From: Felis catus
Lineage: Eukaryota
DNA length: 64,000 nucleotides
Direction of reading: 5' to 3'
NCBI RefSeq assembly: GCF_018350175.1
Contig: NC_058368.1
Coordinates: 84,570,001-84,634,000, forward strand
Shown here: positions 1-64,000 of the stretch, one piece after another
Layout: each line of letters opens with the position of its first letter
How positions within the stretch are numbered: position 1 is the first letter of the stretch
Notes under the pieces: generated by a model
The model's input: the letters and a program-made list of their open reading frames with translations, nothing else
Told to the model about the DNA's origin: nothing
Databases searched by the model: none
Program-made: the position numbers and the translations under genes

Positions 1-109
1 TCTGGCAACACTACCATGGAAAAATTATGGTATTTTTTAAAACATTGATTGTATCGGTAGAAATGAAATATTAAAATCTAAAGAATTGATAGGCTGGTGA
101 TAGTGCAAA

Positions 110-260
110 GGGAAACTTGGTCCCAGCTTAAATCTTGACAACGTATAAGTCTAAAAGTACATCTCAGTCAGTCACTCTGAGAAAAGGGAGCTGGATTTTC
201 CTGGGTTGAGGATGAAATCCCTGAGCAGTCTCAGAAGGCAGTTACTACAGCTGAAGTTCC
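110..260 (-). pseudogene. Possible VH-like relic (FR1-FR2 fragment)
   Basis: Minus strand CTTCAGCTGTAGTAA (~VQLQQ), AACCCAGGAAAATCC (~KPGKS), TTAAGCTGGGACCAA (~ISWV.Q), in the expected order. Weak, by eye. Confidence 0.3.
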
Positions 261-944
261 TCCTCATTTTTATATTCTCATTTCAGGCTATTCTCAATAT
301 TATTTTTAATATTTAAACCCCAATTATGCACTTAGTCATAGATGATAGTGGGCAAATATCACCATTAAATAAACCTGAGACAAACATTCATCTTAAATTA
401 TTTGGAATGACATCAAATGTCTGAAATACTAAGGTGTAATGAAAGGAAGAAATAATTTATAAGAATCCAAGTGATATTACTCAGTAGATTATATGTTATT
501 TAGAAGAAAGTAAAGTTTAATACAATGTATTTCCTCATATTTATAAAATATTTTGCATTTAGAATTATATTTTAATACATTATAAAATATTCATACAGTC
601 CTTCACCGTCTGAAACACAGACATACACACATTCACATACACACCATCTATATAATATATATGACAAAAATCACATCTTATCTTTGTTTTATTATTGCAT
701 TAGTAAATAACATCATTATCCCCATTAGTTTTACCATATTCTATAAAAAAATTTCAAATCCCATAACTAGTTATTGATAGCATAAAGTCATTATGAGAAT
801 TGGAAGTGACAAGGTGCAGGTAAGTTGATTTGTTCAGTGGTGATAGTGACACCATGAGAAACGGAGCTAGCAATTTCAAAAAGAAAAAAGAAACTTTTTG
901 AATAGATGAGTTCTATGCAAATGTTTTTGTAAAATGTAAAAATG

Positions 945-1050
945 CCAAAATAACAAGTATGTTAATCATCAGATACCACTGAATAACTGAAAAGCATCTA
1001 CTGTTTTTTGGCAATTGTACACTGGAGATGAAAACAATGCTGACTGACAA
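945..1050 (-). pseudogene. VH-like relic, FR3 fragment
   Basis: Minus strand CATCTCCAGTGTACAATTGCCAAAAAACAGT (1030-1000) resembles VH3 CATCTCCAGAGACAATGCCAAGAAC (ISRDNAKN). It is followed by CAGTTATTCAGT..TCTGATGAT..TGTTATTTT (~QLNS..SED..YYC). Confidence 0.55.
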
Positions 1051-1399
1051 AGACATCATTCTTTTAAAGCATTTACTTTTCAGCAACATTGGAAGAAAAG
1101 CCTAAGCAATGAAAGTGAGAAAAACTAAAAAGCATTCAAATTCAAATTGAACATCACAAAAATAAAAATATCATTCCAGAATCTATAAATTTCTAAATTT
1201 ATATAATAAATAAATGTAAATTTAAATAAACAAACATAAATTTAACTTTATAAATTTATATAATTTAATAACTTTAACTAAATTTACCTTTAATCTGGTT
1301 ATATCAACTGGTGATAGTTATAATTCAATAACATATACAACCAAAATATGAGTATTGAATTCTATGACTTTAACAAAGAAATTCTCCCTTAATTCACCT

Positions 1400-1690
1400 C
1401 CCATATGACTCTTGACCACTCACTGGTAATGAAGCTGAGAAAAACTCAACTGAGACTTTAGAGTGAGTCTGATTGCATGAGATGGGACTACAAGAAGTGG
1501 TTATTGGGAAGGGCTGTCCTCAGCTCATCTCTATACCCATAAGTGTCATATTGCCAATAGAAGCAGGACAGCCCTATCTTTGGGATATTATATGAAGGAG
1601 AGACACCACAGAAAAAAGTGAAATTACCTAATTCCTGGATAATAGTGGATGAGAAACACCTGGCTTCCAACATTTTGTTTATGTAAAATA
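1400..1690 (-). pseudogene. VH-like relic
   Basis: ORF 1488-1673 contains IIQELGNFTFFCGVSPSYNIPKIGLSCF (~LVQPGGSLTLSCAVSGYSI..YGMSWF). Downstream TGTAGTCCCATCTCATGCAATCAGACTCACT resembles YSPSLKSRLT. Confidence 0.45.
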
Positions 1691-1809
1691 TTTTTCATAG
1701 ATAACCCTTCTGGTGAGTTGCATGGAACCTGTCATCCAACCAAAAGTCTTTCAGTAACACTAATTTTGAATGAGTAAAACACCATGTCAGATTTCCCAAG
1801 GTATCTCAA

Positions 1810-2130
1810 ATGGTGCAAGAGCTTTGACGGTCTTCACATGTGTTCTAAATTGGTTTCAGGTGCATAGCTAGATGATACAGAACATTTGTGGGAATGAGTA
1901 AAATTTCTCCTCCACTTCACTTAGGTGAAGTAATCTTCATAGGGGACTCAGCAATGTGCCCGGTCACATGCATGGTTAGAAAATTGTAGCTTGCCTTCTA
2001 GCATTGAATCCCACACCTGTTTGGCCAGGTGCACTTAGTAAATGTTAAAAGTGAATCTCCATTCAAGCAGGTTTAAGATTAATATATACCTCCCCTTACC
2101 AAGGTATTTTATTTGACTAGACTTACAAGC
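1810..2130 (-). pseudogene. IGHV: VH3-like relic
   Basis: Minus strand GATTCACTTTTAACATTTACTAAGTGCACCTGGCCAAACAGG (2057-2016; FTFNIY*VH.W.KQ), then GCTGAGTCCCCTATGAAGATTACTTCACC (1952-1924; ~AESVKGRFT), then AATGTTCTGTATC..ATGCACCTGAAA (~NTLY..MNSLK). The motifs are colinear. Confidence 0.65.
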
Positions 2131-2559
2131 TCCTGTAGTGGTGTATTCCATCTTCCCTGACCCTCCATCTCCTCAGTTGTTTCTTCTCAGGGCTTTTTTT
2201 ATTTCACACATACAACAAAACAGAAACAACTCTAGAAACCTACAAATTATTCACTTTGTGACACCTGTCAAGAGCAGCATTTTATAGCTAAGCTTTACCT
2301 TAATCATTATCATGATTGCTGTAGTCATGGTCCATTTTTAAAAATTATTTAAATCCCAATTTTTTAAATATACAGTGTAATATTAATTTTAAGTATACAA
2401 TTTTGTCATCCAACACTTCCATACCTCACCCAGTTCTCATCACAAATGCACTCCTTTATCAAACAACATCTAGTATTCGAGTAGCAAATTTTGTAAACTA
2501 GTAATAAGGCTGTGTCTATATGATTTCTACTATAAGACATTTTGGATAAAGAAAAACTA

Positions 2560-2930
2560 CAAAGAAAGTAAAATTCCAGTGGTTTCAAAAAAAAGAGAGA
2601 GAGAAATATTTGGAACATAGGGAACTTTTAGAACAATCAGAATATTCGGTTTAATTCTATAATTATGCATACAACTCAATATAATTTTCTCCAAACACTC
2701 AAAAAATGTGCAGCACTAAGAATGAACAATAATGTAAACTCTGGACTTTGGTTGATTAAAATGCATCAATATAGGCTTATCAATTGTAAATAATGTATCA
2801 CTCTGGTAGGGTATGTTGATTCTCGAAGATGCTTTGTATGTGTGGAAACAGAGACTATGCTGAAATTCTCTATAATTTGCTCTCAGTTTATGTGTGAATA
2901 AAATTACATTTGGAATATAAGATCTTAAAC
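2560..2930 (+). mobile_element. Old L1 (L1MC-like) 3' UTR fragment
   Basis: Typical L1M 3' end wording (aatgtaaactctggactttgg, aattgtaaataatgtatcactctgg). Confidence 0.55.
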
Positions 2931-3039
2931 ATGTAAGCTGCATTACATAACCACATGAGGAAAGGTCTCTCCATCAGCAATACATGCTATATGAGCATGC
3001 ATCAGGCCATCAACAACACCCCCAGCATTTTCTTGTTAT

Positions 3040-4849
3040 GAAATTTAAACAATAATCCACAGTTTTAAAATATAAACTAAAAGAAATAGAAAATAGCAAT
3101 GAAATCAAGATGTATTTCTTTAAGGGGGTAAACACAACTGAAAAAAATCAGCCAGACTTATAAAAAAGAGAACTCAAATAAATAAAATCAGAAATAAAGG
3201 AGATGAAATAATAACAGAAACAGAAATGCAAAGAATTATAAAATAATGTAGAAAAAAATTATGTGCCAACAAATGGAAAAACTTGAAGAAATAGGTAAGT
3301 TACTAGAAATGTATAATTGTTCCAAACAGAATCAGAAAGAAGTGCAATATTTTAACAGAGTGGTTATTAGTAATGAAATTGAATAAGTAATAATAAAAGA
3401 AAAACAACCAAACAGAGCAAATTTCAGGATCATATAGCTTGACAGGTGAATTCCATCAATATTAAAGCAGAATTAATAATATTCTCAAGGTATTCAAAAA
3501 AAATAGAAGAGAAAGGAAAACTTTCAAATGTAGTTCACAAATCCAATATTACACAGATAAAAAAACCAGATGCAGACACTAAAAACAAAACAATAACAAA
3601 CTGCAAATCAATATCTTTTATGTATATAGATGCAAACATTCCTTAACAAATTTTCCAAAACCATATTCAAATTTATATTTCAAAAATCATTAACAACTAT
3701 CAACTATGATTAATTCTGGTGAGGCATGGGTGATTTTAATTTGCTTTACAAATCAATCAATTTGATAAATCATATTATCAAGATGAAGGATAAAAACCAT
3801 ATGATCATCTTTACAGATGATCAAAAGCATTTGACAAAATATAATGTCTTATAATAACTCTTAGTTATTGTTACATAATAATATAATATATAATTATATA
3901 ATAATATAATAACTGTTAATTAGAATTAGAAAGAACTCACTGCAACCTGGAAAAGGCCATATGTGGGGAAAAACATGCTGACATAATAATGCTGAAAAAG
4001 AGACAAATTTTTCTCTAAGATCAGGAAGGAGACAAGAATATCCATTTTCACTTTATTTCACAGTATTGAAAGTGGTAGTCACAGCAATAAGATAAGGAAA
4101 AAAATTAAAAATCCAAATTGGTAAGAAAGAACTAAAAATTATTATTTGAAGATGAAATGGCACTATATATACAAAACCCTAATGAAGTCACCAAAAAATA
4201 GTATTACAACTGGGAATTAATTCAGGAATTTGTAGGACACAAAATTAATATAAGAAATCTTTTGCATTTCCATACACTCATAATGATGTTGCAGAAAGAG
4301 AAACCAACAAATAATCCACTCACAGTTGCACCAGAGGGCTAAAATGCCTAGGAAGGAATTTAGCAAAGACAATGAAAGACATACTCTCTAGACTAAGGAC
4401 AATGATGAAGGAAGTCAAGGAAAATACAAACAAATAGAAAGATACTCCATGGTCATGCACTGGAAGAATCAATATTGTTATAATCTCCATACTACATAAA
4501 GAAATCTATAGGTTTTCAAGATACCAAAAGCACTTTTCACAGAACAAGAACAAATATTTACATAATATATATATGAAAAAAAGACCATGAATAGCCAAAA
4601 CAATACTGAAGATGAAGAAAAATGATTACCATTATCCCAGATTTTAAGATATGCTACAGAGCTATAGAATACCAAAGTCTATGGTTGTGGAAAAGAAAAT
4701 AGACACATAGATCAATGGGACAGGAGAGAGATCCCAGAAATAAACCCACACCTATATTGTCAATTAAGGTATAATGAAGAAGGCAACACTATACAATGGA
4801 GACAAGACAATATTTTCAATACGTTGTGTTAAGAAACCTGAACAGGTAG
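3040..4849 (+). mobile_element. Old decayed L1 ORF2 segment, host of later insertions; continues at 12089-12160 and ~14695-15970
   Basis: Degenerate RT-region homology (e.g. ORF 3446-3646). The ORF2 sequence resumes colinearly after the 19-bp TSD at 12088. Confidence 0.85.
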
Positions 4850-6142
4850 GAGGAGGGAGCCAAGATGGCAGAACAGCATGGACGTTTTATGTGTGTCTCG
4901 CATCCATGAAATACAGCCAGACCAACACTAAACCATCCTGCACACCTACAAAACTGATCTGAGGATTAACACAACAATCTGCACAACCTGAACCACAGAA
5001 TTCAGCAGGTACGCAGCGTGGAGAGGTGAACTTGGGAAGAGAGAAGCCGAGGAGTGTAGGGAACCACTTTTGCATGTGGAGAGAGGATGGAGATGGCGGG
5101 GGGTGGGGGAGAGAGGGTGGGGAGAATATGGGAAAAGCATCCCTCCCCAAAGCAGCTGGAGAAGAAGTGGAAAATTGGAAAGAGCCGCAAGGACTAAACT
5201 AAAAAGGGAGAAAGGACAAAAGAGAGAGTTTAAATTACATTAAGACTGTAAACAGGCAGAGTGCAGAGTCTGCAACTCTGCAGTTTGATACCTGGCAGTG
5301 CTCTGGTGGGAAGGGCAAATCCCCAGGAACAGACTGGGGTCCAGTAGGTTCTCAGGCCACATGGGGAGAAGCGGTTCCACTGTTGGAAGGACATTTGGTA
5401 GAGGCTGTGAGGCAACCTGGGACCAGCAGACCCCAGAGAACAGCTACATTCACTGGTACTGGAACAATGTCGTTAAGGGTGAAGCCTGGTGCCAGATGTG
5501 TGTTGTGATTTTCCATAATACCTGAAACTCTCCGCTACACTATCTCTTGAACTTTTCCTGGGGCGGGCTGGCACCTGGCTGCAGTCTCTGGGCATCAGCA
5601 GCAGCATGGTCCTGCAAACTTTCCTGGGAGAGGCCAGCATTTGGCCATTCCACAGAGGGGAAGAATGGGTCAAAACTGCATTCCCTCATAAATAAGGGGC
5701 CAGGGAAAACAGCCACATATGAGACAAAACTCGGGAGAGAGGTACTACCTGGGGCTTGGTCATGGACAGTGTAAAGGGGGGAGTGGACAAAAGCTGAGGA
5801 TGAAGGACGGTGCATGATTGTTGATTGGGAAGAGCAGAGTTCCAATACTCGAGAGTGGGTGGCTGGGTGACACCATTTTCACTGATCCATACATGCACAT
5901 ATGCACCTAGGAACACCACAACAATCCACCCCAGTAAGCTAGCAGTGCCATCTAGTGGAGAACGGAGCTGTTACACTGAGCCCTGTCCAACTGGGCCAAC
6001 CTCCCTCTTCAAGAACAGAAGTCTCACCACCTGATTAGTCTCTGGACTATAAAGAGCTTCATAGTCTGACTTCTAGGGGAAAACAAAATAATTTCAGTCA
6101 TATTGCAGTCTGTTAGCAGGTCCATCTATTCAGTTTTCTTTT

Positions 6143-6178
<36 letters not shown>

Positions 6179-6994
6179 TTGTCCTCTTTTTTATTTTTCT
6201 TTTTCTTGAATACAGAAAGAGAAACAATTCACTTTTATTTTCAATTATTACTAAAAATATCTTTCTTTAATTTTTTTACTTTTGTGTAAATTTTTTCAAT
6301 TGTATTTTACTTCAATCACTCTATTTTAGTGCTTCAGTGTATTCACTTTTTCAAATTTTCAAACGTTTCCTATTTTTTTCTTTTCTTTCTTTTTTGTTTC
6401 TTTTCATTTTCTTGAATACAGAAAGAGAAAAATAATTTTTATTTTCAATTATTATTAAAAATATTATTACTTAAATTTTTTACAATATTTTTTACTTCTG
6501 TGTAAATTTTTTCAAATTCTATTTTACTTCCACCATTTTATTTTAGTCTATTACAGTGTATTCACTTTTTCAATTTTCAAATGATTTCCTTTATTTATTA
6601 TTTTTATTTTTTCTCTTTTTCTGTTCTTTTCTTTAATACAGAAAGAGAACAAATTCATTTTTATTTTTAACTTTTATTAAAATATTTTCTTTGTTTTATT
6701 TCTACTATATGCTTTACTTTTGTGTAATTCTTTAAAATTCTATTTTACTTCTATCATTTCATTTTAGTCTACCTCAGTGTATTCATTATTTCAAATTTTC
6801 AAAAAATTTCCTTTTTTTAATCCCCCCCTTTTTCTCTCTAATCTATCAAGCCACTTTCAACACCCAGACCTAAACACACCTAGGATCAAGCATCATTTAT
6901 TTGATTTTTTTTGTAGGTGTGTGTTTAGTTTTTTTAATTTTAATATTTTCATTTTAATTTTTTCTACCTTATTAATTCCTTTTCTCCCTTCAAA

Positions 6995-7880
6995 ATGATG
7001 AAACGGAGGAATTAACCCCAAAAGGAAGAGCAGGAAGAAATGACAGTTGGGGACTTAACCAACACAGATATAACCAAGATGTCTGAACCAGAATTTAGAA
7101 TCACAATAATAAGAATACAAACTGGAGTTGAAAATAGAATAGAATCCCTTTCTGCAGGGATAAAAGAAGTAAAAGCTAGTCAGGATGAAATAAAAAATGC
7201 AATAACTGAGCTGCAATTTCAAATGGATACCATGGCGGCAAGGATGGATGAGGGAGAACAGAGTCAGCAATATAGCGGACAGACTTATGGAGAATAATGA
7301 AGCAGAAACAAAGAGGGAGATTAAGGCAAAACAGCACGATTTAAGAATTAGAGAAATCAGTGACTCATTAAAAAGGAACAACATCAGAATCATAGGGGTC
7401 CCAGAAGAGGAAGAGAGAGAAATAGGGGTAGAAGGGTTATGTGAGAAAATCATAGTGGAAAAAAAGCTTTCCTAACGTGGGGAAAGACACAGACTTCAAA
7501 ATCCAGGAAGCACAGAGGACTCCCATTAGATTCAACAAAAAACGACCATCAACAAGGCATATCATAGTCAAATTCACAAAATACTCGGGCAAGGAGAGAA
7601 TCATGAAAGCAGCAAGGGAAAAAAAGTCCCTAACCTATAAGGGAAGACATATCAGGTTTGCAGGAGACCTATCCAAAGAAACTTGGGAGGCAAGAAATGA
7701 GTGGCAGGATATATCCAATGTTCTGATTCAGAAAAATATGCAGCCAAGAATTCTTTATCCAGCAAGGCTGTCATTCAAAATAGAAGGAGAGATAAAAATT
7801 TTCCCAGACAAACAAAAATTAAAGGAGTTTTTGACCACAGAACCAGCCCTGCAATAAATTTTAAGGGGGACTCTTTGAGG
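6995..7880 (+). pseudogene. L1 ORF1p, disrupted
   Basis: Split across ORFs 7040-7297, 7248-7475 and 7477-7857 (KRNNIRIIGVPEEEE, RHIIVKF, ILYPARLSF). Confidence 0.93.
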
Positions 7881-7996
7881 GGAGAAATAATGAAATAATC
7901 AATTAATCAATAAACCAACCAACAAACAAAAAAAGCAACAAAGACTAGAAAGGACCAGAGAACGCCACCAGAAACTCCAACTCTACAAGCATCATA

Positions 7997-10900
7997 ATGG
8001 CAATAAATTCATATCTTTCAGTACTCACTCTAAACGTCAATGACTCAGTGCTCCAATCAAAAGACACAGGGTAACAGAATGGATAAGAAAACAAGATCCA
8101 TCTATATGCTGTTTACAAGAAACCCACTTTAGACTTAAAGACACCTTCAGATTGAAAGTAAGAGGATGGAGAACCATCTATCATGCTAATGGTCCACAAA
8201 AGAAAGCTGGAGTAGCCATACTTACATCAGAAAATCTAGACTTTAAAATAAAGACTGTATCAAGAGATGAAGAAGGGCATTATATCATAATTAAGGGGTC
8301 TATCCACCAAGAAGACCTAACCATTGTAAACATTTATGCTACAAATGTGAAAGCGCCCAAATATATAAATCAATTAATTACAAACATAAAGAAACTCATT
8401 GATAGTAATACCATAATAGAAGGAGACTTCAACACCCCACTCACAGCAATGGACAGTTCATCTAATTAAAAAATCAACAAGGAAACAATGGCTTTGAATG
8501 ACACACTAGACCAGATGGACTTAACAGATACATTCAGAACATTTCATCCTAAAGCAACAGAATATACACTCATCTCCAGTGCACATGGAACGTTCTCCAG
8601 AATAGAGCATATATTTGGACACAAATTAGCCATAAGTAAGTACAAAAAGATCGAGGTCATACCGTGCATTTTTCAGACCACAACGCTATGAAACTCGAAA
8701 TCAACCACAAGAAAACATTTGGAAAGGTAACAAATATTTGGAGACTGAAGAACATCCTACTCAAGAATGAATGGGGTAACTAAGCAGTTAAAGAGGAAAT
8801 TAAAAAGTATATGGAAGTCAATGAAAATGATAACACCACAACCCAAAACCTCTGGTATGTGGCAAAGGTGGTCATAAGAGGAAAGTATATAGCAATCCAG
8901 GCCTTCCTAAAGAAAGAAGAAAGATCTCAGATTCACAACCTAACCTTAAGCCTTAAAGACCTGGAAAAAGAACAGCAAATAAAAACAAAAACCAGCAGAA
9001 AACACAAAATGATAAATTTTAGAGCAGAATTTAATGCTATCGAAATGAAAATAACAGTAGAACAGATTAATGAAGCCAGAATCTGGTTCTTTGAAAGAAT
9101 TAACAAAATTGATAAACCAGCTGATTTGATCAAAAAGAAAAAGGAAAGGACCCAAATAAATAAAATCAAAAATGAAAGAGGAGCGATCACAACCAACACA
9201 ATAGAAATAAAAACATACTAAGAGAATATTGTGAGCAATTATATGCCAATAAAATGGGCATTCTGGAAGAAATGGACAAATTCCTAGAAACATATACACG
9301 ACCAAAACACGACTGAAACAGGAAGAAATACAAAATTTGAACAGACCCATAACCAATAAACAAATCGAATGAGTAATCAAAAATCTGCCAAAAAAAGAAG
9401 AGTCCAGGGCCAGATGACTTCCAGGGGAATTCTACCAAACATTTAAGGAAGCATTAACACCTATTCTCTTGCAGCTGTTCCAAAAAATAGAAATGGAAGG
9501 AAAACTTCCAAACTCTTTCTATGAAGCCAGCATGACCTTGATTCCAAAACCAGACAAAGACCCCACTAAAAACGAGAAGTATAGACCAATTTCCCTGATG
9601 AACATGGATGCAAAAATCCTCAGCTAGATATTAGCCAACCAGATCCAACAATACATTAAACAAATTATTCACCACGACCAAGTGGGATTTATACCTGGGA
9701 TGCAGGGCTGATTCAATATATGCAAAACAATTAACATGATTCATCACATCAATAAAACAAAGGAAAAGAACCATATGATCCTCTCAATAGATGCAGAGAA
9801 AGCATTTGACAAAAAACAGCATCCTTTCTTGATAAAAACCCTTAAGAAACTAGGGATAGAAGGAACATACCTCGAGATCCTAAAAGCCATATATGAATGA
9901 CCCAATGCTAATATCATCCTCAATGGGGAAAAACTGAGAGATTTCCCCCTAAGGTCAGGAACAAGACAGGGATGGCCACTCTCGCCACTGTTATTCAACA
10001 TAGTATTTGAAGTCATAGCCTCTGCAATCAGACAACACAATGAAATAAAAGCCATCCAAATCGGTCAGGGAGTGGTCAAACTTTCACTCTTTGCAGATGA
10101 TATGATACTCAACGTGGAAAACACAAAAGATTCCACCAAAAACCTACTAGAACTAATTCATGAATTCAGCAAAGTTGCAGGATGTAAAATCAATGCACAG
10201 AAATCGGTTGCATTTCTATACACCAACAATGAAGCTACAGAAAGGGAACGAAGGAATTGATCCCATTTACAGTTGCACAAAAAACTATAAAATACCTAGG
10301 AAGAAATCTAACCAAAGAGGGGGAAAATCTATACACTGAAAACTATAGAAAGGTTATGAAATAAATTGAAGAAGACATACACACAAAAAATGGAAAAAGT
10401 TTCCATGTTCCTGGATAGGAAGAACAAATGTTGTTAAAATGCTGATACTACCCAAAGCAATCTACATATTCAATGCAATCCCTTTCAAAATAACACCACC
10501 ATTCTTCACAGAGCTAGAACAAATAATCCTAAAATTTGTATGGAACCAGAAAAGACCCTGAATAGCCAAAGCAATCTTGAAAAAGAAAACCAAAGCAAGA
10601 CACATCACAATCCCAGACTTCAAGCTACACTACAAAGCTGTAATCATCAAGACATTATGGTACTGGCTCAAGAACAGACACTCAGATCAATGGAACAGAA
10701 TAGAGAACCCAGAAATGAACCCACAAATGTATGGCCAACTAATCTTTGACAAAGCAGGAAAGAATATCCAATGGAATAAAGACAGTCTCTTCAGCAAGTG
10801 GTTCTTGGAAAACTGGACAGCAACATGTACAAGAATGAACCTGGACCACTTTATTACACCATACACAAAAATAAACTCAAAATGGATGAAAGACCTCAAT

Positions 10901-11666
10901 GCAAGACAGGAAGCCATCAAAATCCTTGAGGAGAAAGCAGGTAAAAACCTTTGATCTTGGCCCAAGCAACTTCTTACTCAACACGTCTCTGGAGGCAAGG
11001 GAGACAAAAGCAACAATGAACTACTTGGACCTCATCAAAGTAAAAAGCTTCTGCCCAGCAAAGGAAATAATCAGCAAAACTAAAAGGCAACAGACAGAAT
11101 GAGAGAAGATTTTTTGCATATGAAAAATCAGATAAAGGGGTTGTATACAAAATTTATAAAGAAGTTATCAACCTCAACACCCTGAAAACAAATAAACCAG
11201 TGAAGAAATGGGCAAAAGACATGAATAGACACTTCTCTAAAGAAGACATTCAGATGGCCAACCGACAAATGAAAAAATGGTCAACATCACTCATCATCAG
11301 GGAAATACAAATCAAAACCACAATGAGATACCACCTCACACCTGTCAGAATGGCTAACATTAACAACTCAGGCAACAACAGATGTTGGTGAGGATGTGGA
11401 GAAAGAGGATCCCTTTTGCACTGTTGGTGGGAATTCAAGCTGGTACAACCACTCTGGAAAACAGTATGGAGGTTCCTCAAAAAAACTAAAAATAGAACTA
11501 CCCTAGGGCCCAACAATTGCACTACTAGGTATTTATCCACGGGATACAGGTGTGCTGTTTTGAAGGGACACATGCACCCCAATGTTTATAGCAGCACTAT
11601 CAACAATAGCTAAAGTATGGAAAGAGCCCAAATGTCCATCGATGGATGAATGGATAAAGAAGATGT

Positions 11667-11718
<52 letters not shown>

Positions 11719-11830
11719 ATGGAGTATTACTAGGAAATAAAAAAGAATGAAATCTTGCCATTTGCAACTACGTGGATGGAACTGGAGGGTATTAGTCAGA
11801 GAAAGACAAATATCATATGACTTCACTCAT
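7997..11830 (+). pseudogene. L1 ORF2p (endonuclease/reverse transcriptase), many stops and frameshifts
   Basis: Fragments include [25 protein letters not shown] and [14 protein letters not shown]. Confidence 0.95.
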
Positions 11831-12169
11831 ATAAGGACTTTAAGAGACAAAACAGATGAACATAAGAGAAGGGAAACAAAAATAATATAACAGGGAGGGC
11901 ATAAAACATAAGAGACTCATAAATATGGAGAACAAACTGAGGGTTACTGAAGGGGTTGTGGGAGGGTGGATGGTCTAAATGGGTAAGGGGCACTAAGGAA
12001 TCTACTCCTGAAATCATTGTTGCACTATATGCTACCTAATTTGGATGTAAATTAAAAATAATACAATTTAAGAAACCTGAACAGGTAGATGCAAAATAAT
12101 GAAAATGGAAAATTTTTCTTTGCCACGTATAGAAACATAAACTCCTAAGAGATTAAATATTAAGAGGAG

Positions 12170-12385
12170 GGGCGCCTGGGTGGCGCAGTCGGTTAAGCGT
12201 CCGACTTCAGCCAGGTCACGATCTCGCGGTCCGTGAGTTCGAGCCCCGCATCAGGCTCTGGGCTGATGGCTCAGAGCCTGGAGCCTGTTTCCGATTCTGT
12301 GTCTCCCTCTCTCTCTGCCCCTCCCCCGTTCATGCTCTGTCTCTCTCTGTCCCAAAAATAAATAAAAAACGTTGAAAAAAAATTT
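12170..12385 (+). mobile_element. Young felid CanSINE (tRNA-derived)
   Basis: GGGCGCCTGGGTGGCGCAGTCGGTTAAGCGTCCG head with CpGs intact, CT-rich stretch, A tail. TSD AAATATTAAGAGGAG at 12155-12169 and 12386-12400. Confidence 0.97.
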
Positions 12386-12486
12386 AAATATTAAGAGGAG
12401 TTACAATGGTGGAGTATTAGGGGAACCCTGGGCATGTCTTCTCCCTCTCACACAGTACACAGATACATCAGTATCAAATCATTTTG

Positions 12487-12716
12487 TTTTATGTTTGGTT
12501 TTAAATTTTTCAATGTTTATTTACTTTTGAGAGAGAAAGAGAGACAGAGCGTGGGTGGAGTGCAGAAGAGAGAGAGGGAGACACAGAATCCGAAGCAGGC
12601 TCCAGGCTCTGAACTGGTAGCACAAAGCCCAAAATGGGGCTCAAACTAATGAACCCTAAGGTCATGACCTGAGATGAAGTTGGATGCTTAACCAACTGAG
12701 CCACCCAGTCGCCCCA
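12487..12716 (-). mobile_element. CanSINE
   Basis: Reverse-oriented SINE. TSD ATCAAATCATTTTG at 12473-12486 and 12719-12732. Confidence 0.93.
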
Positions 12717-13881
12717 ACATCAAATCATTTTGAATATTTAGGAAATATATCTGAGAATTAGGAGGACAATCTTCATAATTTGAGGGAGAGAAGCAGCAGG
12801 TACACAGTATGAAGACATGAACTGGCAGGAAGAAAAGCCTCAGTGCCACAGAGGTGAGGGAGCACTTTATGCAAAGAGGAGCAAGAGAGGGGGGGGAAGA
12901 TAAGTGAATTTTCTTCACACAACCAAAGGGGAAAGTACTTGCCCCAAACCATTGACTGGGGAACTGGGATGAACTACATCAAGTTTTTGCAAAAGGTAGA
13001 GCTCATATTTTAAGTCTTTGGAAGTCTGTGCCATTTTCCAGAGTCAATCTGGGTGGGCTGTGATGCTTCTGGGGACTGGGTGGAGATCTGGTGTGGAAAA
13101 AATAGTGTGGGGATATGCTGGGTCACACTGGAAGAATATGTTCACTTTCCAGGAGTGCATTTGGAAGAGGGTATATTGCCTCTCCAAGAACAAAAGACTG
13201 GCTGGCACCTTAGAGTGATTGTTCAACATCAGGGACAGAGTCACATAAAGGGTGGATAACCTGGTCACAGCTTTTCCCTGTGCTTCACTATAAACTCCAG
13301 ACACATGCACAGGCATGCAGCTGCTTTTATGGGAGAGAAGGATGTCAGGTGCAGCACTGAGTGGCTCTCCTACAGAGGAGAGGAGCTGGTCTACACCTTG
13401 CCAAATCCTTTAAGATTTGGAGTTTTGAATACCATACATGCAGCAGAGATGAAACACAGGAGAGCTGTGATGCCAGGCAGGTCAATGGCCCAGGCACAGA
13501 TGGCTTGGGGGCAGGGATCTGTTGGAAGCCTGGGTCACAGGAGAGATTATTTCCATTTTTTTTTTTTTTGCAGGCTCCCTGAACAGTGGTGGGTGTGATA
13601 TCTCTTACCTGGGACAAGAGAGGAGGGTGATGCCATCTTATCTACCCAACCTCCATATATCAGCAAGGTGGTACTTCAGAGAGCAACAAAGCTCTCCCTA
13701 GTGGAAGCTGGGCTGCTTACGTCAATCCCCCTCCACCACCACCACTCCCTGCTCCCTAAGGGACATATTTACCAGGGCTCCCCCAGAGTACTAACACAGA
13801 AGCCCCATGCATGCACCAAGTATACTGATCACACATTGCTCCAAAGCATCTGCTCCAATTCTGGTGGAAATGGCAACAAGC

Positions 13882-14350
13882 TTTTCTTTTCTTTTCTTTC
13901 TTTTTCTTTTCTTTTTTTTTCTTTTCTTTTCTTTTTTTCTTTTCTTTTCTTTATTTTTTCTTTTCTTTCCTTTCCTTTCCTTTTTTCTTTTTTCTTTTCT
14001 TTTCCTTGCCTTTTTCCTTTTCCTTTTCCTTTCCTTTTTATTCCCTTTCTTTTTCACTTTCCCTTTCTTTTTTCCCTTTCTTTTCTCCTTTCTTTTCTTC
14101 TTTATTTTCCTTTATGCACTTATTAATTTAATATTTAGGAATCAGACTTATAATACTTTGTTCATTTTTTGTTTATTTGTTTCCATTTCTCATTTTTTGA
14201 GTCAAGCTGCTTCTTCTTCTTTTCTTTTTTTGCCTTTCAGTGAAGCTTATAGCTTTTGTTTTGTTTTGTGTTTTTTTTTTTTTTTTTTTGGTTTCTTTTA
14301 TTCAATTTACTTCTCTCTCTCTCTCTTTTTTGGATCAGGATTTTTTTTTT
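13882..14350. repeat. T/C-rich low-complexity tract
   Basis: (TTTTC)n/(TTTCC)n-like run. It produces the spurious F/L/S-rich and K/R-rich ORFs. Confidence 0.9.
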
Positions 14351-14694
14351 AATGTGACTTATTTTAACAAAAAGTCAAAGCACATCTACTTAAAGTTCCA
14401 AATACTGCCCACTGCAAGCAAGGAAGAACTCTGCAAGGAATGACCAATGAGAAAGAGCAGCCAAATCGCAACAGGAGAGTACACACAGCATATACCAGAA
14501 ACACATCCTGAAGCACCAGGCCCTAAACAGAGTATGAACCCTCCTTAATATAGCATTACCCTCAGTAGCAGGAATCATAACATGTTTTCATAACATGCAA
14601 AAGACAGAAACATAGACAAAAAGACATGATGGAAGAGTTCTCCATCAAAGAAAGATCAAGAAGATGCCACTGCCAGGGGGTTGCCCAAAACAGA

Positions 14695-15970
14695 TTCAAT
14701 ACATAAATGTGAAACATAAAATTACAAATCTCCTTAAAAAATAAAGGACAGACAGTAACTTCCTGGACATTGACATCAACAGCATATTTATAAGTACCTC
14801 TCGTGAGGCAATGAAAAAAAATGAACTATTGTGACTATACAAAAAATGAAAAACATTTTGCACAACTATGAAAATGACAACAACAGCAGGAACAAAAAAG
14901 CAATTTAACAAGAAGACAACTTCATGAATGGGAGAAGCTATTTGCAAAAGATATTTCCATAAAGGTGTTAATATTCAAAATACATAAAGAACTGACACAA
15001 CTTAATAGCACACACACACACACACTGATTAAAAAATGGGCAGAGGACCTGAATAGACATTTCTCCAAAAAATATGAACAACCAACAGGCAAATGAAAAG
15101 ATGCTCAACAGGATTAATAATGCAAGAAATTAAAATTAAAATTAGTTTAGGATACCACCTCATGCCTGTTCTGACTAAAATAAAGACAAGAAGTAAGAAA
15201 TGTGGGCAAGGATGTGGAGAAAAGGTAAATTATTATACACTGTTGGTGGCAATGTAAATGGATTCCACCACTGTAGAAAACAGTATGGAGGTCCCTCAGA
15301 AAGTTAATAAATGAAATACAAAATGACCCTGTTATTCTACTATGAGTATTTACACAAAGAAAATGAAAACCTAATTCAAATATATATGTGCATACTTTAT
15401 GGTTATTGAAGAATGATTTACATAGGCAAAATATGAAAGAAATCCAAGTGTCCATCCAAATATGAATGAACAAAGATGTAGTATATATGTACAGTGGAAT
15501 ATTAGTGAGTCATAAAATTAATGAGATCCTGACATTTGCAAAACCATGGATGGACCTTCAGGGTAATTATGTGAATACATCAGAGAAAGAGAAATACCAT
15601 ATTAGTTCACTATATCAAGTTTAACACAAACAAAGAAAAAAACAAACAAAAAATTAAACCAAATAGTCTTATAAATACACAGAACAAACTGGTGGCTGCC
15701 ACATAGGTGGAAGTGGTGGAATGGGTGAATGAGACAAAGGGTATTAAGAGATACAAACTTCAAATTATAATACAAATGTCACAGAGGTTAAAAAATTACA
15801 GCATAGGGAATATAATTAACAATGTTATAAGAAAACTTTATGGTGATAGATGGTGACTACATTTACATTAGTGAGCACTGAACAATGAATAGAATTTTAA
15901 ATCAATATGTTGTCAACTTGAAATTGATATAATATTGTATGTCAATTATACTCCAGTAATATAATAAAAT
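14695..15970 (+). mobile_element. Old L1 ORF2 C-terminus and 3'UTR (continuation of the 3040-4849 element)
   Basis: Decayed [11 protein letters not shown] and HCWW.CK motifs, and an L1MA-type 3'UTR. Confidence 0.85.
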
Positions 15971-16740
15971 TTACACGTAACAATCCCTCATAAGTAAGAC
16001 AGAAGATTTTTTATTAGAAACTTTAAGGAAAGAGGAGAATGAAATGATAAATGGAAAATACTAGAAAAAACAAAAGACACTACCAAACAAGAATAGTATT
16101 ACCAGAATAATTTTCCATCAAACATAGGATAAAATTGTCATTTAAAGAAGGGATATAATAATTGCTTTCATTAAACAAAATCTGATTCAATTTATCACTA
16201 CTAGACCTGGTTTGAAGATGCAATAAAAGCAGTAGTTTTAACTGAAATAACTGGACAGGAAAACAACAAAATATCTTATTAAAGTACAAATATCACTGAT
16301 TACAGTAAATATATAGATAAACAGAATGTTGGAATAGTGTGATGGTGGTGGGTAAATGAATTATAACACTAGTACAGAAGAAAATGTGCAAATGTATCAG
16401 TAATAGTCATAATATACACTCTTTAATATATACAGAACATAAATAAATTCTGGTATCAAAACTTAATAATGTAAAGCAATAGTTGTGCATAGAATTTTAA
16501 ATGATATTTATGTTAACATGTTATCAGATTAAAGAGACATTTATATCTATAATAGCTTTATATCAAGTCTCAATAAAAGTATAGTAGATACACAAAAGTT
16601 AAATAGAAAAGAATCAAATTGTATCAGCAAAAGATGATCAAACCAGTAGGAAAGACAGGATGAAAAAATATGGGAATAAGAGAACTACACACTATAAAGA
16701 AAACTATTTACAAAATGGAAATAATAAGTTCTTGCATAAG
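15970..16740 (+). mobile_element. Old L1 fragment (ORF1 end, inter-ORF region, ORF2 start)
   Basis: A-rich decayed L1 sequence that ends abruptly at the inverted unknown element. Confidence 0.6.
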
Positions 16741-17654
16741 GATAGCCTCCTGTCCAGGTGACTCCTTGGTCTAGTACAGAGGTGGGTTGGAGCAATCATG
16801 GTTCTGGGGGATTTGATCAGCTACTGAGCTGGATCAGACAGCTCATGGCCTGTGGGCTGTGTTCCAAGGAATCCTACTGTGTGCAGTGTTGTGATGAGTA
16901 CTTCTTCCAGTACAGTCAAAAAATTTCCTCTCTGCCAGGTGTCTGTGGGAATTGTCCACATTGTGTACATCTGGGTCAGCTTGATGTTCAGGACATTCAT
17001 TTGCCCTGTCCTGAGCTGGGTTGGAGGACTCCAGGGTATCAGGGTGTGGAGGGATCCCTCAGGTCATGGTCTTGGGTTCCTGTGTTGAGCCTGGTTATAA
17101 CCACAGGGTTTTGGGAGGGGCTTTCTCCAGATGACTGAGAATCCACTGTACTATGATTCCCTATACCCCACTTCCACCTCCTAATGGAAAAAACATACCT
17201 GAGTGGTCTGGCCAGCCTCACAGTGGGAAGCAAGTCCAGAAGTCACTGGGTGCGGGTACATGGACTCTCAGGACCACAGAGGGGCAGAGAGGTAGCCCCA
17301 ACCAGAAAGCTGGAGTATAGAGTGTCAGCCAGAGGCCCCAGGGCAAGAGTAGTGGGCAGCAGGTTTGTCATTAGCAGGGTAAAGGAACAGGGCAGAGAAC
17401 GGGAGGAATAGCAGGAGGAGCTGTGGCTGAAGTGCTATTTCTCTCCTCAGTGACACCTGGTCCTTGATTGGCTTTTATAAGAGCCCTGGTCATCACAGTG
17501 CCTCCTTGTGATGTAACCACCATGCCTGGAAAATCACCAGGGCTCTCTCAGGCTGGCCTTGTTCAGGTGGCCAATCATGAGGCAGCTCAGCTGGACAATC
17601 ACCGATGGCTTTCTCATTGGCCCTCCTGACATCATCACCTGGAAACCATGTTTT
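16741..17654 (-). other. Truncated inverted copy of the unknown promoter-plus-tandem-array element at 49305-52250
   Basis: Colinear reverse homology to ~49305-50300. Shared peptide KKFPLCQVS.GIVHIV.I.VSLMFR in ORFs 16852-17088(+) and 49918-50226(-). TATAAAA at 17479-17473 and CAG|GTATGT at 17198. Confidence 0.92.
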
Positions 17655-17879
17655 TAAAAAAAAATTTTTTTTTCAACGTTTTTTATTTATTTTTGGGACA
17701 GAGAGAGACAGAGCATGAACGGGGGAGGGGCAGAGAGAGAGGGAGACACAGAATCGGAAACAGGCTCCAGGCTCTGAGCCATCAGCCCAGAGCCCGACGT
17801 GGGGCTCGAACTCACAGACCGCGAGATCGTGACCTGGCTGAAGTCGGACGCTTAACCGACTGTGCCACCCAGGCGCCCC
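17655..17879 (-). mobile_element. Young felid CanSINE
   Basis: Near-identical to 12170-12385. TSD CTGGAAACCATGTTTT at 17639-17654 and 17880-17895. Confidence 0.97.
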
Positions 17880-18179
17880 CTGGAAACCATGTTTTAAATG
17901 AATGTTAACTTTCCTTTATTATGAAATAATAATATTTGGGATGTATTTATTTAAAGTTTAGTCATGGAGGGTTAAAGGGTTAACCAATACAAAGCCAAAT
18001 GTGTCACTCAGAGTCACTATAACACACCAATATCAATCAATACATGTGTCATGAGACCCGATGAAAACATAGCTCTAAAACAAATGCTAATCTCAACTCA
18101 TCCATAAGAGCTTAAAAATAAGTCTAGAAAATGGTAAATATTATGTGTTGTACATCTTACCACAATAAAAATATTAAAC

Positions 18180-19860
18180 CTAGAGAAGATAAAGCTGAAT
18201 CAGAAGTTATTAACTAATTGCCAAAATGTCATTTAACACTCATAAGAAGGGGATAACAAAATCCAGATGTTCAACATGTTCACAGTCTCATGTCCAGCCT
18301 CCAATAAAAAATTAGTCAATATCCAAAGAAGCAGGATCCAAAGTTCCAAATTACAGGTGACAATGTGAAAAGAGACATTATAAATATGGTCAGGAATTAA
18401 AGGAAAACTTATGTGATGGGAGGAGAAAGGGAAATCATAAAGAAGAATCAAATCAAATTTCTAGACTGAAACTAGGATATGTGAAATGAAAAACTATACC
18501 AAATGTTCTTTAAGAACAATGGATGAGGGGCACCAGGGTGGCTCAGAAGGTTAAGCGTCTGACTTTTGCTCAGGTCATGATCTCATGGTTTGTGGATTTG
18601 AACCCAAGGTCATGCTCTGTAATGACAGCTCAGAGCCTGGAGCATGCTTCAGATTCTGTATTACCCTCTCTCTATGACCCTCCCCCACTTGTGCTCTGTC
18701 TCTTTCTCAAAAATAAATAAACATAAAAAAACTATGATGGTATAATGCAGACAAAAATAATTTGAACTATTTGCAATAGGAACTATGCAAACCAAAGCCT
18801 AGAGAGAAAAGGAGATGGGAAATAAATGTAAAGAGCATCAGTGACTCATGGGACAACACCTGAAATGGTGGGACACAACAATAATTGTCTTAAATTTCCA
18901 AACAGGATAAAAACCATAAACCCACCCATGCAAGAGGTTCTGTGAGCCCCAAGCAGAAAAACACAAACACCAAATCAGACAGTAGTCTATAACAATGAAA
19001 CTGTGGAAATGAATGAGAAAGGGAAAATCTGAAAACAGTCAGAAAACACACATGGTACACATGGGGAAAAAGGATAAATTGGCTGGCAACTCTTTATTAG
19101 AAGAAAATGCAAACCAATAATATTGAATGGCATCTTTAAATTCTGAAAGAAGAAAAATGACAATGCCAAGTTCAAATTCTACATCTAGCAAAATATGCTT
19201 AAATAAATGAAGAAAAATAAATCCATTTGAGGCATATCAACACTGAGACTGCCTGTGAAAAAACTCACACTACAATACAAATTGGAGTTCTTCAGGGAAA
19301 TAGACAATGGTACCATAGGGGCACTGGTATCAAGGAAAGAATGAAGAAGGTAAAAATAGTAACTGGAGGGGTGCCTGAGTGGCTCAGTCGGTTAAGCAAC
19401 TGACTTCGGCTCAGGTCATGATCTCACAGTTCATGGGTTTGAGTCCCGCATCAGGCTCTGTGCTGACAGCTCGGAGCCTGGAGCCTGCTTCGGATTCTGT
19501 GTCTCCCTCTCTCAGCCCCTCCCACACTTCTGCTCTGTCTCTCTCTCTCTCAAAAATAAGTAAAATGTAAAAAAAATTAAATAAAAAAAGTAAGTTGAAA
19601 TATATCAGACTTTCATGATCTCATTTAAAATTTTCTTCTACAAGATACGAAACGTTTAAGGAAATATAAAAGCAATATACTGTTGTGTTTATAGCAAATG
19701 TCAAGTAAAACAGGATAATAATGGCACACTGCTCAAAAAGGGGGATTGGAAGTTTATTATTGTGTTGTGTTGTGTGTTGTACATAGAGTGAAAAAACATA
19801 TATATGTGAAGAAATATTATTTGATGGCAGATGGTGACAGATTAGAGACTCAAGTTTTAA
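18180..19860 (+). mobile_element. Old L1 ORF1-region remnant carrying two CanSINEs (18527-18730 +, 19368-19590 +)
   Basis: Decayed ORF1 wording. SINE heads GGGGCACCAGGGTGGCTCAG and GGGGTGCCTGAGTGGCTCAG. Confidence 0.7.
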
Positions 19861-19968
19861 TACTCAACCACATACAACCCAATGTTTATAGCTGCACTGT
19901 CAATAATAGAAAAACTATGGAAAGAGTCCAAATGGCCATCAAATGATGAGTGGATAAAAAAAGATATA

Positions 19969-20006
<38 letters not shown>

Positions 20007-20404
20007 CACACACACACACAAAGGACTATTACTCATCCATAAAAAGTAATTAAATCTTTCTATTTGCAGCAACATGGATGGGAGTAGAGTGTATTATGCT
20101 AGGTGAAATAAGTCAGTCAGAAAAGACAGATATCATATGCTATCCATATGTAGGATTTAAGAAACACAACAGATGAACAAAGGGAAAGGAAGGAAAAGTA
20201 AGATAAAAACAGTGATGGAGCAAACCATAAGAGATCTTAAATACAGAGAACAAACTGACGGTTGATGAAAGGGGAGGGGAACACAGGTAAGGGTTCAACA
20301 GGTGATGGGCATTAAGGAGGGCACTTTATGGGATGAGCATTGGGTGTGATATATAAGAGATTAATCACTAGGCTCTACTCCTGAAAACCAAGAAAACACT
20401 GTAT
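19860..20404 (+). mobile_element. L1 3' end, interrupted; resumes at 26291-26345
   Basis: 3'UTR ...CCTGAAAACCAAGAAAACACTGTAT continues as AAAACACTGTATGTTCACTAATTTG after the inserted L1. Confidence 0.88.
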
Positions 20405-23400
20405 TTTTTTAATATATGAAATTTATTGTCAAATTGATTTCCATACAACACCCAGTGTTCATCCCAAAAGATGCCTTCTTCAATTCCCATCACCCACCCT
20501 CCCCTTCCTCCCACCCTCCTATCAACCCTCAGTTTGTCCTCAGTTTTTAAGAGTATATTATGGTTTGGCTCTCTCCCACTCTCTTTTTTTTTTCCTTCCC
20601 TTCCCCCAAGGGTTTCTGTTAAGTTTCTCAGGATCCACATAAGAGTGAAAACATATGGTATCTGTCTTTCTCTGTATGGCTTATTTCACTTAGCATCACA
20701 CTCTCCAGTTCCATCCACATTGCTACAAAGGGCCATATTTCATTCTTTCTCATTGCCACATAGTACTCCATTGTGTATATAAACCACAATTTCTTCATCC
20801 ATTCATCAGTTGATGGACATTTAGGCTCTTTCCATAATTTGGCTATTATTGAGAGTGCTGCAATAAACATCGGGGTACAAGTGCCCCTATGCATCAGTAC
20901 TCCTGTATCCCTTGGGTAAATTCCTAGCAGTGCTACTGCTGGGTCATAGGGTAGGTCTATTTTTAATTTTTTGAGGAACATCCACACTGTTTTCCAGAGC
21001 AGCTGCACCAGTATGCATTGGCACTAACAGTGCAGGAGGGTTTCCATTTCTCCACATCCTCTCCAGCATCTATCGTTTCCTGATTTGTTCATTTTGGCCA
21101 CTCCGCGTGAGGTGATATCTGAGTGTGGTTTTGATTTGTATTTCCCTGATGAGGAGTGATGTTGAGAATCTTTTCATGTGCCTATTAGGCACATGTATGT
21201 CTTCTTTAGAGAAGTGTCTATTCATGTTTTCTGCCCATTTCTTCACTGGGTTATTTGGTTTTCGGGTGTGGAGTTTGGTGAGTTCTTTATACATTTTGGA
21301 TACTAGCCCTTTGTCTGATATGTCATTTGCAAATATCTTTTCCCATTCCATTGGTTGACTTTTAGTTTTGTTGACTGTCTTCTTTGCTGTGCAGAAGCTT
21401 TTTATCTTCATAAGGTCCCAGTAGTTCATTTTTGCTTTTAATTCCGTTGCCTTTGGGGATGTGTCAAGTAAGAAATTGCTACGACTGAGGTCAGAGAGGT
21501 CTTTTCCTGCTTTCTCCTCTAGGGTTTTGATGGTTTCCTGTCTCACATTCAGGTTCTTTATCCATTTTGAGTTTATTTTTGTGAATGGTGTAAGAAAGTG
21601 TTCTAGTTTCAATCTTCTGCATGTTGCTGTCCAGTTCTCCTAGCACCAATTGTTAAAGGGACTGTCTTTTTCCCATTGGATGTTCTTTCCTGCTTTGTCA
21701 AAGATGATTTGGCCATACTTTTGTGGGTTTAGTTCTGGGGTTTCTATTCTATTCCATTGGTCTATATGTCTGTTTTTGTGCCAATACCATGCTGTCTTGA
21801 TGCTTACAGTTTTGTAGTAGACGCTAAAGTCTGGGATTGTGATGCCTCCTGCTTTGGTCTTCTTCTTCAAAATTACTTTGTCTATTCGGGGCCTTTTGTG
21901 GTTCCATATGAATTTTAGAATTGCTTGTTCTAGCTTCAAGAAGAATGCTGGTGCAATTTTGATTGGATTTCATTGAATGTGTAGATAGCTTTGGGTAGTA
22001 TTGACATTTTAACAATATTTATTCCTCCAACCTATGAGCACGGAATGTATTTCCATTTCTTTATATCTTCTTCAATTTCCTTCATAAGCTTTCTATAGTT
22101 TTCAGCATACAGATCTTATACATCTTTGGTTAGATTTATCCCTAGGTATTTTATGCTTCTTGGTGCAATTGTGAATGGGATCAGTTTCTTTATTTGTCTT
22201 TCTGTTGCTTCATTATTAGTGTATAAGACTGCAACTGATTTCTGAACATTGATTTTGTATCCTGCAACTTTGCTGAATTCATGTATCAGTTCTAGCAGAC
22301 TTTTGGTGGAATCTATCAATTTTTCCATGTACAATATCATGTCATCTGCAAAAAGTGAAAGCTTGACTTCATCTTTGCCAACTTTGATGCCTTTGATTTC
22401 CTTTTGTTGTCTGATTGGTGATGCTAGCACTTCCAACACTATGTTAAACAACAGAAGTGAGAGTGGACATCCCTGTCATGTTCCTGATCTCAAGGGGAAA
22501 CTCAGTTTTTCCCCATTGAGGATGATGTTAACTGTGGGCTTTTCATAAATGGCTTTTATGATGTTTAAGTATGTTCCTCCTATCCTGACTTTCTCGAGGG
22601 TTTTTATTAAGAAAGTTTGCTGAATTTTGTCAAATACCTTTTCTGCATCAGTTGACAGAATCATATGGTTCTTATCTTTTCTTTTATTAATGTGATGTAT
22701 CACGTTGATTGATTTGCGAATGTTGAACCAGCCCTGCATCCCAGGAATGAATCCCACTTGATCATGGTGAATAATTCTTTTTATATGCTGTTGAATTCGA
22801 TTTGCTAGTATCTTATTGAGAATTTTTGCCTCCATATTCATCAGGTATATTGGCCTGTAGTTCTCTTTTTTTCACTGGATCTCTGTCTGGTTTAGGAATC
22901 CAAGTAATACTGGCTTCATAGAATGAGTCTGGAAGTTTTCCTTCCTTTTCTATTTTTTGGAATAGCTTGAGAAGAATAGGTGTTATCTTTGCTTTAAATA
23001 TCTGGTAGAACCCCCCTGGGAAGCCATCTGGTCCTGGACTCTTATTTCTTGGGAGATTTTTGATAACTGATTCAATTTCTTCTCTGGTTATGGGTCTGTT
23101 AAAGCTTTCTATTTCTTCCTGTTTGAGGTTTGCAAGTGTGTGGGTGTTTAGGAATTTGTCCATTTCTTCCAGGTTGTCCAGTTTGTTGGCATATAATTTT
23201 TCATAGTATTCCCTGATCATTGCTTGTACCTCTGAGGGATTGGTTGTAATAATTCCATTTTAATTCATGATTTTATCTATTTGGGTCATCTCCCTTTTCT
23301 TTTTGAGAAGCCTGGCTAGAGGTTTATCAATTTTGTTTATTTTTTTCAAAAAACCAACTCTTGGTTTCATTGATCTGCTCTATAGTTTTTTTAGATTCTA

Positions 23401-26290
23401 TATTGTTCATTTCTGCTCTGATCTTTATTATTTCTCTTCTTCTGCTGGGTTTAGTGTGTCTTTGTTCTTCTGCTTCTATTTCCTTTAGGTGTGCTGTTAG
23501 ATTTTGTATTTGGGATTTTTCTTGTTTCTTGAGATAGGCCTGGATTGCAATGCGTTTTCCTCTCAGGACCTCCTTCGCTGCATCCCAAAGCGTTTGGATT
23601 GTTGTATTTTCATTTTCGTTTGTTTCCATATATTTTTTAATTTCTTCTCTAATTTCCTCGTTGGCCCACTCATTCTTTAGTAGGGTGTTCTTTAACCTCC
23701 ATGCTTTTGGAGGTTTTCCAGACTTTTTCCTGTGGTTGATTTCAAGCTTCATAGCATTGTGGTCTGAAAGTATGCATGGTATGTTTTCAATTCTTGTATA
23801 CTTATGAAGGGCTGTTTTGTGACCCAGAATGTGATGTGTCTTGGAGAATGTTCCATGTGCACTCGAGAAGAAAGTATATTCTGTTGCTTTGGGATGCAGA
23901 GTTCTAAATATATCTGTCAAGTCCATCTGATCCAATGTATCATTCAGGGCTCTTGTTTCTTTATTGACTATGTGTCTAGATGATCTATCCATTTCTGTAA
24001 GTGGAGTATTAAAGTCCCCTGCAATTATCACATTCTAATCAATAAGGTTGCTTATGTTTGTGAGTAATTGTTTTATATATTTGGGGGCTCCCATAGTCAG
24101 CGCATAGACATTTATAATTGTTAGCTCTTCCTGATCGATAGACCCTGTAACTGTTATACAATATCCTTCTTCATCTTTTGTTACAGCCTTTAATTTAAAG
24201 TCTAGTTTGTCTGATATAAATAGGGCTACTCCAGCTTTCTTTTGACTTCCAGTGGCATGATAAATAGTTCTCCATCCCCTCACTCACAATCTGACTGTGT
24301 CCTCAGGTCTAAAATGAGTCTCTTGTAGACAGCAAATAGATGGGTCTTTTTTTTTTATCCATTCTGAGACCCTATGTCTTTTGGTTGGCGCATTTAGTCC
24401 ATTTACATTCAGTGTTATTATAGAAAGATATACGTTTAGTGTATTTGTGATGTCTGTAGGTTTCATGCTTGTAGTGATGTCTCTGGTACTTTGTCTCACA
24501 GGATCCCCTTAGGATCTCTTGTAGGGCTGGTTTAGCGGTGACGAATTCCTTCAGTTTTTGTTTGTTTGGGAAGACCTTTATCTCTCCTTCTATTCTAAAT
24601 GACAGATTTGCTGGATAAAGGATTCTCAGCTGCATATTTTTTCTGTTCATCACATTGATGATTTCCTGCCATTCCTTTCTGGCCTGTCAAGTTTCAGCAG
24701 AGAGATCGGTCACAACTCTTATAGGTCTCCCTTTATATGTTAGAGTACGTTTATCCTTAGCTGCTCTTAGAATTTTCTCTTTATCCTTGCATTTTGCCAG
24801 TTTCACCATGGTATGTCTTGCAGAAGATCCATTCAAGCTCTGTGCCTTTTGGATTTCAATGCCTTTATCCTTCCCCAGATCAGGGAAGTTCACAGCTATT
24901 ATTTCTTCAAGTATACCTTCAGCACCTTTCCCTCTCTCTTCCTCCTCTGGAATACCAATTATGCATAAATTATTTCTCTTTAGTGCATCACTTAGTTCTT
25001 TTATTTTCCCCTCATACTTCTGGATTTTTTTATCTCTCTTTTTCTCAGCTTCCTATTTTTCCATCATTTTATCTTCTAGTTCTCCTATTCTCTCCTCTGC
25101 TTCTTCAATCTGATCTGTGGTCTCCTCCATTTTATTTTGCAGCTCATTTATAACATTTTTTAGCACGTCCTGGCTGTTTCCTCATCCCTTGATCTCTGTA
25201 GCAATAGATTATCTGCTCTCCTCTGTACTGTTTTCAAGCCCAGTGATTAATTTTATGACTATTATATTAAGTTCACTTTGTTATATTGCTTAAATCATTT
25301 TTGATCAGTTCGTTAGCTCTCACTACTTCCTGGAGTTTCTTTTGAGGGGAATTCTTCCGTTTCATCATGTTGTATAGTCCCTGGAGTGGTGCAGAACTTC
25401 AGGGCACTTCCCTTGTGCTGTCTTGAATAACTTGCATTGGTGGACAGGGCCGTAGTCAGACCTGATGTCTGCCCCCAGCCCACCACTGGGGCCACAGTCA
25501 GACTGATGTGTACCTTCTCTTCCCCTGTCCTAGGGGCAGGATTCACTGTGGGGTGGCATGGCCCCTGTCTGGGCTACTTGCACATTTCCAGGCTTGTGGT
25601 GGTGGGGATCTGGCGTACTAGCTGGGGTGGATTGGCAAGGTGCACAGGGGCTGGAGGGGCAGGTTCAGCTCGCTTTTCCTTTGGTGATCTGCTTCGGGAG
25701 GGGCCCTGTGGTACCAGGAAGGAATCAGACCCACCGGAGGGATGGATCCGCAGAAGCACAGCCTTGGGTGTTTGCATGGTGCAAGCAAGTTCCCTTGCAG
25801 GAACTGGTCCCTTTGGGATTTTGGTTGGGGGATGGGTGAGGGAGATGGTGCTGGAGAGGACCTTTGTTCCCCACCAAGCTGAGCTCTGTCATCCAGGGCT
25901 CAACAACTCTCCCTCCGTTGTCCTCTATCCCTCCCACTCTCCGAGCAGAACTGTTAACTTATGACTTTCCAGATTTTAAGTCCTGCTTGCTGTGAGAACA
26001 CACTCCGTTTAGCCCCTCTGCTTTTGCAAGCCAGACTCGTGGGCTCTGCTTTGCCGGCGGGCTGCCCCTCTGCCCCAGCTCCTTCCCGCCAGTCCGTGTA
26101 GTGAGCACCACCTCTCACCCTTCCTACCCTCTTCTGTGGGCCTCTTGTCTATGCTTGGCTCCAGAGAATCCATTCTGCTAGTCTTCTGGAAGTTTTCTGG
26201 GTTATTTAGGCAGGTGTGGGTGGAATCTAAGTGATCAGAAGGATGCGGTGAGCCCAGTGTCCTCCTACGCTGCCATCTTCATGGCCACCA
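20405..26290 (-). mobile_element. Full-length (~5.9 kb) felid LINE-1, inactivated
   Basis: 5'UTR 26290-25370, ORF1 from ~25368, ORF2 fragments (234-aa EN/linker, FADD, C-terminal) to 20628, G-rich 3'UTR. 12-bp TSD AAAACACTGTAT at 20393-20404 and 26291-26302. Confidence 0.96.
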
Positions 26291-26713
26291 AAAACACTGT
26301 ATGTTCACTAATTTGAATTAAAAAACAAAAAAATACATGGGAAAAAAAGGGAAGTATGCTTAAGATGGAAACTTTTCCTCAACAGTCAGGACACATAAGT
26401 GCTGGTCCTCATTTGAACCAACTAAGAGTTTGTCTTTGGGAAGTCATTTCTCCTCTGAGCCTCAGTCTTTCCATGCATACAAGGAGTGCATGATACAGAA
26501 TTGTTCCTCCCATAATAAGAGTACATGATCACAATAAAGTCATTCTACCAAAAGTCATTCACCAAGCAACTCAGAGGACAAGACAGAGACCTCAAAGGGA
26601 AGTATCCTATTAGAAATGAAAAGCTGACAAGCAGCTGCCATAAGCCACTGGAGGGAGTGGAACAGAGATCCACACAGACCACAGAGAGGTAGACAGGAAA
26701 TTAGAATGTGGCC

Positions 26714-27330
26714 ATGGTGCTGAGTCTTGGCCAAAGACAGAGTGGGTGTTTACCCACCTGCACGGGAAGCCTACAGGTAACAACTCTCCCCTCTCTTTCC
26801 CCCGTGTATGTCAAGATGCCTTCTTGAGTTTTTTTCTGCTCTGGGCAGGTGTCTTTGACAACCAAGTCCACATTTGTTCTCAGAGTGCCCTGGGTTTTCT
26901 TCTGCCAGAGCACTGATCCCACAACACAGTAACTGCCTACCAGCTCTCTGTTCCTTTCACTGCACTGTCAGGAGTTCTTGAAGGCAGGGATGATTTTCTC
27001 TTTATTGTTAGCACCAAAGACAGGGCCTGACCACAACTGCCTCCTTCCCTGATTTGCAAATACTCATCAAGCACTTTCTATCTCCTACCACATTATTAGC
27101 AATATAGATACATGCGGGGCATCCTACAGGTGGTCTCTGACTTCATAGAGCCTGGTTTACTGGTGCATGCTACAAAATGCACCGGGGACAGATCCACAGA
27201 GGAAGTGATCCATGAGTTGGGGGAGGGTACTTGGAAGCCCAAAGAGAAAAAGTCTCATTGACCATAGGAAGAGGGATTGTGTCTGGAGCAGACGGGAACA
27301 CACAGAGCCAGGGATACCATCGTTAAGATT
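26714..27330 (+). pseudogene. IGHV: VH3-like relic split by an L2 fragment (paralog of 32020-32500)
   Basis: Leader-like ATG...TGGGTGTTT...CCTACAG|GTAAC (donor 26777), CTCAGAGTGCCCTGGGTT (~LRLSCV), AACTGCCTACCAGCT (~NWVRQA), L2 at ~26955-27265, then GTGTCTGGAGCAGACGGGA (~GLEWIG). Confidence 0.55.
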
Positions 27331-27699
27331 TTGGCCTTATCTCAGGACAACATGTAGCCACTAAAGGGTTTTAGGTATTAGTGTCTTGGTGGTCAGCCCT
27401 GGCAAAAACGTCTACTGGAATGGTCTTTAATCAAACACTCGTGACTGAGAGTCACTTCACCTCAAAGCTAGATGCAGCTCTAAATCTTTCCCATGCCTTT
27501 TCTTTATGGCTTAGCACACCCCAAACATGTCTCATCCTCCTCCCAGACAGAAAAGATTCATCTGTGCTTTAAATCAGTTATCTCAAACTTTTGAATGTAC
27601 CCTCCACCAGGAAGGTTTTGTCCATGCAGGTTGAATCACACATCCATTTGCAAACTATGTTCATGCTTAATTGTGTTTTCATACACAGCATAAAACTCA

Positions 27700-27850
27700 T
27701 ATGACCAGGGTTTAAGATGAGGGGAAGGTGGCTGCAGTTAGAAGTTACTTTATTTGATCAAAGGAATGGCTCTTCTTTACTGAGCCTGTCTCCCATTTGT
27801 GAGCTGGGTGTGGGCATCACTAAAGAAACAACTTGAACCTGTGCCACTAA
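27700..27850 (+). pseudogene. Possible VH-like relic
   Basis: GGCTCTTCTTTACTGAGCCTGTCTCCCATTTGTGAGCTGGGTG...AAACAACTTGAA resembles GFSLSTSGMCVSWI...KALE. Confidence 0.35.
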
Positions 27851-27879
27851 CTAAAATTCACTACCTGCTCATAAAGTAA

Positions 27880-28878
27880 CTCCTATCAAACTCACAAAAA
27901 CAACTCCATTTACAAAGATATAGTACACAAACCAGCATGGTACTGGCATAAAAATATGCCCATGGATCTAAGTAACATAATGGAGAGAACAGTAATGAAC
28001 CCAGCATGCATACAGTTAACTTATAACAAAGGAGCCTAGGACAAACAATGGGGAAAGGACAATTTCTTCAATAAATGGTGCTGGGAGAACCGACAGCCAC
28101 ATGCAAAAAAAATGAACCTGGACCCCTATCTCCAACCACACCCAAAAGTCACTTCAAAATGTGTTAAGGAGTGAAACATAAGACCTGAAGCTATAAAACT
28201 GCCAGAAGGAAACGTAGGTGGGAAGCATCTTGACATAAGTTTTTGTAATGATTTTTTTTGAAGGGGGGGATTTGATACCAAAAGTTAAGGAAATAAATGT
28301 AAAAATAAACAAGTGGATCTAAGTAAAAAGTTCTGCACATCAAGAGAAACCTTCAATTAAAATGAAAAGAAACCTATTAAAATGGAGAAAATATTTTCAA
28401 ATCATAATCTGAAAAGGGGATAATATCTCCCCTTTTAATATAAAAATAAAACAATTTATATAACTCAATAGCAAAACAACAATCCATCCAATGAAAACAT
28501 GGAAGTTGCTCAAATCATTAATCAGCAGGGAAATGACAACACCACAAAAGCTATCGCCTCACATCTGTCACAATGGCTGTTACTAAAGAAACTACAAATA
28601 ATAAGTGTTGGCAAGACTGTGGAGAGAAGGGAATCCTGGGCACCATTGGTGGGAACATAATGTGGTATATAGCCCATTTGGAAAACAGCATGGATGTTCC
28701 TTAAAAAAACTAAAAATGGAACTACCATATAATCCAGCAACTCACTACTGGGTATTCATCTGAAGGAAACAAAAACACTAATCCTAAAAAATATACACAC
28801 ACCCATGTTCACTGCAGCATTATTTACAATAGTCAACATCTAGAAATAGCCCAAGTGAACGAGTGGTTGCAGTGAACA

Positions 28879-28924
<46 letters not shown>

Positions 28925-29400
28925 ATACTCTTAGGCAATTAAAATAATGAAATTTGGCCATTTGAGTCAACATGGATTGACATTCAGGTCATTGTGCTAA
29001 CGGAAAAGTCAGGCAAATACACCTGATCACTTATATGTGGAATCTTATAAAGAAAAAAAAAGCTCATAGATACAAAGAAGAGATTAGTAGTTCCCTGAAG
29101 TGGGATCAGGAGGTAGGCAAAATGGCTGAAGGTGGTAAAAAAGTATACACTTCCAGTTAGAAGATACATAATTCCGGGGCTTTTAACGTGCAGCAAGGTG
29201 ACTGTAGCTAATGATCTTGTCTATTTAATAGTTGCTAAAAGTTTATTTTCACTGCAAGAAAATTGTAAATATGCATGGTGATTAATATTAACATGTATTC
29301 TGCTGATATTTTTACACTATATACAAATATAAAATCATTATGTTGTACACCTAAAATGAATGTCATATATCATTTATATCACAATTAAAACCAAGCAAAC
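27880..29400 (+). mobile_element. 5'-truncated old L1 (ORF2 C-terminus and 3'UTR), with (CA)n at ~28880-28920
   Basis: LFNKWCWEN and HCWW motifs, and an L1MA-type 3'UTR. Confidence 0.85.
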
Positions 29401-29706
29401 AAAACCACTATTCAATGTGTAAGAAGATACATTGGGGGAACGTGAATATTTAGTGACACTGAGGGTAATAATAATGGTGATCTTTACTGGACACATCCTT
29501 AAGATAGACAATGTGCTCAGGGTTTAACTCAAATTATTTCATTTAAACAACAAATAACCAACAATCTACACATGATCTCATTTTATAAAAAAAAAAATGA
29601 AACTCAGGCTTACACAAATTAAGCAATTTTCCCAAGACAGAAAATGGTAGGGCAAGGATTGAAACCCAGGTCCTTTAAGTAGTAAAACTAATTCAGAGCA
29701 CAAGTG

Positions 29707-30050
29707 ATGAACGTTCCATAAAAAAATAACTCATCTGAAGCAGGTAACTGCAGGCTCAGGTGACAGGATCTCTGCAGGGAGGTGGGAGGGAGGGACTCCA
29801 GGGGGTAGAACCATGGGATATGTGCAGCACCTCTCCTGTGGGAAGAGTCCCACCCCAGGACTGTGGGGGCCCTGGGGGTCTCCTGCTTCAACCTCTGCCT
29901 TCACTTCCAACATCACTGCCCACCTGAGGACCTCAGGCTGGGGAGGATTCTGATTGGCTGGTCCTCTATGACATCATGTGTGTATAGGACATCCTGCCTG
30001 GGATGCTGCCATGATGGTATTTATGATGCAATCCTCCTTTATTCTTCCTA
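29707..30050 (+). pseudogene. IGHV: VH3-like relic
   Basis: GGGGGCCCTGGGGGTCTCCTGCTTCAACCTCTGCCTTCACTTCCAAC (29865-29911) versus VH3 GGGGGGTCCCTGAGACTCTCCTGTGCAGCCTCTGGATTCACCTTCAGC. CAGGCTGGGGAGGATTCTGATTGGCTGG resembles QAPGKGLEWV. Upstream CAG|GTAACT...CTGCAG forms a 34-nt mini-intron. Confidence 0.68.
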
Positions 30051-30054
30051 CTGC

Positions 30055-31260
30055 ACATGAGCACACACTAGCACACACACATTAGTGCACACTAGTTTTC
30101 AAATGTGTGTATGTCAGTACACAGTACACACACTAGACCATGCTAGCATGTCTAGCACACACTGCTACTCTCTAGCACACAATAGAACACAAACTAGTAC
30201 TCATACCAGCAGCAGCACAAGTACACAGCTAGTACACACACTAGTACATACTAGTGTACAGCTGGTGTATATCAGTACACACAGTAGTATGTCCAGTACA
30301 TACTACTACACACTAATACATAATAGCACACAAGGTATATTCAATCTAACACAAATAGTAGCACACACCTAGTAAACATGGTAGCACACAGATTTGCAAA
30401 CCTATTACACATTTGCGCACACTACTAAATATACTGGCACTAGTGCACACTAGTGAACACACTGGCATTTACTAGTACACACACTAGTGTCTATTAACAT
30501 ACATTAGCACATCTCATACAGACTAAGACACACTAGGACACATGTTAGTTCCCAAATATTAGTTCACACGAGTATACCTATCAGCACACACACTAGCATA
30601 TGTAAGTGCACATGCTAGTATACACATGAGCACACACTAGCACTGGTTGTATACTCACTGGAACACCTAGTACACATACTAGCACATGCATTGCCAGACA
30701 CAATTACACATGCTAGTATGCACATGAGCACACACTAGCATTGGTTGTACATTCATTGGTACACCTAGTACACCTATTAGCACATACAATAGCAGACACA
30801 AGTATATGTGCTAGTATACACATGAGTGAACACTAGCAATAGTTGTACATTCAGTGGTACATCTAGTACACATATTAGCACATACACTGGCAGATACTAG
30901 TACACATGCTATTATACACGTGAGCACACACTAGCAATAGTTGTACACTCACTGGTACACTTAGTACACCTATTAGCACACACAATAGCAGACACAAGTA
31001 CACATGCTAGTATACACATGAGCACACACTAGCTCTAGCTGTACACTCACTGCCACACCTAGTACACATACCAGCACACACTCTAGTACATATGTTAGTA
31101 TACATACTAGTGCATGTTGGCACACCCAGGGCATATTAGCACATAGTAGCAGACACAGGTACACATGCTGGTATATACACTAGTACATGTGAACACAATT
31201 ACCAGCACATACCTAAAATACCTGGTATACAGCAAGTGATGTGTCTGACAAAAACTTGTG
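30055..31260. repeat. CA/CTAG-rich minisatellite with a 98-bp higher-order unit
   Basis: A CATGCTAGTA-like anchor recurs at 30611, 30709, 30807, 30905 and 31003. The flanks are looser ACACACTAG-type repeats. Confidence 0.92.
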
Positions 31261-31317
31261 ACATGTGTGTCTAAATACACAATTTACTGTTCTTGGCACT
31301 AAAAATATGCACTGCAA

Positions 31318-31510
31318 GGGGCACCTGGGTGGATCAGTCAGTTTAGTGTCCATCTCTTGATTTCTCCTCAGGTCAGGATCTAATAGTGAGTTTGAGCCCC
31401 GCATCAGGATCTGCACTGACAGTTTGGAACCTGCTTCTATTCTCTTGCTCCTTCTCTCTCTATCCTTCCCCAGCTCGCACTTTCTCTCTCTCTCAAATAA
31501 ATAATTTTTA
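31318..31510 (+). mobile_element. Older CanSINE
   Basis: GGGGCACCTGGGTGGATCAGTCAG head, CT stretch, AAATAAATAA tail. Confidence 0.88.
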
Positions 31511-32019
31511 CAATTAAAAGTAGCTGGCAATTGAAGAGTGTCTTTTGTGACTTTTCAATTGAATTTACTTTCCTGGAGGTGTCTTATGTATAAGTTCAAG
31601 TCTGCAAATAATAGCAGGTAGGTACAGAATATCAATTTGTTCCTTCCAGCAAGAAATTCAGTAATTTATCATGATTAACATAGTAATTTCCAAAATGATA
31701 TTTTGGTTTGCTGTTGAATACCAAAAACCAAGAAATGAAATGGTTTTGTTTTTCAGGTAAGACTGGTTCTTTGTTAGAAACATAATTTAGTGTTGTTATG
31801 AAAGAGAGAAATATAAAACACTTAGCTAAAACAGTTGTTCAGTTAGTAGCCATGTTCATAGAAATGTATAAATATCAACACACACACACAACCTGGCAGG
31901 TGCTCTGATCAGCCAGGAAAGGAGATGTAAGCAAAGAGACAAAGAAAGGGAAGCAGAAGGTATCCACACAGAGAGTACATTTACATACATCTGATGAAGT
32001 GGGTCATTTATTTTCAATC

Positions 32020-32500
32020 CATTTTAACATGCAGTATGCTAAAGACAGGTAACACCTGTCTCCCCTCCCTTTCCCCCAGCTATGTGCAAATGCCCTTCTG
32101 AATTTCCTGTTCTCTGGGAGGTATTTTTGACAGCCAGGTCCATGTGTATTCTCAGAGTGTCCTGGGTTTTCTTCTACCAGAGCACTAATCCCACAGCACA
32201 GCAACTGCTTGCCAGCTATCTGTTTTTTTCCATTGCACTGTCAGGAGCTCCTTGAAACAGGGATGATTTCCTTATTGTTAGCACCAAATACAGGGCCTGA
32301 CACACAACTGCTTCCTTCCATGTTTGGCAAACACTCATCAAGCCAGAGGAGGCAATGGGTCTGGAGCAGAGAGGATACACAGAGACCCAGGGAAACCACA
32401 GTCTACATCTTCATATACATCGTCTGAGCTCAAGGGGATAAAGGCAGTACAGACAATTGACCAAGTGTGGATTACCTTGAGGGGACATTAACCCACTCAG
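32020..32500 (+). pseudogene. IGHV: VH3-like relic split in FR2 by an L2 3' fragment
   Basis: CAG|GTAAC..CCCCAG 31-nt intron (32049-32079). TCTGGGAGG..ACAGCCAGGT..CTCAGAGTGTCCTGGGTT (SG..QPG..LRVSCV), AACTGCTTGCCAGCT (~NWVRQA), L2 at ~32225-32345, GGGTCTGGAGCAGAGAGGATACAC (~GLEWIGYI), GAGCTCAAGGGG (~FKG), ACAGACAATTGACCAAG (~RDNSK). Confidence 0.62.
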
Positions 32501-32949
32501 AATGCTGAGCTTTTAATGTTTTCCTTACTCATTCCCAAATATCAAGATCATAAGTTCCTTGTTTTGGGAACCAAGGACAGTGCTACTGGGTAATCATTAA
32601 TAATTTCTGGAGTGCTTTTGATTGAATACAGTGCCAGACACCTTTCTCAATGATTCTAAAATACGGGTGTATTGTTTTTGTTCTGGGAATAGGGAGTCTC
32701 CCACAATAATTCTCTCAAAAGTTCCATGGCAGTGACTCATAATACAGTTTTGCTCTACTCTTACCTTGTCAGGAAGAAATTTATGCATGGTGTGTGTTTT
32801 GTAGAGCCCTTTAGTTGTCCCATGGCATTCTGCATTCCTTGTGTCACACCCCTCCTAGTCACGTCAGCTTCTGGCCACATAAGCTTCTAGTTACCTTAGC
32901 TTGTAGTCACATTGGGGGTCACCACCTATCACAGACTTTGAGCCTGGAG

Positions 32950-33490
32950 TTGTCTCTTGTCCAGCAAGATAGTGGATGCAGAACTAAATATGAGAGAGGC
33001 TAATGTCAGGGATGAGACAAGCATTGTAAGTAAAGGTCCTTGAATTGGATTTATTAGGGTCAGAAGGCTGACAAGCATGATGGACGTGCAGAAAAAGACA
33101 ATAAAACAGTGATTATTATCTCACGTGTGTGAGAGAAAGGAGGTTTTGAAGATATGCAGTGTTAGCTGTTTGGGTCAATACAAAAGAAAATCCTGGTGCC
33201 AAGCAGATGGCTGTTTACATCAGACACCATGTGTCATGTCTGTTTATCTTGTCTAGGGGATAAGACAGATAGAGCATGCTACTTCACGGTCAACCAGGCA
33301 CTTTTTTTTCCTAATTAGCTCCAGGGAATTTCTCCCTGCTGCAGTGGTCTTTTGCCGTTACCTGTTTACCTATTATTGGACACTTTCATCCTGCAGAAGC
33401 GGTTTTCTGCTCTATGTTTTGTTCTATGTTAGGGACGCTTTCACCCAGTGGCCATTTTCTGCTCTAAGCCTTCTTAACCCATTATTGAAA
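32950..33490 (-). mobile_element. Probable solo ERV LTR
   Basis: About 540 bp with an internal direct repeat (TAGAGCAGAAAA twice on the minus strand) and a minus-strand AATAAA near 33050. Termini and TSD not resolved. Confidence 0.5.
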
Positions 33491-34112
33491 GCTCAAGGAA
33501 TTTCTAAACTTATGCTCCAAATTGTTTTATGATGGTTCTTTCAAATCCATTGGTAATCCTAACACTTAGGTCATCATTGGATTTTGGGGTATATGGATTG
33601 TGTGATGTGTTCAAGATGACATTTTTCTGAGTTTTTACTTGGTGAATGTTCAAAACTATACATCTTTCATATTTGGGATGTTGCCATGAGGCTCTGGATC
33701 TTCTTAAATCTGTTGTGTTAGCAGTTGGTGGGTATGTAAGAATGTGACTAGCAAATTCAGCCCCAGTTCTGTGCCCAAACCAGAAGGAGCAAAGTGAATC
33801 ATGGCCAGACACAGCTGGGAAGTTACAGGGCAACCTATGTGGAAAGTCACATCCTTGTGGCTTTCTTCCCTCCAAGATGAGTGCATAAGGAAGCTAAAAA
33901 CATGTTGTTTGCTGAATGCATTTCTAAGTATGGAAGGATGAGGACATTGTAAAGACTAAATTTCAGGTTTGAAATGGGAATATTTCAGGAAAAGTGTGTT
34001 CTCTGTGTTGAGAACATTTGAGAAGTTTAGTTTATGCTGGTGGAAGCAGGTAAGGATGGGATTTACTGAGATGGTTGTCACTGATATTGGGCTTGCTAAA
34101 AACTTACTTCTT

Positions 34113-34960
34113 TTTTTTTGTTTTTTTGTTTTTCAATATATGAAATTTATTGTCAAATTGGTTTCCATACAACACCCAGTGCTCATCCCAAAAGGTGCCC
34201 TCCTCAATACCCATCACCCACCCTCCCCTTCCTCCCACCCCCCATCAACCCTCAGTTTGTTCTCAGTGTTTAAGAGTCTCTTATGCTTTGGCTCTCTCCC
34301 ACTCTAACCTCTTTTTTTTTTTCCTTCCCCTCCTCCATGGGTTTCTGTTAAGTTTCTCAGGATCCACATAAGAGTGAAACCATATGGTATCTGTCTTTCT
34401 CTGTATGGCTTATTTCACTTAGCATCACACTCTCCAGTTCCATCCACGTGGCTACAAAGGGCCATATTTCGTTCTTTCTCATTGCCATGTAGTACTCCAT
34501 TGTGTATATACACCACAATTTCTTTATCCATTCATCAGTTGATGGACATTTAGGCTCTTTCTGTAATTTGGCTATTGTTGAGAGTGCTGCTATAAACATT
34601 GGGGTACAAGTGCCCTTATGCATCAGTACTCCTGTATCCCTTGGATAAATTCCTAGCAGTGCTATTGCTGGGTCATAGGGTAGGTCTATTTTTAATTTTC
34701 TGAGGAACCTCCACACTGCTTTCCAGAGTGGCTGCACCAATTTGCATTCCCACCAATAGTGCAAGAGGGTTCCCGTTTCTCCACATCCTCTCCAGCATCT
34801 ATAGTCTCCTGATATGTTCATTTTGGCCACTCTGACTGGCGTGAGGTGATATCTGAGTGTGGTTTTGATTTGTATTTCCCTGATAAGGAGCGACGTTGAG
34901 CATCTTTTCATGTGCCTGTTGGCCATCCAGATGTCTTCTTTAGAGAAGTGTCTATTCATG
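34113..34960 (-). mobile_element. Young 5'-truncated felid L1
   Basis: Intact 200-aa ORF2 C-terminus (34357-34959), 3'UTR and poly(A). 16-bp TSD TAAAAACTTACTTCTT at 34097-34112 and 34961-34976. Confidence 0.97.
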
Positions 34961-35049
34961 TAAAAACTTACTTCTTGGTGGCTCCTCTTACTAGCGTCTT
35001 TAGCCTAGGTATCATCCCCCCAAGACCTGCCAAAGGAAGACCAGGTCAG

Positions 35050-35387
35050 GTAGGGGAGTGAGTCCTGAGCTGGTGTGCTGACTTGTGTGAGATAGGACAC
35101 ATCTCCTGTACTCATTCTTCCCAGATGACTGTTTGTGAATGACCTTTGTCCTCATTCTCAAAAACACAATGGAGTCACAGAGGAAGAACAGCCTGGTGGT
35201 CAGCTCACCTGGAAACCTCAAGGCCTCTGCATCTCTCTGCATTAACCTGGGGTAGGTCTGGGGTCTTCTGGCATTCACCTTGGCATAATCTATGGTATTT
35301 GGACTTCTTACCATGAACTACAGCATGCAGGGGCCTCATGTTCTCCCTAAAAGTATACACCCAGGACCATTCCCAGTCTTGGTCCAT
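35050..35387 (-). pseudogene. IGHV: VH clan I-like relic; possible FR3 remnant at ~33995-34085 beyond the L1
   Basis: Leader-like EWSWVYTF...VHG|GTAAGA (donor 35311; compare the VH leader MEWSWVFLF). V part RLMQRDAEALRFPGE...IHKQSSGK resembles QLVQSGAEVKKPGE...WVKQS.GK. Confidence 0.5.
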
Positions 35388-35462
35388 CCTTTTCTAGGCT
35401 GAAAACCCCCAGGTACTTGTTTCCTGACAGGGTAATTCTTTCTCTCTTTAGACAAAGCCAGC

Positions 35463-35984
35463 ATCTCCACAGTGACACAGAACGGCTGGAGTAAGTTGAC
35501 TTTTCAGATCGCCCCAATTAGACAGAATGAGAGGAATATCCTTGTACCTCCCAATGTATGGATCCATCATTTCAACCCAAGTCTGTCTTTACCAGAACAC
35601 CTCCCCTTACATTCCATCAATATTGCCCTACTTATGGGGATGTACATTCATTCTAGGCTAAGTAAAACATATCTTTGGGAAACTTTTTTTTTTTTTTGCC
35701 AAAATTAACCCTGACCCTTTCCTTCAAGGAGTGGGTTTCTTGAAATGGAAATTATGTCCATATCTCCTTCTCAAAGTCAGACACTTCAATTCCACACAGG
35801 TAAACTGAAGATGAGTTCAGCTTGTTCATGCTGTGCTCCTCAGTGTGGCAGCAATGGGAGGACTGGACTGCAGGGTGGAAGACTGCAGGGGATGATCCAA
35901 GCACAGCTGCAGTGATCCCCCAGTTAGACTCACCAGAAACAGTGTTGTGAAGGTTTCCCAGGACAGTGGATCTGAAGAGAGCAT
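35463..35984 (-). pseudogene. IGHV: VH relic with leader, 66-nt intron and V exon
   Basis: ACCATG...CTTCACAACACTGTTTCTG|GTGAGT (35933), acceptor CCCTGCAG (35868). LQFTCV..LTLRRRYGHN...P*RKG resembles LRLTCV..FTFSSYGMN...PGKG. Also LKSQLT, and TGTCACTGTGGAGA (~YYCAR). Confidence 0.62.
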
Positions 35985-35989
35985 GGTTG

Positions 35990-36288
35990 CACCTAAACTT
36001 GTAGAAGCCTTTGTAGATACCTGCTTTATGCTGTGAAAATGAAGAACACACTGTGTGGTGATGCTATACAAATCCATATCGATGGTCACCTCAACTACAC
36101 TTCACCAAATGGCCCCATTCTCTAACCTACTCATGCACCAAACCAAAGTGTCCTCATAGATGACCTTCCAGCACACACCCATCTCACTAGCTTTTCTCCT
36201 CTCTGACTGAGCAACTGTTTTCCCTGTGGGGGCCTGAGTGAAAGTGGAGCAAATCCCCTGTATCCCACCTTGGACCAGCTTGGACCTC
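35990..36288 (-). pseudogene. IGHV: VH clan II (IGHV2-like) relic, nearly one continuous frame
   Basis: CACAG|GAGGTCCAAGCTGGTCCAA start. In-frame ORFs 36102-36317 and 35826-36089 read KLVQGG..TQAPTGKTVA..SEMGVCW..TLVW..VTIDMD..QCVLHFHSIKQVST, versus TQTLTLTCTVS..SGMGVSW..ALEW..LTISKD..QVVLTMTNMDPVDT. Confidence 0.72.
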
Positions 36289-36689
36289 CTGTGGATTACA
36301 AGACACAGGTTCCTCATTCAACCCCAACTACTACAGCCCACTAGGCCTGCAGTCACTCCCTCTGTCACTAGATATCTTCCCTGAAGTGCTCTTCCCCATC
36401 TACATGTGCCTGGTCCCCTCAGGGTTCCCTCAGGAACCCCTTAGAGAAGGTGTCCTTCCACAAACTAGTCCACCACTTAGCCCTCTCAATCCATTGCCTG
36501 ACCTAACACAATGGCACCAGGAGTCATTGTGATTGCTTCATTTCACTGTGTTCCTTCTCTGAGAATGTTATCTATATGAGCACAGGGACTGAAACCCTCA
36601 ATCTGGTGTCCAGTAGATATTTTTGCACTACTGAATGTATCGCTCTTTACGGCAAGCCACATTGAAAGATACAGTCTGACTCAATTTGG

Positions 36690-37200
36690 TTCTACACAAT
36701 ACAGAGTAATATCTGTACAGTACATGTTCATCTGAGTTTCCTTGACCCCCACATCTTTAATAAGTGCCTGTGCCTTAAAGCATTGTCCTGGTGAACAGGA
36801 TAGAGTATTGTTCTGAACCCAGAGTGAGCCTGTTTTTGTTGGGTAAACCATGCCTTAAATCCAAATGGAGATGAGACCAGAGGGCATATGGCTCTAAGGA
36901 AAGGACCATGGCAGGGGGTTGGAGAGTAAATCCACAACTTTGAGAGACCCATGACTGTGGGTTCAGCTTTTCATATTGGGGTCCCCAATTGTGGGATCAG
37001 CTTTATGCTTTCTCCAGCAAAGCCTAGGATGACAGAAAGGATTTCTCTAGACTCCACAAGTCAACAGAGATGAGAAGAAGGCTAAGGGAAGTCTCTCTGA
37101 GCTGCTTTCAAGTTCCTGTCTTTATTATACATACATTATATGTCAGTGGCTACTTACCAGTAAGAATTTGTAGAGAATGTTAAAAAAAAAAATAAGGCAT
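36690..37200 (-). pseudogene. IGHV: VH relic with leader, 134-nt intron and V exon
   Basis: ATG...ATTCTTACTG|GTAAGT (37157), acceptor CATCCTAG (37024). IKL..KAEPTVM.VS.K..GFTL resembles VQL..KPGATVKISCKVSGFT. Also CCAGGACAATGC (~SRDNA) and GATATTACTCTGTATTGTGTAG (~DTALYYCV). Confidence 0.62.
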
Positions 37201-37454
37201 TCCCAAGACTACAAAGAGCAAATACCCAAAGTAGGGTGGAGAACAAACAAGATAGTTCATAGATAACATGGTCTAAGGAATTAATGTACACAGGCAGGAT
37301 CTAACCCCTATATACTCATTAACTAGACACTGGTCACCTATTTTCAGCAAGGCCATAAAAGCAGTGTAATGTGTTCCCTATAATCTCCTTAACCAGGATA
37401 CAGCTATTTGATTTCCCACACATGACCACACATTTTGGGCACATTTCAGACTCT

Positions 37455-37933
37455 GGGTGCCTCACACAAACATCAAGTATGCACTGCCCATAGGGTCCTT
37501 TCAGTCCATGATCAGAGCAACAGGTGAGGGTGAGGTGGCCACTGGTGTCCTCGTGTTCCTTTTTGGGTTCTGTGCCAACCTCCAGCTTTTGCATCCTGGG
37601 CCTCTGAAACCTGCTGCATGGACTACTCTGAATAACTGGCTCACTAATGCTACTGATTAAGGGGCAGATGTATCTAACTATGTAGGTTGCCCCCAGGATA
37701 CCCTAAGCCTCTGACTGGCTGGCCTTGGAGGATGCAAGAGTAACTTCCTCCCTGAGCCCTGCAGGATCAGATGGTGACCATACAGGATATAGCCTCTGGC
37801 TTGCCTTGCAGATGGACTTGCAGGCTGTTGGGTAATCAGTTCTTCCATCCAGGACAGCTGAGAGGACCACGCAGACACAGGGTGAGGCTGGAGAAGTCTC
37901 TGTATCTAGACAGGACAGCCCAGGATGTGGCAT
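37455..37933 (-). pseudogene. V-like relic (VH4-like leader; domain class uncertain)
   Basis: ATGCCACATCCTGGG resembles ATGAAACATCTGTGG. Acceptor CTCTCAG|CTGTCCTG. ISCMVT...SYSCILQGQPVRGLGY has VH-like Cys-to-Trp-position spacing. Ends TGTGTGAGGCAC. Confidence 0.45.
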
Positions 37934-37954
37934 ATCCTCAAGTCACAGGCTTAC

Positions 37955-38505
37955 TGGTCCCTTTAACACAAGCCAATGGGCATAACAAGATCTTGGACAA
38001 AGGTGAGTGGAATGGCAGGTGAGTGGAATGGCAGGTTAACTGGCTTCTCACCTTTTGTAAAGAAATGTTAGGTACTTTGACTACTTCAGTGCCCTTTTTT
38101 TACAAGGTAAATGTCCCCTGTCTGTCGTCATCTCTGCTCCCACGTTTCTTCAACCACGTGATCATTTAGGGAAAGTCTTGGATGCCTTGTGACTCCTCAA
38201 GTCTCAGTGGGGCTGAGGACAGATGGCTGTGCCAGCTGTGGGTGAAGAGATTCCCAGGAAGAGAGCCTGCTCATGTAGTGAGGGCTGGACTGCAGTCTCT
38301 GGCCACTGCTGAGTCCTCTTCTTGGAAAAAGGGATCTCAAAATCACTGAGAACCAACATCAGAGGCTCATTCACACAGCACCAGGTTGGCCCCTTAGCCC
38401 TCATCCCTCCTCCACTTACACACCCCCTAACAGACTGAAACCAGACTCTGTGGGACTTCAAGCACCATCAATATCAGCACCAGGACCTGGAATCTCCTGC
38501 CCTCA
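37955..38505 (-). pseudogene. IGHV: VH4-like relic with leader, 101-nt intron and V exon
   Basis: Hydrophobic leader RFQVLVLILMVLEVPQ, GT 38446...TTCTCAG 38346. QQW...VQPS...QALFL resembles QQWGAGLLKPSETLSL. GCACTGAAGTAGTCAAAGTACC (~LKSRVT). Ends TGTGTTAAAG (CVK). Internal 16-bp duplication at 38001-38032. Confidence 0.6.
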
Positions 38506-38669
38506 GTGTAGTCGGAGGGGGTGGGCGTGGGCAGAGGAAATTTCAGGACATAGGATTTGGAGATGGGGTTTGGTGACAGCTTTAGACCTGTCCACCAGCA
38601 TGGAGCCTCATCAGCTGGATAAAAGGTGTTTTCAGCTATGGCCAGGGCTCCAGTGAACATATGGCTCCC

Positions 38670-38910
38670 TCTGGGCACTAACGTATCTGAGCTTTCAGAG
38701 TTGTAACCCCACCAAGCCCAAGTATGCATGAGGAGAAGGAGCATGGAGGAGCACCATGAATTTGGAATCCTTAGGTTGAGGCCTTGTCTCTTCACAGTCA
38801 GCCATGTGCTGCTGGCATGAGACACCCAATCTCCTTGGACTGAGGTCCCCAGAATGAACTGCTAAATGAAAACCCAGTCCTTTTCTCCCGACGTGTTGAA
38901 GAGCAAACAC
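38670..38910 (-). pseudogene. VH relic
   Basis: CTGGGGACCTCAGTCCAAGG..GTCTCATGCCAG (~PGASVK.VSCK). GCATACTTG...CTGAAAGCTCAGATACG (38697-38682) resembles AYL...LKASDT. Confidence 0.5.
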
Positions 38911-39029
38911 TTCACGTGGGGTTATCGTGCAGGTGCAGTGGGCAGGGGGAGCAGGTGGCCTGCTGATGAGACAGAATTAACTTGATTCTTGATTTTCCTG
39001 TTTTCATGTCTGTTATCTCTGTAACTCAG

Positions 39030-39434
39030 TGTTTTTGTGCATATGTCTTCCATTTACTTTTCCAGTACAAACAAGTCATCAATGTAAACAATCTTGGCAG
39101 CAGCAGTGAAACATACTGACAAGTTGAATAGTCACTTTAAGACCAGGGCACAACCTTCTGAGAAAGAGCCCACACACTCTGATTTACCTTTCCCTGGTCC
39201 CCATGAACTCCCTGGGACTCATCTAGGGGATGCAGTGCACTGAGATCACACTGAATTTGTGTTCTCTCGGATGCAGGGATCAGCTTCTGTGATGTTGGTA
39301 CAGATGGTGGCCTTTCATCCACAGCTTAATTATTGACATGCACAGTCTAACAGTGAAGAGGAAAGACTGCCCTGCCCACCTCCCTGCTGATCGCTGCATG
39401 GACACACAGCAAAGGCCTCCAGGCTCCCGGGCAT
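39030..39434 (-). pseudogene. IGHV: VH relic with leader, short intron and a nonamer-like end
   Basis: ATG..WRPLLCVHAAI resembles MDWTWRILFLVAAAT. Acceptor CTGTTAG (39347). IKL...GHHLYQ.SQKL.SL resembles VQL...GPGLVQPSQTLSL. CCAGGGAAAGG (PGK). ACAAAAACA at 39038-39030. Confidence 0.58.
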
Positions 39435-39442
39435 GTCTGGAA

Positions 39443-39966
39443 CGCTCTGTCCTGAGGACACACAGATTCATCTTCTGCTAAGATATGACAGCAGGGAGAG
39501 AGTGAGGCTGTGAGTGGGCCTGGCCTCACCAGGGAGGAGCAGGTGAGGGGAGGTAATTAGCTCCAGGGGACCTCCAGGTCTGCAGGTGCTAGAGTACTCA
39601 ATTGACACCTCACTTCCTCCTGCATGGGGGTCTCCATGTCAGCGTCTATCTGCACCTGGAAGAACAGGGGCAGGTGATTGGAGTCCACAGGGCACCATGC
39701 AGGTAAGGGCAGGAGCCTGGTGTGACTGGGCCTCACTCATTGCTGTGGACTAGGTCCTTGCCAGCATGTCTCAGCCCTGGGCTCCCATCAGCAGCACCTG
39801 AAAGCAATCCCTCACCTCCAGAGTGGGTCATTCTATGTGATGGGATGGAGCACGGGCACTTGCATTTCCAGCCAGCTGATTCCCGGGAACTCCACGCTGA
39901 CCCAGGGCCAGCACAGCCCTCAGCAGGGGCCATAACCTCACCCACCTCCAGATCCACTGTGTCCAC
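39443..39966 (-). pseudogene. IGHV: VH relic with leader, 104-nt intron and V exon
   Basis: GTGGAC..TGGATCTGGAGG (~MDWIWR), donor GT 39901, acceptor TTTCAG 39798. CTGCCCTTACCTGCATGGTGCCCTGTGGACTCCAATCACC (~LSLTCTVSGDSIT), AEDESV (~AEDTAV), heptamer-like CAGAGCG at 39449-39443. Confidence 0.68.
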
Positions 39967-39979
39967 TTTACTCTGACAT

Positions 39980-42150
39980 TACACCAGAAATTTTAGGAAC
40001 ACTTTTCACATAGTTTCCCCACATCTTTTTGGTAACCTGAAATCTTTAATTAGGGTGAATTTAAGGGTTCAGTTAAGTTAAATTCTCTACAGCATACCTG
40101 GACAATTTCAAAATATGATGAAATAATTAAATGTTCTTAGTGAACTTATGTTTATCTATTTTTGACTTCCTCAATATAGAAAAACTAAAGGTAAATTTTG
40201 GCCTCTTAGTATACTCATTTTGTGCTTTATTGAAAGATTGTACTGTGAAGATGCACATGTTGCTGGGACTTAAATTTATTCATAAATCTGTCTGTCTAAT
40301 GGATGGTGATACAGCAGAGAGTTCACAACTGCTTTCCACTTAGCTTTACTAAAAATTTGGATTAAGAATTCTAATTAATGTAGTAGTCAAAGCTACTAGA
40401 ATGAATAAGGGAAACATCTCTATATACAAAAAACTAGGGTGCATGCTTTCAGTGAAAGAAAAGAAAATGCACTTTTTGTTGAGAAAAAAAGAAGTAATTG
40501 TATCCTAAAGTCAGGTTGATTATATAATGAAAGAAAACTTAGGGTTGCCTAGGGGGCTCAGTGGGTTGGGCATCCAACTTCAGCTCAGGTCATGATCTCA
40601 AGGTTTGTGGGTTTGAGCTTCGCATTGGGCTCTCTGCTGTCAGCACAGAGCTCACTTAGGATCCTCTGTCTCCTTCTCTGTCTACCCCTCCCCCTCTGGT
40701 TCCCTCTCACTCAAAATAAAAAACAAAAAAATAAATAAAGAGGGAAAATTTAGGACAAATTCTGAATTAAAAAAATTGTAGAAAACTTGTGGAAAAGCAA
40801 TCTTCAAGAAGGAATTTTAACGTGTGGTGAAGCTGGCTAAGATTAAAATGAATTTATTATTTCTCCTATAAAAAGCGAGGTGTTTAAATAATCAGGCTAT
40901 TTGGGTATGTTAAATTATACAGGAAGCATAGTCAAACAGGTGATGCTAATACTTAGATCATGTTTATGTGGATATGTGCTATTTAATGTCAGAATCTCAG
41001 AAATTGTATGAAATTCTTAGAGGTCTTTGTGTGCCAATGTATTGTTTACACCTGTAATCCTAGGTACTACCTTAATTATGTCACAAATATAACCAAATTT
41101 CCTCAATTCCCTGTAATTAACTCTAATCAAACCTTTAACCATGCCAGACTTATGTCCATTCACAGACAATTATTCTTTTACGCAGATACTTTTACAAAGG
41201 TGTTACTGCAAAAATTCGTCTTCAAGGAGATTCATAAAAAAGACTCTACAGAGCAAGCTTCTGTTAATTTTAAGGTTATAAAACTGAATTGGGTAAAACT
41301 TTCCAGAACTAACTGAAAAAAACATAAAAGAACAAGAATTAGTTACATGAGTGAATAAACTAAGGATGATCAGAATTCTTATAACTTGGAAATATTGCTG
41401 ACTCCTTAATATTTTGTTTCCAGATATAAGGACACCTTTCCTGTCAAGCTAATTATGATCACAACAATTTGGAAAATGATACCTTTGTAAGTAGAATAAA
41501 AACATTTATTTTTTTCCCTTCCCAATCCCTGCAGAATTCAGAACGTTAGTGAGTATTCCTACTGTTTTGACAATAGCTTTATTTGCACAAGTTCAATAAG
41601 AACATGGTCTCTTTGTGACAGAACAATTGGAAACATCTGTCCTGTTACCAAGTCTTTGGGGGGAATGTGTGAGAGAGATGTGAATACACTCAGATGTGAC
41701 CAGACAGTCTGAAGGAATGAAGCCCCAGGACATAACAGCCTGATCCCTTGCTTGCAAGGTTCCCAGCAGCCCCACCAAATGAGTGAAGGAACCCACTTCT
41801 GGGCATGTGCAAGAAGTCAGGATATTCTGGAGACCTCAAGAAGAAAGAGCTAACTCAAATCAGTGGATACTGCAGGAAAAGACTGTATATCTAGGATTGG
41901 TGATGGGTATTTTTTTCTAGTGATGTTGAAACTGATCGTAAGAAACACATGTTATGTGCTTGAAGATTCAGGCTTGCATTAAAAGACTATTTTCAGACCT
42001 TCTTCTGAACAATTTCTGATGCTGTATGTTATCAGAGTGCACACTGTCCTGAAGTTTTTATTATTTTTCATCTCTAAGAATTCACTGGTCTGTGATAGGT
42101 AACATGACATAAGGGGGGTGCATGGCCTATTGAGACCTACTGCCTATGTC
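39980..42150 (+). mobile_element. AT-rich ERV1-type non-coding internal remnant, with a CanSINE at 40542-40740 (+)
   Basis: Composition and motifs resemble MER4-group internal sequence. No gag/pol ORF recognisable. Confidence 0.5.
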
Positions 42151-42254
42151 AGAACATGCGGTTATGTCATCACTGTGGCTCATTGCAGCAGGAGCCACAT
42201 GGTAGTGAGGCATGAAAGTCTTTGAATCATTACCAAATCAATTTACTTTAAAAA

Positions 42255-42452
42255 TTTTTTAGATTTTTATTTATTTTTGAGAAACAGAGAAAGATAAAGT
42301 GTGAGAAGGGAAGGAGCAGAGAGACAGAGAGATGGAGAATATGAAGCAGGCTTCAGTCTCTGAGCTATGAGCACAGAGCTCTACCTGGGTCTCAAATCAC
42401 AAACCATGAGCTGAAGTCAGATGCTTAACTGACTGACCTACCCAGGCACCCC
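42255..42452 (-). mobile_element. CanSINE
   Basis: Ends CCCAGGCACCCC, with a T-rich tail at the left. Confidence 0.9.
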
Positions 42453-42899
42453 ATAAATCAGTCTTTTCATTAGATTTGTTGAACAGCTATAATTTGAATA
42501 TAAATAACTGCTTTATAAAATTTCAATGACAATTTTTTGTTTAAGTGTTCTGAACTATAATGATAAGACTGCTTATGACAGCTTTAATTATTTTTACTCA
42601 CATGCAATATTTTTTTCACATCCTGCTGGGTAAGCTTCACCATACCCATAAAAAAAATTGGTTGCTATTTGTAAATGGCAAGTTTCTCATTTAAATTTGA
42701 ATCTGGAAATAATGGGAATTCCAAAATAGCCGCTGTTAGAATCTAAAAGTTGAAGTTTCTAAAAGCAAGTGTGAAAACATGCTGTTCTAGACTGGAAAAA
42801 GGCAGTGTTTACAGGGAAACATAGTGCTAAGAAGATGTATTTTTTTTTCCTTAGGTATTGAAATGTAAAATCTTGATGTACGTATGACTGCTGATGTGA

Positions 42900-45161
42900 G
42901 GGTAAGGAACATGATGGCAGAGTAGGAGTACCCTAGGCTTCTCTTGTCCCATGAACACAACTAGATAGCTATCAAATCATCCTAAACCCACCAGAAATTG
43001 ACATGGAGACTGACAGAACAAAGTCAAGAACTAAGGGAGACAAGACGCCACATCGAGTAAGGTAGCAAGAGTGGAGACATGGTTTAGGGAAGAAATGGAT
43101 CATGCATTTTGTGGAGGGGACAGAGCCAAGGTCATGGAGACAGATGAGAGGGAAAGAGAGAGAAACACACAGGCAAAAGCACAAGGAGAATGCTTCCCCA
43201 AGGCCACTGGCTTGAAAAATGAGAGGGGTTGAATTTCATGAGTTCCTGCAACCTGCAGGGAAGAAAGGCTGGCATTTTAAAGTTTAGCAAACTTGGCTGG
43301 AATTCTAATAGAGCCCCAAGTCACATCTCTACTCCTGGAGATGTCAGGCAAACAACCCAGGGGCAGATAGCATCAAAACAAAAACAGTGATCAGAAAAAC
43401 AATTGGGACACATAGGGGGAGATTATTTGCTTTTCTTGGAGCATTTCTCATAGAGGAAACATTAATGGAAGTGCCTTTCTAGGAATAAAGGAGCTTGTTG
43501 GCACCATTTTTTATCCCTGTTCCTCAGCATAAACACAGAGCCACTCACAGGAAGCAACCTGGCACTGACACTGGCTACCTTACTTGCTTACCTCAAGCTC
43601 CAGAGCCCCGTGCTTTCATTAGACTGCCCTTTTCAGTCAAATTTGCCTCACTGCAAGCATGACAGGACCCTCCCTCAGAAGACTAGGACAAAGCCCTGCT
43701 CATACCACATCTCTAACAAGAAAATTCTGCAAGGCCTTAGTTCTTGTGGAGGTGATGTCAGGTCTCATTTCACAAGCAGACCAGGGAACACCTAGTTAAA
43801 ATTCATAGCATTCAGAAGAGGGACGAAACTTCACACTGCAAGGCAGAAGATCCTCTGTATACAACTGGACTAAAGCATAGAGCAATGACAACACAACAGC
43901 AACAACAACACTACACATCACTCACCAGAGCTGCTCCCTAAATTGCCAGGGCTGGACATGATATGACCTCTTCTTCATAAGGCCATACTCTCAAAAGTAG
44001 GAAATGTAACTGGCTTTTCTCAAACAGAGAAGACAAAGGATTAGACAAAATGCCAAAACAGGAATTCATCCAAAATAGAATAACAAGATAAACTCATAGC
44101 CAGACATTTAAGCAGAACACATATAACATGCTTGATAGAAAATTTAAAGCAACATTCATAAATATACATACTGGACTTGAGAAAAGAATAGAAGTCATCA
44201 GTGAGACTCTTACCATAAAGATACATGAGTCAAAAAAACATCAGTTGGCTTGATGCAATGAGCAACAGACTGGAAGTATCAGAGAAATTAATTAGTGACA
44301 TAGAAGACAAAAAAAAAGAGGAAAATATTGAAGGTGAACAAAAGAGAGAAAGAAGAAATATGAGTCATGAGAGTAGACTTAGGGAATTCAGTGACTCCAT
44401 CAAACATAATGACAGTTGTATTATAGGAATCCCAGAAGAAGAGAGAGAAAAGGGGACAGAAAATATATTTGAACAAATGATAGGTGAAAACTTCCCTAAT
44501 CTGAGAAGGAAACAGACATCCAAATTCACAGAGAACTCCCATCAAATTCAACAAAAGTAAGCCAACACCAAGACACATTGTAATTAAATTGGCAAAGTAT
44601 AATGATAAAAAATCCTAAAAGCAGCAAGATAAAAGAGGTCTCTAACTTACAAGGGAAGACCCATAAGGCTAGCAACAGATGTAACCACAGAAACTTGGCA
44701 AAAGTAAGGGTACTGGCATGATATATTCAATGTGCTGAATAGGAAAAATTTTCAGTCAAGAATACTCTATCCCCAAAGGCTATCATTCAGAATAGAAGGA
44801 GACATAGAGAGTTTTCCAGACAACAAAAATTAAAGAATTTGTGACCTTTAAATAAGCCCTTAAAGAAATAGTAAAGAGGACCCTTTGAGTGGAAAAGCAA
44901 GATCAAAAGTGACAAAGACAAGAAAGGATCAGAGAAAATCTCTGGGAACAATAATATAACAAGTAATAATATGCTAATTAATACATATCAATAATTACTC
45001 TGAATATAAATGGACTAATGCTCCAATAAAAAGACATGGCAGGGTGCCTGGTTGGCTCAGTCAGTTGGGCCAACTCTTGATTTTGGCTCGGGTATGATCT
45101 CATGGTAATAAGATCAAACCCTGCTTTGGACTCTGGGCTAAGCATGGAGCCTGCTTGGGAT

Positions 45162-45195
<34 letters not shown>

Positions 45196-45355
45196 ACTCC
45201 CTGCCTTGTGCTTTCTCTCCCTCTTAAAATTAGTAAACACTAAAAAAAAGACATAGCGTGTCAGAATGGATTAAAAAAGGGCCAATTTATTTGTTGCCTA
45301 TAGGAGACTCACTTTAAACCTAAAGGTACTTGCAGGTTGAAAGTGAGAGGGTGGA
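42900..45355 (+). mobile_element. Older L1: 5'UTR, ORF1 and ORF2 start, 3'-truncated; CanSINE at 45041-45250 (+)
   Basis: ORF 44225-44560 is ORF1p-like (RLREFSDSIK..IIGIPEEE). An EN N-terminus runs up to 45355. Confidence 0.88.
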
Positions 45356-48300
45356 GAGGCCAACATGGCAGAGAAGTAGGGGGATCTGTACTCCCCACGT
45401 CTCTCAAACAAAGAAATGCTGTAGTCAAAGGACTTTGAAGCCCAAGAGTCTGGGAGGAAAAGAGACTGAGTCTAAAAGGGAGACACTGGGACATCCTTGA
45501 TGGGCTATAGGTGGGTTATTGTGAACTGGGGGAGAGAAAACAGGCCACACAGGCACGGAGAGGAGGGATCCCCTTTTGCGGAGAGGCAAAGGTAAGAGAA
45601 AGAACATCTGGGGAAGCATGGGACTGTGTCTGGACAAGAGAAAAACCTCGGACTGGGACTGAGAGGGATACCATCTCTAATTGTGGGGCTTTCTTTGGAC
45701 TGGGGCCAGTTGACCCATTCATGCACCTGGGGAGGAAGGGAGTCTGCTCCAGGTTTGGTGGTAGGTCAGGGGCGCAGTCTGCTGTAGGAGAAAGCGGTCC
45801 CCCACCTGGAGTGCTGCACGATAGAACAAAGCCTGCCTGCGTCCACAATCCCCAGGCTCAATGGCCACGTTGAGGGCACAGTCCACAGTAGGAGAAAGCA
45901 GCCCCCTCCCCGGAGTGCTGTGTGACAGGACAAAGCCTGCCTGCATCCACCACCTCCGGCTCGGCAGCAAGGTCAGTGGTGCAGTCCACAGCAGGAAATG
46001 GCAGTCCTCCTTGAAGTGCTGCAGCACAGCCAAAGCCAGCTGGGACCACATATTGGGCTGCACAGAGAGGTGCTTCCCCAGTGCCAGAGTGCATGAAGCA
46101 GGGCTTTGAATCCTAGACAAGCAGGGAGTCAGGTAGTCCGTGGAGCAAAAAGGACTGCCTTGTCTGTGCCCACGGCACAATGAGGATGACTTGAACAGAG
46201 TCCACCGGGTCTGTGGAGAAGAGACTGGAGGATCGCCATCCCCCCCACACCCGCCCCACACACACCAATGCGAGGCCTCAGAGAATGGTCCCTGGACCCA
46301 TAGGGGAGGTGTATCTGCTGCAGCGGGATAGTACTGTGGAAGCAGACAGCTCCATCATCCAGACCAGTGTTGCTGCATAGCCTGGATTAACTCCAGGACA
46401 ATTCTTGTTATTTGGATATATTCTCCCTTCTTATCTCTTCCCTCCTCTAGGCTGGTTACTCTGGTTGTTGATTTAAGCAGACATATTTAATTTGATACAT
46501 GTTCTACATGTCCTTCTCTACTTTCCTTTCTCTCTCTCTGGAATAATCAAGCTGTATATTTTCTCTGTCTGGCTAAAATTATTTACGTTATTTTTCCCCC
46601 TGTATCCTTCCTTATTTTCCTTTCTCTCTTTCTCTAGAATAAGCCATTTAGTCTCTCTGCCAGGTCAATGTTCATTTTCTCTTTTCCACCCCTGTCATTT
46701 CTCTCTTTGTATGTGCTCTTCCATCAGCACCACCTCCACTCTATTCTATACTTGTAGCTGGAGTTTATGTTTTTTTGATTTTGGAGTGTGTGTGTGTGTG
46801 TGTGTGTGTGCTTTATTTATTTTTGTTAGTTTGTTTTATTTGTCTGTGTGTTTGTGTGTCTTTGTTTCCTATTTGTTTGCCTTTCCAGGGCTACTCCAAG
46901 CACACCTCTTGGAGGGTCCAAAACATCACTACGAGTAGAGAAATAAAATAACCAATGTCACAACAACAGAGAGCAAGTAACAAAAAACACCTCCTGAAGG
47001 ACAAGACCCTGGACACTGTATGACCCCCCTTTAATATAGCAGTGCTTGCCATATTGACAAAGTCAAACTTACACTTTTTGCAGATGACATGATACTCTAC
47101 CTGGAAAACCCTACAGACTCCACCAAAAGTCTGTGGAACTGATACATGAATTCAGCAAAGTTGCAGGGTACAACATCAATGTACAGAAATGTGTTACATT
47201 TTTATACATCAATAATGAAGCAACAGAAAGAGAAATAAAGAAACTGATCCCATTCACAATTGCACCAAGAACCATAAATACCTAGGAATAAACCTAACCA
47301 AAGAGGTAAAAGATCTGTATGCTGAAAACTATAGAAAGCTTATGAAGGAAATAGAAGATACAATGAAATGGAAAAACATTCCATGCTCATGGATTGGAAG
47401 AATAAATATTGTTAAAATGTCAATACTACCCAAAGCAGTTTACACATTCAATGCAATCCCATCAAAATTGCACCAGCATTCTTCTCTAAGCTAGAACAAA
47501 CAATCCTAAAATGTGTATGGGACCAGAAAAGAGCCCGAATAGCCAAAGTAATATTGAAGAAGAAAACCAAAGCAGGAGGCATCACAATCCCAGACTTTAG
47601 CCTCTACTACAAAGCTGTAATCTTTAAGTCTGTATGATATTGACACAAAAACAGACACATAGACCAAAGGAATAGAATAGAGACTCCAGAATTGGACCAA
47701 CAAATGTATGGCCAACTTATATTTGACAAAGCAGTAAAGAGTATCCAATGGAAAAAGACAGTCTCTTTAGCAAATGGTGCTGGGAGAACTGGACAGCAAC
47801 ATGCAGAAGAATGGAACTAGACAACTTTCTTACACCATACACGAAAGTAAACTCAAAATTCATAAAGGACCTGAATGTGAGACAGGAAACATCAATACCT
47901 GAGAGGGGAATGCAGGAAAAAAAATCTCTTTGACCTCAGCTGAAGTGATCTTTTATTCAACACATCTCCAAAGACAAGGGAATTAAAAGCAAAAGTGAAC
48001 TATTGGGACCTAATCAAGATAAAAAGTTTCTGCATTGAAAAGGAAACAATCAACAAAACTAAAAGTCAACCAATGGAATGGGAAAAGATATTTCCAAATG
48101 ACATATTGGATAAAGGGCAAATATCTAAAATCTCTAAAGAACTTGCCAAACTCCACACGTGAAAAACAAAAATTCCAATGATGAAATGGGCAGAAGACAT
48201 GAATAGGTACTTTTCTAAAGAAGACATCCAGATGGCCAACAGACACATGAAAGGATGTTCAACATCACTCATTATGAGGAAAATACAAATCAAAACCACA

Positions 48301-49060
48301 CTGAGATACCACCTCACGCTGGCCAGAGTGGCTAAAATGAACAAATCAGGAGACTATAGATGTTGGAGAGGATGTGGAGAAACGGGAACCCTCATGGCAC
48401 TGTTGGTGGGAATGCAAACTGGTGCAGCCTCTCTGGAAAACAGTGTGGAGGTTCCTCAAAAAACTGAAAATAGAACTACCCTATGACACAGCAATAGCAC
48501 TGCTAGGAATTTACCCAAAGGATACAGGAGTGCTGATGCACATAGGCACATGTACCCAATGTTTATAGCAGAACTTTCAACAATAGCCAAATTATGGAAA
48601 GAGCCCAAATGTCCACCCTAACTGACGAATGGATAAAGAAGATGTGGTTTATACATACAATGTAATAGTACTTGGCATTGAGAAAGAATGAAATCTGGCC
48701 ACTTGCAGCAATGTGGATCTAACTGGAGGCTATATGCTAAATGAAATAAGACAGAAAAAGACAGATAACATGTTTCACTCATATGTGGATGTTGAGAAAC
48801 TTAACAGAAGACCATTGGGGAGTGGAAGGGGAAAAAAAAGTACAGAGTGGGAGGGAGGCAAACCATATGGGACTCTTGGATACTGAGAACAAACTGTGTG
48901 TTGATGAGGGGTGGGGGAGAGGGGAAAATGGGTGATGGGCATTGTGGAGGACACATGGGATGAGCACGGGGTCTTGTATGGAAACCAATTTGACAATAAA
49001 TTCTATTTAAAAAATAAAAAAAATAAAAAGATAAAAATAAAAATTAAGAATCTTGAAAAA

Positions 49061-49099
<39 letters not shown>

Positions 49100-49100
49100 C
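45356..49100 (+). mobile_element. L1 with a 5'UTR joined directly to the RT domain (ORF1, EN and half of RT absent), intact 3' end and (TAAA)n tail
   Basis: GC-rich 5'UTR 45356-47049. At ~47050 the sequence jumps to [14 protein letters not shown]2 C-terminus, 3'UTR and tail at 49010-49100. Confidence 0.88.
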
Positions 49101-49304
49101 TTGTATAAAAAAGAATCTTAGTAGTAGGACGCCTTAAAAATTAACCTAGTTTATGAGCCAGCAAACTGCAGCCCAGAGCCCTATCCAGTCTAGTGCCTGT
49201 GTGTTGTTTTAGGTTTTGTTTATTGAGATGAAGTTCATGTAATAAAAATTTACTCATTGTTAAAAGAAACAAAAATAAATAAATAAATAAAAACCACAAA
49301 TAAA

Positions 49305-49500
49305 CATGGTGTCCAGACAATGATGTCAGGAGGGCCACTGTGAAAGCCATCTGTGATTGGCCAGCTGAGCTGCCCAGTGATTGGCCACCTGAACAAGGCC
49401 AATCTGAAAGAGCACTGATGATTGGCCACATACAATGTTGACATCACAAGAAAGCAATGTGATGAATCAGGTGTGTTTAAAAATCCAGACAACAGCTCAG
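49305..49500 (+). promoter_or_regulatory. Promoter-like head: CRE-like sites, clustered CCAAT boxes, TATA-like box
   Basis: TGATGTCA 49321-49328 and TGACATCA 49439-49446. ATTGG at 49356, 49380, 49421 and CCAAT at 49399. TTTAAAAA 49476-49483, which is TATAAAA in the paralog at 17479. Confidence 0.55.
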
Positions 49501-49849
49501 GCCACACTGAAGAAAGAGATAGCAATTCCACCACAGCTCTTCCTGACATTCCTTACAATCTCTGCCCTGTTCCATGCCCCTGCTGATGGTAAGTCCCCTT
49601 CCCATTCCTCCTTCCCAGGGCCACTTGCTGACATTCTGTGCCCCAGCTTCATGTTTGCACGTAACTTTGTGGCCCTGTGTGTTCCTGAGAATCTGAATAC
49701 CTGCATCTGGCTACTCCTGGACCCGCTTTCTATTGTGAGGTTGGCTGTACCACTCAGGTATGTGATCCCATTTGGCAGGTGGGAGTGGGGAACTTGGAAT
49801 CACAGTACAGTGGATTCTAAGCCATCTGGAGAGAGCTCCTCCAAAAAAC

Positions 49850-52040
49850 ACTGTGGTCACAGTGATGTTCAGCACAGGAAAGCTGAGGCCACGTCCTGAG
49901 GGAACGCTGCACAACTTTCACCCCTGAGGTTCTCCAACCCTGGTCAGCACAGGCAATATAAGTGCTCTGAACATCAGGCTGACCGAGATGTTCACAATGT
50001 GGACAATGCCCGCAGATACCTGGCAGAGAGGGAATTTTTTGAAACAGTTAACGACTGGGAGAAGGACTGAGACAGCACTGGACACAGTGGGAGTGCTTGG
50101 AAAACATGCCCTCAGGCCATGAGCTATCTGATACAGCTCAGTAGTTGACAAACAAACCCCAAGGCACTGGGCTGACCAGGCACCCACAGACCACAAGCCT
50201 TCCAACCCACTATTGCATAGTACCATTGAGTCCTAAGAACATCAGGCATGCCAGGAGCCTCCCTACGATGAATACTGCATCCTACCTCAATATTGGACAA
50301 AAGAGTCATATGGACACCAAGATGACCAGAGGCCCTCCAACCAAGAGCCTGTAATCCAGGAGAGAGGGCAATTGATTGCCCAAGACTCTGGCCTTGACAG
50401 GAGCTTTCAGAGCACAAGCATTCTAGTTGAGCAGAGCACAGGGAAATCTAGTCTCCAGAATAGAGAGCTTGTCAAGAGACATCAGACCATGATTCCCCCA
50501 ACCCAGCTCTGCACTAGGCCAAGAGGTCACCTGGACAATAGGCTCACCAAGTACCCTTTGACCTGGAGCCCTCCAACAGAGCAGGGCATAGGACAGTCAA
50601 GTCTCCAGAACACCAAGCTTGCCAGGAGCCTTCAGGCCATGATCCATTTAATCCAGCTCTGCATTAGGCCAAGTAGTGATCTAGAAAGTGGGCTTACCAC
50701 TTGCCCTTGTACCTGGAGGGCTCTAAACCAGCTCAGCATTAGGGTAAGGAGTGTCCTGGACATTTGGTTCACCGTGTGTTTTTGGATCTGGATCCCTATG
50801 ACAGAGCAGAGCAGAGCAGAGGGCAATCAAATCTCCAGAACATTGGGCTTGCCAAGAACCATAAGACCATGATTCCTCCCACCAAGCTCAGCACTAGGCC
50901 AAGGAGTCACCTGGATCATGAGTTCACCATGTGCCCTTTGACCTGGAGACCTCCAGCAAAGAAGATTGAAAGGCAATCAAGTCTTCAGAGCCTCAGGTTT
51001 GCCCAGAGCCTTCAGACAACAAGCCATCCAAACCAGCTCTGTACCAGACCACGTGGGCTCAGCACTTGCCCTTGGACCTGGAGGACTCCAAAACAAGCTC
51101 AGCACTAGTCCAGGGAGTCACCTGGACAGTTGGCGCACCATGTGTCCTTGGATCTTGAGCCCTACAGTAGATAAGAACACAGGGCAATAAAGTCTCCAGA
51201 ACACTGGTCTTGCCAAAAGCCTTCAGGTCATGAGCCCTCCAATACAGCTCTACACTTGGCCTAGGAGTCACCTGGAGAGTGGGCTCAACATGTGCCCTTG
51301 GTCCTGGAGACCACCTACCCAGCAGAGCAAAGGCAATCAAGTCTCCAGATCACTATGCTTTCCAGGAGCATACATACCAGAAACCATCCAATCCAGCTCT
51401 GCCTTAGGTCAAGGAGTCATGTGGACAGCAGACTCATTATGTGCCCTTGAATCTGGAGCCTTCCAAGCCATCAAAGAATAGAGCAATCAAGTCTCCAGAG
51501 CACTGGGCTTGCCAGAACCCTTCAGACTATGAGTCTTCCAACCCAGCTCTTCACTAAGCCAAGATGTCACCTAGACAGTGGACTCACCACATGCCCTTGG
51601 ACCTGGAGGGCTCCAAACCAGATCAGCACTAGGCCAAGGAGTCATCTCAGCAACAGGCTCACTATGTACACTTTTACCTGGAGCCTTCTAATCAAGCAGA
51701 GTCAAGGGCAATTGATCACTAGGCTTCCTAGTTGGCCTCAGGATATGAGACCTCTAAACCAGCTCAGCACTGTACCCACATGTCCACTGGCCCCATGGCT
51801 AAATGAAAGCCTTCAAACCATGAGCTTTCTATCTCAGCTTAGCACTGGGCAAAAACATCACTAGGACAGTGAAGTGACCCAGACTCCTCTGATTGGGAGC
51901 CATCCAACCCAGCAGAGAAGTGGGCAATCAAATTCCCAGAACATCAGGCCTACTGGAAACCTTGTGACCTCAAGCCCTCTATTCCATCTTGACACCGTGC
52001 CACTGAGTCCCCTGGACACTGTGCCTACCAAGAGACCCTT
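49850..52040 (+). repeat. Diverged tandem array with a 75-bp base period and 150-bp dimer
   Basis: CAGCTC-like anchor at 50504, 50654, 50729, 50884, 51034, 51095, 51245, 51394, 51544, 51619, 51760, 51835 and 51985. Confidence 0.93.
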
Positions 52041-52259
52041 GACCAAAATCCCTGCATCCCATCAAAACACAGAAAAGTTGAGTCCCTTCTCATCTGGGAC
52101 TGACTTCAGCCTGAGGTCCTTGACGTCTGTCACCTGTACAACCTTCCTGCTTGGGGGAGTTCTCCTCCTCATAAGAAAATAATATCAGGCCCTAACAATG
52201 AGACTTTGTATTAAATTGAAGACTTTGTATTTGAAGACTTTGTATTAAATTTCAAGACA

Positions 52260-52566
52260 GGACATGAGGAGAGGGGCTTGGAGGAAGTTGCAGAGGAGAC
52301 CCAGGCCCTGAGCACAGAGGAGTTACCATCCGAGATCTTCCAGATAAGGGGGAGGTTCTCCTAAGTGGAGGGAAAGGTGGAGGCCTTAGAAGAACAGGCC
52401 CAGCAGTTGGGTGAGATGGAGGATCAGCTGCATGAGGTGGAGAGATTCTTGTGCTCACTAAGGACTTCCTGGAAGCTTTGGCTTTCAAGGCAATTTACAC
52501 GGGGCAAAGTCCACCACTAACTCACATGAGATGGAATAAAAGGGGGGCTGGAAAAAGTGTATTCAT
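52260..52566 (-). pseudogene. IGHV: VH clan II relic with an IGHV2-like leader
   Basis: ATGAATACACTTTTTCCAGCCCCCCTTTTATTCCATCTCAT|GTGAGT (52566-52520) versus IGHV2 ATGGACACACTTTGCTCC...CCATCCCTTCAT|GTGAGT. NLSTSC-S*SSISPNCWAC resembles [20 protein letters not shown]. Confidence 0.68.
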
Positions 52567-52649
52567 TTCCAGGAGTGGGAGCATGGCATGAGTTTACAAT
52601 TTACATGAGTGTTAAATAAATAAAATGATCATTTCAGAATTATTAAGAG

Positions 52650-52830
52650 AAACAATCCCTGGTTATACTGATGTGCAGCCTGGCTTGCAGTCACTACTGC
52701 ATCTTATAACTCCTCACATTGTCCTGATGTGAGGGCAGAGGTCTCCATGGATCTGAGAAAGTGTCAGTGAACTATAGGGAGCTGACACTGAGCACAATAT
52801 ACCTGCCCTCATCAACACTGTCCCACATAT
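52650..52830 (-). pseudogene. Possible short VH relic
   Basis: CAG|GTATAT...CTGAC..TTTCTCAG forms a ~50-nt intron. TGCAAGCCAGGCTGCACATC resembles CKASGYTF. Confidence 0.35.
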
Positions 52831-52895
52831 TGACTTCTAGAACCCAATGACAGCTGCTGAAGTCAGATCTTTTCTGATCGAAGGGAAAAGAGAAA

Positions 52896-53559
52896 CAGTA
52901 TGTCCTCACACAGGTATTTCTCATAAATCATTTCTGGCCTGAGGGCTCCCAACCAGATTGTTGATAAACTTGAGTTTGGTCCCCAGGGTGAAGTCTCCAC
53001 ACTCGGCCACCACAGCAGGTGTTTCTCCACTTCAGGTTCTTGTCTGATGCAGTCCTTTGAAGAGCAAATGTGACAAACCAGGGAACCAGACAGGAGGGAG
53101 GCCAGAGGCATTGAACCACTCCCTGTCTCTGCTTGAGGAGGTGCAGTAAGCAGAGAAGAATGTGAAGGGCCATGATGGTGGGCTCTTTTCTAACTTCAGA
53201 ACAGAAGGAAGCACTGCAGGAATTGGGGGACATATGTGGGATTCAGATTTTGTGCTTTTGATGCAGGGATGGAAGGGCAGAATGTGAGAGAGGTGGGAAG
53301 AGATGTGCTTTAGAGATTGTAGGGTGTGCATGGGAATAAAGTGGCCACTCTCAAGATGCAGAGCTGAGATTCCATGATGAATTGGCACTGAGGCTTAAAA
53401 GGGAGTTGGAGGTTAAGTTTCCAGGCTCAGCCCCTGCTGGGAAATAATCCCTCTTAGCTCCAGGGATGTGGGGTGGAAGCTCAGGTGAGGTGCAGATTCA
53501 AGTGACATGGGGCCCACCTGTGGCTCCAACTGAGGTGCAGGGGAAGAGCCTAGAGCTAT
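52896..53559 (-). pseudogene. IGHV: VH3-like pseudogene retaining promoter, leader and V exon
   Basis: Leader CC-ATA(ATG lost)...GCCACAG|GT (53517). LHLLKQRQGVVQ...SCLVPWFVTF resembles VQLLESGGGVVQ...SCAASGFTF. Also DCIRQEP (~WIRQAP), SV..FTL, TGTGTGAGGA and heptamer-like CATACTG (52902-52896). Confidence 0.78.
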
Positions 53560-53665
53560 GGAACCTGAGCTGAGCTCAAGGAAGTCTGTTCCTAGCACCT
53601 GGGCATAAACTGATGGGGGCCATGCAGAAGCTAGCTCTGGACTCTAGCCAGCACTAGACTCTTTC

Positions 53666-53716
53666 TTTATAGATACTACATGAACAGTGTATGTGACTCA
53701 TTTGAATATTCATGAG
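53666..53716 (-). promoter_or_regulatory. IGHV-type heptamer-octamer promoter with TATA box
   Basis: CTCATGAATATTCAAAT (53716-53700) matches 16 of 17 bases of canonical CTCATGA-AT-ATGCAAAT. TATAAA at 53671-53666. About 140 nt upstream of the leader. Confidence 0.8.
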
Positions 53717-54419
53717 CCTTAACAAGACACAATGTAAGTAATTCCATAATCTTTAATGTCTCTTATCCAAATATTCCTCATGTAAAGCTGGGAAGATGTT
53801 CTGATGGCCTTGGGTTGTCTTGTGATGTTTCTAGAGTCTTATAATATCCTTGTCCTGCGTCTGTTGCCTCTACAATCTCCCTGGGCCAGGATGTACAGAA
53901 GTAGTGTTCTAAATCCCAAATATGCTCAAGGCCCCACTTCTCTTCCCTGACATCTTTAATAGTTGTATTTCCCATACTTAAGACCCAACCTAATTCACCA
54001 CCACCCCTGCCCCAAGACTGTGTTTTATCCTGTCCTCCTCCAACATGGATCCTTCCTTCAGTCCTCACACTCATCCTGCCCTTAGTCTGACATTGTTCTC
54101 GCCATTCTTGTTGCCTGGGACTTCTTTTCTCACCATTGCCACTGCCAGACTTCTATACATCCTTTAGGGTCCCTAAATCTGCCCTCGACTCTACTGGGCA
54201 GAGTTTATTGCTTTAAAACTATCTGCAGTAGTGCCTATCTCATAGAACATTTCCCCGTTTGTTTAGGTTCTGTACTTTGTTTGCCCAAACAAGAAATATG
54301 ATCAGTAATTACAGCAGTGATAGGTATATTCTTCCTACAATAGAACCCATGACCACGGTGCCCATAAATTGCCCCCAAAGTCTCATTCTACTATATTTTT
54401 ATTCTTCATTTTTCCATCT

Positions 54420-57400
54420 CAACTGACATGGAAAGTTAGAAACATAGAAAATTACCAATTAGAATTAAATTCCTAGATTGAAGCAAATTAATTAAGCAGA
54501 AGGAGGGATAGAATACATGAATACCTATAGAAAGAAAGGAGTTTAAATATTTCCCCACAAAGAAAAGCCCAACCCCCTATGGGCTCACTGGTAGTTACCA
54601 AACATTTAATAAAAAATAATTACCAGTCTTTCAGAAACACGTCTGAAAGTGGGGAAGAATTGGGAAGTTTACCAATTCATTTATCAATTTATTTTATGAG
54701 ACGAGTTATTATCCAGATAACAGAAACAGCAACACCACCACAATTAACCTACACACCATATATCTCATGTGTATAGGCACACACATTTTCCAAACAATTT
54801 TACAAATTGAATGTACCATTGTATAAAAATACACATTATGAACAAGCAGGATTATCTTTCAAATGAAATTTGGTTTAATGTCCAAATATCAATTAATGTA
54901 ATGCATCATATTGGTAGATTATAAAACTAAAAATAATTATTTCAATAAATATAAAAAGAATTTGTCATAACAAAGGGCTAGCGATTTTATTTTTATTTTT
55001 CCATGTATTTGTTTATTTATGTTTGTTTATTTGTTTTATTTATTTATTTAATTTATTTTAAAATGTTTAGTTAAATTCAAGGTAGGTAATATCCAATGTA
55101 TTATTGGTTTCAGGAGTAGAACACAGTGATTCATCTCTTACATATAACAACCAGTGCTCACCCCAACAAGTGACCTCCTTAATGCGCATCACCATTTAGC
55201 CTATCCACCCTCCCTTCTATCCTCCAGCAACTCTCAGTTTATTCACTCTATTTGAGTCTTTACTTGTTTGCCCCCTCTCCATTTTAATTTTTTTCGTTTC
55301 CCCTATATTAATAAATTTTGTTTCTTAAATTCCACTTATGAGAGAAATCACATATTTGTCTCTGACTTATTTCACTTAATATAATACACTCTAGTTACAT
55401 CCACATTGTTGCAAATGGCAAGATTTCACTTTTTGATCACCACGTATTATTCCATTGTATTTGTATGCCACACGTTTATCCATTCATCAGTCAATGAATA
55501 TGTGGGCTCTTTCAACAATTTACCTATTGTTTTTTTTTAATATAAGTTACTATCAAATTGGATTCCTTCTCTCCCTCTCTCTCTGCCCCTCCCCTGCCCA
55601 TACTGTCTCTGTCTGTCTCAAAATAAATGACTAAACTTAAAAAGAAATGATTGGGTCTTCAGTTGTTCTATGTAAGGGATGAATCACTAAATTCTATACC
55701 TGAAACTAATATTACACTGTATGTTAATAACTAAAATTTAAATAAAAGTTTGGAGAGAGTCTGGATGGCACAGTCAGTTAAATATCCAAATCTTGATTTT
55801 GGCTTAGGTCTCACTGTTCCTGTGTTCAAGACCCATGTTGGGCTCTATGACAGCACAGAGCCTGCTTGAGATTCTCTGTCTACCCCTACCCTGACTGTTG
55901 GAAAGGAAGTAAACTCTCACTCTTTGCAGATGCCCATGATAGTACATAGTAAAAACCCTAAAGCCTTTAGTGTTTTTTTTTCCCCTATAGGGTAAAAACC
56001 CTAAAGACTCCACCAAAAAACGAAAACATAAAGAAAACAATTAAAAGTAATAAGTGCAGGTATGTTACACCACAGTTTGGGATTAAGAGAAGAATGCCCA
56101 ATTTTACCACTACTAGTCAGCATTATACTGAATAGAGTATCATCTAACAAGAAGAAACAAATGGCTTCCCTGGTGGAAGCCTATGTAGATGACACTATCC
56201 TGTGCATACAATTTTCTAGGGAAATGAGTAAAAAACCCTAAAACTAATTACTTGTTTGTACAAGTTGGCAATACAGAGAAATAACATACAAAATTAGAAT
56301 AATTATTATACAATAACAATGAGCAATCTCAAAATTATATTAAGAAACAATTTTACTTAAAATAAAATCAATTATATTTAGAAATAAATTTACTAAAAAA
56401 TTTAAGCCTTAGCCACTAGTATGTAAAACACATGATGAAAGAATTCATACATCTTAATAAAATGAGACATTCAGTATTCAAAAATATTAATACTTAATCT
56501 TATAAAGGTCACAGTATTCATAAGTGAATAAAATAATTCAATGCAATTCTTTTTTATAGTCCCAACTACCATTTTTTAAATAGAATTTGGCCAAAAGACC
56601 TTTATTACATACTGATATGTAACAGAAATCGAACAACCAAATCAATGGTGGAATATAAAAATAATTGGATGGCTTATCTTATAATTTTTGTTGTTGAAAG
56701 CAGGACATACAGTATGGAGTAGTGGATTTATGGTAAATACTTATTAAGTGTATTTGTGAACTCAGATTCCCCTATTGTATAAGTCTTGTGTGGAGAGTTG
56801 TACTAGTCTAGATGAAAGTTATGCTAGGATTAATATTTGTTATGGCAATTATCACCCTGTGAGCACTAGATCATTCAAATTCTTTTCAGGTAACCTTGCC
56901 TTTATGTCTTGAACTTCTGTGATTTCTATTTGTTCTTCTTACAAGATATAGTCTGCTGAGTGCAATGGACTCACTATATTCTATTGTAATTGTACTCCAT
57001 GCTTGCTCATGTAGTGCTAATGTTTTTTTTTTTTTTTTCTTTTTTAATGTTCTCACTAAATATCAATCTTGGTCAAAACTGTTTACTAGGGTGTTGGGAC
57101 ATTCACTCCAGACAGAATGCTTGTTCAAGGACAGGCCCTTCCTGCCCTTCCCCCAGAGGTAGAGGTGCTCTATTTATCTGCCTCTCTCTTACCAAGCTGA
57201 AAAGGACTTGCAAGAGTGCCTATGTAAATTAAGGCTTTGGTTTCCTTATGAGAGATGAATCTTTCCAGAGATTCAGGTGGTGCAAACCCCATGTTTGTAG
57301 ATTTTAAGGTTGCATGTTGTTACACATGCCCCCTCCAGGTGCTCATTAAAAACTTTCAATTCAATTTTAGTAGTTTATATGACCTTCTGGGTGCAAATTT

Positions 57401-59370
57401 TGGGTCCTGTATAACATGCAGTCTCTTATTTCCTCAAATGCAATGTTAGTTGTCTGCCCTGAGACCTCAGTTATCTTATGTATTCAGGAAAAGTTATTAA
57501 TTTGCAGTTTTTAAAGATTTATTCTTGTTGAAAGTGTGGGAACAACTCTTTATGCCAGTTCTGACCATTAACAAATTAAAACCAATAATTATTTTAAATA
57601 TCTTCTTCAATTTCATAGAGACAGAATTCATTTTAGAACTATATCGGTGCTGCTCTAGCTGTGCTAATATCTCTTTAGACATTTTCCATATTTGTATGAG
57701 TTTATCTCTCCATTTAAATTCAGGTTTAATTCCTTGTTAACCTAATAGCCTGCTGCTCTACTTTATTATAGTTGATTTACTTCACTAAGTTATTTTTAAC
57801 CTTTTTCAAATATTTAAACCATTAGTGTGTGTGGTTACTGGAGATCAGCTTATAAGTTAACATGTCTCCTCAACCAATGATTTATGGTTTCAGCCCTGAA
57901 CCACGTCATTCCTGAAGTCAGATCATCCTTTAGAATGCATTTACTTATTTTAATTTTCAGTGGCTATTCACTGATAATATTCTCTATGTCACTAGAATTT
58001 TAGGCCTTATGGATCTGAACACACAGTGAACTATATGGATAGCCATATTACTTGGCCTCTTGAGGGTGCAATTCCTTAGTGAAAAAAAAAAATATATATA
58101 TATATATATATTACCATTCTGTGATTTGCAACCCAGATTAATCACCTTGAAATATGAGCCAGAGTTGAGTGATTAAGAATGTACACTTACTCATGTAAAT
58201 AAAGGAATTTTGATAAATTTTCAATTTTATAGAAAAAACATAGAAATACATTTTCTGATACAAATATCAGAGGGAAAATCAAAATAACATTATAATAAAA
58301 AATAACAATTAACTGATAATCATGTATATATTATATATTTGTATATATATGTATGTATATATGTATAGTATGATCCACCTTCCTATGCAAAATCATTTGC
58401 TTTTAAACTCTCATCAGTTATGTTTTTATTTGCCCTATACACTCATGGGAAACTCTGTCTTTGTTTTATATATTTAGTATATATTATGTGGCCTTTTTTT
58501 TATGGTACAATGCACATAAAACACACCACTGTGACCATTTAAAAATGTACAGTTCAATGCATTTCAATATAGTAAGTTGTACAACCATCAGCTTTTTTGA
58601 CACATAAAACATGACTCATAACCAATAAACAGTCATTCCCTATTCCTCCCTCCATATTGTCCCTGGCATCACTAATCTGCCTTCTCTCCCTATTCATTTG
58701 CCTTTTCTGGACATTTGATATAAATTGAATTGCACAATATATGGCAATTATTATCTGGCTTATTTCACTTAACATTTTTGAAGTTAATCCATGTTGTGGC
58801 ATCTCTCAGTACTTCATTAATCTTTGTGGTGGAGCAATTTTCCTTTGTATTAATCTATTACATATGAAGACTTAGGTTGTTTCCTTTTGATTGTTGTGAA
58901 AAAAGTTCTGTAAATATCTGTGCAAGTTTTGAGCAAATATTCTTTCACTTCTTTGTGTATATACCAAGTAGTGATATACTGGGTTACACAGTCTTAACTT
59001 ATTAGGAAACCACCAGGGTGGTTTGCATACCTTTTGCACAATTTTAATTTTTTTTAATGTTTATTTATTTTTGAGAGACAGAGCATGGGTAGGGGAGGGG
59101 CATAGAGAGAGGGAGACACAGAATCTGAAGCAGGCTCCAGGCTCTGAGCTGTCAGCACAGAGCCTGTTGTGGGGCTTGAACCCACAAGATGTGAGATCAT
59201 GACCCGAGGTGAAGTTGGATGTTTAACCGGCTGAGCCACCCAGGTGCCTCTTTGCACAATTTTACATCCACACCAGCAAGTATAGGGTTATGAATTTCTC
59301 CACAACAATGACAATTTTATCTTCCTTTTCAATTATAGACATTTTAGAGAGTATGAAGTGGCAGGTAAGT
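54420..59370. mobile_element. Patchwork of old L1 fragments on both strands and CanSINE pieces, including a CanSINE at 59045-59248 (-)
   Basis: Decayed ORF2 (+) at 54420-56690, L1 3' ends (-) at ~55000-55530 and ~58490-59370. SINE TSD TTTGCACAATTTTA. Confidence 0.75.
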
Positions 59371-59389
59371 GTTTTTATTAGAGCTGTAT

Positions 59390-62300
59390 GGGGAGGAGCC
59401 AAGATGGCAGAACACCAGGAAAGTTTTTTTGTGTGTCCTGTGTCCATGAAACAGCCATACCAACACTAAACCATCCTACAAACCTAGAAAACTGATTGGA
59501 AGATAAACACAACAATCTGCACAACCTGAACCACAGAATTCAACAGGTATGTGGCACAGAGAGGTGAACTTGGGGAGAGAGAAGCCAATGGCGGGCAAGG
59601 AGCTGTTTTTGCAGGCAGAGAGAGGACAGAGACTGGGGGGGGGCATAATATGGGTAAAGTACCCCTCCCCAAAAGCAGCTGGAGAGAAAGTGGAAAATTG
59701 GAAACAGCCACAGGGACTAAACTAAAAAGGGAGAAAGGAGAGGGTTTAAATTCCTTTAAGACTGTAAACAAGGGGAGCACAAAGTCTGCAACTCCACAGC
59801 TTGATACCTGGTGGTGCTCTGGGGGAAAGGATGAATCCACAGGAACAGAGTGGGGTCCAAGAGGTTCTCAGATCACACAGGGAAAAGGGGCTTCACTGCT
59901 GGAAGGACATTTGGTAGAGACTGTTGAAGCCACCTTGTCCCAGCAGACCCCAGAAAATGGCCACATTCGCTGGTGCTGGAACAAGGTCATTAAGGGTGAA
60001 GCCTTAAAATCAGATGTGTGTTGTGATTTTCCATAATCCCTGAAAAGCTGTTGCTACACTATCTCACAAACTTTTTCTGGGGCTGGCTGGTACCTGGCCA
60101 CAGTCTCAGGGACCTGGCAGCAGCAGGGTCCCGCAAGTGTTCCTGGGTGCAGCCGGCATTTGGCCATTGCTCAGTGAGACCGTCCCACAGAGGGGCAGAA
60201 TGGGTCAAAGCTGCAGTCCTTCAGAAGTAAGAGGCTAGAGAAAACAGCTGCATCTGAGACAAAACTTGGGAGAGAGGTACTGCTTGGAGCTTGGTCATGG
60301 ACAGTGAAGAAGCAGGGAGTTGACAAAAGCTGAAGAGAGAGGATGGGTGCACGATTGTTGATCGGGGAGAACAAAGTTTGGATACTAGAGACTGGGTAGC
60401 TGGGTGACGCCATTTTCACCACTCCTTTTCACCGTACACCTACTAGCCCTGCAACAATCCACCCCAGTAGGCTAGCAGCACCATCTAGTGGAGAATGGAA
60501 CCTTTACACTAAGGCCTGCCCAACTGGCCAACCTCACTCTTCAAGAACACAAGTCTCACCACCTACTTAGTTTATGAACTATAAAGTGCTACATAGTCTG
60601 ACTTCTAGGGGAAAACGAAGTAATTTCAGTGCTATTTCAATCTTTTAGCAGGTCCATCTATTCAATTTTATTTCAGTTTTCTCCTTTACACTACTTTTCA
60701 TTTTCTTGAATACAGAAAGAGAAAAATTCTTTTTCACATTCAATTTTTATTAAAAATATTTTTCTTTAAAATGTTTTACTATATTTTTTAGGTTTGTGTA
60801 AATTTTTCAAATTCTATCTTACTTCCATCATTTTATTTTAGTCTACTTCAGTGTATTCACCTTTTCAAATTTTCAAATGATTTCCTTTTTTACTTTTTCT
60901 TTTTCTTTTTTCTCTTTCTTTTCTCTTATTTTTCTTGAATGCAGAAAGAACACTTCATTTTCAATTTCAATTTCTATTATAAATATTTTTCTTTAAATTT
61001 TCACTGTATTTTTTGCTTTTATGTAAATTTTTCATATTCTATTTCACTTTCACCATTTTATTTTAGTCTACTACAGTGTATTTGCTTTTTCAAATATTCA
61101 AAAGATTTCTTTTTTTCCTCTTTTTTTCTCTTCTTTGTTTCTTTTCTTTGTCTTGAATACAGAAAGAGAAAAAATTCATTTTTATTTTTAATTTTTATTA
61201 AATATTTTCTTTATTTTTTCTACTATATTATTTACTTTTGTGTATTTTTTTCAGATTCTATTTTACTCCCATCATCTCATTTTAGTCTAATTCAGTGTAT
61301 CATTTTTTCAAATTCTCAAATGATTTCCTTTTTTTCCCCTTCTATTTTCTCTATTTTCACACCATTTCCAACATCCAGACCAAAACACACCTAGGATCTA
61401 GCATCATTCATTAGATTTTTTATTGTGTGTGTGGGTGTGTTTTAATTTTTTAATTTTAATATTTAATTTTAATTTTTTAATTTTAATTTTTCTACCTCAT
61501 TAATTTCTTTACTCCATTTAAAATGACAAAACAATGGAATTCATGCCAAAAGAAAGAGCACAAAGAAACAACAGCCAACCAACAAAGATACAAGCAGATG
61601 TCTAAACCAGAATTTAGAATCATGATAATAAGAATACTAACTGGAGTCAAAAATAGATTAGAATCCCTTTCTGAAGAGATAAAAGAAGTAAAACCATAGC
61701 CAGAATGAAATTAAAAATGCTATAACTGAGCTGCAATCATGGATGGATGCTGTGGCAGCAAAAATGGATGAGGCAGAACAGAGAATCAGTGATATCAAGG
61801 AAAAAGTTATAGAGAATAATGAAGCAGAAAAAAAGAGGGAGATAAAGGCAAAAGAGCACGATCTAAGAATTAGAGAAATCAGTGACTCATTAAAAAGGAA
61901 CAACATCATACAGGTCCCAGAAGAGGAAGAGAGAAATAGGGGTAAAGGTTTATGTGAATAAATCATAGCAGAAAACTTTCCTAACCTGGGGAAAGATACA
62001 GACATCAAAATCCAGGAAGCACAGAGGACCCCCATTAGATTCAACAAAAACCGACCATCAACAAGGAATATCATAGTCAAATTCACAAAATACTCAGGCA
62101 AGGAGAGAATCATGAATGCAGCAAGGGAAAAAAGTCCCTAACCTACAAGGGAAGACAGATCAGGTTTGCAGCAGACCTATCCAGAGAAACTTGGAAGGCC
62201 ATAAAGGAGTGGCAGGATATATTCAGTGTGCTGAATCAGAAAAAAAATATGCAGCCAAGAATTCTTTATCCAGCAAGGCTGTCATTCAAAATAGAAGGAG

Positions 62301-62440
62301 AGATAAAAGTTTCCCAGACAAACAAAAATTAAAGGAGTTTGTGACCACTAAACCAGCCCTGCAAGAAATTTTAAGGTGGACTCTCTGAGGGGAGAAAAGA
62401 TAAATATATACCAAAAGCTACAAAGCTTAGAAAGGACTTA
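59390..62440 (+). mobile_element. L1 5'UTR plus ORF1, same family as 4850-12069, 3'-truncated
   Basis: GGGAGGAGCCAAGATGGCAGAACA start, the same three AT-rich 5'UTR repeats, ORF1 fragments 61743-62388. Confidence 0.93.
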
Positions 62441-62479
62441 CTTCACTTAGCACAATATCCTTAATAGAAAGGATACAAA

Positions 62480-64000
62480 TTATATACAATTTTAATACAT
62501 GCAAAAAGAGCATTTGAGAAAGTACAACATCCATTAATGGTAATAACCCACAACAATGTAGGTTTAGAGGGATCATATCTCAAGGAAATAAAGGCCATGG
62601 ATGAAAAATACCACAGTTAACCTCATACTCAGTGGGGGAAAAAATTAAAGCTTTTTCCCTAAGGTCAGGAATAAGACAAGAATATCCACCCAAATCCTTT
62701 TAATTCTATATAGTACTAGAATTCCTAACCACAGCAATCAGAGAAAAAATAAATAAATAAATAAAATAAAATTCTCCAAATCAGTAGGAAGAGATAAAAC
62801 TTCCACTATTTGCACCTAACATGATATTATGTATGGAAAACCCTGAAGACTGAACAAACACATACAGAAAAGTACTAGAACTGGTAAATTCAGTAAAGTC
62901 ACAGGATACAAAATAAATAGTCAGAAATCAGTTACATTTCTAAACACTAATAATGTCTCAGCAGATATATAAATACCTAAAAATGTAGATATATAAGTAC
63001 CTAAAAATAAACTTAACCATTAGCTAAAAGACCTTAATCTGAAGACTATTTAAAAAAAATTGAAAGAAAATGAAGACATAAAGAAATGGAAGATATTGTA
63101 TGCTCATGGATTGGAAGAATAAATATTGTTAAAATGTCTAAACTACCCAAAGAAATACACACTTTCGATTAAATCCCTATGACATTACCAATGGAATTTA
63201 TCACAGACCTAGAACATATGTATGGAACCAAAAAACACCCTAGAAAGCCAAAGTAACCTTGAAAAAGAAAAACAAAACTGGAAGTATCACAATTCCAGAC
63301 TTCAAGTTATACTACAAATCTGTGGTAAATTAAACAGTATGCTATTGGCAGAAGAGTAGACACTTAGATCAATGAAACAGAAAATAAAATCCAGAATAAA
63401 ATCCACAATTATGTTGTCAATTAATCTTCAACAAAGAAAGAAGAATATCCACTGGTAAAAAAAGACAGTCTCTTCAACAACACCAACAAATGGTATTGGG
63501 AAAACTAGACAGCCACATACAAATGATAAAACTGGAACAATTTCTTACACCATACACATAAACTCAAAATAGACTAGGTACCTAAATGTAAGACTTAAAG
63601 TCATAAACATACTAGAGGGGAACAGGCAGTAATTTATCTGACATTAAATATAGCAAAATCTTTCTAGATATGCCTTCTGAGGCAAGAGAAACAAAGGCAA
63701 AAATAAACAATTTAGATCACATCAAAATAAAAAGCTTCTGGTGCACCTGGTGAGCTCAGTCAGTTAAGTGTATGATTTTTTTTCCCCTCAGGTCATTGTC
63801 TCACATTTTGTAGGTTCAAGGCAGCATGGAGGCTGTTTGGGATTTTCTCTTTCTTCCCTCACTCTCCATTCCCTCCCCCACCCCATATAAATAAATAAAC
63901 TTTAAATATATATATAAAAAAACTTCATAGGGAAGAAAACAATCAATAAAACTGAAAGGCAAACTTCAGAATGGGAGGTGATATTTGCAAATGACATATC
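62480..64000 (+). mobile_element. Older L1 ORF2 (RT to C-terminal region) with a CanSINE at ~63740-63905; runs off the window
   Basis: [19 protein letters not shown] and LFN..KWYWEN motifs. Confidence 0.85.

Follow-up and report, generated by a model that had tools for sequence, protein, structure and literature searches.

An apparently undescribed repeat-protein gene family, seen through a dead, probably transcribed copy in the cat genome

What kind of element joins a promoter-like head to a tandem array of 75- and 150-bp units, with one reading frame recurring through the array? The question is raised by a locus in a 64-kb stretch of Felis catus DNA, the whole of which was analyzed and is called the window below; the surrounding sequence is rich in L1 and SINE. 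Two candidate answers had been offered: an undescribed mobile element, or the decayed remnant of a multicopy gene specific to the lineage, for either a repeat protein or an lncRNA. In our reading, which we hold with good confidence, the locus is a transcribed, unprocessed pseudogene whose single-exon parent gene encoded a type I membrane protein of ~1,000 aa. The gene family is real and apparently undescribed, and is seen here through a dead, probably transcribed copy.

The extent of the unit can be read from assembled contigs. Two contig runs of RNA type (a status guessed by the index) were examined, from two studies, and both cover the unit but not its flanks. In run X4, a single contig of 3,151 nt spans 49501-52626 and carries a library adapter at its 5' end; in run X7, three contigs together span 49512-52637. 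Depth is zero in both runs in the flanking bins 49105-49452 and 52759-54300, and neither set of contigs has a joint or gap within the unit. The contigs start 25-36 nt downstream of a TATA-like site and end just beyond a pair of overlapping AATAAA poly(A) signals found by motif scan at 52615..52624 (+; starts at 52615 and 52619), a pattern that a DNA library would not be expected to give by design. The contigs thus define a probable unspliced transcription unit of ~3.13 kb, from 49501 to about 52637 (+), larger than the 49305..52250 of the original prediction. Its strand is taken from the promoter and the poly(A) signal, as the contigs carry no strand, level or tissue.

Splicing and an earlier 3' end had both been envisaged for this locus. 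Donor-like sites do exist at 49589 and 49758, but their use is not supported by the contigs, which have no joint at either position. An end at the ATTAAA of a terminal triplication is rejected, because the contigs continue past it to 52626 and 52637. More broadly, 20 of the 24 runs listed hold at least half of the unit's words, and 14 of those 20, from six studies, are small and of RNA or guessed-RNA type, with 76-93% of the words present. In the raw RNA runs X21 and X24, each sampled to just 1-2%, 0 reads fell on the unit. The promoter and poly(A) signal of the window copy are apparently still in use despite the lesions described below. RNA without exon junctions escapes junction-dependent nonsense-mediated decay; because the RNA of this unit has none, it would evade that pathway.

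Directly before the contig starts lies the promoter (49302..49500, +), recognized by motif scan, CCAAT density, the position of those starts and homology with two relatives, an inverted paralog in the window (copy B) and a contig found by metagenome scan (L001). The CRE/CCAAT/TATA cluster seen originally is there in full: a CRE-like TGATGTCA at 49321 and a CRE-like TGACATCA at 49439, four CCAAT/ATTGG boxes at 49356, 49380, 49399 and 49421, and a TATA-like TTTAAAA at 49476. Four or more CCAAT boxes occur in only 9 of 6,385 overlapping 150-nt windows, and eight of the nine are this promoter site. The promoter is 74-76% identical to those of copy B and L001, which is no better than the conservation of the flank (75%).

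The array itself occupies 50070..52070 (+), where autocorrelation and unit alignment resolve ~27 monomers of 75 bp. They are of two types, A and B, often arranged as A-B dimers of 150 bp, and looser units begin near 49870, before the main array. Autocorrelation over 50380-52060 peaks equally at 75 and 150 (0.46 each; the next peak is 0.36), and the best match of a unit to a reference unit reaches 0.83, compared with a maximum of 0.49 in 50 shuffles. Both the 75-bp monomer and the 150-bp A/B dimer are thus borne out, and the ~50-aa repeat noted earlier does recur in one frame of the unit: the array codes for 25-aa units rich in S, T, P, R, W and C.

The stops in this frame are few. The window array has 3 in 564 codons (23 units), compared with 15.8±3.8 in neutral simulations, none of the 2,000 of which gave so few, and no depletion of stops is seen in the other five frames. 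The simulations used the observed substitution spectrum and started from an open majority unit, with the units in register with it. Although the majority unit is drawn from the same units, the simulation starts from it open, and so the test concerns stops gained. The depletion indicates that the array diverged while an ORF was kept open. Divergence at the three codon positions (0.19/0.27/0.22 in the window, 0.17/0.18/0.19 for L001) shows no clear synonymous excess, and pairwise dN/dS is 0.58-0.85 for larger blocks and 0.63-1.34 for small ones. The window values suggest that stops were purged while residues could change freely; amino-acid constraint on the repeat is weak or absent. A dN/dS near 1 with no intact or transcribed copy was to have counted against a gene at this locus. 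The ratios are indeed about 0.6-1.3; on the other hand, the locus has transcript-like contigs, and one copy is nearly intact.

That near-intact copy is L001 (contig RCNI01008042.1). The metagenome scan reduced 86 stretches to three loci, of which L001 alone matches the window as DNA; the other two, L002 (bacterial-like, GC 61%) and L003, were dropped for lack of a DNA match. L001 has the same promoter followed by a 902-codon frame at 1380-4085 (product P0017), running from an ATG to the end of the contig, and is 70-75% identical to the window copy in DNA outside the array. Its frame has stops only at codons 4 and 466, compared with at least 18 in shuffles. The original prediction had proposed to look for a copy with a long ORF; the frame of L001 has 902 codons, with two stops inside, and none of the copies found is fully intact. 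In the L001 array, 1 stop is seen, compared with 9.9±2.9 simulated (P=0.001; 18 of 19 units), and the changes in unit length are whole codons. A rough tree on 75 columns places 18 of the 19 L001 units together, beside three window B units (support 99/96), so the window and L001 arrays would have expanded independently. L001 could be another carnivoran's copy or a distant paralog.

Copy B lies within the window at 16744..17653 (-) and is recognized by homology. It is an inverted, 3'-truncated paralog that retains the promoter, the leader (with an ATA start), the N-terminal region and one unit; its leader frame is broken early, and its 3' part was not found within the 64-kb window. It is 76% identical to the window copy over 855 nt, and it has ~450 nt of upstream flank in common with L001, 75% identical.

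More distant relatives come from protein collections. An HMMER profile built from seven window units was run against 1.84 billion representatives, including at least some animal NCBI proteins. The 14 matches consist of the window locus (98.8% identical), 11 relatives and two chance hits, a low-complexity zebra mussel protein (P0004) and a protein that is LRR-like by eye (P0013), both dropped. All 11 relatives are fragments of 82-190 aa that carry the repeat frame of the window units: a partial, unnamed product of Gulo gulo (wolverine, a caniform) and ten others that have no protein name. A crude word scan shows at least 6 of the 11 running off into shifted frames.

P0017 shows how the parts were arranged in a single frame: a signal-peptide-like leader, the 25-aa CPWTW repeats, a transmembrane-like helix and the start of a tail. 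Its hydropathy has two equal top peaks, at residues 3-21 and 851-869 (19-residue mean 1.93; the next is 1.04), the second followed by basic RRK. Past the helix, L001 reads on into FEDFVL, which is the frame of the window tail at 52257-52520, and it ends before the zipper described below. Residues ~20-70 of L001 lie in other frames than those of the window copy (indels of -31/-32, -1 and -1).

The same order can be followed in the window. The leader IAIPPQLFLTFLTISALFHAPA (49519..49584, +), assigned by hydropathy and alignment to L001, corresponds to the first P0017 peak. Its 11-residue hydropathy is 2.26, and it is hydrophobic in all three copies (2.26, 2.53 and 2.43). Its first codon is ATA in both window copies, as against ATG in L001, which requires either two parallel changes or an older loss. 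The leader frame is open from 49519 to 49842, reaching into a stretch aligned to P0017 (49585..50069, +) that holds the N-terminal non-repeat region and loose units of the former ORF together with the two donor-like sites. Beyond the array, a transmembrane-like segment at about 52110..52182 (+), found by hydropathy and alignment, has a 19-residue hydropathy of 1.88 and aligns in frame with P0017 peak 851-869; it ends in LLGGVLLLIRK at 52179, directly before a premature TAA stop at 52180. The GACTTTGTATT triplication with its ATTAAA does exist, at 52201..52251 (+), yet rather than closing the unit it is a local duplication of +14 nt relative to L001, lying between helix and tail; it shifts the frame and breaks the link between the two. 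The presumed cytoplasmic tail of the former protein follows at 52257..52520 (+), continuing the frame in which the L001 ORF ends. It contains an acidic patch and a zipper, with L, I or V at seven successive heptads (52323-52451; seven heptads arose in 2 of 20,000 shuffles), and its likely original stop is at 52518. Four of these features are additions to the original prediction, namely the leader, the transmembrane-like segment (about 52110-52173), the tail and copy B.

The window copy is badly damaged. Read in nine segments that were picked after seeing the alignments, it lacks the original ATG, switches frame 8 times and meets 7 premature stops, at 49925, 50146, 51188, 51448, 51862, 52180 and 52362. 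These counts offer a rough clock. In simulation, ~7 stops per 900 codons accumulate at 0.05 substitutions per site and ~17 at 0.125, the latter being half the distance between the window copy and L001. The 7 stops of the window copy, fewer than ~17, suggest that it remained coding for much of the time since the split before it died, with the stops and frame switches perhaps gained over about 0.05 substitutions per site since death. The two stops of L001 fit about 0.015 substitutions per site; L001 may have died much later or be damaged only in its record.

Searches of other collections returned no named full-length homolog in Pfam, PDB or the protein searches. At the curated cut-off, Pfam has nothing for 7 unit frames, 9 + 101 other window frames, P0017 or four relatives; a Longin match (E 3.5e-4) falls below the cut-off. 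There are 0 matches in PDB, and the ESM Atlas has no match at 0.9 or above. Rfam has no match in the unit at the gathering score, and its sole match in the whole window is a tRNA-like SINE at 19373-19457. Word-indexed searches gave 1 of 1,667 candidates for the repeat profile, which is the same locus, 0 of 167 for the tail, and 0 of 6,946 for P0017 (lengths 496-1,579 only); these searches are insensitive, the repeat-profile one having missed relatives of matching length that HMMER found. There were 0 matches in phages and 0 of 14 candidate stretches in viral contigs. No paper on this gene was found in the literature searched, in which subscription journals are thinly covered. An AlphaFold prediction for six L001 units gave no fold (pLDDT 48, pTM 0.12, from a 10-row alignment), which would fit a disordered repeat.

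Sharp-ended, unspliced contigs from two studies, and a promoter and poly(A) signal that apparently remain in use in spite of seven stops and eight frame switches, can also be read as signs that the RNA is now the functional product: an lncRNA with a protein-binding 75/150-nt array, kept after the ORF died. We consider this unlikely. Leftover transcription requires no function, the promoter is only as well conserved as its flank, Rfam recognizes nothing in the unit, and the frame-specific stop depletion indicates a protein past. Such an RNA would be compatible with the pseudogene reading, of which it could be a later stage.

A short product from the 5' end is a less probable alternative. It would be either a 126-aa secreted peptide translated from the AUA at 49519 (open to 49899) or a 40-aa ORF that begins with the first AUG (49574). 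The contig start is 18 nt away from the ATA, which has G at positions -3 and +4 and is also present in copy B, and the frame is open for 126 codons. However, AUA initiation is weak, copy B has an early break in this frame, the final ~18 codons stem from a +1 shift specific to the window copy, and the peptide has no homolog or Pfam match.

The mobile element of the original prediction would be a HAL1/L1-like 5' end with monomers, or an LTR element, in which one frame is merely open. It would explain the two copies within 33 kb, the several broken relatives elsewhere, and the abrupt start of window-copy homology at 49302, after an A-rich tract and with an upstream flank unlike that of copy B; and HAL1/L1 5' ends and LTR elements do have promoter-like heads, tandem monomers and a coiled-coil-like frame. 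Nevertheless, the expected structures are missing. No LTR-like repeat of the head lies downstream (scores of 24 and 31 against 52100-59300; shuffled mean 26), nor is there a direct copy of the head in the window. No poly(A) tail follows 52637, and there is no target-site duplication, the 8-mers shared by the edges being A-rich only. In addition, the TATA promoter sits upstream of the contig start, outside the transcript, copy B and L001 have an old upstream flank in common, no transposon Pfam domain is found, and a signal-peptide-like segment combined with a transmembrane-like helix is unlike the ORF1p layout. A mobile origin is therefore very improbable. As for the notion that the locus was never a gene, only a tandem repeat whose ancestral unit was open by chance beside a cryptic promoter, dN/dS near 1 among units and the lack of a named homolog would suit it, but we give it next to no credence, since simulations from an open unit predict 16 and 10 stops where 3 and 1 are seen, and since leader, helix and zipper share the repeat frame outside the array.

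What stands, then, is the decayed lineage-specific multicopy repeat-protein gene, supported by stop depletion in one frame only, near-intact L001, copy B and the promoter directly before the contigs. Its protein can be sketched, with the membrane topology taken from hydropathy alone. The predicted signal peptide would direct a basic stalk of ~820 residues to the lumen or cell surface. The tandem repeats are 23-24% T+S and 33-35% P+T+S. Between the leader and helix of P0017, T+S make up 23% of residues and P+T+S 35%, with 25 Cys and 95 K+R compared with 42 D+E; each 25-aa unit of the stalk carries about one Cys and two Trp. A stalk of this composition may be unfolded, probably O-glycosylated and disulfide-linked, and may act as a spacer or coat, in which case selection would keep frame, length and composition rather than individual residues. 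The single helix, followed by basic residues, would be the membrane anchor, and the cytoplasmic leucine zipper could oligomerize or tether the protein. Unequal exchange presumably drives the turnover of repeat units, with a different outcome in each copy. A role in germ cells is plausible, although it is a guess that falls somewhat short of an even chance. We are more tentative still about a wider proposal, that an intact, translated family persists in living carnivorans, and perhaps more widely, with a role at the germ-cell or embryo surface, and that its repeated and recent losses, in which transcription continued, reflect fast birth-and-death under sexual or host-pathogen conflict.

Whatever the protein did, the locus brings to light a mammalian gene family that is present in the searched protein collections just as unnamed fragments. 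It is also a clear example of a repeat whose frame stayed open with no constraint on its amino acids; by dN/dS alone, such a repeat would be classed as non-coding. Should an intact ortholog exist, the family represents a repeat-coated membrane protein of a new kind, and its tissue, topology and losses are directly testable; if none exists, a recently dying family has been documented, the remains of which would be annotated as lncRNA.

Known proteins with a comparable plan include PSGL-1/SELPLG, CD43/SPN, GP1BA and MUC22, type I membrane proteins with mucin-like repeat stalks; in SELPLG, SPN and GP1BA, the coding region lies in one exon. Like PSGL-1, CD43, GP1BA and MUC22, the protein predicted here would have a signal peptide, a long S/T/P-rich repeat ectodomain, one helix and a cytoplasmic tail. 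Unlike them, it has a basic 25-aa unit with periodic Trp and Cys, a seven-heptad zipper in the tail and no Pfam match, and all of the copies found are broken.

The passages on lineage-specific mucinized genes of mammals in PMC9417175 place most of them in the SCPP locus and describe their products as predicted to be secreted, without a transmembrane domain; the T+S content of MUC7 is given there as at least 20%. The present family resembles the genes described in those passages in its lineage-restricted exonic repeats, its T+S content (23-24% here) and near-neutral amino-acid change outside T and S, whereas two ferret MUC5ac-like sequences, in the parts shown, lack the CPWTW unit (PMC9417175). 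In the portion of PMC8627553 that describes it, FAM209 is likewise mammal-specific, with a signal peptide, one helix and a cytoplasmic C-terminus, but it is 170 aa long and has no repeat stalk, and neither the tail nor P0017 gives a FAM209 match in Pfam. The feline testis transcripts TETY1 and TETY2 differ, to go by their description in the relevant part of PMC1420679, in being Y-linked and in that no repeat array is mentioned there; like the unit described here, they are carnivore-restricted, multicopy and transcribed, with little coding capacity (PMC1420679).

Four protein relatives of copy A, the studied unit (P0005, P0020, P0021 and P0022), are nearly identical 82-aa variants, and the +5 frameshift that the window carries near 50810 is absent from all of them. 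Because they are so alike and share the same end residue, their sequences suggest recent copies, or close species with one stop in common. In L001 (contig RCNI01008042.1), positions 1438-1593 differ from the window's copy A by three deletions, of about -31, -1 and -1; these add up to -33 and bring the frame back into register, making the stretch a compensated frameshift spanning ~50 codons.

At window 29930-31200, a tandem array of 98-bp units comes after another CCAAT/TGACATCA-like head. The array is CACACACTAG-rich, all six frames contain stops in 30040-31200 (22-29 per frame), and the head is no more similar to the promoter of copy A than shuffles are. Elsewhere, ~300 nt are duplicated in direct orientation (26773-27072 and 32045-32343, identity 82%).

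On the minus strand, several AG/GT-bordered, exon-like pieces, one with an ATG, can be picked out by eye at 35190-36010 and 39620-39670; a Pfam search of frames across this region gave no match. Neither did Pfam match a Cys/His-rich open frame of 122 codons at 37337-37702 (minus strand), which adjoins a stretch that looks LTR-like by eye. A weak Pfam match to Longin at 42762-42932, also minus strand (E 3.5e-4, under the cut-off), is probably due to chance.

At the edge of copy B, the inverted, 3'-truncated paralog of copy A, a young SINE (17663-17879, flanked by a 16-nt target-site duplication) lies exactly where homology between the two copies starts. The equivalent site in copy A is an A-rich tract (49265-49302), as if this site had been struck twice.
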